Source: Clostridia bacterium
GTDB lineage: Bacteria; Bacillota; Clostridia; UBA1212; DUPL01
Assembly: GCA_050951325.1 (NCBI GenBank)
Contig: JBMNIW010000009.1
Location: 19,675-83,674, forward strand
DNA: 64,000 bases
Reading direction: 5' to 3'
The position numbers and the translations under genes were made by a program. Shown here in pieces: positions 1 through 64,000 of the stretch; within the stretch, counting starts at the first letter, position 1, and every line of letters begins with the position of its first letter. The notes under the pieces are model-generated. The model saw nothing but the letters and a program-made list of their open reading frames with translations. It searched no databases and was not told the origin of the DNA.

Positions 1-458
1 CACAACTTATGAGCAAGAACAAGGGAAAGCGGCATAAGTTCCGGTGTTTCGTTGCATGCAAAGCCAAACATCAAGCCCTGGTCGCCTGCGCCGTGCTCCA
101 CTTCCGCACCTTCCACCTTCGACTCATAAGATCTGTCCACCCCCATTGCAATATCTTCAGACTGGGCATTAACAGTATTAATAACTGCACAGGTATCTGC
201 ATCAAAACCAATTTCTGAACTGGTGTATCCAATATTACGCAATGTGTTTCTTGCTATCTTTTCGTAATCTACAAATGCTTTTGTAGTTATTTCGCCCATA
301 ATGTGGATAAGCCCGGTTGTAGCCGTTACCTCGCAGGCAACTCTGGATTCCGGATCCTCTTTCAACAAAGCATCCAATATGTTGTCAGCAATCTGGTCGC
401 AAATTTTGTCCGGATGTCCTTCGGTTACTGATTCTGATGTAAATAGTTTTCTTGCCAT
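1..458 (-). CDS. metK: S-adenosylmethionine synthetase, N-terminal part (gene runs off the left edge)
   Basis: My translation of the minus strand from the ATG at 458 gives [59 protein letters not shown]..., the conserved MetK N-terminus. A GAAGGGG SD lies 7 nt upstream. It is absent from the ORF track because the stop lies outside the window. Confidence 0.9.
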
Positions 459-587
459 TTGCATACCCCTTCATTAATTATTGCCTAAGGCGTCCTTTAT
501 TATATCACATTTATTCCCACACTACTAATATCAAAGGTATAAATTATCGTTAACTTGGTGATAATATTATGACGGAGGTGATAGTTT

Positions 588-776
588 ATGATGGATATGC
601 CGGCAAACCTGAAGGATTTGCTTGCAAATAACAGAGAAGCGATGGAATGCTTCCTCCACCTTCCTGAAGATATACAGAACAACATCATATTGCGTGCAAA
701 AACTATTAAGAAGAAGCACGAAATGGACAACCTGATGAATTCTTTAACTTGTAACCATAAACAAGCCAATTGCTAA
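588..776 (+). CDS. Small hypothetical protein (62 aa)
   Basis: The ORF follows a GGAGGTG SD 6 nt upstream of the ATG and has helical, charged composition. Its last 70 nt overlap the 3' end of the convergent ORF 706-1413, so one of the two ends is doubtful. Confidence 0.3.
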   Translation: MMDMPANLKDLLANNREAMECFLHLPEDIQNNIILRAKTIKKKHEMDNLMNSLTCNHKQANC

Positions 777-1413
777 CAACAGGCCTTGCATCATCACCCC
801 TCATTCCTGATTTGACGCCTGAGTTGTATAAGATTCGAATTACCAGTTCATCAATACGGCTCAGGCGCGTATTTTCTGAATAACCGTTGTAGAAAATACT
901 ATCCTCATGCAAATCGCTGTCATTTAGAAGTCCAAGCATTTGCGTCATTTCCTCCAGGATGACATGATGTCTCTGGCATTGGTTGGTTCTATCGTAAACA
1001 ATCAAAATCTCCGCATTTGTTATCTCATATCTTTCATTCCAAAAACACCGAACAAATCCCCACACAATCTCATCAACACAAACCTTCTGAGACATCTCCC
1101 ATTGGGTTATAAAGTTTACATATACATTTGCCTCATTCATGTCACGTACCAGCTTGACACGAGGAATACCTTCAATGGAATTCAGATAATCAACATGCCC
1201 TTTTATTACCTCGTAATCCTCCCTTGTAAAATTACCCATAACGTATATATTAATAGGCATTTTCCACTTTTTTATAACCCCGCTGCCATCTCCGTACTCG
1301 CATTCCAATGCAATCTCTAGGAAATAATCAACAACACTTTCAGATGCGTTATTCTGAAAGAATGCAACACAAACAAAAATACTGAAAACAAGATACACAA
1401 ATGCCCTTTTCAT
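706..1413 (-). CDS. Secreted hypothetical protein, DUF2927-like putative metallopeptidase fold
   Basis: It has an N-terminal signal-like hydrophobic segment (MKRAFVYLVFSIFVCVAFF). The segment HHVILEEMTQMLGLLNDS resembles the EExxQxLGLxND motif I associate with DUF2927. The family call is from memory only. Confidence 0.55.
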   Translation of the reverse strand: MKRAFVYLVFSIFVCVAFFQNNASESVVDYFLEIALECEYGDGSGVIKKWKMPINIYVMGNFTREDYEVIKGHVDYLNSIEGIPRVKLVRDMNEANVYVNFITQWEMSQKVCVDEIVWGFVRCFWNERYEITNAEILIVYDRTNQCQRHHVILEEMTQMLGLLNDSDLHEDSIFYNGYSENTRLSRIDELVIRILYNSGVKSGMRGDDARPVVSNWLVYGYKLKNSSGCPFRASS

Positions 1414-1514
1414 AAAAAACTCCCAAAGAATGAATATATTCTTATTCTGTGCAAATAATCTAATTTTACACAGATTTTAGTGTGTCAAACAGGAAAAATG
1501 TCATACAATCACTC

Positions 1515-1543
1515 TTGAACCAAGCATATTTAACTGCTATACT
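1515..1543 (+). promoter_or_regulatory. Sigma-A-type promoter for the DUF1846 gene
   Basis: TTGAAC (1515-1520), 17 nt spacer, TATACT (1538-1543), about 80 nt upstream of the ATG at 1625. Confidence 0.4.
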
Positions 1544-1624
1544 GAATTAGGCTGTGTTGAAAAATCAGTCCAGAAATGATAACATAAATAGGTTTAAAAT
1601 ATAAATGTGAATTGAGGAAAACTA

Positions 1625-3106
1625 ATGAACATAGGATTTGACAATGAACTTTATATCAAGAAACAAACAGAGCACATAAAAGAGAGAATGAGAAAGTTTG
1701 GCAACAAGCTTTATTTGGAGTTCGGGGGGAAACTCTTTGACGATTACCACGCCGCAAGAGTTCTTCCCGGTTTTGATGTAAACGGAAAAATACGTTTGCT
1801 GAAGGAGTTCAAAGACAATGCCGAAGTCATATTCTGCATTAATGCCAATGACATAGAAAAGAGTAAAATAAGGGCGGATATAGGTGTAACTTATGACCAG
1901 GACCTTTTCAGACTGGTCGATTCCATGAGAGAATCAGGTCTTTATGTAAACAGTGTAGTCATAACCCAGTACAACGGACAACATTCAGCAGACATTTTCA
2001 GAAACAAGCTCGAAAGAAGAGGTGTCAGAACATATATCCACTACCCAATAGCAGGATATCCGGGAAATGTCGACCTAATAGTAAGCGAGCAAGGATATGG
2101 AAAGAACGAGTATATTGAAACAACAAAACCTTTGGTTATAGTAACCGCACCAGGACCCTGCAGCGGAAAACTTGCAACATGTCTGTCCCAACTCTATCAT
2201 GAGTACAAAAAAGGCAATGTGGCAGGCTATGCAAAGTTTGAGACCTTCCCCATTTGGAATTTGTCACTTAAGCATCCTGTAAACCTTGCCTATGAAGCTG
2301 CAACTGCTGATTTGCAGGATGTGAATATGATTGATCCTTTTCATCTGGATGCTTACGGTCAACTTGCCGTCAACTATAACAGGGACGTGGAAGTTTTCCC
2401 GCTTCTTAAGACAATCCTTCAGAAAATATCAGGCAAGGACGTATATCTGTCTCCTACCGACATGGGAGTCAACATGGTCGGTTACTGCATAACGGATGAC
2501 GAGGTTGTGAAAGAAGCATCAAAGCAGGAAATTATACGCAGATACTACAGAACATGGTGTGACTACAAGTTAGGCAGGATTGATGAGCAGGCTGTTGAGA
2601 AAATAGAACTTATCATGAAGCAGTTGGATTTGAAGAAAGAAGACAGAAATGTGGTCGTTCCTTCATTGGAAAAGGCTGAGGAAAAAAGCTCTCCGGTAAT
2701 AGCCATAGAAATGCCTGATGGAAAAATAATAACCGGAAAAACTTCAAAACTGATGACTGCAGCTGCAAGTTCTGTAATAAATTCAATTAAGTATCTTGCC
2801 AACCTGGCTGATGAACTTCTCCTTTTGTCCCCAATAGTTTTAGAACCCATCCTGAAACTGAAGAAAGAAATTCTCGGCTACAAGAATGGAATACTAAACC
2901 TGGAAGAAGTCCTCATAGCCCTCAGCATATGCGCTCCAACAAACCCCATGGCGCACGAAGCCTTATCCAACATAAGCAAACTTAAAGGTTGCGAAGCTCA
3001 CTCAAGTGCTCTGGTAACCAACAGCGATGAGCTGGCTTTTAAAAAACTAGGCATAAACCTTACATGCGAACCAATTTTCCCATCAAAAGATCTCTTTTAT
3101 GTATAA
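1625..3106 (+). CDS. DUF1846 (UPF0371) family protein
   Basis: The 493-aa ORF has the characteristic N-terminus MNIGFDNELYIKKQTEHIKERM...YLEFGGKLFDDYHAARVLPGF and the typical length for this family. A GAGGAAA SD precedes it. Confidence 0.85.
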   Translation: MNIGFDNELYIKKQTEHIKERMRKFGNKLYLEFGGKLFDDYHAARVLPGFDVNGKIRLLKEFKDNAEVIFCINANDIEKSKIRADIGVTYDQDLFRLVDSMRESGLYVNSVVITQYNGQHSADIFRNKLERRGVRTYIHYPIAGYPGNVDLIVSEQGYGKNEYIETTKPLVIVTAPGPCSGKLATCLSQLYHEYKKGNVAGYAKFETFPIWNLSLKHPVNLAYEAATADLQDVNMIDPFHLDAYGQLAVNYNRDVEVFPLLKTILQKISGKDVYLSPTDMGVNMVGYCITDDEVVKEASKQEIIRRYYRTWCDYKLGRIDEQAVEKIELIMKQLDLKKEDRNVVVPSLEKAEEKSSPVIAIEMPDGKIITGKTSKLMTAAASSVINSIKYLANLADELLLLSPIVLEPILKLKKEILGYKNGILNLEEVLIALSICAPTNPMAHEALSNISKLKGCEAHSSALVTNSDELAFKKLGINLTCEPIFPSKDLFYV

Positions 3107-3133
3107 AAAAACCCCGCACAACGCGGGGTTTAA
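3105..3133. terminator. Bidirectional rho-independent terminator
   Basis: The hairpin CCCCGC-acaac-GCGGGG (3112-3128) is flanked by an A-run upstream and TTT downstream. It sits between the convergent genes 1625-3106 and 3147-5186. Confidence 0.75.
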
Positions 3134-3146
3134 AAATCTATTCAAT

Positions 3147-5186
3147 TTATCCGCATACATAATTGAATCTGCCAAAGGGCGCACAGTCGCCGTCCTTGTA
3201 AAAATTCATTACGTCATCCAACGTTATGTTGTCTGACCATTTGAACTCAAAGCTTTCATCACCGATGAGTTCCTTTGGCAATACATAGCACATTTTGTTA
3301 CCTTGTACTGTATACTTGCATGTACCTTGAACGACCCATGCACTGTCCTTGTATACTTTAACCTTGCCCGCAGAAACAAGGATGTCATAACCTTCCCAAC
3401 CTGTTTCTTTTGAGCGGTCCTTGTCAATCAAGAGACACATCCAGTTTTCTTCAGTGTCCGGTGTAATGTTGTTTGAGCACTCTGCGTAGAAGTAGTAATT
3501 GTTGTCATCTTTGGCTACCTTGGCAAGTACAAAATCGTTTCTTCCCGTATCAATCTTGTAATAGGTATCTCCTATACCAGGATAATCCCTCTTGCTTGCA
3601 GTGCCCTTGTGAGCAAAGTATTCAGGCTTTACATCCTTCCACTCGTCAAAATTCATGACATCAATGGTTTTAACTGTAGGCTTTCTATTTGCAGGCTCCA
3701 GTCCTTTGAACCTCCTTATATTTGCAGCCAGCTGCAGGTAATAAGTATCAAGATATCCATCAATGTCCGGCTCAATATCACGACTGTGTTCCCTGTCATA
3801 CTGGTCGACAAAAGCTATTTGGGTGCTGTTTGGATCCAGAACCCATGGCAGTCCAGGGAATTTGCCCATATTCCATTCATTCCATCCCGTTACAAACACA
3901 AACTCAGGGTCGATTTCCATTGCATAATCCCACTGCTCCTGCAGGTTGTAACCATACATGTAGGAATCCTCTGTAAGCTTTGAGAACCTGTCTTTCAGGG
4001 TATAGCTTCTTCCATATGTGTTCTTGTCATTAAAATGGGTGCATATTCTCCCATCATTTGCATTCTGAGCCACACCTACCGCACACATCTCATAAGTTCC
4101 ATCTTCCTGTTTTACATATCCATGCAGCGGTGCTATCTCCAGCCATGCCCAGTCGTCATGCCTTTGAGGTCCGCATCCGTAACCTGGCTGTCCTGGTCTG
4201 AAGGTAAAGAATTCCCTAATCTCATTCAACACCTTTGTATCATACTCGCATTTGCCCTCTTGTGGTATTGATTCAGGATAAGCCATAACCAGCGGCTTGC
4301 CCTTCCAATAGAACCACAAATCCTTGTACTTTCCTGGTTTGTACAAATCCTGATACAGAGACCTTAACATGTTCAATGTACTCTCCATTGGAGCAAAGTT
4401 CATAAGAAAAGCAACTTTAGGTACATTTATGCCGTCTCTTCTTGCCTTTTCAAACTCTTCCAACAGGGGCATGTAGGATGGTCTCCACAGAAGAGAGCCG
4501 TTTGTACAGTCGAATATGATGCAGTCCACACCAGCATCCGCAAAGTACTGGGCATGCTTTCTAAGTACATAAGGATCGTCATTTCTGTAAAAGCCGTAAA
4601 AAGGCTCATTCCAATGAACCATGTCGTTGTTGGTCCATATTGGATGGTTGATGTCATATTCAGCTTCGGGATGCTCTTTAAGGATCTGGGTCAGATTCCT
4701 TGGATTTGCATAAATATTCAAGCACCTCCAGGTCCAATAGAAAACACCAACAAACTTCTCCCTTTTCTCCCTTACTTCACCTGCTTCCGGAACCTTTCTA
4801 CCCAGCATGTCGGTAGCAACCATCAGGTCTGTGTAAGTGCTTCTTATCTCCACCTCATCACTCTTTTCCTCTACATCAAAGGGACTCTCCTCGGTAAACT
4901 CAAAGGAGTCAAAATATCCACTTCCATTACATACAAAGGACAAATTATGTACGCCTTTGACAAGAGGTATCTCCATTTTGGTATCCTCAAGCACCTTATC
5001 CTGGGCAGTGCTTGTAAATGCACAAACCGCAATAATCTCATTGTCCACCAAAATGTCCAGAGTACCGGTTCCAATTCTGGTTCTGTAATTCAGGTTGATT
5101 CCTCTTTTACCTTCTCCAAAATCCACATTTTCAAATGTTATTGTGTTGTTCTCCTTTTTTGCATCCCAATTTGCAATAAGTTTCAT
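3147..5186 (-). CDS. Putative intracellular glycoside hydrolase with N-terminal CBM6/35-like module
   Basis: I chose the start MKLIANWDAKK at 5186 because GGAGGTG lies 6 nt upstream; the track ORF extends to 5222. The first ~100 aa look like a beta-sandwich CBM. The central region carries a TIM-barrel-like segment (GVDCIIFDCTNG, FVFVTGWNEWN, EHSRDIEP). There is no signal peptide. The GH family is not assignable by eye. Confidence 0.7.
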   Translation of the reverse strand: MKLIANWDAKKENNTITFENVDFGEGKRGINLNYRTRIGTGTLDILVDNEIIAVCAFTSTAQDKVLEDTKMEIPLVKGVHNLSFVCNGSGYFDSFEFTEESPFDVEEKSDEVEIRSTYTDLMVATDMLGRKVPEAGEVREKREKFVGVFYWTWRCLNIYANPRNLTQILKEHPEAEYDINHPIWTNNDMVHWNEPFYGFYRNDDPYVLRKHAQYFADAGVDCIIFDCTNGSLLWRPSYMPLLEEFEKARRDGINVPKVAFLMNFAPMESTLNMLRSLYQDLYKPGKYKDLWFYWKGKPLVMAYPESIPQEGKCEYDTKVLNEIREFFTFRPGQPGYGCGPQRHDDWAWLEIAPLHGYVKQEDGTYEMCAVGVAQNANDGRICTHFNDKNTYGRSYTLKDRFSKLTEDSYMYGYNLQEQWDYAMEIDPEFVFVTGWNEWNMGKFPGLPWVLDPNSTQIAFVDQYDREHSRDIEPDIDGYLDTYYLQLAANIRRFKGLEPANRKPTVKTIDVMNFDEWKDVKPEYFAHKGTASKRDYPGIGDTYYKIDTGRNDFVLAKVAKDDNNYYFYAECSNNITPDTEENWMCLLIDKDRSKETGWEGYDILVSAGKVKVYKDSAWVVQGTCKYTVQGNKMCYVLPKELIGDESFEFKWSDNITLDDVMNFYKDGDCAPFGRFNYVCG

Positions 5187-5299
5187 AGTACACCTCCATA
5201 AAAAATAGAAAGAGAAAGACATAATACTCCAAAAACAGAATATATTCTTTCTCTTTCAAATTAGATTGTGATCACACCCCATTTATTTATCACAGGGTG

Positions 5300-5327
5300 A
5301 TTATACTACATCCATATTTTATTTCAA
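5300..5327 (-). promoter_or_regulatory. Sigma-A-type promoter for the glycosidase gene
   Basis: On the minus strand: TTGAAA (5327-5322), 16 nt spacer, TATAAT (5305-5300). GTGAT/ATCAC palindromes lie at 5289-5301 and 5267-5276, overlapping and downstream of the -10. Confidence 0.4.
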
Positions 5328-5336
5328 CCCTTATTT

Positions 5337-6458
5337 CTACTTTTTACGACCAAAAAAAGACCTTCTCCCATTGGAACTGTTTCCAGTAATGGAAGCCTGC
5401 AGCTGTCTTAGAAGATCTTTTTGAGTTTCATTCAACTTCTTTGGAATGGCAACTGAAACCCTTACAATCTGATCCCCACGGCCAGAAGAATGAAGTTTGG
5501 GTATTCCCTTTCCTTTAAGCTTGAAAGAAACTCCTGGTTGTGTGCCTTCAGGAATTGTAAGTTCAACCTTTCCATCCAGGGTGTCAACCACAATAACATC
5601 TCCCAAAGCAGCCTGTATCATATCAATGGTAACATCCAGATAAACGTCAAACCCTTCCCTTCTTAGAAGTTTGTGTCTCTGTACTCTTATTGATATGATT
5701 AAATCTCCTGGAGGGCCTCCTTTTGAACCCGGTTCACCCTGGCCGGACATGGATATAGCCTGGCCATGGTCTATTCCCGCAGGTACCTTCACCTTAATAG
5801 TAACATTCTTTCTTACCTTGCCGTTACCGGAACAAACAGTACAAGGGTCCGTAACAGTTTTGCCTGTACCGCCGCACTTGTCGCAAGTCCGAACATTTAC
5901 AAACGAACCAAAAGGTGTCGCCTGTTTGACTCTTACCTGTCCTGAACCTCCGCAGTTAGTACAACTGCTGGTAGATTTGGATTTTGAACCTGTTCCTTCA
6001 CAAGTACTGCAGCTTACGTACTTGTTGACAGAGACATCCTTTTCCGTACCAAAAGCCGCTTCCTCAAAAGTTATGGTCATGGTCGTTCTTATGTCAGCAC
6101 CTTTTACGGGTCCCCTTGACTGCCTGGAGCCAAACCCTGTGCCGAAAAAGTCAAAAATGTCATCAAGTCCACCAAAACCAAATCCTCCGAAGTCAAAACC
6201 TCCAAAACCGCCGCCTGCAGCGCTGTTGGGGTCGAAAGCAGCATGACCAAACCTGTCATACTGGGCTCTCTTTTCAGAGTCGGACAGGACTTCGTAAGCT
6301 TCGGTTGCTTCCTTGAACTTTGCTTCCGCTTCTTTGTTATCAGGATTTACGTCCGGATGGTATTTCTTTGCAAGTTTTCTATATGCTTTTTTTATTTCAT
6401 CAGTGCTGGCATCCCTACTCACGCCAAGCACTTCGTAGTAATCTCTCTTTGTGCTCAT
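5337..6458 (-). CDS. dnaJ: Molecular chaperone DnaJ
   Basis: J-domain with HPD ([15 protein letters not shown]), a G/F-rich linker, and four CxxCxGxG zinc-finger repeats ([32 protein letters not shown]). Confidence 0.97.
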
Positions 6459-6497
6459 CCATATCTCCCTTTTTGAGTGTCCTTGTCAAACACAACA

Positions 6498-6532
6498 ATA
6501 TCTTTGCCACCAAATCCTGGCGGCAAAGATAT
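6498..6532 (-). terminator. Strong hairpin between dnaK and dnaJ (partial terminator or processing site)
   Basis: The arms 6498-6511 and 6518-6532 pair at 13 of 14 positions (ATATCTTTGCCACC / TGGCGGCAAAGATAT). On the minus-strand RNA the hairpin is followed by a U-rich AUUGUUGUGUUUG tail. Confidence 0.5.
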
Positions 6533-6570
6533 ATTATACATTACACTTGCTTTAAAAACAACTTCATCAG

Positions 6571-8448
<1,878 letters not shown>

Positions 8449-8484
8449 TTATTCAAATTATATAATCAAATGCATTAAACAATG

Positions 8485-9093
8485 CTAATTTGCCACTTTT
8501 ACCATACTGTAGCGTATAACTCTTTCATTGAGTTTGTATCCCTTTTGAAAAACCTCAACAATCTCATTTGCACTGGCGTTCTCATCCTCCACATGCATTA
8601 CAGCATTATGCAAGTCTGGATTGAACTTCTCACCTAAAGCCTTAATCTCTTCCACACCCATGGAAGCCAGAATATCAATAAGCTGTTTGTATATTAGTTC
8701 GACACCTTGCTTGTAAGAAACACAACTGTCACACACACCCGTTTCCAGAGCTCTTTCGAAGTTGTCAATAACGGGCAAAATGTTCTTTACAGTGTCACAT
8801 TTAGCATCCAAATAAATATTATCCATTTCTCTGGATGTTCTCTTCTTGTAGTTGTCAAACTCGGCAGCCATCCTGAGCATTTTATCCTTCATCTCGCTGC
8901 ACGCTGCATTCATGTCTTCCAGCTGCTTCTTAAGCTGTGTCCTTTCTTCGTCTTCAGTGTCCATTTTCTTCTCCATTTCCTCGATTTCTTCTTCCTGTCC
9001 AATGGATGTGGTATTATCGCAAACTTCATCCTCCACCTTTTCCTGAATTTCCTCATTTTCCAATTCAGGATTAATATTTACATCCTCAGCCAT
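8485..9093 (-). CDS. grpE: Nucleotide exchange factor GrpE
   Basis: Acidic N-terminus followed by RMAAEFDNYKKRTSRE and a C-terminal GYKLNERVIRYSMVKV. It lies between hrcA and dnaK. Confidence 0.95.
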   Translation of the reverse strand: MAEDVNINPELENEEIQEKVEDEVCDNTTSIGQEEEIEEMEKKMDTEDEERTQLKKQLEDMNAACSEMKDKMLRMAAEFDNYKKRTSREMDNIYLDAKCDTVKNILPVIDNFERALETGVCDSCVSYKQGVELIYKQLIDILASMGVEEIKALGEKFNPDLHNAVMHVEDENASANEIVEVFQKGYKLNERVIRYSMVKVAN

Positions 9094-9133
9094 TATATAC
9101 CCTCCTGTAAAAAATATAATCTATATCACTGCA

Positions 9134-10183
9134 TCAAGAACCTTCAAGTCTATGCGGCATGTCTTGATTCAGTTTCTTTCTAATATATTCAAGAGATGAT
9201 ATAACTTTCTGGTAGTCCATTCTGGTTGGCCCCAGCACCCCTATTGTTCCAAGTTCCACATCATTGATTCTATAAGTAGCGGTGACTATTGAGCAGTCGC
9301 TGATTTCATCAAAATCATTCTCCTGGCCTATCCTTACCATAAGTCCTCCAGCTTCAGCTGACTTTTTCAAAAGCTGGACCACAATATCTGTGTCGTGAAC
9401 CACTTCCAGTACGGCTTTAGCCCTGTTTACATCAAAAAATTCAGGATGCATCAGTAAATTGGAAGCACCTTCAGTATACAGTTCAACTTCCTCAGCATGC
9501 TGTAAACAATCAATTATACCGTCCACCAATGGGAGAATCAAATGTCTGTCCATACAGGACTCTTTAACTATCTCGTTTACAATAATTACACTTATACCTT
9601 CAGCCCGGCATCCGCTCAGTTTCCTGTCAAGTATGTTTGACAACCTGACTATTGTATCTAGTTCTATGGAGTAATCTATGTTAACTATCTTGTTTCTAAC
9701 CAGGTCATTGCCCAAAACTACAACAACCAATGCTCGGCCTTTTTCAATAGGTACTACCTGGCATGCCTTTATTATTGAACTCCTGGTCTTGTACTTCATC
9801 GAAAAGGACGTATACTGGGTCGCTTTCGATATTAACTTCGTCATGACTTTTATAATCTGTCCCAGTTCGTTGATTCTTTGTTCATAATAGTTGAGCAGTC
9901 TATTGTACTCGCTGAATTTGCTTTCATCTATCTCAATCAGGTGGTCAACATATATCCTGTAGCCCTTGTCGGAGGGAACTCTTCCAGCAGAAGAATACGG
10001 TTGCGATAAATATCCCATATCTTCAAGGTCCGCCATTTCATTCCTGATAGTTGCGGAACTTAGGCCAACTTCATACTTTTTGGCAATGGTTCGTGACCCG
10101 ACTGGTTCCATGCTTTGGATATAGTCGTCAACTATCGCTTTCAGTATACGCATTTTCCTTGGAGCAAGTTCCTCATAGCTCAT
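9134..10183 (-). CDS. hrcA: Heat-inducible transcription repressor HrcA
   Basis: I chose the start MSYEELAPRKMRILKAIVDDYI at 10183 because of a GGGTGA SD. It has a winged-helix N-terminus (VGSRTIAKKY..LSSATIRNEMADLE) and is the first gene of the dnaK operon. Confidence 0.95.
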   Translation of the reverse strand: MSYEELAPRKMRILKAIVDDYIQSMEPVGSRTIAKKYEVGLSSATIRNEMADLEDMGYLSQPYSSAGRVPSDKGYRIYVDHLIEIDESKFSEYNRLLNYYEQRINELGQIIKVMTKLISKATQYTSFSMKYKTRSSIIKACQVVPIEKGRALVVVVLGNDLVRNKIVNIDYSIELDTIVRLSNILDRKLSGCRAEGISVIIVNEIVKESCMDRHLILPLVDGIIDCLQHAEEVELYTEGASNLLMHPEFFDVNRAKAVLEVVHDTDIVVQLLKKSAEAGGLMVRIGQENDFDEISDCSIVTATYRINDVELGTIGVLGPTRMDYQKVISSLEYIRKKLNQDMPHRLEGS

Positions 10184-10210
10184 TTCATCACCCACTTTCT
10201 TTTCATGTTG

Positions 10211-10237
10211 TTAGCACTCACCTATAATGAGTGCTAA
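10211..10237 (-). promoter_or_regulatory. CIRCE operator (HrcA binding site)
   Basis: TTAGCACTC-N9-GAGTGCTAA is a perfect match to the CIRCE consensus. It lies 28 nt upstream of the hrcA start. Confidence 0.92.
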
Positions 10238-10245
10238 TCATAAGT

Positions 10246-10274
10246 AATATAACACTGTATATAAGTTTTGTCAA
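10246..10274 (-). promoter_or_regulatory. Sigma-A promoter of the hrcA-grpE-dnaK-dnaJ operon
   Basis: On the minus strand: TTGACA (10274-10269), 17 nt spacer, TATATT (10251-10246). It sits immediately upstream of CIRCE. Confidence 0.65.
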
Positions 10275-10284
10275 CAGAATTTGT

Positions 10285-11430
10285 CTATTCGACAAGATCA
10301 CAAACCACTACTCTATTCTTTCCTAATTGTTTTGCACGATACAGGGCTTTGTCCGCAGAACAGAAATAATGTTTTTCACTTTTACCCTTGGTCAGTTTGC
10401 ACATGCCAATACTTGATGTGAGATGCATCTCTTTTGATTCAACGATAAATATGTTTTCCATGATTAGTTTTCTTAAATTCTCAGCATAGGCATATCCTTC
10501 TTCAAGAGTTGTTGATGGCATTAGAAGTATAAACTCTTCACCGCCAAACCTGGCGATATAATCCGTCTCACGGAGATTTGAGCGAAGAAGCTTTGCAAAT
10601 TGTCTAAGCACATCATCTCCAGCAAGATGACCATAGGTATCATTTACAGTCTTGAAGTCATCGATATCCATAAGCACAAGAACCGATTCATAGCCTTCCT
10701 TTCTCATCATGGAAAACTCATGTTCCACAAGCTTGTCAAACATTCTTCTGTTTGGCAAATCCGTAAGGCTATCATGATAAGCCATCTGCTCCAGTTGAAT
10801 GTTCTGCTTTTCAATATATCTCTTCTGCACTATATTTATATAGTTATAATGCCAAAGTATCACGCTGGTAAACAAACCAAGAGCTACTGCAGTTATTCCG
10901 TTCACCCTGTTTGACAAAAGAATGTCCGCGTCATTTATGTAAATACCAATAAGAGTATAGTAAGCCAAATACGAAAATAGAAAAATCAGTACAGAAATTG
11001 CCGGCCTTATTAAAAACACAATACCAACAACCACACAAGATAATATGAATGGAGTGATGTTTGAAGTTATAACCTGATCAAAAACAGTTATAACTATGCC
11101 ACCCATCATGATGACCGCAATCGAAATATATAAAAGTATATACATTGTAAATCTTGATCTTGATTCCCTTCTCAGTTTGGCGGTTATTAAATACATTGCT
11201 ATCATAAATAACAGCATCGTCAAATGGGATAAAATGATTCCTACTTCCCAGGTTATTGGTGATTCCTCTCCCGAATTACCAAACTTAATCAACAAAACAT
11301 CAATCAGACTCATGATCATGGAGATTATCGAAAGATAATAAATTCTGTTAATATTCTGTACCAGGCTTTCTTCAATTACCGTGTTGTATGATGCGTACAA
11401 TTCTCTAGCTCTTCTACCAATTTTCTTCAT
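10285..11430 (-). CDS. Membrane-anchored diguanylate cyclase (GGDEF domain)
   Basis: About 200 aa of multi-TM N-terminus, then a GGDEF domain with the active site RFGGEEFILLMP and upstream DSLTDLPNRRMF. Confidence 0.88.
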   Translation of the reverse strand: MKKIGRRARELYASYNTVIEESLVQNINRIYYLSIISMIMSLIDVLLIKFGNSGEESPITWEVGIILSHLTMLLFMIAMYLITAKLRRESRSRFTMYILLYISIAVIMMGGIVITVFDQVITSNITPFILSCVVVGIVFLIRPAISVLIFLFSYLAYYTLIGIYINDADILLSNRVNGITAVALGLFTSVILWHYNYINIVQKRYIEKQNIQLEQMAYHDSLTDLPNRRMFDKLVEHEFSMMRKEGYESVLVLMDIDDFKTVNDTYGHLAGDDVLRQFAKLLRSNLRETDYIARFGGEEFILLMPSTTLEEGYAYAENLRKLIMENIFIVESKEMHLTSSIGMCKLTKGKSEKHYFCSADKALYRAKQLGKNRVVVCDLVE

Positions 11431-11650
11431 CTATATCACCATTTTTCTTTTATCTAATTAGCTCATATTACCATATAGAAATAATAATGTCATTAGATTA
11501 TTAGTGCTAAGAGGGAGCATGCCCCGCAAACAACAATATAATAAACCATATGCATTTGTTATAATCAATAAGTCAAGAAATTTAGCAAAACAAAGATATT
11601 TAAAGCAAGACAGAGGAAAACAAAGATATATGACAGCATTGAGCTTTAAA

Positions 11651-11667
11651 GGTCAAATATGGTCAAA
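11651..11667 (+). promoter_or_regulatory. CtsR operator (direct heptad repeat)
   Basis: GGTCAAATATGGTCAAA exactly matches the CtsR box A/GGTCAAA-NAN-A/GGTCAAA. It lies just upstream of the putative -35 of the hsp20 promoter. Confidence 0.7.
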
Positions 11668-11675
11668 TTTTAAAC

Positions 11676-11704
11676 TTGCGTTAGTAAGAATGACCTACTA
11701 TAAT
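11676..11704 (+). promoter_or_regulatory. Sigma-A-type promoter for the hsp20 pair
   Basis: TTGCGT (11676-11681), 17 nt spacer, TATAAT (11699-11704), flanked by the two CtsR boxes. Confidence 0.5.
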
Positions 11705-11718
11705 AAAGTCAGACCAAA

Positions 11719-11735
11719 GGTCAAAGAAAGTCAAA
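11719..11735 (+). promoter_or_regulatory. Second CtsR operator
   Basis: GGTCAAAGAAAGTCAAA matches the same heptad-repeat consensus. It lies downstream of the -10, in a roadblock position. Confidence 0.65.
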
Positions 11736-11757
11736 GACAAATAGGAGGTAATAAAGA

Positions 11758-12156
11758 ATGTTAGGTTTGGAATTAATCCGTAAGAATATATTTGAAGACC
11801 CCTTCTTCTCAGACTTCTTCAGATTTGAGGAATGCGACAGTGAATTGAAGGTGGACATAGTTGACAATGAAAAAGATTATACCTTGTACGCCGACATACC
11901 TGGCGTTGACAAGAAAGATGTGGACCTTAAGATCTCCAATGATGGAGTACTCATAATTGAAGTAAATCAGAAGGAAGACAACGGCAGAAAGTTTCTTAGA
12001 AAGGAACGGACTGTCAGAAAACTGAAAAGAAGTTTTGCATTTGATGGAATCAAAACTGATGGTGTGGAAGCATCAGTGGAGAATGGAGTCTTGACTGCCA
12101 AACTTCCCAAAGTTGATATTAGCGTCAACAATGAGAGAAACATAGAAATAAAATAG
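11758..12156 (+). CDS. Hsp20/alpha-crystallin family small heat-shock protein
   Basis: 132 aa, with an AGGAGG SD 8 nt upstream. The alpha-crystallin core reads DIVDNEKDYTLYADIPGVDKKDVDLKI...GVLTAKLPK. Confidence 0.92.
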   Translation: MLGLELIRKNIFEDPFFSDFFRFEECDSELKVDIVDNEKDYTLYADIPGVDKKDVDLKISNDGVLIIEVNQKEDNGRKFLRKERTVRKLKRSFAFDGIKTDGVEASVENGVLTAKLPKVDISVNNERNIEIK

Positions 12157-12205
12157 CGAGATATAATATGAATAATAAACAAAAGATTTAAAGGAGGAAT
12201 GCATT

Positions 12206-12625
12206 ATGAGTTTGATACCTTTCAGAAACCATAGATTGACAAATTTTGAGCCATTCTTTGATTCATTTATGAAACCTTTCTTTAGCGATGGATTCTTCTC
12301 AAATGACATGAGAATCGACATCGCAGAGAATGAGAAAGAGTATGTTTTGAAAGCTGAATTGCCAGGAGTTGACCAGAAAGACATAGACATCCTCGTCAGG
12401 GACAACGTCTTGACAATATCAGCCAAGAGAAATGAGGAAAAAAACGAACAGCGCGGCAATTACATTAGAAAGGAAAGATTCTCAGGAACCGTAGCAAGAA
12501 GCTTTACCCTGGATGGCATCGACGATTCAAATATCGAAGCTTCCTTTGACAAGGGAATACTTACCCTTACACTGCCAAAACACGAAGAAAGCAATCCATC
12601 ATTTAGACGAATTGAACTTAAATAA
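12206..12625 (+). CDS. Hsp20/alpha-crystallin family small heat-shock protein (paralog)
   Basis: 139 aa, with an AAAGGAGG SD. The core reads DIAENEKEYVLKAELPGVDQKDIDILV...GILTLTLPK. It is tandem to the previous gene. Confidence 0.92.
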   Translation: MSLIPFRNHRLTNFEPFFDSFMKPFFSDGFFSNDMRIDIAENEKEYVLKAELPGVDQKDIDILVRDNVLTISAKRNEEKNEQRGNYIRKERFSGTVARSFTLDGIDDSNIEASFDKGILTLTLPKHEESNPSFRRIELK

Positions 12626-12626
12626 A

Positions 12627-12655
12627 GCGGCGGCCAGAAATGGCCGCTTCTTTAG
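12627..12655. terminator. Bidirectional rho-independent terminator
   Basis: The hairpin GCGGCCA-gaaa-TGGCCGC (12630-12647) is followed by TTCTTT. It sits between hsp20 (+) and the convergent pyrE-like gene (-). Confidence 0.7.
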
Positions 12656-13458
12656 TTATAATATCCTTTTTCAATACACAACAAAGCCCTTTGTCTTGTT
12701 CTTTCATCACTGTTTAAAGCTTTGTCAAGAAAATCAGGATTGTTTTTAATAAATCTTTTCATTGAATCATCCGGATCTTCAATGTATTCAAGAATCATAT
12801 GGTACTGTTTTTCGTCAACAAGCCTTTTCTCATATAACTCTCTCATCATATATCCATCCACACTAACAAGCGAATGAACATTTACACCCTTTTCCCTTAA
12901 CAGAGCGTTGCCGCCTTGATTTCTATTTACACAAACAACCGTGTCCGTCATCTGTATACCCATCCCTTCCAGAACAGGAATCCAGGACCTTTCATAGCTT
13001 GAACCTTCCGTAATCAAATCCGCCACATGCAGACACTTTCCCCCATTAACAGCAGGAAAGGACGTGTTATCCTTGAAAAGATAAATATGTTTCTTGTTTA
13101 ATAGAAAAGCACACATTATTGAAAAGAACCAGTCTCTTCTTTCTCCACCTGAAACATATGATATGCCATCCACATCCACATTCTTCTTAATTAAACCAAC
13201 TAGAGTATCAATGGTTTTCCTATAAACTCCATTTTCTTCATACTGCTTTTTAACCCTGTCCTCAAGCATTTTGATTAAAGATCTTCTGTCATTCTTTAAA
13301 GAATCAATATCAGTCAGTAGCTTTCCGGCACTTTCTTCGCTTCCAAACAAATAATGGGTGTTGATATAAAATGGGCCAATCTTTCCTGACGTGTACCAAA
13401 AAGGGCTGTTCCCAGACGAAACCTTAAAAGCATTCGTTTTCATCAAAAGTTCAAGCAT
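12652..13458 (-). CDS. pyrE: Orotate phosphoribosyltransferase-like protein (long form)
   Basis: It has a PRPP-binding loop (LHVADLITEGSS) and is the last gene of the pyr cluster. At 268 aa it is longer than the classical PyrE, so the assignment rests on context plus the PRT motif. Confidence 0.65.
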   Translation of the reverse strand: MLELLMKTNAFKVSSGNSPFWYTSGKIGPFYINTHYLFGSEESAGKLLTDIDSLKNDRRSLIKMLEDRVKKQYEENGVYRKTIDTLVGLIKKNVDVDGISYVSGGERRDWFFSIMCAFLLNKKHIYLFKDNTSFPAVNGGKCLHVADLITEGSSYERSWIPVLEGMGIQMTDTVVCVNRNQGGNALLREKGVNVHSLVSVDGYMMRELYEKRLVDEKQYHMILEYIEDPDDSMKRFIKNNPDFLDKALNSDERTRQRALLCIEKGYYN

Positions 13459-13472
13459 ACAAATCTCCTTCC

Positions 13473-14369
13473 TTAATTAAGCTCTAGGCAACCAACAAGC
13501 TCGCAGATATCCTTGACATTTGCCTTCTTCATGTATTCTTCAATTCCATCAATAACTTTAATGCATGCAAGAGGATCAACAAAACTAGCAGTACCGACCA
13601 TTACACAGGAAGCCCCCGCAATTATAAATTCCACTGCATCCTCTCCCGTTTCAATTCCACCCATTCCTATAACAGGAATATTGACATTCCTGTATACCTC
13701 ATGCACCATCCTTACTGCAACGGGCTTTACACAGGGACCCGACAATCCACCTGTGTTGTTGGCAAGAATAGGTCTTCTTTTGTAAATGTCAATTGCCATG
13801 CCCAAAAGAGTATTTATAAGGCTAACACCATCGGCACCGCCTGCTTCAGCGGCCTTAGCTGTGTCAACAATAGAAGTTACATTCGGGGTTAACTTTACAA
13901 ACAACGGCTTATCAAATCTATCCTTCACACTTCTTGTAAGCTTTTCGAGAAGCTGGGGATCCTGTCCAAAAACCACCCCTTCCTTGACATTGGGACAGGA
14001 TACATTTAGCTCGATTGCATCCACATCTGCCTCATTCAATATCTCCGCCATCTGCTCATAGTCTGAAAAAGAATTTCCGGCAATATTTGCAATAATTTTT
14101 GTATCATACTGTCTTAGAAAAGGTATTTCCGTCCTTACAAACTCATGTACACCCGGATTCTGAAGTCCCACACTATTAAGTATGCCTGAAGGCGTTTCGC
14201 ATATCCTGGGAGTTTTGTTCCCCATTCTAGGCTCCAGGGTAAGACCTTTTACTGAAATGCCTCCAAGACGGCCAAGATCATAATATTCTGAAAATTCCCT
14301 TCCAAATCCAAAAGTACCGGATGCGGCAATGACCGGATTTTTCAGTTCAAGTCCACCAACATTAATCAT
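13473..14369 (-). CDS. pyrD: Dihydroorotate dehydrogenase B, catalytic subunit
   Basis: I chose the start MINVGGLELKNPVIAASGTFG at 14369 because of a GAGGTG SD. Class 1B motifs are present (GNKTPRICETPSGILNSVGLQNPG, GGLSGPCVKPVA). Confidence 0.95.
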   Translation of the reverse strand: MINVGGLELKNPVIAASGTFGFGREFSEYYDLGRLGGISVKGLTLEPRMGNKTPRICETPSGILNSVGLQNPGVHEFVRTEIPFLRQYDTKIIANIAGNSFSDYEQMAEILNEADVDAIELNVSCPNVKEGVVFGQDPQLLEKLTRSVKDRFDKPLFVKLTPNVTSIVDTAKAAEAGGADGVSLINTLLGMAIDIYKRRPILANNTGGLSGPCVKPVAVRMVHEVYRNVNIPVIGMGGIETGEDAVEFIIAGASCVMVGTASFVDPLACIKVIDGIEEYMKKANVKDICELVGCLELN

Positions 14370-15123
14370 AGTACACCTCATTTGCCCACATTACAGGTCC
14401 ATCCTTGCAAACCCTCTTGTTTTGCAGAACCTTGTCCTTCTTTACTTCACATACACATACAAGACATGCGCCAATACCGCAGCCCATTCTCTCTTCCAAA
14501 GAAACCTGACAAGGAATTTCGTGTTTTTTACATATCTCATACACCTTTTTCATCATCTTCTCAGGACCGCAGGTATATACAATATCGAACCTGTGTTCCT
14601 CAAGATGCTTTTCAAGGGCAGTGGTTACAAAACCTCTTACACCATAACTTCCATCGTCACAAGCAATGACAAGATTGTCACAGAGATTCGCAAATTCATT
14701 TTCAAGCACCACCTTGTCCTTGCACAAAAAGCCCAATACCGCATCTTTTCTTAAGCTTTCACTTTTATTCAAAAGATACAGAAGTGGAAAAACTCCAATT
14801 CCTCCACCTACAACACAAATTCTGTCATATCCAATATCAAAGCCGTTTCCAAGAGGTCCCAAAACATCTATATTGTCTCCACGTTCAACCTTTGAAAGTG
14901 CCTTTGTACCTTTGCCCCTTGCCTCAAATGCAATTTTAAGAATACCATCTTTGAAGTCACATACGCTAAAGGGTCTTCTGAGATAACCATCGTCACATTT
15001 GACATGGAAAAACTGTCCCGGCTTTATTGCCTCCCTTATGTTGGATGCTTCCAGTTCCAAAAGCCATATGGTATCTGTTAGTCTTTTCAGTTCTTCAACT
15101 CTGCACAAATAATTTGTTTTCAT
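14362..15123 (-). CDS. pyrK: Dihydroorotate dehydrogenase B, electron-transfer subunit
   Basis: It has an FAD/NAD-binding ferredoxin-reductase fold (RRPFSV, GGGIGVFPL) and a C-terminal 2Fe-2S cysteine cluster (CGIGACLVCVCE). It overlaps pyrD by 8 nt. Confidence 0.93.
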   Translation of the reverse strand: MKTNYLCRVEELKRLTDTIWLLELEASNIREAIKPGQFFHVKCDDGYLRRPFSVCDFKDGILKIAFEARGKGTKALSKVERGDNIDVLGPLGNGFDIGYDRICVVGGGIGVFPLLYLLNKSESLRKDAVLGFLCKDKVVLENEFANLCDNLVIACDDGSYGVRGFVTTALEKHLEEHRFDIVYTCGPEKMMKKVYEICKKHEIPCQVSLEERMGCGIGACLVCVCEVKKDKVLQNKRVCKDGPVMWANEVYYD

Positions 15124-16037
15124 TTCTGCCTCTTTTCCAGTTCCATATTTATCTCATCCCTCATGTATACCGCCTCTGCCCTGGCAGCGTCAGCATACGC
15201 ATCTTCGTCATACGCTCCACTCCATCTGTCGGATTTGTATGCGTAAAGTATGCTTCTTGAGGCATTTACAACCGCTCCCAGGCCGTCGTCATTAAAGTTG
15301 ACTACAACACTCTTTGCATTTCCTCCCTGTGCTCCATAGCCAGGTACAAGAATAATACTGCGAGGAATAATCTTTCTTATTCTCTCCGCCTGTTCGGGAT
15401 ATGTTGCCCCCACAACAGCACCAACAGAAGAGTAACCACTGTCCCCTACCAAATCGCTGCCCCACTTGTCAACAAGCTCCGCCACCTTCTCATATATTGT
15501 CCTGCCACCTTCCACAATCAGATCCTGCAGCTCTCCAGAAGAAGGATTGGAGGTCTTCACCAGGATGAATATACCTTTGCTATTTTGTTTGCACATTTCA
15601 ACAAAAGGTTGTATGCCGTTCCAACCCAGGTATGGGTTTACGGTCAGCGCATCACAGTCAAAGGCCAGGTCCGAAGCATCACCTTTTGAAAGATAAGCTT
15701 TTGCGTAAGCCAGCGAAGTGGAACCTATGTCATTCCGCTTGCCATCTGCAATAACAAGCAGCCCCTTCTTGCGAGCATACTCAACCGTTGCCTTGAAAGC
15801 TATAAGGCCGTTAATACCATACTGCTCATAGTATGCCAGCTGTGGTTTCACACAAACAACCACGTCATGAATCGCATCTATAATTGCCTTGTTGAAAGCA
15901 AAGATTGCAGCACCTTTGCTTTTGAACCTAACTTTTACCCCTTCCGGGATACTTTCCCAAATTGGGTCTAGTCCGCATACAACATAACTCTCCTTGTTTT
16001 TTATCTCTTCAATAAGTTTGTCGGCAAAATTTTTCAT
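15120..16037 (-). CDS. pyrF: Orotidine-5'-phosphate decarboxylase (type 2, long form)
   Basis: 305 aa. Contains VCGLDP and VCVKPQLAYYE...ADGKRNDIGST. It overlaps pyrK by 4 nt. Confidence 0.93.
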   Translation of the reverse strand: MKNFADKLIEEIKNKESYVVCGLDPIWESIPEGVKVRFKSKGAAIFAFNKAIIDAIHDVVVCVKPQLAYYEQYGINGLIAFKATVEYARKKGLLVIADGKRNDIGSTSLAYAKAYLSKGDASDLAFDCDALTVNPYLGWNGIQPFVEMCKQNSKGIFILVKTSNPSSGELQDLIVEGGRTIYEKVAELVDKWGSDLVGDSGYSSVGAVVGATYPEQAERIRKIIPRSIILVPGYGAQGGNAKSVVVNFNDDGLGAVVNASRSILYAYKSDRWSGAYDEDAYADAARAEAVYMRDEINMELEKRQK

Positions 16038-16041
16038 TTCA

Positions 16042-17267
16042 TCACCCTTTAACCTTGTAGCTAGTATAAACTATTCGTCCATCCACAACAGTATACATGA
16101 CCTCTCCAAACAGTTCAAATCCACCAAAAGGAGAGTTCTTACCCTTTGACACAAACCTTCTCAGGCTCCACCACGTATTTTACGTCCGGGTCGAAGATTG
16201 TTAGATTCAAACCTTCATCCTTCGATCTTTAATATCTCAAGGGGCTTTATACTCATCTTTTCAACAAGCTCACCAAGACTCAGGTGTCCTGCCTTGACCA
16301 GATAAGTAAAAGAAAGACCAAACGCAGTTTCAAAACCCGATATGCCATTTGCAGCAAGCTGGAACTCTATCTTCTTCTCATCCTCGTGATGAGGAGCATG
16401 GTCTGTTGCAATAGCATCTATCGTACCATCCTTCAGACCTTCAATAATTGCTTTCACATCCTCTTTTTCCCTGAGAGGAGGATTGACTTTTGCATACGTG
16501 TTGAATCCATAAACTGCCTCATCAGTAAGAGTAAAATAGTGGGGGCAGGTTTCACAGGTAACCTTTACACCTCTTTTTTTGGCATCCCTTATCATATGAA
16601 CTGCAAGACGCGTGCTGACATGCGCTATGTGTACGGGCAGACCCGTATACTCCGCCAGAATGATTTCTCGTGCCACCATTGCCTCTTCAGCAGCCTTTGG
16701 TATACCTCTCAACCCCAATACCGTAGAGACAAACCCTTCATTCATGCTTCCGTCTTCCGCAAGATCCTTGTCCTCACAGTGAGAAATGACAGGCATGCCA
16801 AAACTGTGGGCGTAAATCATGGCCTTCTTCATCAATGACGAAGACATTACAGGATTGCCATCATCACTTATGGCTACCGCCCCGTGGGCTTTCATATCCC
16901 CTATTTCAGCTAGTTCCTTCCCTTCAAGATTCTTTGAAATTGCTCCAATTGGATACACCTTCACAGACTTCAGGCTTTCCGCTTTTTCTCTGATATATGA
17001 AACTACAGCTGAATTATCAATTACCGGTTTTGTGTTCGGCATGCATGCAATCTTTACAAATCCACCTTTTGCAGCTGCTTTGACACCACTTGCAATGTCT
17101 TCCTTGTACTCATAGCCCGGATCCCTTAAATGGCAGTGCATGTCCACAAGCCCGGGTATCGCCACAAGATTTTTGGCATCCACAATTTTGTCGCTGCCGT
17201 CATCAAGATGTATGTCCATTACCTTGTCTTCATTTACTGATACGTATCGTATATTCTTAAATACCAT
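16042..17267 (-). pseudogene. pyrC: Dihydroorotase, reading frame broken twice near the 3' end
   Basis: The ORF 16215-17267 (350 aa; DMHCHLRDPG, DHAPH) stops at ...LEILKIEG*. The missing C-terminus is readable in two other frames: DEGLNLTIFDPDVKYVVEPEKVCVKG* and then KNSPFGGFELFGEVMYTVVDGRIVYTSYKVKG*, ending at 16042. Removing one base at about 16218-16220 and one C from the CCC at 16142-16144 restores a single frame. Confidence 0.85.
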
Positions 17268-17278
17268 GTCACACCTCT

Positions 17279-18181
17279 TTATCTAGTAAGGATATACAAA
17301 ATTGCCATTCTAACGGCAACTCCGCTAGTTACCTGCTCCTCGATTACCGATGAATCTCCGTCAATCAGCATGGAAGTCATTTCAACTCCCCTGTTGACAG
17401 GACCAGGATGCATTATCAAGCAGTCCTTTGCTGCATATGACAAAGTTTCCTCATTCACACTAAAGAATTTGCTGTATTCACGAATCGTAGGAAAAAGACC
17501 GCTTTTCTGTCTCTCCAATTGAATTCTAAGACCCATAATCACATCTGCATCCTTGACCGCATGCTTGATATTTGGTTCGACCCTTGCGCCCATATCCTCA
17601 ATAGCCACAGGCATCATTGTGGCAGGTCCGTTCACTACCACTTCAGCACCCATCTTTGTCAATCCCCAGATGTTGCTCCTTGCAACTCTTGAATGCAAAA
17701 CGTCACCTGTAACAACCACCTTCAAACCGTGCAATGTCCCTTTGTGCCTGAGCATTGTGTACATGTCAAGCAATGCCTGGGTGGGATGTTCATTCATTCC
17801 ATCTCCGGCATTCACTATGCTGCATTTTAAATGTTTTGCCAACAAGTGGGGAGCTCCTGCCATCGGATGCCTGATAATTATTACGTCCGTTCCCATTCGT
17901 TGAATGGTCCTGCCTGTATCAAGGAGAGTTTCTCCTTTTGCAACACTGCTTGCCGATGCTGCAATGTTTGCAGATGCGCTGGATAGATATTTCGATGCCA
18001 ATTCAAAAGAAAGCCTGGTTCTTGTACTGTTTTCATAGAAAAGAGTAACTATGGATTTTCCATTCAAATGAGGTGCCTTCTTAATGTTCGAATCAAGAAT
18101 TACCTGCATGCCTCTTGCCGTTTCCAAAATGTTTTCAATCTCTTCTTTGGATGTATCTTTCAAACCTAACAAATGCTTCAT
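17279..18181 (-). CDS. pyrB: Aspartate carbamoyltransferase catalytic subunit
   Basis: Contains STRTRLSFE, HPTQALLD and HPGPVNRGVE. Confidence 0.96.
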   Translation of the reverse strand: MKHLLGLKDTSKEEIENILETARGMQVILDSNIKKAPHLNGKSIVTLFYENSTRTRLSFELASKYLSSASANIAASASSVAKGETLLDTGRTIQRMGTDVIIIRHPMAGAPHLLAKHLKCSIVNAGDGMNEHPTQALLDMYTMLRHKGTLHGLKVVVTGDVLHSRVARSNIWGLTKMGAEVVVNGPATMMPVAIEDMGARVEPNIKHAVKDADVIMGLRIQLERQKSGLFPTIREYSKFFSVNEETLSYAAKDCLIMHPGPVNRGVEMTSMLIDGDSSVIEEQVTSGVAVRMAILYILTR

Positions 18182-18183
18182 AA

Positions 18184-18717
18184 CTAACCCTCGTTTATCG
18201 TTACTTTGTCAATACTGTCAATTTCCACCACCTGCACCGAGACCAGTTCTGACTTGCTGGTAGGAATGTTCTTTCCAACATAATCAGGTCTGAAAGGAAG
18301 TTCCCTGTGACCTCTGTCTATCAAGACCGCAAGCTGTACCATCTGAGGTCTTCCCAAATCAAACAGGCACTCAATTGCCGCCCGTACCGTCCTGCCTGTG
18401 TAGATTACATCATCCACCAGGACGATTTTCTTTCCTTCAATCTGAAACCCAATATCAGTTCCATTGATTACAGGATGTGCAGCCAACAAACTAAGATCAT
18501 CCCTGTAGAATGTAATATCAAGAACGCCAAGCGGCACTTTTACATTCTCAATCTCCTCAATCTTTTGAGCTATTCTTTTTGCCAAAGGAACGCCTCTTCT
18601 CTGTATTCCAATCAGAGCAACATCCTCAACACCCTTGTTCTTCTCAACAATTTCATGGGCAATTCTGGTAAGAGCTCTGTTCATGGCGTCCTTGTCCATT
18701 ATCAATGCCTTTTCCAT
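18184..18717 (-). CDS. pyrR: Bifunctional pyr mRNA-binding attenuation protein / uracil phosphoribosyltransferase
   Basis: 177 aa, with the PRT motif [17 protein letters not shown]. It is the first gene of the pyr cluster, 2 nt upstream of pyrB. Confidence 0.95.
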
Positions 18718-18741
18718 AAGTCATCCTTTCCGCAAATTTGC

Positions 18742-18780
18742 AAAAAAAATTGTTCCGTACCTGGAGAGAGGGCACGAAAC
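18742..18780 (-). terminator. pyr leader attenuator terminator
   Basis: The minus-strand RNA forms a hairpin, GUUUCGUGCC-loop-GGUACGGAAC, with 10 bp including two G-U pairs; those positions are mismatches on the plus strand. It is followed by a U8 run (plus-strand A-run 18742-18749) and lies 25 nt upstream of the pyrR start. Confidence 0.75.
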
Positions 18781-18810
18781 AATCATAATAATCCCATAAT
18801 TATGTCGTTA

Positions 18811-18831
18811 CCTTACCCGTCTCTCTGGACC
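18811..18831 (-). promoter_or_regulatory. PyrR binding loop in the pyr leader RNA
   Basis: The minus-strand sequence GGUCCAGAGAGACGGGUAAGG contains the conserved UCCAGAGAG core of PyrR binding loops. The downstream CCCUCUCUCC segment (18763-18772) can compete for pairing. Confidence 0.7.
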
Positions 18832-18850
18832 AGTTTAAAGGTACACCTAT

Positions 18851-18878
18851 ATTATATCCAATTCCTGATATTAATCAA
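18851..18878 (-). promoter_or_regulatory. Sigma-A-type promoter of the pyr operon
   Basis: On the minus strand: TTGATT (18878-18873), 16 nt spacer, TATAAT (18856-18851). Confidence 0.5.
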
Positions 18879-18957
18879 TATGTTTTTTCAAACACTACAA
18901 CCTTAACTTCTTCATCCAACTTCCATACCCATTGTTGGAAGCAACACTTATCCTTCA

Positions 18958-21057
18958 TTAACATCGCAAGTCGTCAATATAATCTGTAATGAATTCCTTC
19001 CTCGTCAAGACATCGGGCAAATACTTTCTTAGCTTTCCACCCAAGTTATAAACATTTACATGAAAGTCATACTTGTCTGGTTTATTTTTCACAATCTCCC
19101 TTATAACAGCTCTTACATCCTTTGCATAACTGTCTGGTATTGAAATATATATTGGTACAAAGCTTGCATAACAAATCTCATTTCGATACCCATGCATCTT
19201 TAAAGCATGGGAAAAATACATAATTTCTTTTGTACCAAGCTTCGGCACAAACAAACACTTGTCTCCTGTTTGAACCACATCGTCTTTAATACTTATAGCT
19301 GCAAACATATTCCGTGATGAAACCAGTCTGTCCAAGGCCCTTTTGCCGAGATATCCATAAGTTTTATCCGATGATAATACCTCAAACACCTTTTCTACCA
19401 GCTTCGTTGGGACTATCAACCTAATGTATGATTTGTATTTGCTTTCCGCATGCTCATCATAAGGTTTTACATAAATAACATGCGAATTCTTGTCAATTGA
19501 AACAACCTGCCAAGCTCTCCCTGCAAGGGAGAAGGTTTCTTCCTCTTCGTAAGGAACCATAACCTGTCCAATCTCCCTGTTCTCATAAATCACAGAATAC
19601 TCTATAGAAGTTTCAAATACGGAAAAGAAATCATAATTGGATACAATAGCTTCTCCAAGGGGACCTACATGCAGGAATCCCTCTTCCGTTCTTTCCAAAA
19701 GCCCGTCTTCGAGCATTTTTAAAAGCAGTAGTCTGTAATCTTCCTGGGAGATGTTTCTGAAGGGACTCAGTGTCAGAATATATTCTGCAAGTTTTGCTAC
19801 CCTTGTCTCATGTACGGAAGCAACATGGCTAAGCGTCTGATGAAGAAGGATTTCGTATGGATATTTTCCTGGGACTACAGCCTCTATCCACCTTTCGTTT
19901 AAATATAGCTCAATAATTGCTATGCATTTTACAAGCTCCCAATCTATCTTGTCTATAGGCATGTTGCCATAGCCTGGTTTCTCCCTAAAAGTAAAATACA
20001 TGACTCCTACACCGCTTTTTCGACCGCTTCTTCCAAGTCTTTGAACAAAGGAGGATACACTTAGCGGTGCACCTGTTTGAACAATCATCTCCAAATCTCC
20101 CACGTCAATACCAAGTTCCAGAGTCAGAGTAGCTCCAACCACCGTCTTTACCTCTTCCATCTTCATGGCCGTCTCCGCTTCCTCCCTCATGGATTTTGAT
20201 ATGTTGCCATGGTGAACCTTGTATACATCCATTGTCCCCATCTCTTTGGCAATTCTCCTCAGACTAGCAATGTTTTCTTCCACTTCTGCCTTGCTGTTTG
20301 AGAATATTATGCATTGCCTGTTCAATGTCCTTTTGTACAAATCCATAAAGAACTCCTCTTCCTTTTGGAAATCCACAAAAAGCTTAAGCCTTCTTCCCTT
20401 TTCCTCAATCATGGGAACCTGACACGCTCTGTGTGTTCCAGCACATAAAAACTTTTTGGCGTATGTGTAATCTCCCAAAGTGGCTGACAATCCTATGCGT
20501 ATGGGTATTCTGTTTATGCTTCTTTGAATTCTTTCAAGGATGCAAAGGAGCTGAATCCCCCTGCCACTTCCCATGAAGGTATGAACCTCATCAATGATAA
20601 TGTATCTTAAATCAGAAAACAGATACTTTATTTCATGCTGTCTCAATACAAGCATTGCCTCTAGCGACTCGGGTGTTGTCTGCAGTATTCCTTCAGGTTC
20701 TCTTCTCAGTCTTTCTTTGCCACTTGACGAAGCATCTCCGTGCCACTTGGTAACAGGGATATTTGCCTCCTTCAGCAAATCAATCAGTCTTTCAAACTGA
20801 TCATTAATCAGAGCCTTTAACGGACTTATATACAATACCGAAACGGAATCAATTTTTTCCTTGTATATCTTTGAAATAACGGGCAAAAAGGCAGCCTCCG
20901 TCTTCCCGGAGGCCGTGCCCGATGCCAATAGCAGATTGTCTTGTGTGTTGAAAATACATTCACAAGCAGCAATCTGTATGTCTCTCAGTTCCTTCCATTT
21001 GCTTTTGTATATATACTCCTGTATGAAAGGAGCAAGCTTTTTAAAGGCATTATTCAT
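18958..21057 (-). CDS. Lhr-like DEAD/DEAH-box SF2 helicase (helicase component of a Shango-type triad, SngC-like)
   Basis: 699 aa. Motif I is ASGTASGKTEAA, motif II is IIIDEVHTF, motif III is LSATL and motif VI is QRLGRSGR. A roughly 300-aa C-terminal extension has no motif I recognise. Its ATG overlaps the upstream ATPase stop (ATGA). Confidence 0.85.
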   Translation of the reverse strand: MNNAFKKLAPFIQEYIYKSKWKELRDIQIAACECIFNTQDNLLLASGTASGKTEAAFLPVISKIYKEKIDSVSVLYISPLKALINDQFERLIDLLKEANIPVTKWHGDASSSGKERLRREPEGILQTTPESLEAMLVLRQHEIKYLFSDLRYIIIDEVHTFMGSGRGIQLLCILERIQRSINRIPIRIGLSATLGDYTYAKKFLCAGTHRACQVPMIEEKGRRLKLFVDFQKEEEFFMDLYKRTLNRQCIIFSNSKAEVEENIASLRRIAKEMGTMDVYKVHHGNISKSMREEAETAMKMEEVKTVVGATLTLELGIDVGDLEMIVQTGAPLSVSSFVQRLGRSGRKSGVGVMYFTFREKPGYGNMPIDKIDWELVKCIAIIELYLNERWIEAVVPGKYPYEILLHQTLSHVASVHETRVAKLAEYILTLSPFRNISQEDYRLLLLKMLEDGLLERTEEGFLHVGPLGEAIVSNYDFFSVFETSIEYSVIYENREIGQVMVPYEEEETFSLAGRAWQVVSIDKNSHVIYVKPYDEHAESKYKSYIRLIVPTKLVEKVFEVLSSDKTYGYLGKRALDRLVSSRNMFAAISIKDDVVQTGDKCLFVPKLGTKEIMYFSHALKMHGYRNEICYASFVPIYISIPDSYAKDVRAVIREIVKNKPDKYDFHVNVYNLGGKLRKYLPDVLTRKEFITDYIDDLRC

Positions 21058-22361
21058 AAAGTAAACTCCGCAAACTCATCTGAAACGTCATCATCTTCTG
21101 ATATCGCAAACTCAAAGCCGCTAGAACCCAGGACCTCTTGCACCGTCTTGTCCGGGTTTTGATAGAGGATATTCAAAAGTTCAATAAAATCCCTTATTAT
21201 CTCTCTGGGGGTTATAAAGGTTTGTGCGCCCACTCTTCCAAACTCAATCTTGAGGAAAGCCACAATATCCTCATCCGTTACCTTTGATTCATACCCATAT
21301 AGGCCTGAATGGATGGAAACCAATTTTTCAAGAAGCACAAAGGTTTCCTCCTGAGTAAGCGGCGCAAGCTTTATAACCGGTGCCAGCATGTCGCCATTAT
21401 TGTTTGTACTTATCCAGCCTGATTCGAGCCTTGATCTTAGGGCCTCATAACTGTAGACTCCCTTTCTTGGATCTTCCAGAGACTGGGGTGTAAGAGCCAT
21501 GATGATTCCCATGTGACTTGCTTTCCCCTGCAATGTATCATTGTACATGGAAAGAATTTTCTCATAATTGTACTGCCTTGTTATTGCGTGAGGCAGCTTG
21601 TATATGTTAACCAACTCATCAATCAGCATCAACAAACCTTTATAGCCTGCTTTAACAAGAAAGGATGCAAACACCTTTAAGTAGTCATACCAGTCGGAAT
21701 CCTTAATTATCACATTCACACCCAAATCCCTTCTGGCTTCCGTCATGGTTGTATACTCTCCTCTGAACCATCTCAGGACATTACTCTTCATTTCCTCATT
21801 TCCATCCCTGTACGCACGCCAGTAAAGACTCAACACCTTTGCAAAATCAAATCCATGTACCAGTTCCTTCAATTCGCCAACCGTTTCAAATATTCTTAAC
21901 TCAACTTCAGTAGATAGTTTTGCATCAAAAGCGGACAGTTCCTTTTCCCTCATTACTTTCTGCTGTATTGCATATATCCATTTTTCAAGTATCAAGGACA
22001 AGGCTCCGCCATCGGGCTTGGTTTTTGTGGACATGTTCTTCATAAGTTCCCTGTAGGTTGCCAAGCCCTGCTTCTGTGAACCCATAAACCTTCTTTCGGG
22101 AGACAAGTCGGCATCCACTACCACAAACCCTTTATCCATGGCATATGTCCTAATGGTCTGTAAGAGAAAGCTCTTTCCACTTCCGTATCTGCCAACAATA
22201 AATCTAAATGAAGCGCCACCATTCTGCACAACATCAATATCACCAAGCAAGGCATCTATTTCCTTCTCCCTGCCCACCGCAATATATCCAAGACCAACTC
22301 TTGGAACAACTCCACCTTTCAGTGAGTTCATTATTGCGGAAGCAATTCTTTTCGGAACCAT
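21054..22361 (-). CDS. DUF2791/BrxD-like P-loop ATPase (SngB-like)
   Basis: I chose the start MVPKRIASAIMNSLKGG at 22361 because of a GGGAGGT SD 8 nt upstream; the track ORF starts at 22394. Walker A is GRYGSGKSFLLQ and Walker B is LLMLIDELV. The start lies 4 nt after the stop of the TerB gene. Confidence 0.8.
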   Translation of the reverse strand: MVPKRIASAIMNSLKGGVVPRVGLGYIAVGREKEIDALLGDIDVVQNGGASFRFIVGRYGSGKSFLLQTIRTYAMDKGFVVVDADLSPERRFMGSQKQGLATYRELMKNMSTKTKPDGGALSLILEKWIYAIQQKVMREKELSAFDAKLSTEVELRIFETVGELKELVHGFDFAKVLSLYWRAYRDGNEEMKSNVLRWFRGEYTTMTEARRDLGVNVIIKDSDWYDYLKVFASFLVKAGYKGLLMLIDELVNIYKLPHAITRQYNYEKILSMYNDTLQGKASHMGIIMALTPQSLEDPRKGVYSYEALRSRLESGWISTNNNGDMLAPVIKLAPLTQEETFVLLEKLVSIHSGLYGYESKVTDEDIVAFLKIEFGRVGAQTFITPREIIRDFIELLNILYQNPDKTVQEVLGSSGFEFAISEDDDVSDEFAEFTL

Positions 22362-22365
22362 ATAG

Positions 22366-25300
22366 TTAACCTCCCAAAACTTTTTTAATGTCATCTAAAT
22401 AATCTTCAATTATCGTGCAATCCACATCCACTACGGTATCGCCTGTTGTTTCAAGAGCCACCTCATTTATGTCCTCGATAACAACTTCCAACATTACACC
22501 AAGTTTCCTGGCAACAGAATATGCATCCTCTTTGTTGGCTATTGCCTTTAACAAATGCATCTGAATATCATTCAGCATTCTTACAAACGAATTATATGGA
22601 TTCTCTCCTGAAACATCAATTATATCACAAATATCATTTGTTTTCTCTTCCGCTGCTGCAACTTCTTCAACTTCTTCCTCTTCATTAATAACAAGCTTTT
22701 CAGTTAGCTTTTGGGATACCTCTCTAATATCATCCAGCTTGTCAAAATCAATTTCCACCTTTTCAATTTTGGGAGTGGGTATCGCATCATCAACGAATAC
22801 TCCTTTTTCTCCCAAAACTTCTGCAGCAGCTGCCATAACGCAGTCGCCAAGCTTCTCCGCCCCTATGGTCTCAATCAAATACCTTATCTCATCACTTGTT
22901 TTATCCGTAATATCCAGAGGAGACTTGAGAGTTCCTTTGAAGGACAACAGATTTCTCAAGGCAATTTCTGCCAGTTTGACTATGATACCATATAGAACAT
23001 AAGTCGATTCTTTTAAACCACAGTATCCACAACGGCTTATGCATATTTCGTCCTTCCATTCATATGCCAAATAATCATTTATAACTGCCGTCTTCTTTCC
23101 TTTTCTTAATCTGACGTATTGCAAATCATTAAAAATCCCGTCTTTACGTTCAAGCTTTTGTCTTTCGCCCAATATATATGCAGGCAAAGAAAGGTCGTAT
23201 TTAGAAAAGAGTTCGTCCAGTTTTTCAAGCACCTTTGGCATGCAGAGATCTATAAGATAACCATCACTTCCTTTTCCAAAGGCACTTTCCCTTGCCCTGT
23301 ATGGACTTTTTTCAAGTATGTACTTGCTGGCACAATCATAGTCGCCTTCAAAAATCTTGTACAGCCCGTAGATGGTATAATATCTCTTTGGAAACTTTTT
23401 CACATAAAATGAATAGGTTTTTTCCAAATCATAGGCAATGTATGCATCCATGATGACACTCTCGATCAAGTCATCGATGTTATCCGAAACCTGGCTGTAT
23501 CCATGCCAGAATTTTATCAGCTTGTCCATCAATTCCTCTTCATTCTCAACTCCTATCAAATTGACAAGCTCGGACAAATACAAAAGAACCATGTTTTTGT
23601 TTGCAGGCTTGAATATTCCCCGCCTTACATCTGATCTCCAATTCAGGTAGTAACGGTTTGCAAAATCATAATCATGAGAGACTCTCTGTTTCTCATATAC
23701 ATCAACATCTTCAAGAAGGCATGCCTGAGTATAAAAATCAATAGGATTATAGTAGTCATACCTATAAGTTTGCCTGCTGGAAATCCTTTGTTCTTTAGCT
23801 TCAGAACTTACCAATGAAAGCAGATGCTTGTTTTGTTGAACTACTTCAGGATCATAATATCTCTTTTTTCCACCAAGAACAAAGCTTTCCAATCTTTGCT
23901 TTTCCTTTATCTTCACATCCTTGTAAATCTTTTTAACCTCATTGGTCAAAATATGCACAAATCTCATTGATTCAATGATTTCTGCATGTTTTGAGTATCT
24001 TTCCAGTCCTGAAAAGATAATATCAAAAGGAATATCTGAAAAATCTCCTTTTTTGTACCTTCTTGCTGCAGTGGCGATGATATTTACGACATACTCGCAA
24101 AACTTCTGTTCCCTCTTATCAAAATCACAGCCGTAATAGAACAAGGAACCATTTTCAAAAGTATACTTAATCCCCTTGTTAATATATGTTTCCTCTTTAA
24201 TCCTGCACTCCTTTTTATCAATAAGGTATCCTAGTTGCGAAAAGGACACTTCTTCTTTTATGACATTACCCAGCAATAGACTTCCAAGCGAAAATGCGCA
24301 TTCCCTTTCAAGCAGATCTGACGCCTCCTTAAGAGCAACGGGAAGAACCCTTTTTAGAACACTCTGAACTTCCTTTGAAACACGTATTCTTATCCTTCTG
24401 TTAAAATACTCATATACATTTGTGTAATTGCCATGAGCAATCTCATCCATAATCAAGGTATTGCCAATATACCCTTCAGGAAACCTTTCGCAAACCTCTG
24501 CAAAAGGCATGTCCAATCCTTTAAGGACATAGAACTCAATAATAGTGTCCTCCATTAGTTTATCAATATCAGTGACATTCCTCATACCTTTCCAGAAGTC
24601 TAAAAGTTTTGAAAGAGTATCCAGCTCATCAATACAATTTGCAAGAAGTATTGTTTCGTTCAGATACAGTTTAATATATCCGATATCCGCCTTTTCATAA
24701 ATCCCTTTTCTAATCTTTGTTCTCCATGAGAAATAGCCAAGCAGTTGCTGGTTTGTCATATGGGTATATGTAGGATATACATTTAAAAAATCCACCAATA
24801 CCACATCTTCATTGTACTCAACCTTTTCCATGAATTTAACTTGTTTTAGAAATAACTCCGCACCATAAATCATTCCTTTGGGAGTTCTTGAAAGAGATCT
24901 CATCTTATCGAACTTGTCTTTAATCCGAATCTGCCTGTTGCGTTCAGCAACTTCTTCATGCATAACGATAGCTATTTGCTTATGGATTACCTTAACCAGT
25001 TCTCCTGTATCTATTATGCTGCGCATCTCTTCGTCCTGGTAAAGACTCGTATCATATATTTTCAAGGGTTTTTCACCAAGAATTTCCCTTATTCTTGATT
25101 CCATATGCTTAAGTATGAAAGATATGAGTCTTGCATGTTTCCTGACAGGGAAGAGCTTTTCCGCATACAGGATTTGGTCTTGTACAAAATATCTTTCCGT
25201 TTCTGATATAACGTACTCACTGAATCCATAGTCCTTTTTCACAAATGGATTGTATTTGAAAGGCTCGTAAACATCCACTTTTCTTTCAAACAGCATTTCA

Positions 25301-25428
25301 TTGAACGAAATACCCTTCTGGGAAAAGTATTCACTCACACCTTTCATAACAACTTCAAAAACGCTGTCAATATATCTTCCTTTTTCACTTCTGTAAAAAG
25401 AGCTGCCATAAGATTTGGTGTTGGGCAC
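22366..25428 (-). CDS. TerB-N/TerB-C domain protein, major (C-terminal) part of a frameshifted gene (SngA-like)
   Basis: It contains two TerB-N-like modules (around aa 215-310 and 585-680: FSWRTKIRKG..IKLYLNE..LLDFWKG and YLNWRSDVRRG..LLYLSELVNLIGV..LIKFWHG) and a TerB-C-like tail (DFDKLDDIREVSQKLTE...EVVIEDINEVALETTGDTVVD). The annotated GTG start directly follows an in-frame stop, so this is probably not a real start. Confidence 0.75.
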   Translation of the reverse strand: MPNTKSYGSSFYRSEKGRYIDSVFEVVMKGVSEYFSQKGISFNEMLFERKVDVYEPFKYNPFVKKDYGFSEYVISETERYFVQDQILYAEKLFPVRKHARLISFILKHMESRIREILGEKPLKIYDTSLYQDEEMRSIIDTGELVKVIHKQIAIVMHEEVAERNRQIRIKDKFDKMRSLSRTPKGMIYGAELFLKQVKFMEKVEYNEDVVLVDFLNVYPTYTHMTNQQLLGYFSWRTKIRKGIYEKADIGYIKLYLNETILLANCIDELDTLSKLLDFWKGMRNVTDIDKLMEDTIIEFYVLKGLDMPFAEVCERFPEGYIGNTLIMDEIAHGNYTNVYEYFNRRIRIRVSKEVQSVLKRVLPVALKEASDLLERECAFSLGSLLLGNVIKEEVSFSQLGYLIDKKECRIKEETYINKGIKYTFENGSLFYYGCDFDKREQKFCEYVVNIIATAARRYKKGDFSDIPFDIIFSGLERYSKHAEIIESMRFVHILTNEVKKIYKDVKIKEKQRLESFVLGGKKRYYDPEVVQQNKHLLSLVSSEAKEQRISSRQTYRYDYYNPIDFYTQACLLEDVDVYEKQRVSHDYDFANRYYLNWRSDVRRGIFKPANKNMVLLYLSELVNLIGVENEEELMDKLIKFWHGYSQVSDNIDDLIESVIMDAYIAYDLEKTYSFYVKKFPKRYYTIYGLYKIFEGDYDCASKYILEKSPYRARESAFGKGSDGYLIDLCMPKVLEKLDELFSKYDLSLPAYILGERQKLERKDGIFNDLQYVRLRKGKKTAVINDYLAYEWKDEICISRCGYCGLKESTYVLYGIIVKLAEIALRNLLSFKGTLKSPLDITDKTSDEIRYLIETIGAEKLGDCVMAAAAEVLGEKGVFVDDAIPTPKIEKVEIDFDKLDDIREVSQKLTEKLVINEEEEVEEVAAAEEKTNDICDIIDVSGENPYNSFVRMLNDIQMHLLKAIANKEDAYSVARKLGVMLEVVIEDINEVALETTGDTVVDVDCTIIEDYLDDIKKVLGG

Positions 25429-25996
25429 TCATTTTGTCGAAATACGGCAGAGTATTTTCATAATCACCGGAATATATTCTGTCTTCGTAAGATGCTATTT
25501 GAAACTTTTCATCAAAACTCTTGACTATGTCTTTGAAAGAACCTACGGAATGAAGGATGCAGTAGTCTTTGATATTGTCATAAAACTCAAGATCAGTAAG
25601 CTCGTCGCATTTGTTCCATAAATCAATCAGAAGGGCAAGTCCTTCCTCGCTTGTTACACCCACCAGATTGACAAGCTCGTTTATGTATACAAGAATGTAT
25701 TCTCGTTTTGTTTGCTTGTAATTGTTCTCCAAAAACTGTGTGCGCCAGTACACGTAGTGATAGAGATTGGATTCCGTCATGTCTTCGAAGGCTCTAATGC
25801 TTCCAAGACCATCCGGTCTGCCCTTGTACGAATTATAAAAGCGATAGTCCTTTAAAAAGTCTGCACATTTAAAAAAACGGACAAAAGGCTCCCCATTGTC
25901 CCTGGATAATTCACGTACCTTGCTGATTGCTTCGTGATCCAGTATCTTTTCTGACAACAATGTGAAAGCCTTTTCCGTTAAATTCTTTTCCTTCAT
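25385..25996 (-). CDS. TerB-N domain protein, N-terminal fragment of the same gene
   Basis: 203 aa carrying a third TerB-N module (YHYVYWRTQFLENNY..ILVYINELVNLVGV..LIDLWNK). It overlaps the downstream ORF by 44 nt in another frame. The module similarity continues across the frame change (see finding). Confidence 0.75.
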   Translation of the reverse strand: MKEKNLTEKAFTLLSEKILDHEAISKVRELSRDNGEPFVRFFKCADFLKDYRFYNSYKGRPDGLGSIRAFEDMTESNLYHYVYWRTQFLENNYKQTKREYILVYINELVNLVGVTSEEGLALLIDLWNKCDELTDLEFYDNIKDYCILHSVGSFKDIVKSFDEKFQIASYEDRIYSGDYENTLPYFDKMSAQHQILWQLFLQK

Positions 25997-26811
25997 CTTT
26001 TGGTTACATCATTCTCCTTGAGAAACTCTACAATTGCATTCACAATTGTATCCTGATATTCGTCACTTACAAGCTTCTTCTCTTCCTCTTCATTGGTCAA
26101 ATATCCAAGCTCGAGTATCATACACGGACCTTCTGTCCAGTTGATACTTGTATAATTGTCGCTTCTTCGGACATTTCTATTTGCGGCCCCTGTTGCATTT
26201 ACAAGCTTCTCCATAAGCATGTTTGCAATTGCAAGCTCATAGTTGGCAAGTGCCTTGGTTTCCTCACTGCCGTCACCCTTGTCCCTAATATATATCTCCA
26301 TGCCGTGTACATCCTTGTTGTCCACTCCATTCAAATGAATCCTGAGTGTAAGATGGGAACCGAACTCATTTGACATAAGAGCTCTTTCCTTGTTTGATAT
26401 GTCCACGTCATGAGTCTCTCTTGTCATAAGTACCTCTGCGCCTGCATTCATCAAAGCATCACGCAGCTTAAGACCAATCTTCAAAGTCAACATATACTCA
26501 GGTGTACCTGTAGTTGCACCCTTTGTACCTGCCGCAATCTTTCTCTTTTTTTCACTGCTCCACGGAGCCATTTCTTCAAGTTCATTGTTCGCTTTGCCCT
26601 GATGACCAGGATCAATGCATATCTTGAGACCATGCAAAGGAAGAACTTCTGTTGGAGAAGGAGTTGGTCCCTCCCCTTCTCCCGGTGTTTTATCAATGTT
26701 ATCAGTTAATGTCGGTTCCGTTGTTTCATCTGCTGGTACGTTGCTGTTTGCACATCCTGTAATAAGGAGTGCAATCAATACCAAAATTGCTGTTATCTTA
26801 TGTGTTTTCAA
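25993..26811 (-). CDS. N-acetylmuramoyl-L-alanine amidase lipoprotein (Amidase_3 type)
   Basis: It has a lipobox (LLITGC), a Pro/Thr linker, and catalytic-domain motifs (ICIDPGHQG, LRIHLNG, ILELGYLTNEEE). The start is TTG, with an AAGGAG SD. Its stop overlaps the TerB-N start (ATGA). Confidence 0.88.
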   Translation of the reverse strand: MKTHKITAILVLIALLITGCANSNVPADETTEPTLTDNIDKTPGEGEGPTPSPTEVLPLHGLKICIDPGHQGKANNELEEMAPWSSEKKRKIAAGTKGATTGTPEYMLTLKIGLKLRDALMNAGAEVLMTRETHDVDISNKERALMSNEFGSHLTLRIHLNGVDNKDVHGMEIYIRDKGDGSEETKALANYELAIANMLMEKLVNATGAANRNVRRSDNYTSINWTEGPCMILELGYLTNEEEEKKLVSDEYQDTIVNAIVEFLKENDVTKR

Positions 26812-26827
26812 CTCGTACTACTCCTTC

Positions 26828-29293
26828 TTATACAATGGTATAGCTGCCCGGTTCGTCAAGGTTGATTCTTATACGATTGCCAGCCCTTTCAAACTCAGAT
26901 ACGAGAGCAACCTTGTCATTTATTCTTATCGTAGAATTTTCGTCCTTGTTTATAAGGGGGAAGCACAATGAAGCCCTGGTTGGCACAGTGCAGTTATAAA
27001 CAAAGGTTCCGTTTTCCATTCTCCAACTGCTCTTTACTAGACCGCTGGCAGACTCATACTCCGCTTCAACATAGGTGATGTTCTCCTGACCTTCAGGCAA
27101 CTCATCTTTTGTTCTGGTATCAGGCATTGGTCTTAAAACGACATGTTTGAAACCAGGCTCGTTAAAGTCATTGTTAATACCCGCCATGTACTTGAACATC
27201 CACTCCAACACAGCACCGTATGCATAGTGGTTGAAGGAGTTCATTCCAGCATCTCCGAATCCCTTTTCAATTGTATATGAATTCCATCTCTCCCAAATTG
27301 TTGTTGCTCCCTGATATACGCTGTACAGCCAGGATGGATCTTCCGTCTGCAGAAGCAACGAATACGCTATATTGCTTTTTCCAAACTCACTCAATGTCTG
27401 GTTCAATATACCGGTTCCGATAAAACCTGTACTCAACCTGTATCCGTTGTCCTTTATCTTCTGCTCCAGACAGTCCGCTGCTTCCTGAACATAGGATTCT
27501 GGCAGCATGTATGTCTTTAGAGCCAGGAGATATGCAGTCTGGGATGTTTCCTTAAGCTTTCCATTCTCGTCAAGGAATTTCTCCTGGAAATGCTTCTTGA
27601 TATCCTCATATAGTTTTGCATACTCTTCTTCTTTTTGCGAACCTATTGCCCTTGCCATATCCCTCATGTACATGGTGCTCAAGGCAAACATGCAGCATGA
27701 GACGTATTCCTTGTCGGTAGGCTCATAGCTTAGCCAGTCTCCATATACCGCATTTCCTCCACCAAGGCCAAAGCTTCTCAAGTACTGAATGTATTTGTCC
27801 ATGGCTTCGAAATTGTCCTCTATTATCTTTTTGTCTCCATACATGCGGTAGATTACATATGGAACAATAACACCGGCATCCGCCCATGCAGCATTGCCCT
27901 CTCCCACCACTCTGACACGGGGAGCTACATCCGGGAAAGCTCCATTCTCACTTTGGCAGTCTCTCATATCCTGCATCCACTTGTGGAAAAACTCTCGAAC
28001 GTCCGCATTGTAGCATGCCGCATTGACAAAAATCTGCGTATCGCCTGTCCAGCCAAGTCTTTCATCCCTTTGTGGACAGTCGGTGGGTATGCTTAAATAG
28101 TTTCCTCTCTGTCCCCATATCACATTACTGATTAGCTTGTTTACATCCTCATTAGATGTTCTTATTCTGCCTGTTTCCTTTGTATCAGAACCTACCACGC
28201 AAGCCTTGATATATATGAGGACAATGTCGTCATCCGCTGTAATTTCAATGTACCTGAAACCAAAGAATGCATGGGTTGGATTGTATGTCTCTCCAAACTC
28301 GTCCCCTCTTAAGATATATTGTATCTTGGACTTTGCGCTCCTGTAATTTTCAGTATACAAACTGCCCTTCGGTCCGTCATTGCCTCTTGATTTATCTCCG
28401 CTGTCATTGAGCATTTCAGCAAATCTCACAAGAATGCTTGTGCCTCTTTTGCCTTTTACGGTGAATCTAGGCCATCCAACCAGGTTCTGACCAATGTCTA
28501 TCAAAAGGGTTTGACCCTTCCTGATTTTAACTTCCTGGCCCAGTTCAAACTCATTTACATAAACAACCTCACCATAATCAGTTCCGTTGTCCCTTATTCC
28601 CTCATACAACTTCATGCTGACAGGAAGCATGTTCAAAAATTCCCTCTCCCTTATTGCAGGACCTATATGCTTTGTGACCTCGCCATTAAAGTTTGTATAG
28701 ATTAACGCATGGTTCCAATCAGAGTCATCAAAGCCGGGATATTTAAAAGAATCATTGTCTACTCTGGCATCGTAGAACTCTCCATCCCAGATGTCCGCAC
28801 TTAATATGGCGCCACCTACTTTGCATTTCCAGTCCTCATCCGTACCAATATGGTTTGTGGTGCCGTCTTCATAAGTAAAATCAAGCCTTGCAAGAAATGC
28901 CACACTATCCTTTGGATAAGTATCAATATTGATTCTTCCCTGCCACCAACCAGGAGATACAATGCCTGTTATGCAGTTTACGCCGTCTGTAAGATACTCT
29001 TTAACATCGTATTCATAATACAGAACTCTCTTTCTGTATTCGGTCCATCCAGGCTTTAAAACATCCTTTCCTACCTTTATGCCATTAATAAAGAGCTCAA
29101 ATATGCCCAAAGCAGTTGCTTTAACAACAGCTTCTTTTACCTCTTTCGAAACTTTGAATTCCCTTCTAAATATTGGCAGACCACCACCGTTTTTTAAAGG
29201 CGACTTCCTGTAATCAGCAGTGCTCTGATTCTCCCAAGGATTAACTCCTTTTTCCACTCTACTGTATTCAATACTTATCCATCTAGCATCCAT
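26828..29293 (-). CDS. Alpha-L-rhamnosidase (GH78)
   Basis: 821 aa with the GH78 signature PTDCPQRDERLGWTGD. There is no signal peptide. Confidence 0.9.
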   Translation of the reverse strand: MDARWISIEYSRVEKGVNPWENQSTADYRKSPLKNGGGLPIFRREFKVSKEVKEAVVKATALGIFELFINGIKVGKDVLKPGWTEYRKRVLYYEYDVKEYLTDGVNCITGIVSPGWWQGRINIDTYPKDSVAFLARLDFTYEDGTTNHIGTDEDWKCKVGGAILSADIWDGEFYDARVDNDSFKYPGFDDSDWNHALIYTNFNGEVTKHIGPAIREREFLNMLPVSMKLYEGIRDNGTDYGEVVYVNEFELGQEVKIRKGQTLLIDIGQNLVGWPRFTVKGKRGTSILVRFAEMLNDSGDKSRGNDGPKGSLYTENYRSAKSKIQYILRGDEFGETYNPTHAFFGFRYIEITADDDIVLIYIKACVVGSDTKETGRIRTSNEDVNKLISNVIWGQRGNYLSIPTDCPQRDERLGWTGDTQIFVNAACYNADVREFFHKWMQDMRDCQSENGAFPDVAPRVRVVGEGNAAWADAGVIVPYVIYRMYGDKKIIEDNFEAMDKYIQYLRSFGLGGGNAVYGDWLSYEPTDKEYVSCCMFALSTMYMRDMARAIGSQKEEEYAKLYEDIKKHFQEKFLDENGKLKETSQTAYLLALKTYMLPESYVQEAADCLEQKIKDNGYRLSTGFIGTGILNQTLSEFGKSNIAYSLLLQTEDPSWLYSVYQGATTIWERWNSYTIEKGFGDAGMNSFNHYAYGAVLEWMFKYMAGINNDFNEPGFKHVVLRPMPDTRTKDELPEGQENITYVEAEYESASGLVKSSWRMENGTFVYNCTVPTRASLCFPLINKDENSTIRINDKVALVSEFERAGNRIRINLDEPGSYTIV

Positions 29294-29342
29294 ATTTCGA
29301 TCCCCCTGTATTCAATATCGTGTACTTGTCCCAATGCCCTGT

Positions 29343-29371
29343 ATTATATGTTTACACATTCCTCTTGTCAA
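29343..29371 (-). promoter_or_regulatory. Consensus sigma-A promoter upstream of the rhamnosidase-amidase-TerB-ATPase-helicase gene string
   Basis: On the minus strand: TTGACA (29371-29366), 17 nt spacer, TATAAT (29348-29343). The -35 overlaps the trmFO stop codon. Confidence 0.65.
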
Positions 29372-30657
29372 CCGTTCAAGCTTTTCTTGATATTTTCAAT
29401 TTCCACAAGGGCATTTTCGGAAATCTTTCTTCTTCTTTCCACCTTGTTTTTTATCCCAATGTCTCCACTGGCAATTATCCCAAAATTGATTCCCATGGGC
29501 TGGAAATCCTTGCCTGGGTAGCTTGCTGCATAATTTGCAAGAGCTCCAATAGCTGTCGATACAGGAAAGACAACTGGCGTCTTGCCCTGATAAAGTCTTG
29601 CGGCATTTATGCCTGCCACAAGTCCGGAGGACGTAGATTCCATATACCCTTCCACTCCGGTAATCTGTCCGGCAAAGTACATGTTCTTTCCTATTACCCT
29701 ATACGTTCTGTCCAAAAAGCCAGGAGACTTAAGGTATGTGTTTCTATGCATGACGCCATATCTTGCATACTCGGCATTTCTAAGAGCCGGTATAAGTCCG
29801 AAGACTCTTTTCTGCTCTCCAAACTTGAGTCTTGTCTGAAAACCAACAATATTGTATATTGTGCCTTCCAGATTCTCCTGTCTGAGCTGCACAATTGCAT
29901 AGTATTTCTTGTCGAAGCCAACGGGCTTCAAAGGACCGAACCTTAATGTGTCCACTCCCCTTTTTGCCATTTCTTCAATTGGCATGCATCCTTCATAAAG
30001 TCTTATGTCATCAAAATCCTCAACAAAAGCAGTCTCAGCATTTATGAGGTTGTTATAAAATTCGAGATATTCCTCTCTGGAAAGGGGGCAGTTTATATAA
30101 TCATCATCCCCTTTTCCGTATCTGGAACCCCTGAATGCATGGTTCATGTCAATGGATTCAGCAAATACAATAGGGGCTGCCGCATCAAAAAATGACAAAG
30201 AGGGACAAAGCCCAGCAAATTCTTGTGACAAAGCGTCACTGGTCAAAGGCCCTGTTGCGTATATCGTTATTTCATCCTCTATTATCCTTGTTACTTCTTC
30301 CCTTGAAATTTCTATCAAAGGATGACTTCCAATTCTTTCAGTTACAAGTCTGGAAAAAAGCTCCCTGTCTACAGACAAAGAACCTCCTGCAGGAACCTCG
30401 GATTTTAACGCACAATCCATTATCAACGATCCTAAAGCTTTCATTTCTTCCTTCAACAGCCCGGAGGCGTTTTCAATATTGCGAGCCTTGAAGGAATTGC
30501 TGCAAACCAGTTCTGCTAAATCTTCGCTTTTATGTGCAGGAGAAAACTTTTGCGGTTTCATTTCGTAAAGCTTTACCGGGATCCCCCTTTCAGCAATCTG
30601 AAAGGCAGCCTCGCAACCAGCAAGACCCGCTCCGACAACATTAATTTTTTTGTCCAT
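29368..30657 (-). CDS. trmFO: Methylenetetrahydrofolate--tRNA-(uracil54-C5)-methyltransferase TrmFO (Gid)
   Basis: The N-terminus MDKKINVVGAGLAGCEAAFQIA carries an FAD-binding GxGxxG. An alternative TTG start at 30666 overlaps the topA stop. Confidence 0.93.
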   Translation of the reverse strand: MDKKINVVGAGLAGCEAAFQIAERGIPVKLYEMKPQKFSPAHKSEDLAELVCSNSFKARNIENASGLLKEEMKALGSLIMDCALKSEVPAGGSLSVDRELFSRLVTERIGSHPLIEISREEVTRIIEDEITIYATGPLTSDALSQEFAGLCPSLSFFDAAAPIVFAESIDMNHAFRGSRYGKGDDDYINCPLSREEYLEFYNNLINAETAFVEDFDDIRLYEGCMPIEEMAKRGVDTLRFGPLKPVGFDKKYYAIVQLRQENLEGTIYNIVGFQTRLKFGEQKRVFGLIPALRNAEYARYGVMHRNTYLKSPGFLDRTYRVIGKNMYFAGQITGVEGYMESTSSGLVAGINAARLYQGKTPVVFPVSTAIGALANYAASYPGKDFQPMGINFGIIASGDIGIKNKVERRRKISENALVEIENIKKSLNG

Positions 30658-30662
30658 ATGCC

Positions 30663-32783
30663 TCAACCCTTATCGTTATTCTCCACAACATCCATTTTGT
30701 AGGAACATTTCTTGTTGCTGCAGGCAATCTGCGTGCCGCTTCTCCTATTCACATACTCAAGATGCTGACCGCACTCGGGACACTTTTCACCTGTGGGTAC
30801 ATTCCAAGAGTTGAATTCGCAATCGGGATAGTTCGAGCAACCCACATATTTACGTCCTGTTTTTGTTTTCCTGTATATCAAAGGTTTGCCGCAGGAAGGA
30901 CAGTCAACACCTACTTCTTCAACGATTGGTTTTGTGTTCCTGCACTCGGGAAATCCGGGACATGCCAGGAATTTTCCATACCTGCCGGTTTTGTACACCA
31001 TCATTCTTCCACACTTGTCGCAAGGTACATCGCTTACAGGATCCTCAATCTTTACTTTTTCCAGTTCTTCCTCAGCCTTTTGTACCTGTTTTTCAAAAGG
31101 AGTGTAAAAATCCCTGATGACAGAAACCCAGTTTTCCTCTCCCTCGGCAATCTTGTCAAACCTGTCTTCAATATTTGCCGTAAACTCCACGTTTACAATG
31201 TCATTAAAACTCTTTTTCAAAAGGTCATTAACTATCCTTCCGAGTTCCGTTGGAAACAGGACCTTCTTTTCCCTTCTGACATATCCTCTTGCCAGAATTG
31301 TCGAAATTGTAGGAGCATAAGTACTAGGTCTTCCAATGCCGTGCTCTTCCAGAGCCTTGACAAGGGATGCTTCCGTATACCTTGGTGGAGGCTGTGTGAA
31401 GTGCTGCTTTTTATCCAGCTTGTCAAGATTTAGAACCTCGCCAACCTCCAGTTTAGGCAGCTTCCTGTTGCCATCCTCTTCATTTTCGTCATTGTTATCG
31501 CTCTTGGAATCCATATATATTGCGGTGTATCCCTTGAACTTCAATGTACTACCTGAAGCCTTGAAAAGATAATCTCCTTTTGATGTGAGTATGTCTACAC
31601 TAACCGTATCATAAACTGCTTCAGCCATCTGGGAAGCGATGAATCTCTCGTATATCAGTTTGTACAATTTGTACTGATCGTTTGTCAGTTTGTCCTTTAT
31701 CTTGCCAGGGGCATGCTCAAGATAAGTTGGTCTTATTGCCTCGTGAGCATCCTGGGCCTGATTCTTGTTTTTGTAAACTCTTTTCTTTTTTGGAACATAC
31801 TCGTCTCCAAAATTGCCTTTAATATATTCAAGAGCCTGGTTTTGAGCATTGTCCGAAATCCTTACGGAGTCCGTTCTAATATACGTAACAAGACCGGTAA
31901 CACCCTGTTTTCCACCCAAATCAATTCCTTCATAAAGCATCTGCGCAACCATCATCGTCTTTGAAGCAGGGAACCCAAACCTTCTGGATGCCTCCTGCTG
32001 TAGAGTGCTGGTTGTAAAAGGTGGCGCTGGACTTCTTCTTCTTTCAGATTTCTTTAAATCAACAACCTTGAACTCACTGTTTTCTATTTCATCGTAGATT
32101 GTTTTTGCCTGTTCCTCGTTTTCAACCTCTATTTTTCCACCTTGTTTTCCGTGGAATTTGGCCTCAAACCTATCCTTTTTGCCAAACTTTGACAACAGAG
32201 CGGTAATGGACCAGTATTCCTTTGGCTCGAAGGCTTCTATCTCGTCTTCCCTGTCGCATATAAGTCTTGTGGCAACAGACTGCACCCTTCCCGCACTAAG
32301 TCCTTTTTTAACCTTTTTCCACAGAACAGGACTTATCTTGTAGCCAACAATCCTGTCCAAAACACGTCGTGCCTGATAAGTGTCCACCAGCTTCATATCT
32401 ATCGGTCTTGGATTCTTAAAACCTTCCAAAACAGCATTTTTTGTGATTTCATTGAATGTGACCCTGCAAGGCTCATTGGCATCAATATCCAGCAACTGTG
32501 TCAGATGCCACGAAATGGCCTCTCCTTCCCTGTCCGGGTCCGTTGCAAGATATACCTTTTTTGCCTTTCCGGCTTCCTTCTTAAGGGTTTTAATCAAGTC
32601 ACCCTTTCCTCTTATGTTAATATATTGAGGTTCAAAATCATTCTCTATATCAATTGCCAATTTGCTTTTTGGCAAATCCCTTACGTGCCCGGCCGACGCT
32701 TCGACCTTGTAGCTTCTGCCTAAAAACTTCTTTATTGTATTTGCTTTTGTGGGCGACTCCACAATAACAAGATAATCAGCCAT
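30663..32783 (-). CDS. topA: DNA topoisomerase I
   Basis: It has a Toprim N-terminus (LVIVESPTKANTIKKFLG), an active-site region (YIRTDSVRIS) and C-terminal CxxC zinc ribbons. Confidence 0.97.
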   Translation of the reverse strand: MADYLVIVESPTKANTIKKFLGRSYKVEASAGHVRDLPKSKLAIDIENDFEPQYINIRGKGDLIKTLKKEAGKAKKVYLATDPDREGEAISWHLTQLLDIDANEPCRVTFNEITKNAVLEGFKNPRPIDMKLVDTYQARRVLDRIVGYKISPVLWKKVKKGLSAGRVQSVATRLICDREDEIEAFEPKEYWSITALLSKFGKKDRFEAKFHGKQGGKIEVENEEQAKTIYDEIENSEFKVVDLKKSERRRSPAPPFTTSTLQQEASRRFGFPASKTMMVAQMLYEGIDLGGKQGVTGLVTYIRTDSVRISDNAQNQALEYIKGNFGDEYVPKKKRVYKNKNQAQDAHEAIRPTYLEHAPGKIKDKLTNDQYKLYKLIYERFIASQMAEAVYDTVSVDILTSKGDYLFKASGSTLKFKGYTAIYMDSKSDNNDENEEDGNRKLPKLEVGEVLNLDKLDKKQHFTQPPPRYTEASLVKALEEHGIGRPSTYAPTISTILARGYVRREKKVLFPTELGRIVNDLLKKSFNDIVNVEFTANIEDRFDKIAEGEENWVSVIRDFYTPFEKQVQKAEEELEKVKIEDPVSDVPCDKCGRMMVYKTGRYGKFLACPGFPECRNTKPIVEEVGVDCPSCGKPLIYRKTKTGRKYVGCSNYPDCEFNSWNVPTGEKCPECGQHLEYVNRRSGTQIACSNKKCSYKMDVVENNDKG

Positions 32784-32858
32784 TTTTACTTTCCTCCAAA
32801 TATGTTTGCTTAATTTAAAACCAACTCATGATAGCACAATCCGCATTTTCCATCAATA

Positions 32859-33950
32859 TTATATTACAACGTGCAGATTACCATGTCTATCCCTTCCCAA
32901 TATACCCTTCACTTCCAAAATCGTCGTAATCGCAACGACTCTTGCGCTGTCCAACCCGGTTTTGCTGCAAATATCCTCGATTTTAACACCTTTGTAAATC
33001 AAGTCTGCAACCATTGCCTCTTCCTTGTCCAAACCATTCAGCCAGCCGACAGTCCCGGCAATTTTCCTGCCTTCAATCAAATTCAAACCTTCCAACACAT
33101 CGATAAAGCTGGTGGCGATACAGGCTCCAGCCTTTATCAGGCTGTTGCAGCCTTCGCTGTAACTCGAATCAATATTGCCAGGTACGGAAAATATATCTCT
33201 TCCCTCATTTATTGCAAAGTTCACAGTTATCATGGCGCCGCTTTTCTTTCCTGCCTCGCACACAAGAAGCCCTTTGCCAAGACCGGCGATGATTCTGTTT
33301 CTTGCTGGAAAATGATGCTTAAGCGGCATTGTGCCCGGCGGATACTCCGAAAGAACAAGTCCGTTCTCTTTTATCCTGTAGTATATAACCTCGTTCTCCA
33401 AAGGATAAATGTTGTCAGGTCCTCCTCCCAGTACCGCAATTGTGTATCCATTTGCATCAAGACATCCCACATGAGCTCTGGCATCTATGCCTTTTGCCAT
33501 CCCGCTTACAATTCCAACACCGTGTTTTGCAATATTGAAACACATGTCATATGTGACTTTTCTTCCATATGCGGAACACTTTCTTGAACCCACAACCGAC
33601 AAGAGAGTCGTGTTTTTATCCGGCAATTTACCATAATAGTACAAAACGAATGGTGGGTCAAATATATTTTTCAAATCCTCAGGATAATCCTCCCTGAAAA
33701 CATGCGTTATTTTGACACCCTTTTCCAAAACCCTTTCGTAAATCCTTGCTGCCCTGTCCTTAATGGATTCATCCATTAGTCTCTGACATAATAACCGATT
33801 ATTCCTGATTTCACAAGTCACATCAGTATAACTTTTAACCAAATAAGCTTCTCTCAAGCTCCCATAGTTTTCTACCAGCAGACTCGCAATTTTGTTTGCA
33901 GGTCTTCCAAGCAAAGTAATCCAAATATGTACAAGATTATCAGAATACAT
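32859..33950 (-). CDS. dprA: DNA processing protein DprA (Smf)
   Basis: It has a Rossmann-like DprA core (VVGSRKCSAYG, VSGMAKGIDARAH, GGGPDNIYP, FPARNRIIAG) and lies upstream of topA, as in many Firmicutes. Confidence 0.92.
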   Translation of the reverse strand: MYSDNLVHIWITLLGRPANKIASLLVENYGSLREAYLVKSYTDVTCEIRNNRLLCQRLMDESIKDRAARIYERVLEKGVKITHVFREDYPEDLKNIFDPPFVLYYYGKLPDKNTTLLSVVGSRKCSAYGRKVTYDMCFNIAKHGVGIVSGMAKGIDARAHVGCLDANGYTIAVLGGGPDNIYPLENEVIYYRIKENGLVLSEYPPGTMPLKHHFPARNRIIAGLGKGLLVCEAGKKSGAMITVNFAINEGRDIFSVPGNIDSSYSEGCNSLIKAGACIATSFIDVLEGLNLIEGRKIAGTVGWLNGLDKEEAMVADLIYKGVKIEDICSKTGLDSARVVAITTILEVKGILGRDRHGNLHVVI

Positions 33951-33968
33951 TAAACAATCCTCCTCGTA

Positions 33969-34538
33969 TTATATAGTAGTAGTTTTTAAATAAATATAAC
34001 ACGATACATAACCCAAAGCTTCAGCCACATCAAACTTGGATATCGTCTCTCGTAAATCAAGGTCCGCTATTGTTCTTGACACCCTGAACACCTTGTCCAT
34101 GTCTACCATGCTGCATCTATAAATTTTTTGTGCCTCTTTTATAAACTCCTGTGCCTCCAAATCCATCCTGCAATACTTTTCAAAACCGTTTCTACTCAGG
34201 CTTCCGTTAAACTTGAACGAATTGCTTTCATACCGCTTTTCCTGTATCCTGTGAACAGTATTTATCCTTTCATGATCCACATCCTGTCTCAAATCATTAA
34301 TCGGCACGTACATGTCCGATGAGTTTAATTGTCTGGATGGAATATTGGCAAATGTGTACTGTATGTCCAGATCCGTGCATGTACAATCTCTCCTGAAAAG
34401 AAGACCACATTTGCAGGGTGAATAGCAAGAAACAAAAAACTCTTCACATGTGATTGGCATTAAATCAACACTGCCAAAAAGCATGCAGTTGTGTTTTCCT
34501 GACAAAGCTATTTCCAAAATCCTCTTCAAACTATACAT
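33969..34538 (-). CDS. ComM/YifB-like remnant lacking the AAA+ core
   Basis: At 189 aa it is far shorter than ComM, which as I recall is roughly 500 aa. It retains ILEIALSGKHNCMLFGS (where ComM has a GPPGxGKT P-loop), a Cys-rich CYSPCKCG...CTC patch, and the C-terminal VFRVSRTIADLDLRETISKFDVAEALGY. There is no Walker A or B motif. Confidence 0.6.
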   Translation of the reverse strand: MYSLKRILEIALSGKHNCMLFGSVDLMPITCEEFFVSCYSPCKCGLLFRRDCTCTDLDIQYTFANIPSRQLNSSDMYVPINDLRQDVDHERINTVHRIQEKRYESNSFKFNGSLSRNGFEKYCRMDLEAQEFIKEAQKIYRCSMVDMDKVFRVSRTIADLDLRETISKFDVAEALGYVSCYIYLKTTTI

Positions 34539-34552
34539 GACATATCCTTTCT

Positions 34553-34603
34553 GAAAATAAAAAACCCTCCATCATTGCAGCATTCCTGCAATATTCTGGG
34601 GGG
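34553..34603 (-). terminator. Rho-independent terminator after nrdR
   Basis: The minus-strand hairpin pairs CCCCCC..ATTGCAG-gaatg-CTGCAAT..GGAGGG (34565-34603). It is followed by UUUUUAUUUU. Confidence 0.7.
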
Positions 34604-34633
34604 ATGAAAATCATATTCAGCTTTAGATCTTAT

Positions 34634-35101
34634 TTATTCAATTCTTGTGCTATTCTGCATAATTCCTTTTAGTTCTTCCATGAAAGTATCTATATCCTTG
34701 AACTCCTTGTATACGGATGCAAACCTTACATAAGCCACCTGATCAAGATGCCTAAGCTTTTCCATTACAAATTCTCCAATTTCCTTGGAGGAAATTTCCT
34801 TCTTCAAAGAGTTCAAAAAATACTGTTCTGCTTCATCTGCAAGCGCTTCCACCTGCTTGAGCTTAATTGGTCTTTTCTCACAGGCTCTCATTACACCAGA
34901 GATAAGCTTGTACCTGTCAAAGGCCTGTCTAGTTCCGTCTTTTTTAATCACGAACAACTGGGTGCTCTCAATCTTCTCATAAGTAGTATATCTGGATCCG
35001 CAAGCCAAACACTCTCTACGCCTGCGTATAACGGTGTGTTCATCCGTAGGCCTTGAGTCTATTACCTTGTCGTCCAAATGATTGCAGTAAGGACACTTCA
35101 C
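34634..35101 (-). CDS. nrdR: Transcriptional repressor NrdR
   Basis: I chose the GTG start at 35101 (VKCPYCNHLDDKVIDSRP) because a GGTGGAG SD lies 5 nt upstream; the track ORF extends to 35146. It has a zinc ribbon (CPYC...CLAC) and an ATP-cone. Confidence 0.93.
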   Translation of the reverse strand: MKCPYCNHLDDKVIDSRPTDEHTVIRRRRECLACGSRYTTYEKIESTQLFVIKKDGTRQAFDRYKLISGVMRACEKRPIKLKQVEALADEAEQYFLNSLKKEISSKEIGEFVMEKLRHLDQVAYVRFASVYKEFKDIDTFMEELKGIMQNSTRIE

Positions 35102-35134
35102 GTCAGCTCCACCCACTTTCAAAATATTTAGTAT

Positions 35135-35164
35135 ATTATACAACATTTTCCTATATCAATGCAA
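35135..35164 (-). promoter_or_regulatory. Sigma-A-type promoter for nrdR
   Basis: On the minus strand: TTGCAT (35164-35159), 18 nt spacer, TATAAT (35140-35135). Confidence 0.45.
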
Positions 35165-35166
35165 GG

Positions 35167-35201
35167 AATAAAAAGTCTTCCAGTTAAGGAAACCGGAAGA
35201 C
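35167..35201 (-). terminator. Orphan rho-independent terminator upstream of the nrdR promoter
   Basis: The minus-strand hairpin GUCUUCC-13 nt-GGAAGAC (35175-35201) is followed by UUUUUAUU. No annotated minus-strand gene lies upstream of it. Confidence 0.5.
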
Positions 35202-35432
35202 ATCAAATCAAACCCTTTTCATTTATTCAATCAAGCGGGATTATGAAGTTAACAACAAAACAAAGAATACTGACGCTTTTTTAAATAACACAACAATACA
35301 CTCCATTTCTGTATTTAATTTCGTTATTCCTTTTATCCTTATCTTACTTAATGTTACAGTATCTGTAAATTACAAAAATAAATTTCTTTTTTTGGTAACG
35401 GTTTATTAATCTTTTATACACGGTCTGCTTCA

Positions 35433-35461
35433 TTGATTTTGAATATGTCACATGATATAAT
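35433..35461 (+). promoter_or_regulatory. Extended -10 sigma-A promoter for the MutS-like gene
   Basis: TTGATT (35433-35438), 17 nt spacer, TGaTATAAT (35453-35461). Confidence 0.55.
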
Positions 35462-35499
35462 GGTTTAAAGTAAAAAAGTCAAACAGGAGTGAGAAACGA

Positions 35500-37263
35500 A
35501 TGGATCAAAAGTTTATGTTCAGTCTCTTGTGGCCTGACTACTTCGAAGGTAAGAAAATGGAAGACAGGATAAGAAGTGGTGATGGCAAACTGTATAATCA
35601 GGATTTTCTAGAAAGAGACATGAACGTGGAAATGCTACTAGAAGGCATGGAAGTAAAAAATGAAAGCAGACCCTACGTTAAAGCCCGCTTGATGGACATG
35701 GTTCTCGACGAGAAAATTATCAAGTATCGACAAGATATCCTTCAGGATTTTCTTGACTATCCGGAAATCCAACAAGCCTTTGACCTGGAACTGATGCCGC
35801 TTGTTATCAATCTGAATAAAATGCAGAAAACCAACATATCCCATGACGACGACATCAGAAAAATTGCATGGCGACTCGAAATTCTCAGGGTGTACACCCA
35901 GTGTGTCACGATACTGCATCGTGTCTTTTGCAGCAAAGATAGAGATTTCACATCTGAAGGACTGCAGAGACTTCAATCAATTATTTCCAGCATTGTAGAA
36001 AACGAAGGATATAAGGAACTGGTAAGACTTTTGCCTGATTTGCATGAAAAGCTGCAGACAATGTCCGGTGTAACTCTTGGTGTCAATCTGGACCATGAAT
36101 TAAGACCAACCGAGGCTGTTTTGTTGTCCATTGAACCAAAACCTTTTAGAAACAAGGCTCTCTTAACGTCAATTTTTGGAACTAGACGAAATGATGAAAT
36201 GTATCATGGAATTGGAACGTTTTATTCAATTCTTAAAGATACTACAGCCAATGCTCTTGACCAAGCGATAATGAGGGACCTGGCTTATGTCATGGAAGAT
36301 ACTTTCAGACACATGGCCATGGTACTCAACCGCTTTGCCTGGGTTGAAACCGCATTCATTTTTGATTTGGTTCCAGAAGTCTACTACTACATCGGCGGCA
36401 GTAACCTGGCACGCAACCTCTTGGAAGGCGGAATGCCTGTATGCTTCCCTACTCCAATGCCAGCGGAAGACAGAGTATTTATAGTAAAGGATCTTTACGA
36501 TGCAAGCTTTGCTATACGAATTCTCTCCGATACTGGAATAAAGGCACTTCACAACATTATCGTCACCAACAATGCAAGAATGTGCGACGACCCGGGAAGA
36601 CTGCTCATACTTACTGGTGCGAACCAGGGCGGAAAGACCACCTTTACAAGAGCAGTTGGCATTGCGCAGATTCTGTTCCAGGCTGGTCTTCCAATACCAG
36701 GCACCGAAGGAAAAATCAGTCCTGTGGATAATATATACACTCACTTCCCTGAGCTTGAGAAGAACTCCATCAGCGAAGGCCGTTTGGGTGAAGAGTGCGT
36801 AAGGCTTGAAGGCATTCTGCCAAGACTTACAAAGTACAGCATGATACTCATGAACGAATCACTGTCAAGTACCAGCCACCAGGAAAGCCTGACTATTGCT
36901 GAGGAAATCATGAAATACCTCAGAACCATCGGTGCAAGAGGCGTATTTGCAACCCATATGCATGAACTTGCAGAAGATTTGAATGAGATTAACAAACAGT
37001 CTGCCCTCAGCAACCTAGTAAGCCTTGTGGCAGGTGTTGATGAAGAACAGCAAATGGAGGTAATGACGGAAGAAGGCATTAAGACATTCAGAGGCTCCAA
37101 GAGAACGTACAAGATTGTCGAATCTCCACCACAAGGAAGAAGCTTTGCTCTTGACATTGCAAGAACGTACGGAATTACCTTTGAACAATTGCTTGATTCA
37201 CATAAAAACAGACATGAACTGGGTGTGGAGGAAGAAACTCCTCTCCCAAGAAGGATAGTATAG
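35500..37263 (+). CDS. MutS-related ATPase (MutS core and ABC ATPase domains only)
   Basis: 587 aa. Walker A is LTGANQGGKTTFTRAVG. The MutS signature region reads ILMNESLSSTS (N in place of the usual Walker B D), with FATHMHELA downstream. It has no GxFYE mismatch-binding N-terminus and no C-terminal Smr domain. Confidence 0.8.
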   Translation: MDQKFMFSLLWPDYFEGKKMEDRIRSGDGKLYNQDFLERDMNVEMLLEGMEVKNESRPYVKARLMDMVLDEKIIKYRQDILQDFLDYPEIQQAFDLELMPLVINLNKMQKTNISHDDDIRKIAWRLEILRVYTQCVTILHRVFCSKDRDFTSEGLQRLQSIISSIVENEGYKELVRLLPDLHEKLQTMSGVTLGVNLDHELRPTEAVLLSIEPKPFRNKALLTSIFGTRRNDEMYHGIGTFYSILKDTTANALDQAIMRDLAYVMEDTFRHMAMVLNRFAWVETAFIFDLVPEVYYYIGGSNLARNLLEGGMPVCFPTPMPAEDRVFIVKDLYDASFAIRILSDTGIKALHNIIVTNNARMCDDPGRLLILTGANQGGKTTFTRAVGIAQILFQAGLPIPGTEGKISPVDNIYTHFPELEKNSISEGRLGEECVRLEGILPRLTKYSMILMNESLSSTSHQESLTIAEEIMKYLRTIGARGVFATHMHELAEDLNEINKQSALSNLVSLVAGVDEEQQMEVMTEEGIKTFRGSKRTYKIVESPPQGRSFALDIARTYGITFEQLLDSHKNRHELGVEEETPLPRRIV

Positions 37264-37278
37264 GGTGAAATTTAATAT

Positions 37279-38490
37279 ATGAAATATGTTGTAGTATTAG
37301 GTGACGGAATGGCTGATTACCCAGTGAAAGAGCTGGGCTATAAGACACCATTGCAATATGCCAACAAGCCAAACATGGACAAGCTTGCTTCATCAGGTGA
37401 ATTGGGACTTGTGAATACCGTGCCCTTGAACATGAAGATACCTGGCAGCGATATAGCCAACATGTCGGTTTTGGGATACGATCCTGAAAAATACTATACA
37501 GGACGCTCCCCTCTTGAAGCTGTAAGTATGAATATCGATTTAGGAGAAGATGATCTGGCTGTACGATGCAATCTGGTAACACTCAGCGCTGAAGAGAACT
37601 ATGAGGACAAAACCATGGTTGACTACAGCAGTGACGAGATTACATCGGAAGAGGCAGCCGAACTTATTAAACTGGTTGACGAAAAGCTTGGCAGCAATAC
37701 CATCAGATTCCATGCCGGAGTCAGCTACAGGCACTGCATGGTTTGGAAATTGAAAGAAGATTCAAACCTTGACCTGACACCTCCCCATGACATATCAACA
37801 AAAAAGATTGCCAATTACCTGCCCAAAACAGAACAAGGAAAAATCCTTCTTGAACTTATGAAGGAAAGCGAAAAGCTTCTTAAGGATCACCCCATAAACA
37901 AAGACAGAATAAAGAGGGGTTTGAATCCTGCAAACTCCATCTGGCTTTGGGGCGAAGGGAGAAAGCCTTATCTTGACAGCTTTTATAACAAGTACAAGTT
38001 AAAGGGAGCGGTTGTATCAGCAGTTGACTTAATCAAGGGTATAGGTTTGTGTGCAGGCCTTAAGCCACTTTATGTAAAAGGTGCAACGGGCAACATCAAC
38101 ACGGACTTTTCCGCAAAAGCTCAAATTGCAATTGACTACCTTCTCAATGAAGGAGACTTTGTTTACATACATGTGGAAGCCCCGGATGAATGTGGGCACA
38201 GGCATGAAATCGAGAACAAGGTAAGAGCAATTGAGCTTATTGACGAGAAAGTGGTTGGTCCGATACTTGAGCAAATGGAAAAACAGGGCGACTTCAAGAT
38301 TATGATACTGCCCGACCATGCAACTCCATTGTCACTAAGAACCCACACCCACGATCCGGTGCCTTACATTATATATGACAGCACCAATATAAATAAATCG
38401 TCAAATCTCAATTATGACGAGGAAAGCGCAAAGAAAACGAACTTGATAATAGAAAAAGGTCACAAATTAATGGACCGTTTTCTAAAATAA
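37279..38490 (+). CDS. apgM: Cofactor-independent phosphoglycerate mutase, archaeal-type (ApgM family; some members proposed as homoserine kinases)
   Basis: The N-terminus is MKYVVVLGDGMADYPVKELGYKTPLQYANKPNMD, with metalloenzyme motifs (HVEAPDECGHRHE, LPDHATP). Confidence 0.85.
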   Translation: MKYVVVLGDGMADYPVKELGYKTPLQYANKPNMDKLASSGELGLVNTVPLNMKIPGSDIANMSVLGYDPEKYYTGRSPLEAVSMNIDLGEDDLAVRCNLVTLSAEENYEDKTMVDYSSDEITSEEAAELIKLVDEKLGSNTIRFHAGVSYRHCMVWKLKEDSNLDLTPPHDISTKKIANYLPKTEQGKILLELMKESEKLLKDHPINKDRIKRGLNPANSIWLWGEGRKPYLDSFYNKYKLKGAVVSAVDLIKGIGLCAGLKPLYVKGATGNINTDFSAKAQIAIDYLLNEGDFVYIHVEAPDECGHRHEIENKVRAIELIDEKVVGPILEQMEKQGDFKIMILPDHATPLSLRTHTHDPVPYIIYDSTNINKSSNLNYDEESAKKTNLIIEKGHKLMDRFLK

Positions 38491-38494
38491 CACC

Positions 38495-38527
38495 AAAAAA
38501 GATAGGATTAATATCCTATCTTTTTTG
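38495..38527. terminator. Bidirectional rho-independent terminator
   Basis: The hairpin GATAGGAT-taat-ATCCTATC (38501-38520) has an A6 run upstream and a T6 run downstream. It sits between the convergent genes. Confidence 0.75.
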
Positions 38528-39196
38528 ATTTATCAAACTCTCAATTCTTCTTTCAATTTCCTCAGCGATCTCCTCTATCGGTCTCATCCTGCCATCAACA
38601 GTACAATCGAGCAGCCATACATTGTCAAAATGCTTTGCAGCTTCAATATACCCTTGTCTTACCTTGTCAAGAAGTTCCCTGTTCTTCTCATAGACATCGG
38701 CACTATCGCCTACATAGTCCCTGTGCCCTTTTAAGGAAACATTCCTTCTTGAATTGTCAGTAGTTACATCAAACACAATAAACAAGTCAGGTTTTGGTAT
38801 CTCAAGAATCCCATACTCAAGCTCATGAATCCAAGCTATCAAATCCCTCTTCTTTTCATCACAAGTTCTGTTGCTTTGATACACCGCATTGGACAAAGTG
38901 GATCTGTTAAGAAGAACAATGTCATATACGGACAAATCCGTATTTTTGAAAGCAAGCCATCTATCCATGGCGTACCAAAGGGACATGGATTTAACATCCA
39001 TGTTACTGGCAGTAGTTTCCTCTTTTCCAGAAAGAAAAATGCCTATTTCCTTTCCAAAAAAGGAGTCATAAACAGGGAAATCCAAAACCCCTACCCTATA
39101 GCCTTTTCTTGAAAGCCTCTCACTAGCTTCCTTTAGCTGCACTCCTTTTCCACTGCCATCAATGCCTTCAAAAGCAATGATTAAGGTTTTTTTCAT
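38516..39196 (-). CDS. Thymidylate kinase-like P-loop kinase (atypical P-loop)
   Basis: I chose the start MKKTLIIAFEGIDGSGKG at 39196 because of an AAGGAG SD. It has the dTMP-kinase layout (P-loop, AMDRW DR motif, LID-like region). The P-loop reads GSGKGV, whereas I expect GxGK followed by T or S. Confidence 0.7.
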   Translation of the reverse strand: MKKTLIIAFEGIDGSGKGVQLKEASERLSRKGYRVGVLDFPVYDSFFGKEIGIFLSGKEETTASNMDVKSMSLWYAMDRWLAFKNTDLSVYDIVLLNRSTLSNAVYQSNRTCDEKKRDLIAWIHELEYGILEIPKPDLFIVFDVTTDNSRRNVSLKGHRDYVGDSADVYEKNRELLDKVRQGYIEAAKHFDNVWLLDCTVDGRMRPIEEIAEEIERRIESLINQKR

Positions 39197-39215
39197 TTCA
39201 CTACTCCTTGCCAAA

Positions 39216-40082
39216 TTAAAATCCATTGTTCAAATAATAGTATATCTCACTGTTGGTGACAAATATCAGGTCTTCCGCTTCAGACAGTTTTTTGAGTATG
39301 CTTTCAAACTCATCCCAACTGTCATATAAATCAAACTCCCAGGAATGACCCCATACATAAAGAAGCATATCCTCCTTTGCTTCCTGTGATATGAACTTGT
39401 CAACAAGATTCTTCACTTCAGACTGGTGACAAGTAGGTCTCCATATCATAAAATTGTTGGGCATGGTAAAACGATAGGTTGAAGATGTTTCTCTTGCATA
39501 CTTTATTTCCGTATTATTCTGTATTACATCAATAACCCTGCGGTTGTAAAACGGTCCTCCAGGATAGGCCATGCCTATCACCTTTTGTCCCATAACTTCC
39601 TGAATTGTATTGAAATCATCATTCACTTCCTTAATTATATCCTCATCTTCCAAGGTTCTTAAATCAGGATGATTTACTGTATGCACGGCAACTTCATGTC
39701 CTTCATACACACTTTTGATTTCCTCGGCTGATAGCTTGGTGAAGTCCACATTACCGTCCTGCAAATTTAAAGTACCTTCCACCCCTAGTGAACCGGTATT
39801 TATGTTGAATGTGCACTTAATACCATATTTGTTGAACAACTCAGCCAGCCTTTTGTCCTGAACTGTTCCGTCATCAAAACTAAAAGTCACAAACTTATGC
39901 GGCTTGCTCTTGTCCAAACTCTTGATAAAATCAGACACGGGTTCTCTCAAGGTTTCCGTCACAGGTGGCTCTTCCGTAGGCTCGATAATATCTTCTTTTT
40001 TTTCTTCGTTGGCTTTCGTACATGAACCAAGCACAAAACACATAGTTAATGCAATAAAAACTTTGAAAAACTTTGTAACCAT
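39216..40082 (-). CDS. Polysaccharide deacetylase (CE4) lipoprotein
   Basis: It has a lipobox (VLGSC), a Pro/Glu/Thr linker and NodB-type motifs (VTFSFDDG, HTVNHPDL, YPGG). Confidence 0.85.
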   Translation of the reverse strand: MVTKFFKVFIALTMCFVLGSCTKANEEKKEDIIEPTEEPPVTETLREPVSDFIKSLDKSKPHKFVTFSFDDGTVQDKRLAELFNKYGIKCTFNINTGSLGVEGTLNLQDGNVDFTKLSAEEIKSVYEGHEVAVHTVNHPDLRTLEDEDIIKEVNDDFNTIQEVMGQKVIGMAYPGGPFYNRRVIDVIQNNTEIKYARETSSTYRFTMPNNFMIWRPTCHQSEVKNLVDKFISQEAKEDMLLYVWGHSWEFDLYDSWDEFESILKKLSEAEDLIFVTNSEIYYYLNNGF

Positions 40083-40160
40083 ATATCCTCCAAAAAAAAG
40101 TAATCATCCTCTAGTTTAGCACCAGAAAAAACATAAAACAAGAGGCACATGCCCCTTTTA

Positions 40161-41603
40161 TCACAAATTATACCAGATACAAACCTCACTTTCAGAGACA
40201 GTTATCTTCTCAACCACAATCTTTACTATCTTCCTCTTTACTTCCCCGCTTAAATCCTTATATGATTTTAATGTTTTAAGAAGCAAATTAAGAGATTCTG
40301 TTTTATTCTCCACAGCCCGTTCCAGTCTATCAATTTCATCCTTGTACCTTTCTATTGCAGACTTAAGCTCAAGGTTCATACTGTCGTACATATCCGCAGT
40401 AATACGTCCATCAAGTCTGTCATAGTACAATATTTTCTGTTTTCTCAAAGAGGATTCAATAAGATTTCTTAATATATTTATTTCCTCATCCCTCTCTTCA
40501 TTTATCTGTGCCAGCTCTTCAATACAGTTAGGATTACTCTTTACATAATCACTCAGCACCATATAAATATCGGAAAAAACAATATTGGATAAATAACTCT
40601 CACTTACAAAATGTCTTGAACAAGCAGCCCTGCCTTGTTTTTCATAAGTCTGACATGTATATCCATCCGCTCCTTTTGTCTGTTTTCTGGAATACATCCT
40701 TTTATTGCAGTCAGCACAAAATACAAGACCTTTGAAAATACTTAATCCACCCTTGTGATTTCCACTACCTTTTTGTCTTTTAATTCTTTCCTTTTGAACC
40801 TTGTCAAATGTTTCTTCGTCGATAATTGGTTCATGGGTGTTTTTTGTAATCACCCACTCGGACTTGGGCAACCTTCTTGTTTTCTTGCTTTTATAGCTGA
40901 CTCTTTCACTTACTCCCTGCACGGTATCTCCCACATAGACGCGGCTTGTCAGGATTCTTTTTATTTGCGTTACGTTCCATTTCTTCTTGCCAATACCTTT
41001 TTCCTCAAGTATTTCGGAAATCTTCTTGTATCCATAACCTTCAAGATACAACTTATATATCTCCCTAACCACAAAAGCTTCCTCTTCACAAACTTCCAGC
41101 TTGTTTCTAACGTCCTTTGATTTTACATAACCATAAGGAGGATTCCCAATATATTCTCCCCTTTCAATCTTATGTCTCAAATTCGCCCTAATTTTTCTTG
41201 ATATGTCAATTACATATCTTTCATTAAACCAGCTGTCTATACCTACAGTCTCAGCATCCCTCAAAGAATCATATCTTCCGTCATAAGTTAGAACCCTTAC
41301 TCCATACTCTTCCACACTTTCAAGAAAAAGAAGCGTTCTGGCATTGCTTCTCCCAAGCCTTGACAAGTCTTTAGCAACAAGAATGTCAAACTTTCCAAAG
41401 GATGCATCTTCAATTAGTTTCTTAATGCCAGGACGCTCAAAGTTGATACCCGAGTAATTGTCATCCTCATATACTTTATATACAGCGCCTAAATTTTTTT
41501 CTTCAACAAATTTCTCTAAAAGACTTTTCTGTGTTTCGATGGTTTCATAAGACAATCCAAGGTCATCCCTGCTCTCCCTTACATAAATGGCTACCTTTTT
41601 CAT
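40161..41603 (-). CDS. Large serine recombinase (resolvase/invertase N-domain, recombinase domain, zinc ribbon and coiled coil)
   Basis: 480 aa. The N-terminal catalytic domain reads KVAIYVRESRDD...LVAKDLSRLGRS. A central recombinase domain follows, then a Cys cluster (CADCNKRM...CQTYEKQGRAAC). Confidence 0.88.
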   Translation of the reverse strand: MKKVAIYVRESRDDLGLSYETIETQKSLLEKFVEEKNLGAVYKVYEDDNYSGINFERPGIKKLIEDASFGKFDILVAKDLSRLGRSNARTLLFLESVEEYGVRVLTYDGRYDSLRDAETVGIDSWFNERYVIDISRKIRANLRHKIERGEYIGNPPYGYVKSKDVRNKLEVCEEEAFVVREIYKLYLEGYGYKKISEILEEKGIGKKKWNVTQIKRILTSRVYVGDTVQGVSERVSYKSKKTRRLPKSEWVITKNTHEPIIDEETFDKVQKERIKRQKGSGNHKGGLSIFKGLVFCADCNKRMYSRKQTKGADGYTCQTYEKQGRAACSRHFVSESYLSNIVFSDIYMVLSDYVKSNPNCIEELAQINEERDEEINILRNLIESSLRKQKILYYDRLDGRITADMYDSMNLELKSAIERYKDEIDRLERAVENKTESLNLLLKTLKSYKDLSGEVKRKIVKIVVEKITVSESEVCIWYNL

Positions 41604-41688
41604 TAAACAATCACCTAAATGTCAATATCCACAATCAAAGACAAAAGGGCGAGCAGGGATTCCTTCACACAACCTTTATAGACTCTCT

Positions 41689-41750
41689 TTATCTCATATT
41701 TCATCAAGAATCATCCTTGACAATTCGTTTAATTAATATATATGAGATAA
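41689..41750. repeat. 11-bp perfect inverted repeat flanking a 40-bp AT-rich spacer
   Basis: TTATCTCATAT (41689-41699) and ATATGAGATAA (41740-41750). They lie between the recombinase start (41603) and the stop of the next gene (41759). Confidence 0.8.
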
Positions 41751-41758
41751 TAAGAAAG

Positions 41759-43207
41759 CTATTCTTGTTCAAACATCATGGACATGACATAAAAATCACT
41801 AAAATACTTGCTGTTGGCAAGCTCAATGTAGTCTACAGCCTTGCTTATATCAATTGCAGCATTCAAAAGACTTTCTTCAAGTAATATTTGACTGGCTCCC
41901 TTTCCTGAAGAATTTCCACATGAACTTATCTTCCCTCTAAACTCATATGGAAGAAGAGTTGCATCAATTGCACTATTTATGTCAATATAGCTGCCGAAAC
42001 CTCCCGCTAACAGAACTTCATCTATCTCCTCAAGAGAAATGCCTGCATGTTTTGCAATAACACGTATACCGGCACCTATGGCAGCCTTTGCATTCTGAAA
42101 CTCCCTTACATCCCTTGTGGTAAGGTATATGCCAGGACTTACTTCAAAGTCTTCCTCCATGAAACCAGTTTCATCTATCAGTTCCATGTTTACAAGACAA
42201 GCAATCAAATCAATCAGACCACTTCCGCAAATTCCTCTAGCCTTTTCATTGCCCAGTGTATATACGTTCAAAGCCCCATCCTCTTTCATCTCAACCTTGC
42301 AGATGGCTCCTGTAACACCACCCATCCCGTACTTTATATTCGCTCCTTCAAACGCCGGACCACAGGCGGTTGATGCTCCAATTAATTTACCCCTGTTGTT
42401 CAAAACCATTTCACCATTCGTACCCATGTCTATAAGTAAAATATTTTTGTCGCTCTTGTACATGCCAGTAGACAGAACACCTGCCGTAATATCTCCACCT
42501 ATAAATGCGGATATGGAGGGTGTCAAAATCACCTTTTCCACTCCCAAACCAAGTTCATCATTGGTGAATATCTTTGCATCGGTAAACACAGGCACATAGG
42601 GTGCAATAGCAATGGTTTTTGTCTCTTCTCCTACCAGAAAATGCAGCATGGTGGTGTTTCCTGCAATAACACAAATTGAAATGTTGTCAAACCTGGAAAG
42701 CAGTTTCTTAAGACAGGATATAATCAAAGCCTGCATTACCTTTGTTCCGTTATTGTTATTGATGGTGTAATCTATTCTCGAAATAACGTCAGCACCATGT
42801 TTTGCCTGCGGATTCAGGCAGGAATCTACATGGATTAATTCCTTTGTTTCAAGGTCGTAAAAATAGGCAGCGATGGTGGTAGTGCCAATATCTATGGCAG
42901 CACCAACCTTTTCACTGAAAGGATTATCACCCAATGTCATGTCATCGGATAGTGTAAGTACATACGCCTCAGCCTTTTCAGTTGCGTATTCAGGTAGGGT
43001 TACCTTATGACTGGAATTTACCTTGAACATGCAGGACAAAACATCTTCACCATCCACGTTGACCTTGCACTTGTTGCAGGTTCCCTTGCCGCCGCAAGTT
43101 GCATTTATCCTGTATCCTGCCTCTGTTAATATGTCAAACAAGAGTCTTCCGTTTTCCGCTTCGATTTCCTTTAGCAAGTTTCCTTTTGTATCATAAATGG
43201 TCAGCAT
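41759..43207 (-). CDS. 2Fe-2S ferredoxin / ASKHA ATPase fusion (DUF4445; RACo-like reductive activator of corrinoid proteins)
   Basis: I chose the start MLTIYDTKG at 43207 because of an AGGTGA SD. The N-terminus is plant-type ferredoxin-like (CGGKGTCNKCKV...SC), followed by ASKHA phosphate motifs (AIDIGTTTIAAY, LLIDMGTNGE). Confidence 0.8.
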   Translation of the reverse strand: MLTIYDTKGNLLKEIEAENGRLLFDILTEAGYRINATCGGKGTCNKCKVNVDGEDVLSCMFKVNSSHKVTLPEYATEKAEAYVLTLSDDMTLGDNPFSEKVGAAIDIGTTTIAAYFYDLETKELIHVDSCLNPQAKHGADVISRIDYTINNNNGTKVMQALIISCLKKLLSRFDNISICVIAGNTTMLHFLVGEETKTIAIAPYVPVFTDAKIFTNDELGLGVEKVILTPSISAFIGGDITAGVLSTGMYKSDKNILLIDMGTNGEMVLNNRGKLIGASTACGPAFEGANIKYGMGGVTGAICKVEMKEDGALNVYTLGNEKARGICGSGLIDLIACLVNMELIDETGFMEEDFEVSPGIYLTTRDVREFQNAKAAIGAGIRVIAKHAGISLEEIDEVLLAGGFGSYIDINSAIDATLLPYEFRGKISSCGNSSGKGASQILLEESLLNAAIDISKAVDYIELANSKYFSDFYVMSMMFEQE

Positions 43208-43292
43208 TATAATCACCTTTTTCTTGTTTTTACATTTCGGATAGTATACACTAAGAATGAAATAAAATAAAGGGAGATACCAGGAGTTTTAT

Positions 43293-44495
43293 ATGACAAA
43301 CTGTGCAATTATATGTGAATACAATCCTTTTCACAACGGACATGCGCACCATATTGAAGAAACCAGAAGAAAAACAAACTGCAACTATATAATCTCCATT
43401 ATGAGCGGAAACTACGTTCAAAGAGGAGAGCCTGCCATTATGGACAAGTGGGAAAGAACAAGAGCAGCTCTAAAATGCGGTTCCGATCTTGTAATTGAAC
43501 TTCCCTTTATCTACGCCTGCTCAAGTGCGGAATATTTTGCAAATGCGGCGGTTGATATCATTAACAAAACCAATGTGGTTGATTATCTGTCTTTTGGCAG
43601 TGATTCAGGCGATCTTGATTATCTAAAAAACATTGCAGCAAAAAGAATCAACAAAAAATTAGACCTTACAGGTGAAATTGCCAAGGCATACAAGGAAGGC
43701 ATCTCATACCCCAAGGCAATGCAGCTGATATATGACGAGCCTGAGTTGAAATCAAACGACATCTTGGGTATTAGGTATCTTATGGCACTAGAAAAGTCAA
43801 AAAGTTCAGTGGAGCCTGTAACCATTAAAAGAAAAGGTTCTGAATACAAGGACAAGGCAATAACCAGCGAAACTCCCAGTGCTACTGCCATAAGGAAACA
43901 TATCACAGATTCTAAAGATTATAACCTTTTGTCAAAAGTAATGCCCAAGGAATCCATGCACATTCTTATGGAGGAAATTGAAAAAGGAAGGGCCCCTGTT
44001 ACCCTCAAGTCCTTTGAGAAACAGATACTATCGACTCTAAGAACACTAAAACCGAAGGGAATCGCTGACAAACCCCATATAACCCCCGGGCTTGAGTACA
44101 GACTCTACCAAAACGCCATGGAATGCTCAAACATTGATGAGGTAATAGACGCCACAGTAAGTAAAGTCTTTACAAGAACCAGAATCCAAAGACTTTTGAT
44201 TCATGCGCTCCATGGGGTAACAAAAGAAATGCATGCAAATTTCATGGACGTCCCTTATGTGCGAGTACTGGGTTTCAAGAAAAGAGCTGAACCTCTCTTG
44301 AAAAAAATTAACAGAAGCTGCAATGTCCCGGTAATATACAGGGCAAAAAAGGATTATGAAAACCTGACAGACAGAGGAAAAGCTCTTTTTGAGCTTGAAG
44401 CATTATCTACCGACATATATGTACTTGGATATCCAAATAATATGCACTCTAATGGAGGCCAGGAATTTTCGCGAAAAATTATTATAGTTGAGTGA
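43293..44495 (+). CDS. tmcAL: tRNA(Met) cytidine acetate ligase TmcAL (UPF0348/YlbM nucleotidyltransferase)
   Basis: The N-terminus IICEYNPFHNGHAHHIEETRRKT carries the HxGH nucleotidyltransferase motif, and the 400-aa length fits the family. Confidence 0.85.
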   Translation: MTNCAIICEYNPFHNGHAHHIEETRRKTNCNYIISIMSGNYVQRGEPAIMDKWERTRAALKCGSDLVIELPFIYACSSAEYFANAAVDIINKTNVVDYLSFGSDSGDLDYLKNIAAKRINKKLDLTGEIAKAYKEGISYPKAMQLIYDEPELKSNDILGIRYLMALEKSKSSVEPVTIKRKGSEYKDKAITSETPSATAIRKHITDSKDYNLLSKVMPKESMHILMEEIEKGRAPVTLKSFEKQILSTLRTLKPKGIADKPHITPGLEYRLYQNAMECSNIDEVIDATVSKVFTRTRIQRLLIHALHGVTKEMHANFMDVPYVRVLGFKKRAEPLLKKINRSCNVPVIYRAKKDYENLTDRGKALFELEALSTDIYVLGYPNNMHSNGGQEFSRKIIIVE

Positions 44496-44554
44496 TGCAC
44501 AATGAGTATCTATTCATCATAGGATAAACTAGAGCCTATGAAAGGAGTAGTTTA

Positions 44555-44980
44555 ATGCCTCATCACGAAAAACAGGATATGGGACCTGAACCTTACATCC
44601 TAAACATCAAGCAGAAAGCAAAACAGAACACAAACTACCGCACAACCATTTGGACAGGAGAATATTTGCAATTAACACTCATGAGCATTGTCACAGGTGG
44701 AGATATAGGGCTTGAGATGCATCCGGACCTTGATCAGTTCATACGTGTGGAAGAAGGCCAGGGCCTCGTCCAAATGGGAGAAAAAGAGGACAATCTAAGT
44801 ATCCAAAAAAGAATTTACAGCGGCTATGCCTTCATAATCCCTGCAGGCACATGGCACAATCTGATAAACACCGGCATGAAACCCTTGAAACTCTATTCGA
44901 TATACGCACCTCCCCAACACCCTCCTGGAACAATACACCGAACAAAAGAAATAGCAATGCAGGAAGAACACCATGATTAG
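44555..44980 (+). CDS. Cupin domain protein
   Basis: 141 aa, with cupin motifs (GLEMHPDLDQFIRVEEG and IIPAGTWHNLIN). An AAAGGAG SD precedes it. Confidence 0.8.
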   Translation: MPHHEKQDMGPEPYILNIKQKAKQNTNYRTTIWTGEYLQLTLMSIVTGGDIGLEMHPDLDQFIRVEEGQGLVQMGEKEDNLSIQKRIYSGYAFIIPAGTWHNLINTGMKPLKLYSIYAPPQHPPGTIHRTKEIAMQEEHHD

Positions 44981-45016
44981 AAAAAGGCTATTGGCATATA
45001 AAGCCATAGCCTTTTT
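44981..45016. terminator. Bidirectional rho-independent terminator
   Basis: AAAAAGGCTATTGGC-loop-GCCATAGCCTTTTT lies between the cupin gene (+) and the dpnB-like gene (-). Confidence 0.7.
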
Positions 45017-45878
45017 CAATTGCCAGTCAAGAGTGATGTCAACAATCCTTTTTCTAGATCATTAATGTTGTACACCGTTTCCATGACATTAAAAGTTTCT
45101 CTCAAATTATCTTTTGCAGAAGTCCATCCAATTCCATCTGTAATCCAGACCAGCTTAAAACCGTCTATCCTTTGAGCTTCCTGATACAGCATTTTGTAGC
45201 TTCTGGCAGTCTCATTAAGCTTGGAACCATGACCAGTATAAAAATTTGTTTCAATACCATAAATCATTTTGTCTGCTCTTACAACAAAATCAAACTTTTT
45301 TTCAGCCCTCTCTTCATCTCCAAACACGGACAAATCAAGACCAAACCTGTTTTTGATTTCTGTCAGCTTCATTTCCTTGAAATAGTTGATGTTCTTAACA
45401 AAACCTGCTGCAATTATGTACTTCTCCACCAAATCCTCCATGGAATCTCCGCCCCTGTTCTTTCTGCTGTGTGAATCAAGGCCCGTTTCCACACCGAAAG
45501 CATAATCCACCAAATTGCTGACTATATGATTCTGGAGCATTTCAAATAGTCCCGTTTCCCGCATGAAATGTTTGTACTGCTCTATGCTGTACATCATCCT
45601 GCTAAAATTGTAAACCAGGACTCCTTGCAAATCATTTATGTAGATCTTGCTTTTTCTAACCGCCATCAAAATGGTATGCATTTCAGTGTCTCAGGATACC
45701 TGGTCACAATATCTTCAAAATCCTGCTCTATGTTCTTTGACCCGACCAGAGCATTAAGTATATTCAACTCTATTTTGTACTGCTCCACATTCCTCACAAC
45801 TTTGTTAAAATCCGTGTAGTACTTGTAGCTTGCAATACTTTTCTTCAATGTTGCAAACCACTCATCAAAGTTCCTCAT
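45016..45878 (-). pseudogene. dpnB: DpnII/MboI-type (GATC) restriction endonuclease, split by a -1 frameshift
   Basis: The ORFs 45666-45878 (MRNFDEWFATL...YYTDF...LNALVGSKNIEQDF...YPETLKCIPF*) and 45016-45681 (..ILMAVRK...LFEMLQNHIVSNLVDYAFGVETGLDSHSRKNRGGDSME...NFYTGHGSKLNETARSYK...WITDGIGW) together are colinear with the pneumococcal DpnII endonuclease as I remember it. The frames join if one base is added at about 45669-45672 (CCAATTTTG versus the observed CCATTTTG). Confidence 0.8.
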
Positions 45879-46671
45879 TTTTCACCTTCTCCAATCTCCT
45901 TTTGGTTATCTCCATATACTCCTCACAATTGTCAATACCAACAAATTTTCGCCCAAGTCTGACAGCTTCCACTCCAGTAGTTCCCGAACCACAGAATGGA
46001 TCAAGAACCAAGTCTCCTTCCTGGGTTGAAGCTAGAACTATTTTTTCCAAAAGATATCTTGGTTTTTGTGTTGGATGTCTACCTTCGGTCTTTTCCGATG
46101 GCTTTGTAAGACTGCCCGTCCATACATCCTTCATTTGCTTCCCATTGTTTAATTCTTTCATCTTTTCGTAGTTGAAATAGTGCTTTGCCTTTTCATCCTT
46201 TTTTGCCCACAGGATGGTTTCAGTAGAATGTGTAAAACACTTGCATGCAAGATTTGGAGGTGGATTTGTTTTCTGCCATGTAATATTATTCAATATCTTG
46301 TACCCTTCCTGCTCCAATGCCATGCCAATGGAATATATGTTGTGTAAAGTGCCAGAAATCCAAATGGTACCATTAGGTTTCAGAACTCTTCTACACATCC
46401 TTATCCATCTGCGGTTGAATTCATGTTTTTCTTCTATAGTTGTAGCATTTTCGTTAAGCTTGTCCCATGAACCTTTATTAACAGACACCATTTTTCCTCC
46501 CTGGCATGTGATACCGTTGTTGCTTAAAAAATATGGTGGATCTGCAAAAATCATATCAAAACATTCTGATTTCATTTTTCTCAGTATTTCAAAAGAATCT
46601 CCCAGTACAAGAATTGAATCGTCTGTTTCATAATAACTTGGTATGTTGTTTTCAAATACACTTTCCCTCAT
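45865..46671 (-). CDS. dpnA: Beta-class N6-adenine/N4-cytosine DNA methyltransferase (DpnA-like)
   Basis: Motif IV (IFADPPYFLSN) precedes motif I (VLDPFCGSGTTGVEA), which is the beta order. Its start lies 1 nt after the upstream methylase stop, and it overlaps dpnB by 14 nt. Confidence 0.85.
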   Translation of the reverse strand: MRESVFENNIPSYYETDDSILVLGDSFEILRKMKSECFDMIFADPPYFLSNNGITCQGGKMVSVNKGSWDKLNENATTIEEKHEFNRRWIRMCRRVLKPNGTIWISGTLHNIYSIGMALEQEGYKILNNITWQKTNPPPNLACKCFTHSTETILWAKKDEKAKHYFNYEKMKELNNGKQMKDVWTGSLTKPSEKTEGRHPTQKPRYLLEKIVLASTQEGDLVLDPFCGSGTTGVEAVRLGRKFVGIDNCEEYMEITKRRLEKVKNEEL

Positions 46672-46672
46672 T

Positions 46673-47515
46673 TTATCTCCCTTGGTAATTGCAAATAATT
46701 ATTTCCTCTCCTACACGATTGTTCGCATCTGAATTTATCATGCGCTTAACACTTACTACATCCATCCTGTACCCCTTATTGCCATATAACTCGTTAATGA
46801 ACTCAGTGTTGTGGTTTGTCAGCATGCAGAAACATCCTCTTTCTGTAAGTTCATCAAAAAGTCTTGCAAGTCTAATATGGCTTTCAACATCAAAACCTTC
46901 TTTTGTATAGGATTCAAAGGAGGTGGGATTAAGAGGGGCGTACGGACTGTCAAGAAACACAAAATCCCCTTCCTTAGCTAAGTGGCAGGCATCTTCAAAA
47001 TCCCCTTCAAGGATTGTTACATTCTTAAGGTATTTCGATACTTCAAGGATTGATTCAGCATCTACAGATCCCCTTCTTGAGTTGTTATACGGTACATTGA
47101 ACAACCCTTGTGCGTTCACTCTGTATAGCCCGTTATAGCAGTGCTTGTTTATAAACACTAACATCGCGGCAAGTTCTACATCATACTCCTGCCTCATTAG
47201 CTTGTCGTTGTATTTTTCGCGTATGTGATAGTAGTATTTTTTTCCATCATCCCACATCTCATCATCAAGCTTGTTAACAACATCTAAAAATTCATCAGGT
47301 GATGTGCCTATCTGTCTGTAGGCATTTATCAATGCCTTATTTATGTCGTTTATAACTGCGTTATCAGGAAGCAAATCAAATAAAACCGCACCACCACCTA
47401 CAAAGGGCTCGTAATATGTATTAAACTTTTCAGGCATTCTCTCTCTTATATGTGTTAGAAGCTGGCGTTTCCCACCAGCCCATTTGACAAAAGGAGCTAT
47501 TTTAGTCTTCTGCAT
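46673..47515 (-). CDS. dpnM: Dam-family GATC N6-adenine DNA methyltransferase (DpnM-like)
   Basis: I chose the start MQKTKIAPFVKWAGGKRQLL at 47515; the track ORF begins at a TTG at 47578. Motif I is YYEPFVGGGAV and motif IV is FLDSPYAP (alpha order). Confidence 0.88.
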   Translation of the reverse strand: MQKTKIAPFVKWAGGKRQLLTHIRERMPEKFNTYYEPFVGGGAVLFDLLPDNAVINDINKALINAYRQIGTSPDEFLDVVNKLDDEMWDDGKKYYYHIREKYNDKLMRQEYDVELAAMLVFINKHCYNGLYRVNAQGLFNVPYNNSRRGSVDAESILEVSKYLKNVTILEGDFEDACHLAKEGDFVFLDSPYAPLNPTSFESYTKEGFDVESHIRLARLFDELTERGCFCMLTNHNTEFINELYGNKGYRMDVVSVKRMINSDANNRVGEEIIICNYQGR

Positions 47516-47593
47516 CAATATTTCCCCATCTCTACAATAACTTATCGTACATCCCCTATTATAACTACAATTCTGCAAAATAACAAACGCGTA

Positions 47594-48337
47594 TTACTTC
47601 ACAAACACAAATATATACTCGTGTGCAATCATTAAGAAATTCTTCTTTACATTCCTCCAATATGCCGTTGATGTGCAATTATGCTGCTCCTTGATAATAA
47701 TTTCCTTCAATGCAAACCCTGCCTGTATAAAACACTCCATTACACGAAAACCCAAAGGAACTATCTTTCCCTGCCTTCTTGTGTCGCCCATCATTACCGT
47801 GCACATTTTTTCCCGTTTCAATACTCTGAAGGATTCCCTTGCCACCACTTTCATTTTTTCAACAAACTCATTAACTTCCAATAGTGATATGTCTTCTGCT
47901 ATTCCATTTGAATATTTGATTATGTTTGCATACGGTGGATGTGTACATACAAAGTCCATTCTGCCATCTTCGATAAATTCAAGATTCATTGCACTGCCAT
48001 TTACAACATGAATTATGGATTTTGTACTGCATGTAAAGTTGAGATTGCTTTTCGTCAGTTGAACAGATTGCGGATTTATATCAACACCTATTGCATTTCG
48101 TCCCAATAATTTTGCTTCGACCAATGTAGTACCGCTGCCAACAAACTGGTCCAGAATCCAATCACCGGGCTTAGTGTACAAAAGTATTAGATTCCTTGGT
48201 ATGTATGGTGACCAGTTCCCCCTGTATCTACCTGAATGAGTCGCCCAACTACCTCGGTCGGGGAAAGACCATACTGTAGTTGTTTCAAGCATGAAATTTT
48301 CAGGACTTAAACGAATAAAGCATACCTCCTTTGTCAT
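47594..48337 (-). CDS. Additional DNA methyltransferase with motif I before motif IV
   Basis: The N-terminal half reads like the C-terminal half of a beta-class MTase (ILDQFVGSGTTLVEAKLLGRNAIGVDINP). It is followed by motif IV (FVCTHPPYANIIKY). It is the first gene of the RM string. Confidence 0.75.
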   Translation of the reverse strand: MTKEVCFIRLSPENFMLETTTVWSFPDRGSWATHSGRYRGNWSPYIPRNLILLYTKPGDWILDQFVGSGTTLVEAKLLGRNAIGVDINPQSVQLTKSNLNFTCSTKSIIHVVNGSAMNLEFIEDGRMDFVCTHPPYANIIKYSNGIAEDISLLEVNEFVEKMKVVARESFRVLKREKMCTVMMGDTRRQGKIVPLGFRVMECFIQAGFALKEIIIKEQHNCTSTAYWRNVKKNFLMIAHEYIFVFVK

Positions 48338-48426
48338 GTTTCATTTATTCTAATACATATTCAGAAAAAAATCCACTTGGTAATATGAAGTTACAGTTTT
48401 TTTAATATTTACTTTACAAAAAACTA

Positions 48427-48455
48427 TTGCATTCAATGATGTTTTATGGTATCAT
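48427..48455 (+). promoter_or_regulatory. Sigma-A-type promoter for tRNA-Gln
   Basis: TTGCAT (48427-48432), 17 nt spacer, TATCAT (48450-48455), about 33 nt upstream of the tRNA 5' end. Confidence 0.45.
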
Positions 48456-48488
48456 TGACAATGTTGAAGTGCTAATTGACTTACTCGA

Positions 48489-48562
48489 TGCGGAATGGTG
48501 TAACGGTAGCACGAATGACTCTGACTCATTTTGTCTGGGTTCGAATCCTAGTTCCGCAGCCA
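48489..48562 (+). tRNA. tRNA-Gln (anticodon CTG), CCA encoded
   Basis: I folded the cloverleaf by hand. The acceptor stem is TGCGGAA/TTCCGCA, the D stem GTGT/GCAC, the anticodon stem AATGA/TCATT with loop CTCTGAC, and the T stem CTGGG/CCTAG with loop TTCGAAT. The discriminator is G, followed by CCA. Confidence 0.9.
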
Positions 48563-48566
48563 AACG

Positions 48567-48600
48567 GGAGTTCAGACCTTTGTCTGAACTCCTTCTTGTT
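48567..48600 (+). terminator. Rho-independent terminator after tRNA-Gln
   Basis: An 11-bp stem, GGAGTTCAGAC-cttt-GTCTGAACTCC, is followed by TTCTTGTT. Confidence 0.8.
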
Positions 48601-48696
48601 AACTTTTCCACTTTGACAGAATTTAATGTTTACAACTGACTATTTAGTGGTATAATAATTGAACAAGATTCGATCGATAAAATTTTGGAGGTATAT

Positions 48697-50391
48697 ATGA
48701 ACGAAATTAGTAGAAACTTACGAGTTATACCGTTGGGTGGACTTGAGGAGATCGGAAAAAACCTGACAGTATTTGAAACAGAAACAGACATAATCGTAGT
48801 GGACTGCGGTATAGCTTTCCCAGATGACGATATGTTGGGCGTAGATTCGGTAATCCCGGACATAACATATTTAATTAAGAAGAAAAACAAGATAAGAGGT
48901 ATCTTCATAACACACGGACACGAAGATCATATTGGAGGACTGCCCTACTTTCTAAAAGAAATTAATGTACCAATTTACGGAACAAAGCTGTCACTCGCCC
49001 TTATCGAAAGAAAGCTCGAAGAATTCAAGTTAAATGACTCAGTCGATTTGCATGTAGTTCAACCAGGTTCAACAATCAAACTGGGCTTGACATTCACAGT
49101 AGAATTCATACACACAAATCACAGTATCGCAGACAGCTGCGCTCTTGCAATCAACACACCAGCGGGCATTGTTATTCACACAGGAGACTTCAAGGTCGAC
49201 TACACTCCAATTGATGGACATCCCATAGACTTGAGAAGATTTTCAGAATACGGAGAAAAAGGCGTTCTCTTGTTAATGGCTGACAGCACTAACGCTGAAA
49301 GAAAAGGATTTACAATGTCCGAAAAAACCGTTGGAGCGGCATTTGATGAGATTTTTTCAACTACCGAAGGCAGAATAATTGTTGCAACCTTCTCATCAAA
49401 CATACACCGTGTACAACAGATTGTAAACGCTTCAAAGAAGTTTGGAAGAAAATGCGTGATTTGCGGTCGCAGTATGGTGAATGTTGTTGACGTTACAAAG
49501 CAAATTGGGTATATGGACAATATAGATGATGTGCTTATTGACATTGATGAAATTGGCGACTACAGCCCTGAAGAACTATGCATCATAACCACGGGCAGCC
49601 AGGGAGAACCAATGAGCGCTCTTGCACGTATGGCTATTGCAACCCACAGGCAGATAGACATAGTTCCTGGAGATACTGTAATCATTTCAGCAAACCCAAT
49701 CCCAGGCAACGAAAAGCCAATTGCCAAAATGATAGACGAGCTCTTCAAACGCGGTGCAAACGTAATCTACAAAGCATTGGCTGATGTTCACGTATCTGGA
49801 CACGCCTGCGAAGAAGAATTAAAACTTATACAGGCACTAGTAAAGCCAAAGTATTTTGTACCTGTGCATGGTGAATACAAGCACATGATACACCACAAGA
49901 ACATTGCAGTAGGTATGGGAATTCCTGAAGATAACATATTCATTCTGGAAAACGGAAGAGTTCTTGAGTTTGACAACGGTGCGGTTGTGAACACAGAAGA
50001 AACTGTACCAGCAGGCAACATTCTTGTTGACGGTCTTGGCGTAGGCGATGTTGGTAATATTGTCTTGAGAGACAGGCGCCATCTTTCTGCCGACGGCTTG
50101 ATAATCGTTGTAATGACCATAGAAGCAAGTTCAGGAAAACTCCTTTCAGGTCCGGACATTATCTCAAGAGGTTTTGTCTACATGAGGGAATCTGAAGACA
50201 TGATTGCGAAAATCAGGGAAGTTACAAAAGAAGCGCTCGCCCGATCCGATGACTCAAGGAAACGCGACTGGACTCTTAAGAAGACAAATATCAGGGATGC
50301 AATACATGAATATGTATACGAACAGACAAGGCGCAACCCAATGATACTTCCCATAATCATGGAAGTCGACTTGGCAAAACTGGATTATTAA
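48697..50391 (+). CDS. rnj: Ribonuclease J
   Basis: I chose the start MNEISRNLRVIPLGGLEEIGKN at 48697 because of a GGAGG SD. It has the metallo-beta-lactamase motif ITHGHEDHIGG and a beta-CASP/RNase J C-terminal domain. Confidence 0.93.
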   Translation: MNEISRNLRVIPLGGLEEIGKNLTVFETETDIIVVDCGIAFPDDDMLGVDSVIPDITYLIKKKNKIRGIFITHGHEDHIGGLPYFLKEINVPIYGTKLSLALIERKLEEFKLNDSVDLHVVQPGSTIKLGLTFTVEFIHTNHSIADSCALAINTPAGIVIHTGDFKVDYTPIDGHPIDLRRFSEYGEKGVLLLMADSTNAERKGFTMSEKTVGAAFDEIFSTTEGRIIVATFSSNIHRVQQIVNASKKFGRKCVICGRSMVNVVDVTKQIGYMDNIDDVLIDIDEIGDYSPEELCIITTGSQGEPMSALARMAIATHRQIDIVPGDTVIISANPIPGNEKPIAKMIDELFKRGANVIYKALADVHVSGHACEEELKLIQALVKPKYFVPVHGEYKHMIHHKNIAVGMGIPEDNIFILENGRVLEFDNGAVVNTEETVPAGNILVDGLGVGDVGNIVLRDRRHLSADGLIIVVMTIEASSGKLLSGPDIISRGFVYMRESEDMIAKIREVTKEALARSDDSRKRDWTLKKTNIRDAIHEYVYEQTRRNPMILPIIMEVDLAKLDY

Positions 50392-50416
50392 TAAATATAG
50401 GATAAGAGACCATAGT

Positions 50417-50450
50417 ACCGGATTGTGAAAACAGTCCGGTCTTTATAATT
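50417..50450 (+). terminator. Rho-independent terminator after rnj
   Basis: The hairpin ACCGGATTG-tgaaaa-CAGTCCGGT is followed by CTTTATAATTT. Confidence 0.65.
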
Positions 50451-50461
50451 TGAGGTGTTTT

Positions 50462-51673
50462 ATGGAAACAAAAACTAAAAAACTAAACATACTTGCAATA
50501 TATTTAACCCTTGTACTTATACTCTCCTCCTGCTCACTGTTGAAAAAAGATATATCCCCCACTCCAACAATTGCTCCTACCCAAGGTCTGGAAACAATGG
50601 AGCCAACTCCAACCTACACCATTACTCCAACACCCACGCCAACTCCATACTATACTCCAGACATCCCAAATCCGACATTATTCCCAACCTATGTCCCAGA
50701 GGGACAAAAGATTGTCAATCCTTTCAGGATATACAACTCTCAAACCTATGAGTTTGATGTTCTGAATCTTGCTCACAGGTATTCAGAGATTTTAAAAGTT
50801 GAGGTATTTGGAAAATCATACATGGGCAAGAACCTTTATGTAGTAAAGCTGGGAAAAGGAAGCACAAAGGTATTGGTAACCGGAACAACACATGCAAGGG
50901 AAAACATAACCACAAACTATATCATGCGTACCATAGAAGAGTATGCAATCAGCTATCTCAACAAGGAAACTTATGACGGTTACAATGTCTATGAAATACT
51001 CAACAAGGTAACCATATACTATGTGCCTCTCGTCAATCCGGACGGACTTGACATCGTGAATCTTCTTAAAGACCCTTTAGACGATCCCAACAATCCGGTC
51101 TTTGGAAAACTTGACGAATACTCAAAAGTAACCTGGAAAGCAAATGCAAGAGGAGTTGACTTAAACAAAAACTATCCCTTCATTTTCGAAGAAGTGGAAG
51201 CAATAAATCCCACACAGAGATTTGCATCCCAGGACTACCACGGCCCCTACCCTGCCTCGGAGCCGGAAACACATGCGATGATAAACCTATGTGAAACGAA
51301 TGATTTTCAATTCTGTATTAATCTGCATTCAAAAGGCAAAGTCATGTTCTGGAGAGATGAAGGAAACGGAGTAATTGAGGGTGATGAAAAACTGGCAAGG
51401 CTCATAAACAAGAAGACTGGATATACTATGTACACACCAACCACAAATCCACTAAGCTATGGAGCGGCTCATGAAAACTGGTTCAGATACAGGTTTAAAA
51501 AACCTGCGATATGCCTTGAGCTTACCGCAGGTAATGATGGTCCTATCCCATACAATCTCATAAACAGAGAGAAATTTGGAGGTACATTGTATGATTACTA
51601 CGGAACAAGAGTCCTTGACTGGGAAAAAACCAAATCCCTAATGCTAATGTTGGCCAAAGAATACTTCGGCTAG
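50462..51673 (+). CDS. M14-family zinc carboxypeptidase lipoprotein (gamma-D-glutamyl-meso-DAP peptidase-like)
   Basis: I chose the start METKTKKLN. It has a lipobox (LSSC), a long Pro/Thr linker (TPTYTITPTPTPTPYYTP) and M14 motifs (TGTTHARENIT, VPLVNPDG, NLHS). Confidence 0.8.
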   Translation: METKTKKLNILAIYLTLVLILSSCSLLKKDISPTPTIAPTQGLETMEPTPTYTITPTPTPTPYYTPDIPNPTLFPTYVPEGQKIVNPFRIYNSQTYEFDVLNLAHRYSEILKVEVFGKSYMGKNLYVVKLGKGSTKVLVTGTTHARENITTNYIMRTIEEYAISYLNKETYDGYNVYEILNKVTIYYVPLVNPDGLDIVNLLKDPLDDPNNPVFGKLDEYSKVTWKANARGVDLNKNYPFIFEEVEAINPTQRFASQDYHGPYPASEPETHAMINLCETNDFQFCINLHSKGKVMFWRDEGNGVIEGDEKLARLINKKTGYTMYTPTTNPLSYGAAHENWFRYRFKKPAICLELTAGNDGPIPYNLINREKFGGTLYDYYGTRVLDWEKTKSLMLMLAKEYFG

Positions 51674-52365
51674 ACGTAAATAATGTTAACTCCTCCAAAG
51701 GCGCCGGAAACTTCCACAGTAAGGGTACCGTTATGTATCCCTTCGCGATTTGAAGTTTTGGTGCCTTTTTTGTTCCGGTCATGGGATACTCCGCCAAAGA
51801 ATATGAAACCCTTTGAAATTACATTCGTTCCATCCGGAACGAATATTTCAATACCGCCAAAACTGACTTGTACAGACAAATATGCACCATTAGGATTAAT
51901 CTGGGTGTTGGTCAAATCAAAGCTGGTTCCACCAAACACTGCAGATACTTCCCCTTTTGTGAAAACATCATCGTTGTATTCAATTTCCCCCGATGAAAAC
52001 ACATTACTGTATGAATTCTTACTGTTTGTCCTTCTTGCTTCTCTTTGCTTTTTGAAGGCAGAGAAAAGTATCGACAAAGCAATCAGCAAAAGCACTATTG
52101 CACCAACAAGTTCCATTGTCATTTTAGGAGCTTCATAACCAAGGGCGTCATACATCCAGTATCCGCCAAAGAATATGAACAAAAGGGATATCACTCTGGA
52201 ACCTGAACTGAACAGTGATGTCAAACCTATTCCAATTAGCACAACAGGCCAAAAGGTCCACAGATTAACCTTTTCATTTGGAAAAGATACAACTCCGGTA
52301 ATATTTAGTATTAGAGCCAATGATACGGCTAGTAACAATAAAGCCCAAATAATCTTGCTTCTCAT
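51670..52365 (-). CDS. LiaF-like membrane protein (cell-wall-active antibiotic response family)
   Basis: It has four predicted TM helices, then a beta-rich C-terminal domain with repeated FGG motifs (VFGGTSFDL, SFGGIEIFVP, FFGGVSH, AFGGVNIIYV). Confidence 0.65.
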   Translation of the reverse strand: MRSKIIWALLLLAVSLALILNITGVVSFPNEKVNLWTFWPVVLIGIGLTSLFSSGSRVISLLFIFFGGYWMYDALGYEAPKMTMELVGAIVLLLIALSILFSAFKKQREARRTNSKNSYSNVFSSGEIEYNDDVFTKGEVSAVFGGTSFDLTNTQINPNGAYLSVQVSFGGIEIFVPDGTNVISKGFIFFGGVSHDRNKKGTKTSNREGIHNGTLTVEVSGAFGGVNIIYV

Positions 52366-52384
52366 GGCAAGCCTCCTTTTATTA

Positions 52385-53443
52385 TTAGTCTGCTGTTTTA
52401 TGTTTTAATGTAATAATTGCTACTTCGGGTGTGTTGAACGCCCTAAGTCTGAAAGAAGAAGGAATCCCCAAACCTGAACTTATAAATTTCAGCCTGCCAT
52501 GATTATCTACTGACAAACCATATGCATACTTTTCCTCAGGCAGAAGACCCTTGTCGTCAGTATAAAAAGCTCCGAGAAGCGGAAGCCTTGCATGCCCGCC
52601 AATGGTGTGCCCTGAAATACTGGCATCAAAATCAACCTCAACAAGATACCTTTGATTCACATCATCAAGCCTTCTCTGCACATTGTAGTTTATCGGCTTG
52701 TGGGTTACACATATGCTGAAGTGTTTGTCGGAATCAAATCCAAGTTCGTCAAACTTCTTCTCATAATATTTGGTACCCGTAAGGTAAATGTATTCTCCAC
52801 CCTTTTCAATTCGTTGTATTGGATAAACAAAAGAACATCCTCTTTCCTCCAGTTTTTCCATCAGCGGAGTCTTTTTACTCGGTATAATGCACATATTCCA
52901 GTTATCATCCAGATCTTCTCTATCAGGCCTGTAATCCGTTTCACCAAGAATATAGTATATAGGAACCTCCTTCTCAATGGAATCTATAAGGTCAATTATT
53001 ACATAATAATCTTCATCATCAGGACTTCGTAAGTAGTCTCCGGTCATAAGTATCATGTCAAACTCAAGACTGTTGATGTGTGATGCAAGCCTTTTCTGCA
53101 TGGTGCCAAAAGTCTTGCCATGTAGATCTGTTATCTGCAGAATCCTGTAACCATCAAAAGCCTCGGGTATCTGTTCATGCTCAAATTCTGCATAGTGTAC
53201 TGTAAGCTGCTGATTGTCCCTTGTAACATAAATCACCAGTGCCGCAATCAAGACAATAATTAAAAGGATCCAAACCCAGGCATAGCTCTTCTTCTCAGGT
53301 GGCAGGAACAGATAGCCCATTCCTTTCTTTTTTTCCTTCTTCCGGGCTTTTGCCTCCATCTTTGCTTTCTTCATTTCCTGCTTTCTAAGTTTTCTTTCCT
53401 GCTTCCTTTTTTCCTTCTGATCAAACAGCTTCAGCTCTGCCAT
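52385..53443 (-). CDS. Membrane-anchored metallophosphoesterase
   Basis: I chose the start MAELKLFDQKEK at 53443. A Lys-rich N-terminus is followed by one TM helix and calcineurin-like motifs (ILQITDLHG, LMTGDY, VTHKP, SGHTIGGH). Confidence 0.8.
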   Translation of the reverse strand: MAELKLFDQKEKRKQERKLRKQEMKKAKMEAKARKKEKKKGMGYLFLPPEKKSYAWVWILLIIVLIAALVIYVTRDNQQLTVHYAEFEHEQIPEAFDGYRILQITDLHGKTFGTMQKRLASHINSLEFDMILMTGDYLRSPDDEDYYVIIDLIDSIEKEVPIYYILGETDYRPDREDLDDNWNMCIIPSKKTPLMEKLEERGCSFVYPIQRIEKGGEYIYLTGTKYYEKKFDELGFDSDKHFSICVTHKPINYNVQRRLDDVNQRYLVEVDFDASISGHTIGGHARLPLLGAFYTDDKGLLPEEKYAYGLSVDNHGRLKFISSGLGIPSSFRLRAFNTPEVAIITLKHKTAD

Positions 53444-53609
53444 ACAAATCCTCTTTACATTAAATTTATGCAGAATAATGTTAGCACACAGCAACCCTTT
53501 TAGTCAAATCAAACATTGTTTAAAAAATGTACTTGTAATGTTCATAAAAATCATCTATATTTATTTTTGCACTGTATCCTTTTGGGAACAGTAGCAAGGA
53601 GGGATAAAA

Positions 53610-54395
53610 TTGATATTAGCAATCGACATAGGTAACACAAATCTGGTCTTAGGCGCATTTGAGGAAGATAAACTCAAGTTTGTAGCGCGCATATCTTCAG
53701 ATACAAACAGAACTGAAGACGAAATGGCCGTAATTATCAAGTCTGTACTTGAAAACCACGGCGCATACAGCTCTGACATCTCAGGCACAATCATATCTTC
53801 CGTGGTTCCATCTCTTACTCAAACCAGTTCAAAAGCAATAAAGCTGCTGACGGGAGAATACCCTTTTGTGGTTGAACCAGGAATTAGAACAGGTATCAAT
53901 ATCCTTATTGACAACCCTGCACAACTGGGCAGCGACCTGCTTGTGGATTCCGTAGCAGCAGCCAATCTGTACCCAAAGCCTGTTATTATTGTGGATATGG
54001 GCACTGCTACAACCTTCAGTGTGGTTGATGAGGATAACTGTATGATTGGTGGAGCAATTATGCCTGGCGTAAGAATTTCAGTTAATGCATTGTCAGAAAG
54101 AACCGCACAACTGCCCCATATAAACATTGAGGCACCCAAAAAGGCAATTGGTACAAACACAATTGACTGCATGAGGTCGGGAGTTGTTTTTGGTGCAGCT
54201 GCCATGATTGACGGCATGATTGACAGGTTTGAGGAAGAGCTTGGTAAAGAGTGTTTCGTTGTCGCCACCGGCGGTTTGGCAGAAGAAGTCTGCAAACATA
54301 CGAAACGCAAAATTGAGTACAACAAAAACCTGATTCTTGAGGGTCTGTTCATCCTCTATCACAAGAATTTAAAGAATTTTAAAAGCAAAAAGTAA
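53610..54395 (+). CDS. coaX: Type III pantothenate kinase
   Basis: TTG start with an AAGGAGGG SD. It has ASKHA motifs (ILAIDIGNTNLVLG, IIVDMGTATT, VVATGGLA). Confidence 0.93.
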   Translation: MILAIDIGNTNLVLGAFEEDKLKFVARISSDTNRTEDEMAVIIKSVLENHGAYSSDISGTIISSVVPSLTQTSSKAIKLLTGEYPFVVEPGIRTGINILIDNPAQLGSDLLVDSVAAANLYPKPVIIVDMGTATTFSVVDEDNCMIGGAIMPGVRISVNALSERTAQLPHINIEAPKKAIGTNTIDCMRSGVVFGAAAMIDGMIDRFEEELGKECFVVATGGLAEEVCKHTKRKIEYNKNLILEGLFILYHKNLKNFKSKK

Positions 54396-54479
54396 TAACA
54401 ATACGCTGTATAAAATACAGCTCCCATATTAACATATACGCTGTATTTACATAATAAAACAGCAGTTAGGAGGAAAACT

Positions 54480-55235
54480 ATGAAATTATCAATGATGGAA
54501 AGACAAAAGCGCACACTTTTTTTGGTGCTATTTGCTGTAATATTGGCAATTGAAGCGATTGTATGCTTCACGCCACTAGGATCTTTACCCGCTTTAGGTC
54601 CCATCGTGGCTACTCTTGCAATGATTCCTGTCACTATTGCCGGTATACTTATGGGCCCTATTGCAGGTGCATTAATGGGATTTTTCGCAGGAACATTCAG
54701 TTTTATTGTCTGGACATTCATGCCCCCACCATTAAGCATTGCATTTGCTTTTGTGTTTACACCTTTCAACCTCGTAGGTGAAAATGCAGGAAGCATATGG
54801 AGTCTTGTTATTTGCTTTGTACCCAGAATTATGACTGGTTTGATGGCAGGTTTTCTATACACGATATTCAGGAAACGCAAACTCTTTACAAAAAGTCCAT
54901 TCCTGCTCAACTTCCTTAGCGGTTTTTTTGCAAGTCTGGTCAATACCTTTGGAGTTCTCTCGGGAATATTCCTGTTCTTCAGACAGCCATATGCATCCGT
55001 ACTTGAAAAAACTTATGCACTATTATTAATCACTCTGTTAACTACAGTCCTCACGAGCGGTATTCCCGAAGCGGTTCTTGCAGGTCTTGCATCCCATGCG
55101 GTATGCCATCCTACCAAGAAACACATTTTCAAGGGTGATGTAAGCGTTTTCTCTGCAAATACGGAATACACGGTTTCGGTTGTAGCAATAACCTTGACAA
55201 TTGTTCTTTATGTAGTTGGAGCGATATTAAACTAA
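54480..55235 (+). CDS. ECF transporter S component (possibly pantothenate-specific, from context)
   Basis: 251 aa with about 6 TM helices in the typical S-component layout. An AGGAGG SD precedes it. It lies directly downstream of coaX. Confidence 0.6.
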   Translation: MKLSMMERQKRTLFLVLFAVILAIEAIVCFTPLGSLPALGPIVATLAMIPVTIAGILMGPIAGALMGFFAGTFSFIVWTFMPPPLSIAFAFVFTPFNLVGENAGSIWSLVICFVPRIMTGLMAGFLYTIFRKRKLFTKSPFLLNFLSGFFASLVNTFGVLSGIFLFFRQPYASVLEKTYALLLITLLTTVLTSGIPEAVLAGLASHAVCHPTKKHIFKGDVSVFSANTEYTVSVVAITLTIVLYVVGAILN

Positions 55236-55262
55236 AGGAAAGTAGTCCCTCCTTAATATATG

Positions 55263-55290
55263 AAAAAAGAAGGCCATGCCTTCTTTTTTT
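55263..55290. terminator. Bidirectional rho-independent terminator
   Basis: The hairpin AGAAGGC-cat-GCCTTCT (55268-55284) has an A-run upstream and a T6 run downstream. Confidence 0.75.
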
Positions 55291-55354
55291 ATGTTTCTGC
55301 CATTCTTCTTTTTATTGCCTACTTCTTTGAAACACTGTTAGAAAACCATCATGT

Positions 55355-56173
55355 CTACTCCACATCAAAGTCAAAGTATGTGTCAGGATATGGTTCATTA
55401 TCCAACCTAAAGTGCCACCATTCGCCATTTGAAGGAATAAATCCACATTCCACCATTACCTCTCTTAAAAGTTTTCTGTTTTCTCTTTGGATATCGGTTA
55501 TCTTTGAGTTTTCATAATATGAGAGACTGTCAAACAAATCAAAATATCCTCCCATATCTACCTCTTTACCTTCTAGATCAAGAAGAGACATATCAACAGT
55601 ACTTCCTCTGGAGTGACCTGATTTTGATGATATAAAGTTGCCAATAAGGTAGGATTTATGCAAATTAGGATAATATATTTCTTTCATCCTTGTGTCGCTT
55701 TCGTCTTCAGACCACCTGACAAAATGCTCAACAGCCTTTTGAGGTCTGTATGCATCATATATAGTTACAATATATCCTTTTTGATAGAAAATCTCGCAGG
55801 CCTTTTTCAATGCTTCTGCCGCTTCTACTGTAAGAATTGCAACAGGAGCATTGTAGCCATCAATCCTGCTTCCTATAAAATTCTTATCAGTGTAATACCT
55901 AACATCCAGATGTATATAAGGAATTACATCCTTTACATACACAAAACCTTCAGGCAGCCTGGGTTCTGGAGTTGCTTCTGGAGTTGGAGTCGGACTTAAT
56001 GTAGGTTCCAATGTCGGTTCAGGTGTTTCTGTAGAGGTGGCGTACGGACTTGAAGTATGAATCGTCTGTGTAGGGGCAGATTGATGTTCCCTGTCCTCTT
56101 CAAGTTTCATAATCAGGATAATACATAGTATTAAGAATAATATGACTAATAAAATACCAAGCTTTTTATTCAT
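55355..56173 (-). CDS. Membrane-anchored M15 D-alanyl-D-alanine dipeptidase (VanX/DdpX-like)
   Basis: I chose the start MNKKLGILLV at 56173. A TM anchor and a Pro/Thr/Glu linker are followed by VanX motifs (YDAYRPQKAV, SGHSRGSTVD, EWWHF). Confidence 0.82.
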   Translation of the reverse strand: MNKKLGILLVILFLILCIILIMKLEEDREHQSAPTQTIHTSSPYATSTETPEPTLEPTLSPTPTPEATPEPRLPEGFVYVKDVIPYIHLDVRYYTDKNFIGSRIDGYNAPVAILTVEAAEALKKACEIFYQKGYIVTIYDAYRPQKAVEHFVRWSEDESDTRMKEIYYPNLHKSYLIGNFISSKSGHSRGSTVDMSLLDLEGKEVDMGGYFDLFDSLSYYENSKITDIQRENRKLLREVMVECGFIPSNGEWWHFRLDNEPYPDTYFDFDVE

Positions 56174-56183
56174 ACCTTGTCCT

Positions 56184-57566
56184 TCATCTTGCATGCTTTT
56201 TGTTATGCAAAAGCTGCGGAGCCACCCAGCTATGATTATTCCTCATAACCAGCCAGTCTTCATCCTTTGCAAGCGTTTCATAAAGTCTCTTTCTAAGATC
56301 TGACAATATGTCAATTTCCACTTCGTTTACGAGATTCCTCGTTTCACCTGGATCATTCTCAAGATCATACACTTCATCAATATCCGTTGGATTCCACACA
56401 TATTTCCACCTGTCTGTCTTGATTGACCTTTGGCAAAACAGACCGAACTGTTGCCCGTTATACGAGCTTACAGCTTCCTGCCTCCAGTCTTTTGGAATCC
56501 CTTCATCCATTATTATTGGACGAAGGCTTCTTCCATGTAGTGTGGCATCTTCAGGTTTTCCTATACTGCATACATCAAGAATTGTTGGAACAAGGTCAAG
56601 AAAATGCACGGTATACGCATCAGTCTTTATACCACCAGGTATTCTTCCCGGCCACCTCATTACAAACGGTACATGTGTTACATCCTCATACATGACATAG
56701 TGCTTATCAAACATGCCGTGAGAGCCGCACATATCTCCATGATCTGACGTGTACACTACTAGAGTATCCTCATAATTTCCCGTCTCCGCAAGCTTGTCAA
56801 GAATCATGCCCACCACACTGTCAACCTGACTTACAAAGGCATGGTACTTTGCAACTATCGGAGCCCAGTAATCCCAACCTTTGTTTTCATTACCCCAGTT
56901 TAGAATCTGCTGGGTCTGTATATAGGGTTTGTTTTTCAAGTCATCGTAAAAACCGTCCCAGGGTTTCATATCTTCCGGGCGATACATTTCTGCAAATTCA
57001 TTTACAGGCGCATAATATGGATGAGGTTCTGAAAAATTAACAGACATGTGCCAAGGCTTGTTTGCCTTGCTCAGTCTTTCTATCTCTTCACAAACTTTTT
57101 CACCTAGTTTGTAAGTATCGCTTTCATTAAATGGCTTGTCTATTACTTCCCCTTCCTGACTCCTTGCACTGTAAGTTCTGATACTGGGAATATAGTTATC
57201 AAAACCGAAACTTGCAGGTCCTGCATGCTGGCAAATGTCCCATACTCCTACAAAGGTATTGTTGTATCCATTTTCTTTTAGAAGTCTTGCATAAGAAAAA
57301 TCCTCCGGTTCAAGACATCCAACGGGAAGAGTAATATTGTAATTCCACAAGGCACCAAAAGTCTCCGGCCTTCGTCCTGCAATTAGACTCTGTCTTGCAG
57401 GACAGCAAACCGGAGATGTGGTGTATGCATTATTAAACCATATTCCCTCTTCGCACAATTTATCAATATTGGGCGTTTTAATGCCATTTTTGTTTCTGTT
57501 ACTGTATCCAACACAGTCATACCTGTGCTGGTCTGCAATGAGGAATAGAATATTTGGTCTCTTCAT
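56184..57566 (-). CDS. Cys-type sulfatase (formylglycine-dependent), cytoplasmic
   Basis: It carries LFLIADQHRYD, the CxPxR signature in SPVCCPARQSLIAGR, and SDHGDMCGSHG. There is no signal peptide. Confidence 0.85.
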   Translation of the reverse strand: MKRPNILFLIADQHRYDCVGYSNRNKNGIKTPNIDKLCEEGIWFNNAYTTSPVCCPARQSLIAGRRPETFGALWNYNITLPVGCLEPEDFSYARLLKENGYNNTFVGVWDICQHAGPASFGFDNYIPSIRTYSARSQEGEVIDKPFNESDTYKLGEKVCEEIERLSKANKPWHMSVNFSEPHPYYAPVNEFAEMYRPEDMKPWDGFYDDLKNKPYIQTQQILNWGNENKGWDYWAPIVAKYHAFVSQVDSVVGMILDKLAETGNYEDTLVVYTSDHGDMCGSHGMFDKHYVMYEDVTHVPFVMRWPGRIPGGIKTDAYTVHFLDLVPTILDVCSIGKPEDATLHGRSLRPIIMDEGIPKDWRQEAVSSYNGQQFGLFCQRSIKTDRWKYVWNPTDIDEVYDLENDPGETRNLVNEVEIDILSDLRKRLYETLAKDEDWLVMRNNHSWVAPQLLHNKKHAR

Positions 57567-58831
57567 AGCTCACCTTCTATAATCTTTACGCCATATTTCT
57601 CAGCTATTTTGATTATCTTGTCCATTTCACTCTTGTCAAAATCTGTTGTTAGATAAATATTAGGCAGATTTGGTGCTCTTCTAATCGCTTCCTCATAACC
57701 CTCTGCATTGTTGCACGCAATAATTACTTCCTTCTTCAAAATCCGCTGCAAGACAGCTACTGCATTGGCCATGTTCTTCCCATCATTTCCATAGATGCAG
57801 ACCAAGTCATTTTCATCATCATCTGAAATGTCATAAGCCAAATCATAAAGGGAATCCTCATCCCATTCCTTGTGGTAGCATACCATTGGGTTCTTGTATA
57901 CCACTTTCTCCTCCACATATTCAGCTCTCTTTATTGGAAGAATACCCTTTTCCTGCTCTTCTGAAAGCACTCTTATCATCTCCTGGATATGTAAGGGCGT
58001 GGTTCCGCAGCATCCTCCAATAATCTGTGCCCCGGCCTTTGCAAGTGCGAGACACTCATTGGCAAACTCTTCAGGACTTTGCTCAAACACTATCTGTCCA
58101 TCCACATTCTTTGGAAGCCCGCAGTTGGGCTTTGCCAGTATTGGAAGATTGGTGCTCCTTGCCATTCTCTCAATTATTGGCATCATTTTTTCAGCACCAA
58201 AACTGCAGTTTGCACCTAATGCGTTAACACCGAGTTTGCTTAACAGCTTGGCACATTCTTCAGGTGTGTTGCCCATTAAGGTCCTTCCGTTTTCCTCAAA
58301 CGCCACGGTTGCATATATTGTAAGCTTTGTTTCCCTCTGCTCACTTAAGTCTTTCAAAGCCAAAACCGCAACCTTCATCTCATAAAGGTCCGTAAAGGTT
58401 TCAAGATGAAAAATTCTTGCACCAGCGGAAAAAGCGTAATCAGCCATTGTGTAAAAAAGGCTGTATGCCTCATCAAAATCCATGTCTCCCGCAGGTTTCA
58501 TCAGTTTGCCTATTGACCCTATCGAAAAGACCACATTGCAGCCTTCCCTTTCGGAGGCTGCCTTGGATGCCAACTCAAACGCTTTGGTTATGATTTCCTT
58601 CTGCCTGTTTGCAAGATTGTTAAGCGTGAGGGTGTGGCCATTGGCTCCAAAAGTGTTTGTTTGAATAAAATCACAACCTACATCCACATACGATTTTGCA
58701 AGCTCATAGACCACATCCGGATAAGTAAGTACCAGAGCCTCTGGAAAGTCTTTAAAACCAGATTGAATAAACATGGTTCCTTTGGAACCATCGTAGAAGT
58801 ATATTCTGTCATCTAAAAGCACAACAGCCAC
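57563..58831 (-). CDS. Homocysteine S-methyltransferase domain protein with C-terminal extension
   Basis: The Hcy-binding domain has YDGSKGTM, FIQTNTFGAN and the zinc ligands GANCSFG and GGCCGTTP. A domain of about 130 aa of unknown function follows. The start is GTG (58831, or 58822). Confidence 0.8.
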   Translation of the reverse strand: MAVVLLDDRIYFYDGSKGTMFIQSGFKDFPEALVLTYPDVVYELAKSYVDVGCDFIQTNTFGANGHTLTLNNLANRQKEIITKAFELASKAASEREGCNVVFSIGSIGKLMKPAGDMDFDEAYSLFYTMADYAFSAGARIFHLETFTDLYEMKVAVLALKDLSEQRETKLTIYATVAFEENGRTLMGNTPEECAKLLSKLGVNALGANCSFGAEKMMPIIERMARSTNLPILAKPNCGLPKNVDGQIVFEQSPEEFANECLALAKAGAQIIGGCCGTTPLHIQEMIRVLSEEQEKGILPIKRAEYVEEKVVYKNPMVCYHKEWDEDSLYDLAYDISDDDENDLVCIYGNDGKNMANAVAVLQRILKKEVIIACNNAEGYEEAIRRAPNLPNIYLTTDFDKSEMDKIIKIAEKYGVKIIEGEL

Positions 58832-58841
58832 CTCTCTTGAA

Positions 58842-59186
58842 CTATACTATTTTGGCTCCCATCTTTCCACCAGCCAGTATATGGTAGTGAAGATGGGGAA
58901 CTGTCTGCAGTGCATCCTTGCCGCAGTTGTTTATTACACGGAAGCCGTTTTCAGTTATGCCCAGCTCCCTTGCAATATTGGCAATTGCCAGTTGTATACC
59001 TCCCACAAACTCCTTGTCCTCTTCCTTAAACTCCAAAATGCTGGCAACATGCCTTTTAGCCGCCACAACTATGTGTACTGGCATTTGAGGACTGATGTCG
59101 TGGAATGCAACACAATATTCATCTTCGTACACCTTTTTTGCAGGTGCCTCTCCATTAATTATCTTGCAAAAGATACAATCTGCCAT
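58842..59186 (-). CDS. HIT family (histidine triad) protein
   Basis: 114 aa, with CIFCKI and the triad HLHYHIL. Confidence 0.9.
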   Translation of the reverse strand: MADCIFCKIINGEAPAKKVYEDEYCVAFHDISPQMPVHIVVAAKRHVASILEFKEEDKEFVGGIQLAIANIARELGITENGFRVINNCGKDALQTVPHLHYHILAGGKMGAKIV

Positions 59187-59201
59187 AACAATCCCTCCTG
59201 A

Positions 59202-61850
59202 TTAATTAAGCTGTTTCCTGAATATATCTTCAACACTGGCAAGCATTTTATCAATAGCGCTTGCATCCTTGCCGCCAGCCTGAGCCATATCCTTGCGTCC
59301 TCCGCCTCCACCCTTGCACATGGAAGCTGCTTCTTTTACTATTCTACCACAATCTACACCTTTTTGTACTGCTGATTTGGTAGCTGCACAAACAATGCTA
59401 ACCTTGTCATCAAGGCCGGAGGCAAGCAGAACAAAGCCCGCATCCATTTTGTCTCTCAAATTGTCAGCAAGCTCCCTCAAGGAGTTTGCATCAAGCATGT
59501 CAAATCTACCGGTCGCAACGGTTATACCGTTTATATCCTTTGCATTCTTAAGAACATCATCGCTGGAACCAAGAGCTATTTTCTTCTTGAGTTCACTAAT
59601 TTCCCTGGACAAAACCTTATTTTCCTCAACAAGGCTTTCCACCTTTGCATAAGTGTCATGTACCGCAGTCTTCAAAGTACCCGAAATATTCTCAAGGATA
59701 TTCAAATTATTTACAAGATACTCTCTAGCACCGCTTCCAGTATATACTTCAATTCTTCTTATACCTGCTGCAACAGCGCCTTCATGAACAATTTTAGCAA
59801 GACCTATGCTTGAAGTGTACTTTACATGGGTTCCTCCACAAAGCTCTTTTGAAAAATCACCCATGCTTACAACCCTTACACTATCGCCGTACTTTTCATC
59901 GAACAAGGCTTCAGCACCGGACTTCATTGCCTCGTCCATGGACATTATATCGGTTTTAACCTCCATGCCTTTATCGATATGGCTGTTAACTATATCTTCT
60001 ATCATCTGAAGTTCTTCTTTGGTAAGAGCCTTCATATGGTTGAAGTCAAACCTGAGTCTCTTGGCATTGACACTGGAACCTGCCTGATGCACATGTTCTC
60101 CCAATACCATCTTTAACGCCTTGTGAAGAAGATGCGTGCAGCTGTGATTCCTTTCAGTAGCCCTTCTGTTTGTCACATCCACCTTGAGCTGGCTTCCCTG
60201 ACCCTTTGTAACAACGCCATCCTCAACAACACCGATATGCCTCCATCTGTCGTCGGTCTTGACAGTATCCAGAACTTTCACCAATCCTGTTTCTGTGGAT
60301 ATGACACCAATATCTCCTTCCTGTCCACCGCTTTCAGCATAAAATGGAGTCTTCTCAGTCAAGATTATAACGCTCATGCCGCTGTCTGCCTGCTCAACTT
60401 CTTCCATGCCTTCATCAGACTTTGCAAAAATGGCGAGTATGTTGGATGTGCATTCATCCACGTCATATCCTACAAACTCTGTCTTTGGGTATTTGCTTAA
60501 AGCTTTAGCATCTCCCATCTGCCAAGAGCTTTCTCTGTTCATTATAGCGGCTCTTGCCTTCTCCTTTTGAGCCTCCATTTCCTTTCTAAAACCGTCCACG
60601 TCTACGTCAAAACCATGTTCTGACATAATATCCTGTGTGAGAGACAAAGGAAATCCATAAGTGTCATGCAGCTTGAAGGCGGTTTCTCCACTTAAAGGAG
60701 ACTTGTCATTTTGCTCATTCTTCTCATTTATTATTTCTTCAAGCATGGAAAGGCCCTGATTGATGGTGCTTGCAAATCTATCTTCCTCTGCCTGAATTAT
60801 CTGCTTGATATATTTTCTATTGGTCTCAAGTTCTGGATAGGCTTCCTTGGACTCGTCCACAACTGTATCAGCCAAATTGCATAGGAAGATGCCTTCTATA
60901 CCCAGCATGCGTCCATGACGGGCAGCACCTCTTAAAAGCCTTCTAAGCACATATCCTCTGCCTTCGTTTGAAGGAATAACACCATCGGACACCATCATTA
61001 CAGTGCTTCTAATGTGATCGGTGATAACTCTTATGGAAACATCGGTCTTGTAGTCCTTTCCATACTCCTTGCCTGCCATTTTACAGACCGTATCCAGTAT
61101 TCTTCTTACTGTATCAACTTCAAACAGGTTGTCTACACCCTGCATTACGCATGCAAGCCTTTCAAGTCCCATTCCCGTGTCAATATTGGGATTTGGAAGC
61201 TTTTCATACGTTCCGTCAACCTGCTTGTCAAACTGGGTGAATACAAGATTCCAAATTTCAATATATCTATCACAGTCACATCCTACCGTGCAGTCCACTT
61301 TACCACATCCATACTTTTCTCCACGGTCAAAATGTATTTCAGAGCATGGACCGCATGGACCTGTTCCCAACTCCCAGAAGTTTGAGTCTTTATCAAGACG
61401 GACAACCTTCTCTTCAGGAAGTCCTATTTCCTTTGTCCAAATGTCGTAAGCTTCGTCATCCTCAAGATAAACGGACGCATAAAGTTTCTCTTTGGGAATT
61501 TCCAATACTTCAGTTAGAAACTCCCATGCCCAGTTTATTGCTTCTTTTTTGAAATAGTCGCCAAAAGAGAAGTTGCCAAGCATCTCAAAGAAAGTTCCAT
61601 GTCTAGCAGTTTTTCCCACATTGTCTATATCAGGAGTTCTTATGCACTTCTGACATGTGGTTATTCTTTTTGATGGTGGAGTTTCTATCCCCATAAAGTA
61701 GTTTTTGAGCGGTGCCATTCCCGCATTTATTAATAAAAGGCTTGGGTCATTCTTTGGTATAAGTGAAAAGCTAGGTAATCTTAAATGCTCCTTGCTTTCA
61801 AAAAATGATAAATATTTTTCTCTCAACTCGTTTAATCCATAATTCTTCAT
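59202..61850 (-). CDS. alaS: Alanine--tRNA ligase
   Basis: 882 aa. It carries FFEMLGNFSFGDYFK, an editing-domain HxxxH (HSCTHLLH) and a C-terminal DHHA1 GGGG motif. Confidence 0.97.
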   Translation of the reverse strand: MKNYGLNELREKYLSFFESKEHLRLPSFSLIPKNDPSLLLINAGMAPLKNYFMGIETPPSKRITTCQKCIRTPDIDNVGKTARHGTFFEMLGNFSFGDYFKKEAINWAWEFLTEVLEIPKEKLYASVYLEDDEAYDIWTKEIGLPEEKVVRLDKDSNFWELGTGPCGPCSEIHFDRGEKYGCGKVDCTVGCDCDRYIEIWNLVFTQFDKQVDGTYEKLPNPNIDTGMGLERLACVMQGVDNLFEVDTVRRILDTVCKMAGKEYGKDYKTDVSIRVITDHIRSTVMMVSDGVIPSNEGRGYVLRRLLRGAARHGRMLGIEGIFLCNLADTVVDESKEAYPELETNRKYIKQIIQAEEDRFASTINQGLSMLEEIINEKNEQNDKSPLSGETAFKLHDTYGFPLSLTQDIMSEHGFDVDVDGFRKEMEAQKEKARAAIMNRESSWQMGDAKALSKYPKTEFVGYDVDECTSNILAIFAKSDEGMEEVEQADSGMSVIILTEKTPFYAESGGQEGDIGVISTETGLVKVLDTVKTDDRWRHIGVVEDGVVTKGQGSQLKVDVTNRRATERNHSCTHLLHKALKMVLGEHVHQAGSSVNAKRLRFDFNHMKALTKEELQMIEDIVNSHIDKGMEVKTDIMSMDEAMKSGAEALFDEKYGDSVRVVSMGDFSKELCGGTHVKYTSSIGLAKIVHEGAVAAGIRRIEVYTGSGAREYLVNNLNILENISGTLKTAVHDTYAKVESLVEENKVLSREISELKKKIALGSSDDVLKNAKDINGITVATGRFDMLDANSLRELADNLRDKMDAGFVLLASGLDDKVSIVCAATKSAVQKGVDCGRIVKEAASMCKGGGGGRKDMAQAGGKDASAIDKMLASVEDIFRKQLN

Positions 61851-61894
61851 GCTATCTGTATCTCCTTTATCTTAAGCTTTCAAGCTATTGAATA

Positions 61895-61923
61895 ATTATA
61901 TTACCACAACTTGTTTATGTCAA
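61895..61923 (-). promoter_or_regulatory. Consensus sigma-A promoter of alaS
   Basis: On the minus strand: TTGACA (61923-61918), 17 nt spacer, TATAAT (61900-61895). This leaves a leader of only about 40 nt. Confidence 0.65.
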
Positions 61924-61998
61924 TTATTGCAACGATTTTGGCAATTTCCATGGATAATATTTGAACAATTACAAATACTATTGCAGGAGGTGTTTAAA

Positions 61999-62451
61999 TT
62001 GACAATAACTTTAACTCAAAAAGAACGAATGCTGCTTGAAGATTTGAAGAGCAGTGAGGAAATCTGTGTAGTAAAGTATGCAAATTATGCAAGCCTTGCA
62101 CAGGACAAGCAATTAAAAACACTGTTTGAAAACCATGCAAAACTTGAACAGCAGCATTTAAATACGGTCAACAGCCTTTTGAGTGGACAGATTCCGCCAA
62201 TGAGTCAACAGAACAACGTACAGCAGCCGCAAGGAGACGAAAATGCGTCTCTATCAATTTCTGACAAGGAGCTCTGTACGGACATGTTGATGACGGAAAA
62301 ACATGTCTCCAGCACTTACAATACCGCCATTTTTGAATTCGCCGATAAAAGGGTGAGAGATATTCTCAACCATATCCAAAAGGAAGAGCAGCAGCACGGT
62401 GAAGCCATTTTCAAGTATATGGAGACAAAAGGCTTGTACCAGCCACAGTAA
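61999..62451 (+). CDS. Spore coat protein F-like (Coat_F / ferritin-like) protein
   Basis: I chose the TTG start at 61999 because a GGAGGTG SD lies 7 nt upstream; the ATG at 62030 is an alternative. The product is a two-helix-pair repeat with EQQH motifs (HAKLEQQHLNTV and IQKEEQQHGEAI). Confidence 0.65.
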   Translation: MTITLTQKERMLLEDLKSSEEICVVKYANYASLAQDKQLKTLFENHAKLEQQHLNTVNSLLSGQIPPMSQQNNVQQPQGDENASLSISDKELCTDMLMTEKHVSSTYNTAIFEFADKRVRDILNHIQKEEQQHGEAIFKYMETKGLYQPQ

Positions 62452-62551
62452 ATATGGGAAGGTTCTACCCTTCCCATTACATAAACTTATTGACAACCAG
62501 CAAATAAGTGTCATATTATACAATCATAAGAAATTTCAGGCAGGTGTATAT

Positions 62552-62887
62552 ATGAAACTGGTTGTTGTCGTTCTCAGTGAAGATTCAAGGCTACAGGCTC
62601 TGCTTCAAGGCTTAGTTGAAAACGGTATCAAGGGAGCCACAATTATAAGTTCCCAGGGATTGGCAAGGGCTTTGGAGGATGCCGAAGATTATTCTTTTCT
62701 TGGCTCTATTAAAGCTTTTCTTGATCCGCAGCAGTATGGCAGCACTGTCTTTTCCGTTATACAAGATAATCAGGTTGAACTGGTCTCAAAAGCCATAAAA
62801 CAGACTGTTGGCGACCTGAGTCAACCTGATATGGGTATAATGTTCACTATTCCTGTTGATTATGTGGAAGGCATTAGATTCGACTAG
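62552..62887 (+). CDS. PII-like small signal-transduction protein (DarA/PstA-like fold suspected)
   Basis: I chose the start MKLVVVVLSEDSRLQALLQGLVENGIKGATIISSQG at 62552. At 111 aa it has a beta-alpha-beta pattern and a C-terminal FTIPVDYVEG, resembling PII/DarA proteins from memory. Confidence 0.5.
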   Translation: MKLVVVVLSEDSRLQALLQGLVENGIKGATIISSQGLARALEDAEDYSFLGSIKAFLDPQQYGSTVFSVIQDNQVELVSKAIKQTVGDLSQPDMGIMFTIPVDYVEGIRFD

Positions 62888-64000
62888 ACAAACTTCCTTC
62901 CAATATCCTTTCTGTAGTACATATCCTTGAAAGATATGTGCGCAGATGCCTTGTATGCCCTTAAAATGGCTTCTTCCAAGGTTTTACCGAGAGCCGTTAC
63001 TCCGAGGACCCGGCCACCTGCTGTCACGCACTTGTCAATGCCGCCGGTGCCGGCATGGAACACATAGGCTCCCACTCTTTCGGCCTGTTCAACTCCGAAG
63101 ATTTCATATCCTGTTTCATACTTCCCGGGATACCCTCCGGATGCAAGAACCACACAACAGGCCTTTTCCTTCTTCCACTTTATTTCCATGCCATCGAGTC
63201 TTCTCTCGACAATGGCATCAAATATCTCATACAGATCGCTGTCAAGTCTGGCAAGAACGCATTGAGCTTCTGGATCTCCAAATCTTGCATTGTATTCAAT
63301 AACCTTTGGACCATCCTTGGTTATCATCAGGCCAAAATATATTACGCCTTTGTATACAATGCCCTCTTTATTCAACGCCTCCAATGTTGGCATGAAGATG
63401 TCTCTCATGCAGATTTCTGCAACTTCCTCCGAATATACAGGGCTTGGAGAGAACGCTCCCATTCCACCGGTATTTGGGCCCTCGTCATTGTCATAAGCTC
63501 TCTTATGATCCTGTGAGGATACCATGGGAACCAATGTTTTTCCATCGGTAAAAGCAAGCACGGTCACTTCAGGTCCAGTCAGATACTCTTCAATAACTAT
63601 CTTTGTACCTGATGCGCCAAACTTCTTGTTCTCCATCATTGAGACAATTGCATATTCTGCGCTTTCAAAATCGTGCGCAATAATGACACCTTTACCCAGG
63701 GCAAGACCGTCTGCTTTTACAACCACGGGGTATGTATCCATTTCCTTAACAAAGGAAACAGCACTCTCACTGTCTTCAAAAGTCTCATATCTGGCCGTTG
63801 GAATGTTGTACTTTTTCATAAGATTCTTTGCAAAAATCTTGCTGGATTCAATCCTTGCAGCATCCTTGCAAGGACCAAAGGCCCTTATTCCTCCTTTTTC
63901 AAGGTAATCCACCATTCCGTCAGCCAGAGGGTCGTCCGGAGAAACAACAACCATATCTATATTATTCTTTAGTGAAAAATCAAGTATTCCTTCCTTGTCC
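62884..64000 (-). CDS. purD: Phosphoribosylamine--glycine ligase (N-terminus beyond the right edge)
   Basis: ATP-grasp motifs are present (VVVKADGLALGKGV, VIEEYLTGPE, IEYNARFGDPE). The reading frame stays open upstream of the first Met (..DKEGILDFSLKNNIDMVVVSPDDPL) all the way to position 64000. Confidence 0.93.
   Translation of the reverse strand, partial: DKEGILDFSLKNNIDMVVVSPDDPLADGMVDYLEKGGIRAFGPCKDAARIESSKIFAKNLMKKYNIPTARYETFEDSESAVSFVKEMDTYPVVVKADGLALGKGVIIAHDFESAEYAIVSMMENKKFGASGTKIVIEEYLTGPEVTVLAFTDGKTLVPMVSSQDHKRAYDNDEGPNTGGMGAFSPSPVYSEEVAEICMRDIFMPTLEALNKEGIVYKGVIYFGLMITKDGPKVIEYNARFGDPEAQCVLARLDSDLYEIFDAIVERRLDGMEIKWKKEKACCVVLASGGYPGKYETGYEIFGVEQAERVGAYVFHAGTGGIDKCVTAGGRVLGVTALGKTLEEAILRAYKASAHISFKDMYYRKDIGRKFV

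Follow-up and report, generated by a model that had tools for sequence, protein, structure and literature searches.

A chromosomal Shango-type sngABC locus, probably anti-phage, with a three-module TerB-type subunit in a Clostridia bacterium

The DNA analysed here, hereafter the window, is a stretch of 64,000 nucleotides from a contig of Clostridia bacterium, whose closest named relative is a metagenome-assembled genome (MAG) from an anaerobic digester. Open reading frame (ORF) calls on its minus strand place three tightly packed genes, sngA-sngB-sngC, at 18958-25996. A preceding sequence-only reading had described a co-directional trio nearly without spacers, with a 4-nt gap and an ATGA overlap, and the coordinates confirm this. 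Between the sngA stop codon TAA (22368..22366) and the sngB ATG at 22361 lie 4 nt (CTAT), and a GGAGG precedes this ATG by 9 nt; an alternative in-frame ATG lies upstream at 22394 and would give a protein of 446 aa. The sngB/sngC junction is an ATGA overlap (21057..21054). Another ATGA overlap, missed in that reading, joins the stop of the amidase gene directly upstream to the start of sngA (25996..25993). In the window, sngA is split into two ORFs by a frameshift; module positions are therefore also given on P0001, the intact SngA orthologue of 1210 aa found in contigs L001-L004 and L033-L042. The features are as follows.

29343..29371, minus strand: candidate promoter, sigma-70 consensus TTGACA-17-TATAAT, 12/12 positions, pattern match only
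25993..26811, minus strand: Amidase_3 lipoprotein gene
22366..25996, minus strand: sngA, protein with three TerB_N and one TerB_C, 1209-1210 aa if intact
25996..25385, minus strand: sngA 5' ORF, 203 aa
25428..22366, minus strand: sngA 3' ORF, 1020 aa
25405..25416, minus strand: sngA frameshift (inserted base at about 25409-25412), one extra base relative to every other contig
25424..25804, minus strand: TerB_N module 1 (Pfam, residues 67-165 of the 203-aa ORF; custom HMM, residues 65-191 of P0001)
24370..24936, minus strand: TerB_N module 2 (Pfam, residues 165-320 of the 1020-aa ORF; custom HMM, residues 401-542 of P0001)
23278..23655, minus strand: TerB_N module 3 (custom HMM, residues 781-906 of P0001; AF2 pLDDT 80)
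22387..22770, minus strand: TerB_C (Pfam 5.2e-14, residues 887-1014 of the 1020-aa ORF)
21054..22361, minus strand: sngB, BrxD-like ORC/Cdc6-type AAA+ ATPase, 435 aa
18958..21057, minus strand: sngC, Lhr-core/BrxHI-like SF2 helicase, 699 aa

All three products find their best PADLOC matches in the Shango models, SngA at 1.5e-56 (5' fragment 1.3e-12), SngB at 1.5e-187 and SngC at 6.5e-205, and the Pfam families TerB_N, TerB_C, PF10923 (BrxC_BrxD, formerly DUF2791), DEAD and Helicase_C were matched above cut-off, with WH_Lhr marginally under it. These profile matches are far beyond chance. The three genes are co-directional and adjacent in one operon, as is required of Shango, and the A-B-C order, the 4-nt gap and the ATGA overlap agree with the Shango operon layout, so that the earlier suggestion of a Shango-type triad is borne out. 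In other words, this is an already-known three-gene system, and its only oddities here are the three-module TerB-type subunit and the broken sngA.

By homology or modelling, SngA is soluble and largely helical, and its three divergent TerB_N modules are joined by an acidic linker to a TerB_C tail. TerB_N (PF13208) was matched in three stretches and TerB_C (PF15615) once, in keeping with the TerB-N motifs, TerB-C-like acidic tail and much larger multi-module partner that had been proposed from the sequence. Each of the three W-R cores (YWRTQF, FSWRTKIRKG and LNWRSDVRRG) is followed by L-x-x-[LF]-W, and pairwise identity among the modules is 26-33%. In PADLOC, the SngA model covers residues 527-1018 of the 1020-aa ORF, and module 3 with the tail corresponds to a canonical single-module SngA. 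The acidic linker ahead of TerB_C varies in length, with a 3-nt indel at 22666. Among the best 151 family representatives, three TerB_N copies occur in 3, two in 24 and one in 123, and the three-module form is limited to the small clade of the window. No recognisable enzymatic domain was found in SngA by Pfam, and no transmembrane segment in any of the three proteins. The TerB core domain (PF05099) was not matched, and a Pfam survey of the window ORFs revealed no ter genes. A tellurite-resistance cluster with TerB proper is thus ruled out, there being neither PF05099 nor terZ/A/C/D/E neighbours. Among solved structures, none is related by sequence to SngA or SngB, and a structural comparison of the SngA model with the PDB gave no match; the roles given to these two subunits below are therefore inferred.

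SngB is by homology or modelling a BrxD-family P-loop ATPase, matching PF10923 at 7e-165 and the PADLOC BrxD model at 2.5e-49, and its translation has intact Walker A (GRYGSGKS) and Walker B (LIDE) motifs, as first read. In the literature, BrxD-family ATPases count as ORC/Cdc6-type AAA+ proteins, with BrxD standing alone (PMC12839542).

SngC matches DEAD (4.4e-31) and Helicase_C (7.1e-17) in Pfam and BrxHI (1.3e-124) in PADLOC. The SF2 motifs that had been picked out by eye (GTASGKT, DEVH, SAT and QRLGRSGR) are present, with motifs I, II, III and VI intact. Its AF2 model (pLDDT 88, pTM 0.87) has as top Foldseek match Lhr (5V9X; E 3e-30, TM 0.71, over the whole length), and MrfA also superposes. 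SngC is thus predicted to be an Lhr-core-like SF2 helicase with RecA1, RecA2, winged-helix, beta-barrel and Lhr-CTD-like domains, and the C-terminal region previously called uncharacterised becomes, in the predicted structure, the remainder of the Lhr-core fold. Neither profile searches nor the predicted structure revealed a nuclease, toxin or membrane domain.

Several known systems share parts of this arrangement. The Shango systems of E. coli and P. aeruginosa PA14 are built from these three families in identical order, with genes as tightly coupled as here. They differ in that they lie in a variable defence hotspot, whereas the present locus is fixed in its species among housekeeping genes; SngB shares only about 43% identity with the enterobacterial copies; and SngA, with 1210 aa and three TerB_N modules, compares with 528 positions in the PADLOC model and 769 aa on a Klebsiella plasmid. 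Closer at hand are the single-module triads of other Clostridia (for example Acetobacterium bakii, Ruminococcus sp. and the Clostridium estertheticum plasmid pCF002-344), which form the same operon, with SngB 61-67% and SngC about 50% identical and with chromosomal copies in a similar core-gene context. Unlike the present locus, they have an SngA of 493-658 aa with one TerB_N, and no upstream amidase. Type 2 BREX (Pgl) contains, in its BrxD-BrxHI dyad, the same pairing of ATPase and helicase as SngB-SngC, with the same helicase domain plan; it also has, however, the PglX methyltransferase, PglZ, BrxC and PglW, in place of which a TerB_N/TerB_C partner is found here. It is ruled out because none of these four occurs among the window ORFs (Pfam survey) and SngB scores 166 bits on the NCBIfam BREX_BrxD model, under its 350-bit cut-off. 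Finally, Lhr-core (Mycobacterium smegmatis, PDB 5V9X) and MrfA/YprA (Bacillus subtilis, PDB 6ZNP/6ZNQ) are the best sequence matches of SngC among solved structures, at about 20% identity, and the predicted four-domain fold superposes on them over its whole length. SngC (699 aa in total) differs from both in having no DUF1998, which Pfam did not match, and no long Lhr C-terminal extension. Where MrfA has an MrfB-type nuclease partner, SngC has SngB and SngA, and no such nuclease adjoins it. An identity as an Lhr or MrfAB repair helicase was therefore rejected: the core fold agrees, but DUF1998 is missing, the NCBIfam Lhr-type models score only 201-211 bits, far under their cut-offs of 849-850, and the partner is a BrxD-like ATPase.

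As to its genomic setting, the block lies among trmFO, rhamnosidase, amidase and pyrR genes; the flanks are housekeeping and no mobility gene adjoins, just as the sequence-only reading had it. That reading's further idea of an inserted defence islet did not hold. The block is present in 15/15 contigs of the species, its rhamnosidase-amidase upstream junction is the same in four lineages (the species, a sister species and two more distant ones), and no empty site was found in the same-species contigs and other lineages compared. In the Pfam survey of the window ORFs, no defence or mobility genes adjoin the block or lie within about 14 kb of it, the closest recombinase and restriction-modification genes being 14-20 kb away. 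Invariant presence and a lack of defence-island neighbours, two of the three observations named beforehand as refuting (the third being the absence of a phage phenotype), were both found. With G+C also ordinary (0.36-0.43 in the block, 0.40-0.45 in the flanks), a defence island or mobile islet is ruled out. The locus is vertically inherited within the clade with no recent insertion, and a species-fixed locus without defence-island or mobile neighbours is atypical for defence genes. Shango-like triads are also very common in Clostridia, contrary to the rarity in Firmicutes that had been implied: SngB has >8000 homologues at E<=1e-30, many of them Clostridia copies that are about 64-67% identical. 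Three chromosomal contexts in Clostridia were looked up, and in each the triad is a three-gene operon among core genes: between uvrC and hprK/murB; between pgi and a GGDEF gene; and between ackA and an HMA-domain gene, which a MatE transporter follows. SngB homologues were also found on 692 plasmids, with IS elements, a relaxase gene or a Gabija-like pair as neighbours.

The three subunits evolve at different rates. Between lineages, identity is 37-46% for SngA, 78-83% for SngB and 63-70% for SngC; all three genes are under purifying selection, with dN/dS highest in SngA (0.26, against 0.13-0.14 in SngB and SngC). Within the species, SNPs are concentrated in sngA and the 3' part of sngC, with 1 SNP in 10 kb of flank, and tracts of inter-species recombination were found in sngA and sngB. 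SngA is thus the variable subunit, lowest in cross-lineage identity, highest in dN/dS and a hotspot of SNPs and recombination.

Both in E. coli (bioRxiv 10.1101/2022.05.11.491447; Millman et al. 2022) and in P. aeruginosa PA14 (Johnson et al. 2023), homologues sharing this three-gene layout made cells resistant to phage. A probable anti-phage role of the present locus is drawn from these gammaproteobacterial homologues, the copies that were challenged with phage. We consider it moderately probable that the block is a chromosomal Shango (SngABC) anti-phage system of Clostridia bacterium and that it works in the following way. SngA would act as sensor or determine specificity, and having three paralogous modules would widen the range of phage cues recognised. 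After sensing, oligomeric SngB would load or activate SngC on phage DNA, by analogy with the tightly linked BrxD-BrxHI dyad of type 2 BREX, for which a helicase-loader role has been proposed (PMC12839542). SngC would then move 3'-to-5' and directly disrupt phage replication or recombination intermediates, and the infected cell would not be killed.

The division of labour could also be the reverse, SngC (with SngB) sensing aberrant or foreign DNA and SngA acting as the effector of abortive infection through TerB_N/TerB_C at the membrane or in metal homeostasis. The sensor of Hachiman is its helicase (PMC12278908), published work has connected TerB proteins with the membrane, and the operon offers no other candidate effector domain; however, SngA has no transmembrane segment, recognisable enzymatic domain or structural match, and the fastest evolution of the three subunits is more typical of a sensor, which leaves this reversal rather unlikely. 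Another view would take the triad as a housekeeping DNA-repair or replication-stress module of Clostridia, comparable to Lhr or MrfA/MrfB, with host DNA lesions as its target and defence not its primary task. Its fixation and constant position in four lineages, the core-gene sites in other Clostridia, the conservation of SngB across the sampled Clostridia relatives, the purifying selection on all three genes, and the repair helicases MrfA and Lhr as closest solved relatives of SngC all speak for it. Against it stand the phage resistance given by the P. aeruginosa and E. coli homologues, the plasmid-borne copies near IS elements and other defence genes, an SngA that evolves far faster than is usual for a repair factor, and a module copy number ranging from 1 to 3; we regard a repair module as unlikely.

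The genes upstream raise a further alternative, a five-gene envelope-linked operon of rhamnosidase, Amidase_3 lipoprotein and SngABC, in which the secreted amidase, and possibly the rhamnosidase, would be an effector or sensor arm. If so, the 'membrane surveillance' idea for TerB proteins (bioRxiv 10.1101/2022.05.11.491447) would be tied to cell-wall remodelling. Orthologues of the amidase have precomputed Pfam Amidase_3 matches; the NCBIfam N-acetylmuramoyl-L-alanine amidase models match it only below threshold (best CwlD, 74.7 against a 221.55-bit cut-off). It is the immediate upstream neighbour of sngA in L005, L006, L007 and L021, with an ATGA overlap in the window and L005, a 4-nt overlap by coordinates in L007 and a 4-nt gap in L006. 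Four lineages preserve the order rhamnosidase-amidase-SngABC, even at an SngA identity as low as 37%, whereas the gene next to it downstream differs by lineage (pyrR, dapF-like/gdh or AraC). The candidate promoter at 29343..29371, a pattern match ahead of the rhamnosidase gene, could drive a joint rhamnosidase-amidase-sngABC transcript, and no minus-strand terminator-like site was found in the intergenic gaps from there to the sngC stop; the same scan flagged four intragenic hairpins (25650..25635, 25646..25629, 20915..20892 and 20073..20054). Nevertheless, the four lineages are closely related, their rhamnosidases being 73-93% identical, so that common descent accounts for the shared gene order just as well. 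No amidase was found upstream of the single-module Clostridial loci examined, and neither amidase nor rhamnosidase lies beside any of the single-module Clostridial, plasmid or Klebsiella triads that were looked at; the region as a whole is a long run of unrelated genes, closely spaced and all in one direction. We therefore think a five-gene operon very improbable, and describe the amidase as a neighbour conserved in this clade only and a putative part of the system. Within the preferred reading of SngA as sensor, one may speculate, at long odds, that the three-module protein is a natural 'sensor array' with one phage cue for each old, divergent TerB_N module, its alleles shuffled between species by recombination and, in this clade, coupled to a secreted peptidoglycan amidase. 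This would be the first link of the Shango TerB-type subunit to the cell wall.

The break in the TerB frame, already implied, is real at the level of the assembled sequence. The site reads CAAATCTTATGGCAGC in the window, whose allele CAAAT[C]TTATGGCAGC has one extra base relative to the intact allele CAAATTTATGGCAGC; the latter is found in L033, L037, L007 and L021, and AAAATCCTTGGAAGC in 12 other contigs. The frameshift is private to the window, the gene being whole in 14 further contigs of the species and in 2 from the sister species. Real decay, which would leave the system inactive in this strain, and an assembly indel error are about equally likely, the latter because pyrC (two frameshifts) and the DpnII endonuclease gene are also frameshifted in the window. 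Between L037 and the window, the 12-kb block shows exactly one gap, the sngA frameshift, and 31 SNPs.

The three genes sngA, sngB and sngC are tightly packed on the minus strand. The first of them is interrupted in the window, where two ORFs that differ in frame together make up the gene.

25996..25385, minus strand: 5' part of sngA (203-aa ORF)
25428..22366, minus strand: 3' part of sngA (1020-aa ORF)
22394 or 22361..21054, minus strand: sngB, encoding the ATPase (446 or 435 aa)
21057..18958, minus strand: sngC, encoding the helicase (699 aa)

The sngA stop codon (TAA, 22368..22366) is followed by the spacer CTAT and then by the sngB ATG at 22361, which has a GGAGG 9 nt on its 5' side, and sngB and sngC overlap by ATGA. 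Both junctions are as a reading made earlier from the sequence alone had given them, and all the motifs quoted there were found in the translations. In Pfam searches, TerB_N was matched in the 203-aa ORF (1.3e-10) and in two stretches of the 1020-aa ORF (5.8e-24), which also carries TerB_C (5.2e-14); SngB matched BrxC_BrxD/PF10923 (7e-165), and SngC matched DEAD (4.4e-31), Helicase_C (7.1e-17) and, weakly, WH_Lhr. With the PADLOC models, SngA was the sole match of both TerB ORFs (1.3e-12 and 1.5e-56), SngB was the top match of the ATPase (1.5e-187, with BrxD second at 2.5e-49), and SngC was that of the helicase (6.5e-205, with BrxHI second at 1.3e-124). NCBIfam has no SngA model, and its BrxD and Lhr-type models scored well under their cut-offs. 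Together, the best matches and these sub-cut-off scores identify the locus as a Shango-type triad and not a fragment of BREX. In other words, it is a genuine Shango homologue, rightly recognised by the sequence-only reading and borne out by the profiles. Type 2 BREX is ruled out, as PglX, PglZ, BrxC and PglW are all absent from the window, and so is tellurite resistance, since there is neither a TerB core domain nor any ter gene. The gene triad was reportedly predicted by Anantharaman, Iyer and Aravind in 2012. The locus adds a new member to the family, with the unusual feature of three TerB_N modules in SngA, and standard defence annotation would detect it.

The break in sngA is particular to the window. 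An exact-match search with the helicase led to the metagenome contig L001, which shares 99.4% identity with window 14303-31055 and carries sngA as a single 1210-aa gene; contigs L002-L004 likewise encode this intact protein (P0001). A look-up with the rhamnosidase gene gave ten further same-species places (L033-L042, of which L038 is one contig with L002), and sngA encodes 1209 or 1210 aa in all of them. At the break site, 12 contigs have the allele AAAATCCTTGGAAGC, and L033 and L037, together with the sister-species contigs L007 and L021, have CAAATTTATGGCAGC; the window reads CAAAT[C]TTATGGCAGC, that is, the second allele with one inserted base. Over a 12-kb block, L037 differs from the window by exactly one gap, at this break, and 31 substitutions. 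Programmed frameshifting is excluded, as sngA lies in a single frame in all its other copies, namely in the 16 remaining contigs of this species and its sister and in two more distant lineages. Two further genes of the window are affected by similar lesions. In pyrC (16040-17267), two 1-nt G insertions relative to L001, at 16220 and 16160, leave a dihydroorotase of 350 aa instead of 407, and the endonuclease of the following DpnII-type cassette is frameshifted into 45878..45666 (70 aa) and 45681..45016 (221 aa).

45016-48337, minus strand: DpnII-type restriction-modification cassette, adjoining a tRNA gene at 48489-48559
48337..47594, minus strand: N6_N4 methylase-like ORF of the cassette
47578..46673, minus strand: Dam/D12 methylase of the cassette
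46671..45865, minus strand: N6_N4 methylase of the cassette

Taken together, the three disrupted genes suggest an assembly prone to indel errors. The 64 kb contain four indels that cause frameshifts, and a biosynthetic gene accounts for two of the four; we therefore regard an assembly error in sngA as about as likely as real decay. It should be mentioned that sngC of L033 (18239-20339; a 545-kb same-species contig, JGI 3300053716) is split in the gene calls (317 and 394 aa), which is an independent disruption, or an error, in a different Shango gene. The pyrB-pyrC stretch is 2-3.7% divergent from L001, with flanks at about 0-1%, and looks like a recombined tract.

Intact SngA has TerB_N modules at residues 65-191, 401-542 and 781-906, followed by an acidic linker and TerB_C (1076-1204), as expected from the multi-module TerB partner proposed earlier. 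The three modules are only 26-33% identical to one another. They are colinear in alignment across all four lineages that share the arrangement, which makes the triplication an old one. When 1.84 billion cluster representatives were scanned in full with HMMER, SngA had 1597 relatives, just 19 of them below 1e-30. Among the best 151 of these 1597, one TerB_N module was counted in 123, two in 24 and three in 3 (P0001-P0003, all of the window clade); within these 151, three-module SngA is thus specific to the window clade, and the 24 two-module proteins make that form a recurrent variant. When metagenomes were scanned with the SngA alignment, the three-module loci gained only one more sister-species contig. 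SngA lacks transmembrane segments. Module 3 and TerB_C, modelled together in AF2 (pLDDT 80), form a mostly helical structure; Foldseek against the PDB gave nothing at E<1 for it, just weak 50-residue likenesses to LuxR/GerE-type helix-turn-helix domains, which leaves SngA without a fold-level clue. A PDB sequence search with SngA and SngB gave no match either. The family has a further architectural variant in P0010 (1385 aa), which resembles SngA, has two TerB_N modules and carries three HNH_repeat units (homing-endonuclease-associated repeats) between these modules and TerB_C. The metagenome scan also returned an unrelated TerB_N system without a helicase, on L023 (275-12116; Ga0310695_10001988). 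From its translations, read by eye, it is taken to comprise a BrxL-like Lon protein (586 aa), an SMC-like ATPase (1465 aa), a BrxD-like ATPase (437 aa) and a protein of 1441 aa in which several modules resemble TerB_N, and it may be a distinct BrxD/TerB_N system.

SngB is strongly conserved, with more than 8000 homologues below 1e-30 and 64-67% identity in Acetobacterium, Ruminococcus and Oscillospiraceae. In a 2026 comparative study (PMC12839542), BrxD is described as a standalone ORC/Cdc6-type AAA+ ATPase that forms a tightly linked dyad with BrxHI, and a role in helicase loading or activation is proposed for it. The AF2 model of SngC (pLDDT 88, pTM 0.87) has Lhr-core (5V9X) as its best structural match, along the full length (E 3e-30, TM 0.71), followed by MrfA. 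The C-terminal 340 residues of SngC, which had been called uncharacterised, are modelled as winged-helix, beta-barrel and Lhr-CTD-like domains, and it has no nuclease domain. About 140 nt inside sngC there is a strong terminator-like hairpin (20892-20915, minus strand; 9-bp stem, 7 G-C pairs, T-rich tail).

The three proteins evolve at different rates. Between lineages, identity is 37-46% for SngA, 63-70% for SngC and 78-83% for SngB; dN/dS is 0.26 for SngA and 0.14 and 0.13 for the other two, and all three are under purifying selection. Within the species, SNPs are concentrated in sngA and the 3' part of sngC, against a single one in 10 kb of upstream flank. Compared with the sister species, the sequence is a mosaic in which stretches of 99-100% identity adjoin others of 81-85%, and the same-species contig L034 has a sister-species tract over the sngA/sngB junction. 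At 22014-22614 (3' end of sngA and 5' end of sngB), L034 is 98-100% identical to L007 and the other same-species contigs are 88% identical; at 22911-23211, the window, L001, L034 and L037 are all 100% identical to L007 against a background of about 90%. We take both as tracts of recombination between the sister species. SngA is, in short, a fast-evolving, recombining subunit that varies in copy number (1, 2 or 3 TerB_N modules), and SngB is highly constrained. Experiments on trigger recognition would best be aimed at TerB_N, and the 1x, 2x and 3x variants of SngA are natural material for domain-deletion tests.

The anti-phage function of Shango has already been demonstrated. A literature search found no mechanistic study of it, and the only suggestion returned was ‘membrane surveillance’, by analogy with TerB. 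We propose that SngA, the variable, recombining and copy-number-variable partner, would be the specificity subunit, that SngB would be an ORC/Cdc6-like loader or switch, and that SngC would be the effector translocase, with phage DNA as its target; immunity would be direct rather than abortive. As a whole, we give this model a little less than an even chance of being right. As SngC is a complete Lhr-core-like helicase without a nuclease domain, models of Shango must explain immunity without an obvious killing domain. The distribution, the variable subunit and the content of SngC leave the classification of the system unchanged.

Upstream of the triad lie nrdR, a putative comM remnant, dprA, topA, trmFO, the GH78 rhamnosidase gene and an Amidase_3 lipoprotein gene, and downstream lie the pyr leader and pyrR, pyrB, pyrC, pyrF, pyrK and pyrD. 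The leader abuts the triad, with the PyrR site directly after the sngC stop and no terminator detected between them.

18845..18742, minus strand: PyrR-binding attenuator RF00515 (48 bits, just below the gathering score of 54)
29343-29371, minus strand: sigma-70 consensus TTGACA-17-TATAAT (12/12 match), 50 nt upstream of the rhamnosidase start

The order rhamnosidase-amidase-SngABC was found again in three further lineages: the sister species (L007, ‘Clostridiaceae bacterium AS15tlH2ME_177’, and L021; nucleotide identity about 90%), L005 (SngA 46% identical) and L006 (SngA 37% identical). The gene 3' of sngC varies with the lineage (pyrR, a dapF-like gene with gdh, or AraC). The block had been taken for an inserted defence islet. 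No empty site was found, a rhamnosidase scan of the genome collection giving one close relative, L007 (the next match, L008, at 48% identity, is too distant to serve as an empty site), and the G+C content of the triad is unremarkable; the insertion is therefore unsupported, and the upstream junction is conserved.

A related question is whether the amidase belongs functionally with SngABC. In the window and in L005, the amidase stop codon overlaps the start of sngA, and by ORF coordinates the same 4-nt overlap is present in L007, with a 4-nt gap instead in L006. The shared order in four lineages points the same way, as does the upstream consensus promoter, with no intergenic terminator found downstream of it, which is possibly that of a rhamnosidase-amidase-sngABC transcript. 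However, all the lineages with this arrangement are close relatives that share the rhamnosidase too, and none was found outside the window clade; common descent therefore explains the arrangement as well as function does, and we give a functional link of the amidase to SngABC a low probability. The amidase was rejected as a CwlD, since it scored 75 bits and the cut-off is 222.

Other triads in Clostridia have a single-module SngA and no amidase, and likewise have core genes as neighbours. SngB homologues occur on 692 plasmids; on pCF002-344 of C. estertheticum the triad is flanked by a relaxase gene and an IS110 element, and on Klebsiella pINF156.1 it adjoins a Gabija-like pair and IS903. The family is thus mobile on a larger scale despite the fixed locus here. 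An origin from prophage or phage was rejected, as SngB homologues are absent from 50,697 phage records. Shango-type triads are abundant in Clostridia, where they can be vertically stable; they sometimes lie amid core genes and not in defence islands, and island-based surveys may misjudge them.

The sole mobility-type gene seen in the window encodes a large serine recombinase (Resolvase, Recombinase and Zn_ribbon_recom; 40161-41603, minus strand), about 14 kb upstream of the triad. Between nrdR and dprA, an ORF of 189 aa (33969-34538, minus strand) with only a Mg_chelatase_C domain is read as a probable ComM-like remnant; all same-species loci covering it (L002, L003, L033-L040 and L042) have it at an identical length, which marks it as a stable truncation rather than an assembly error.
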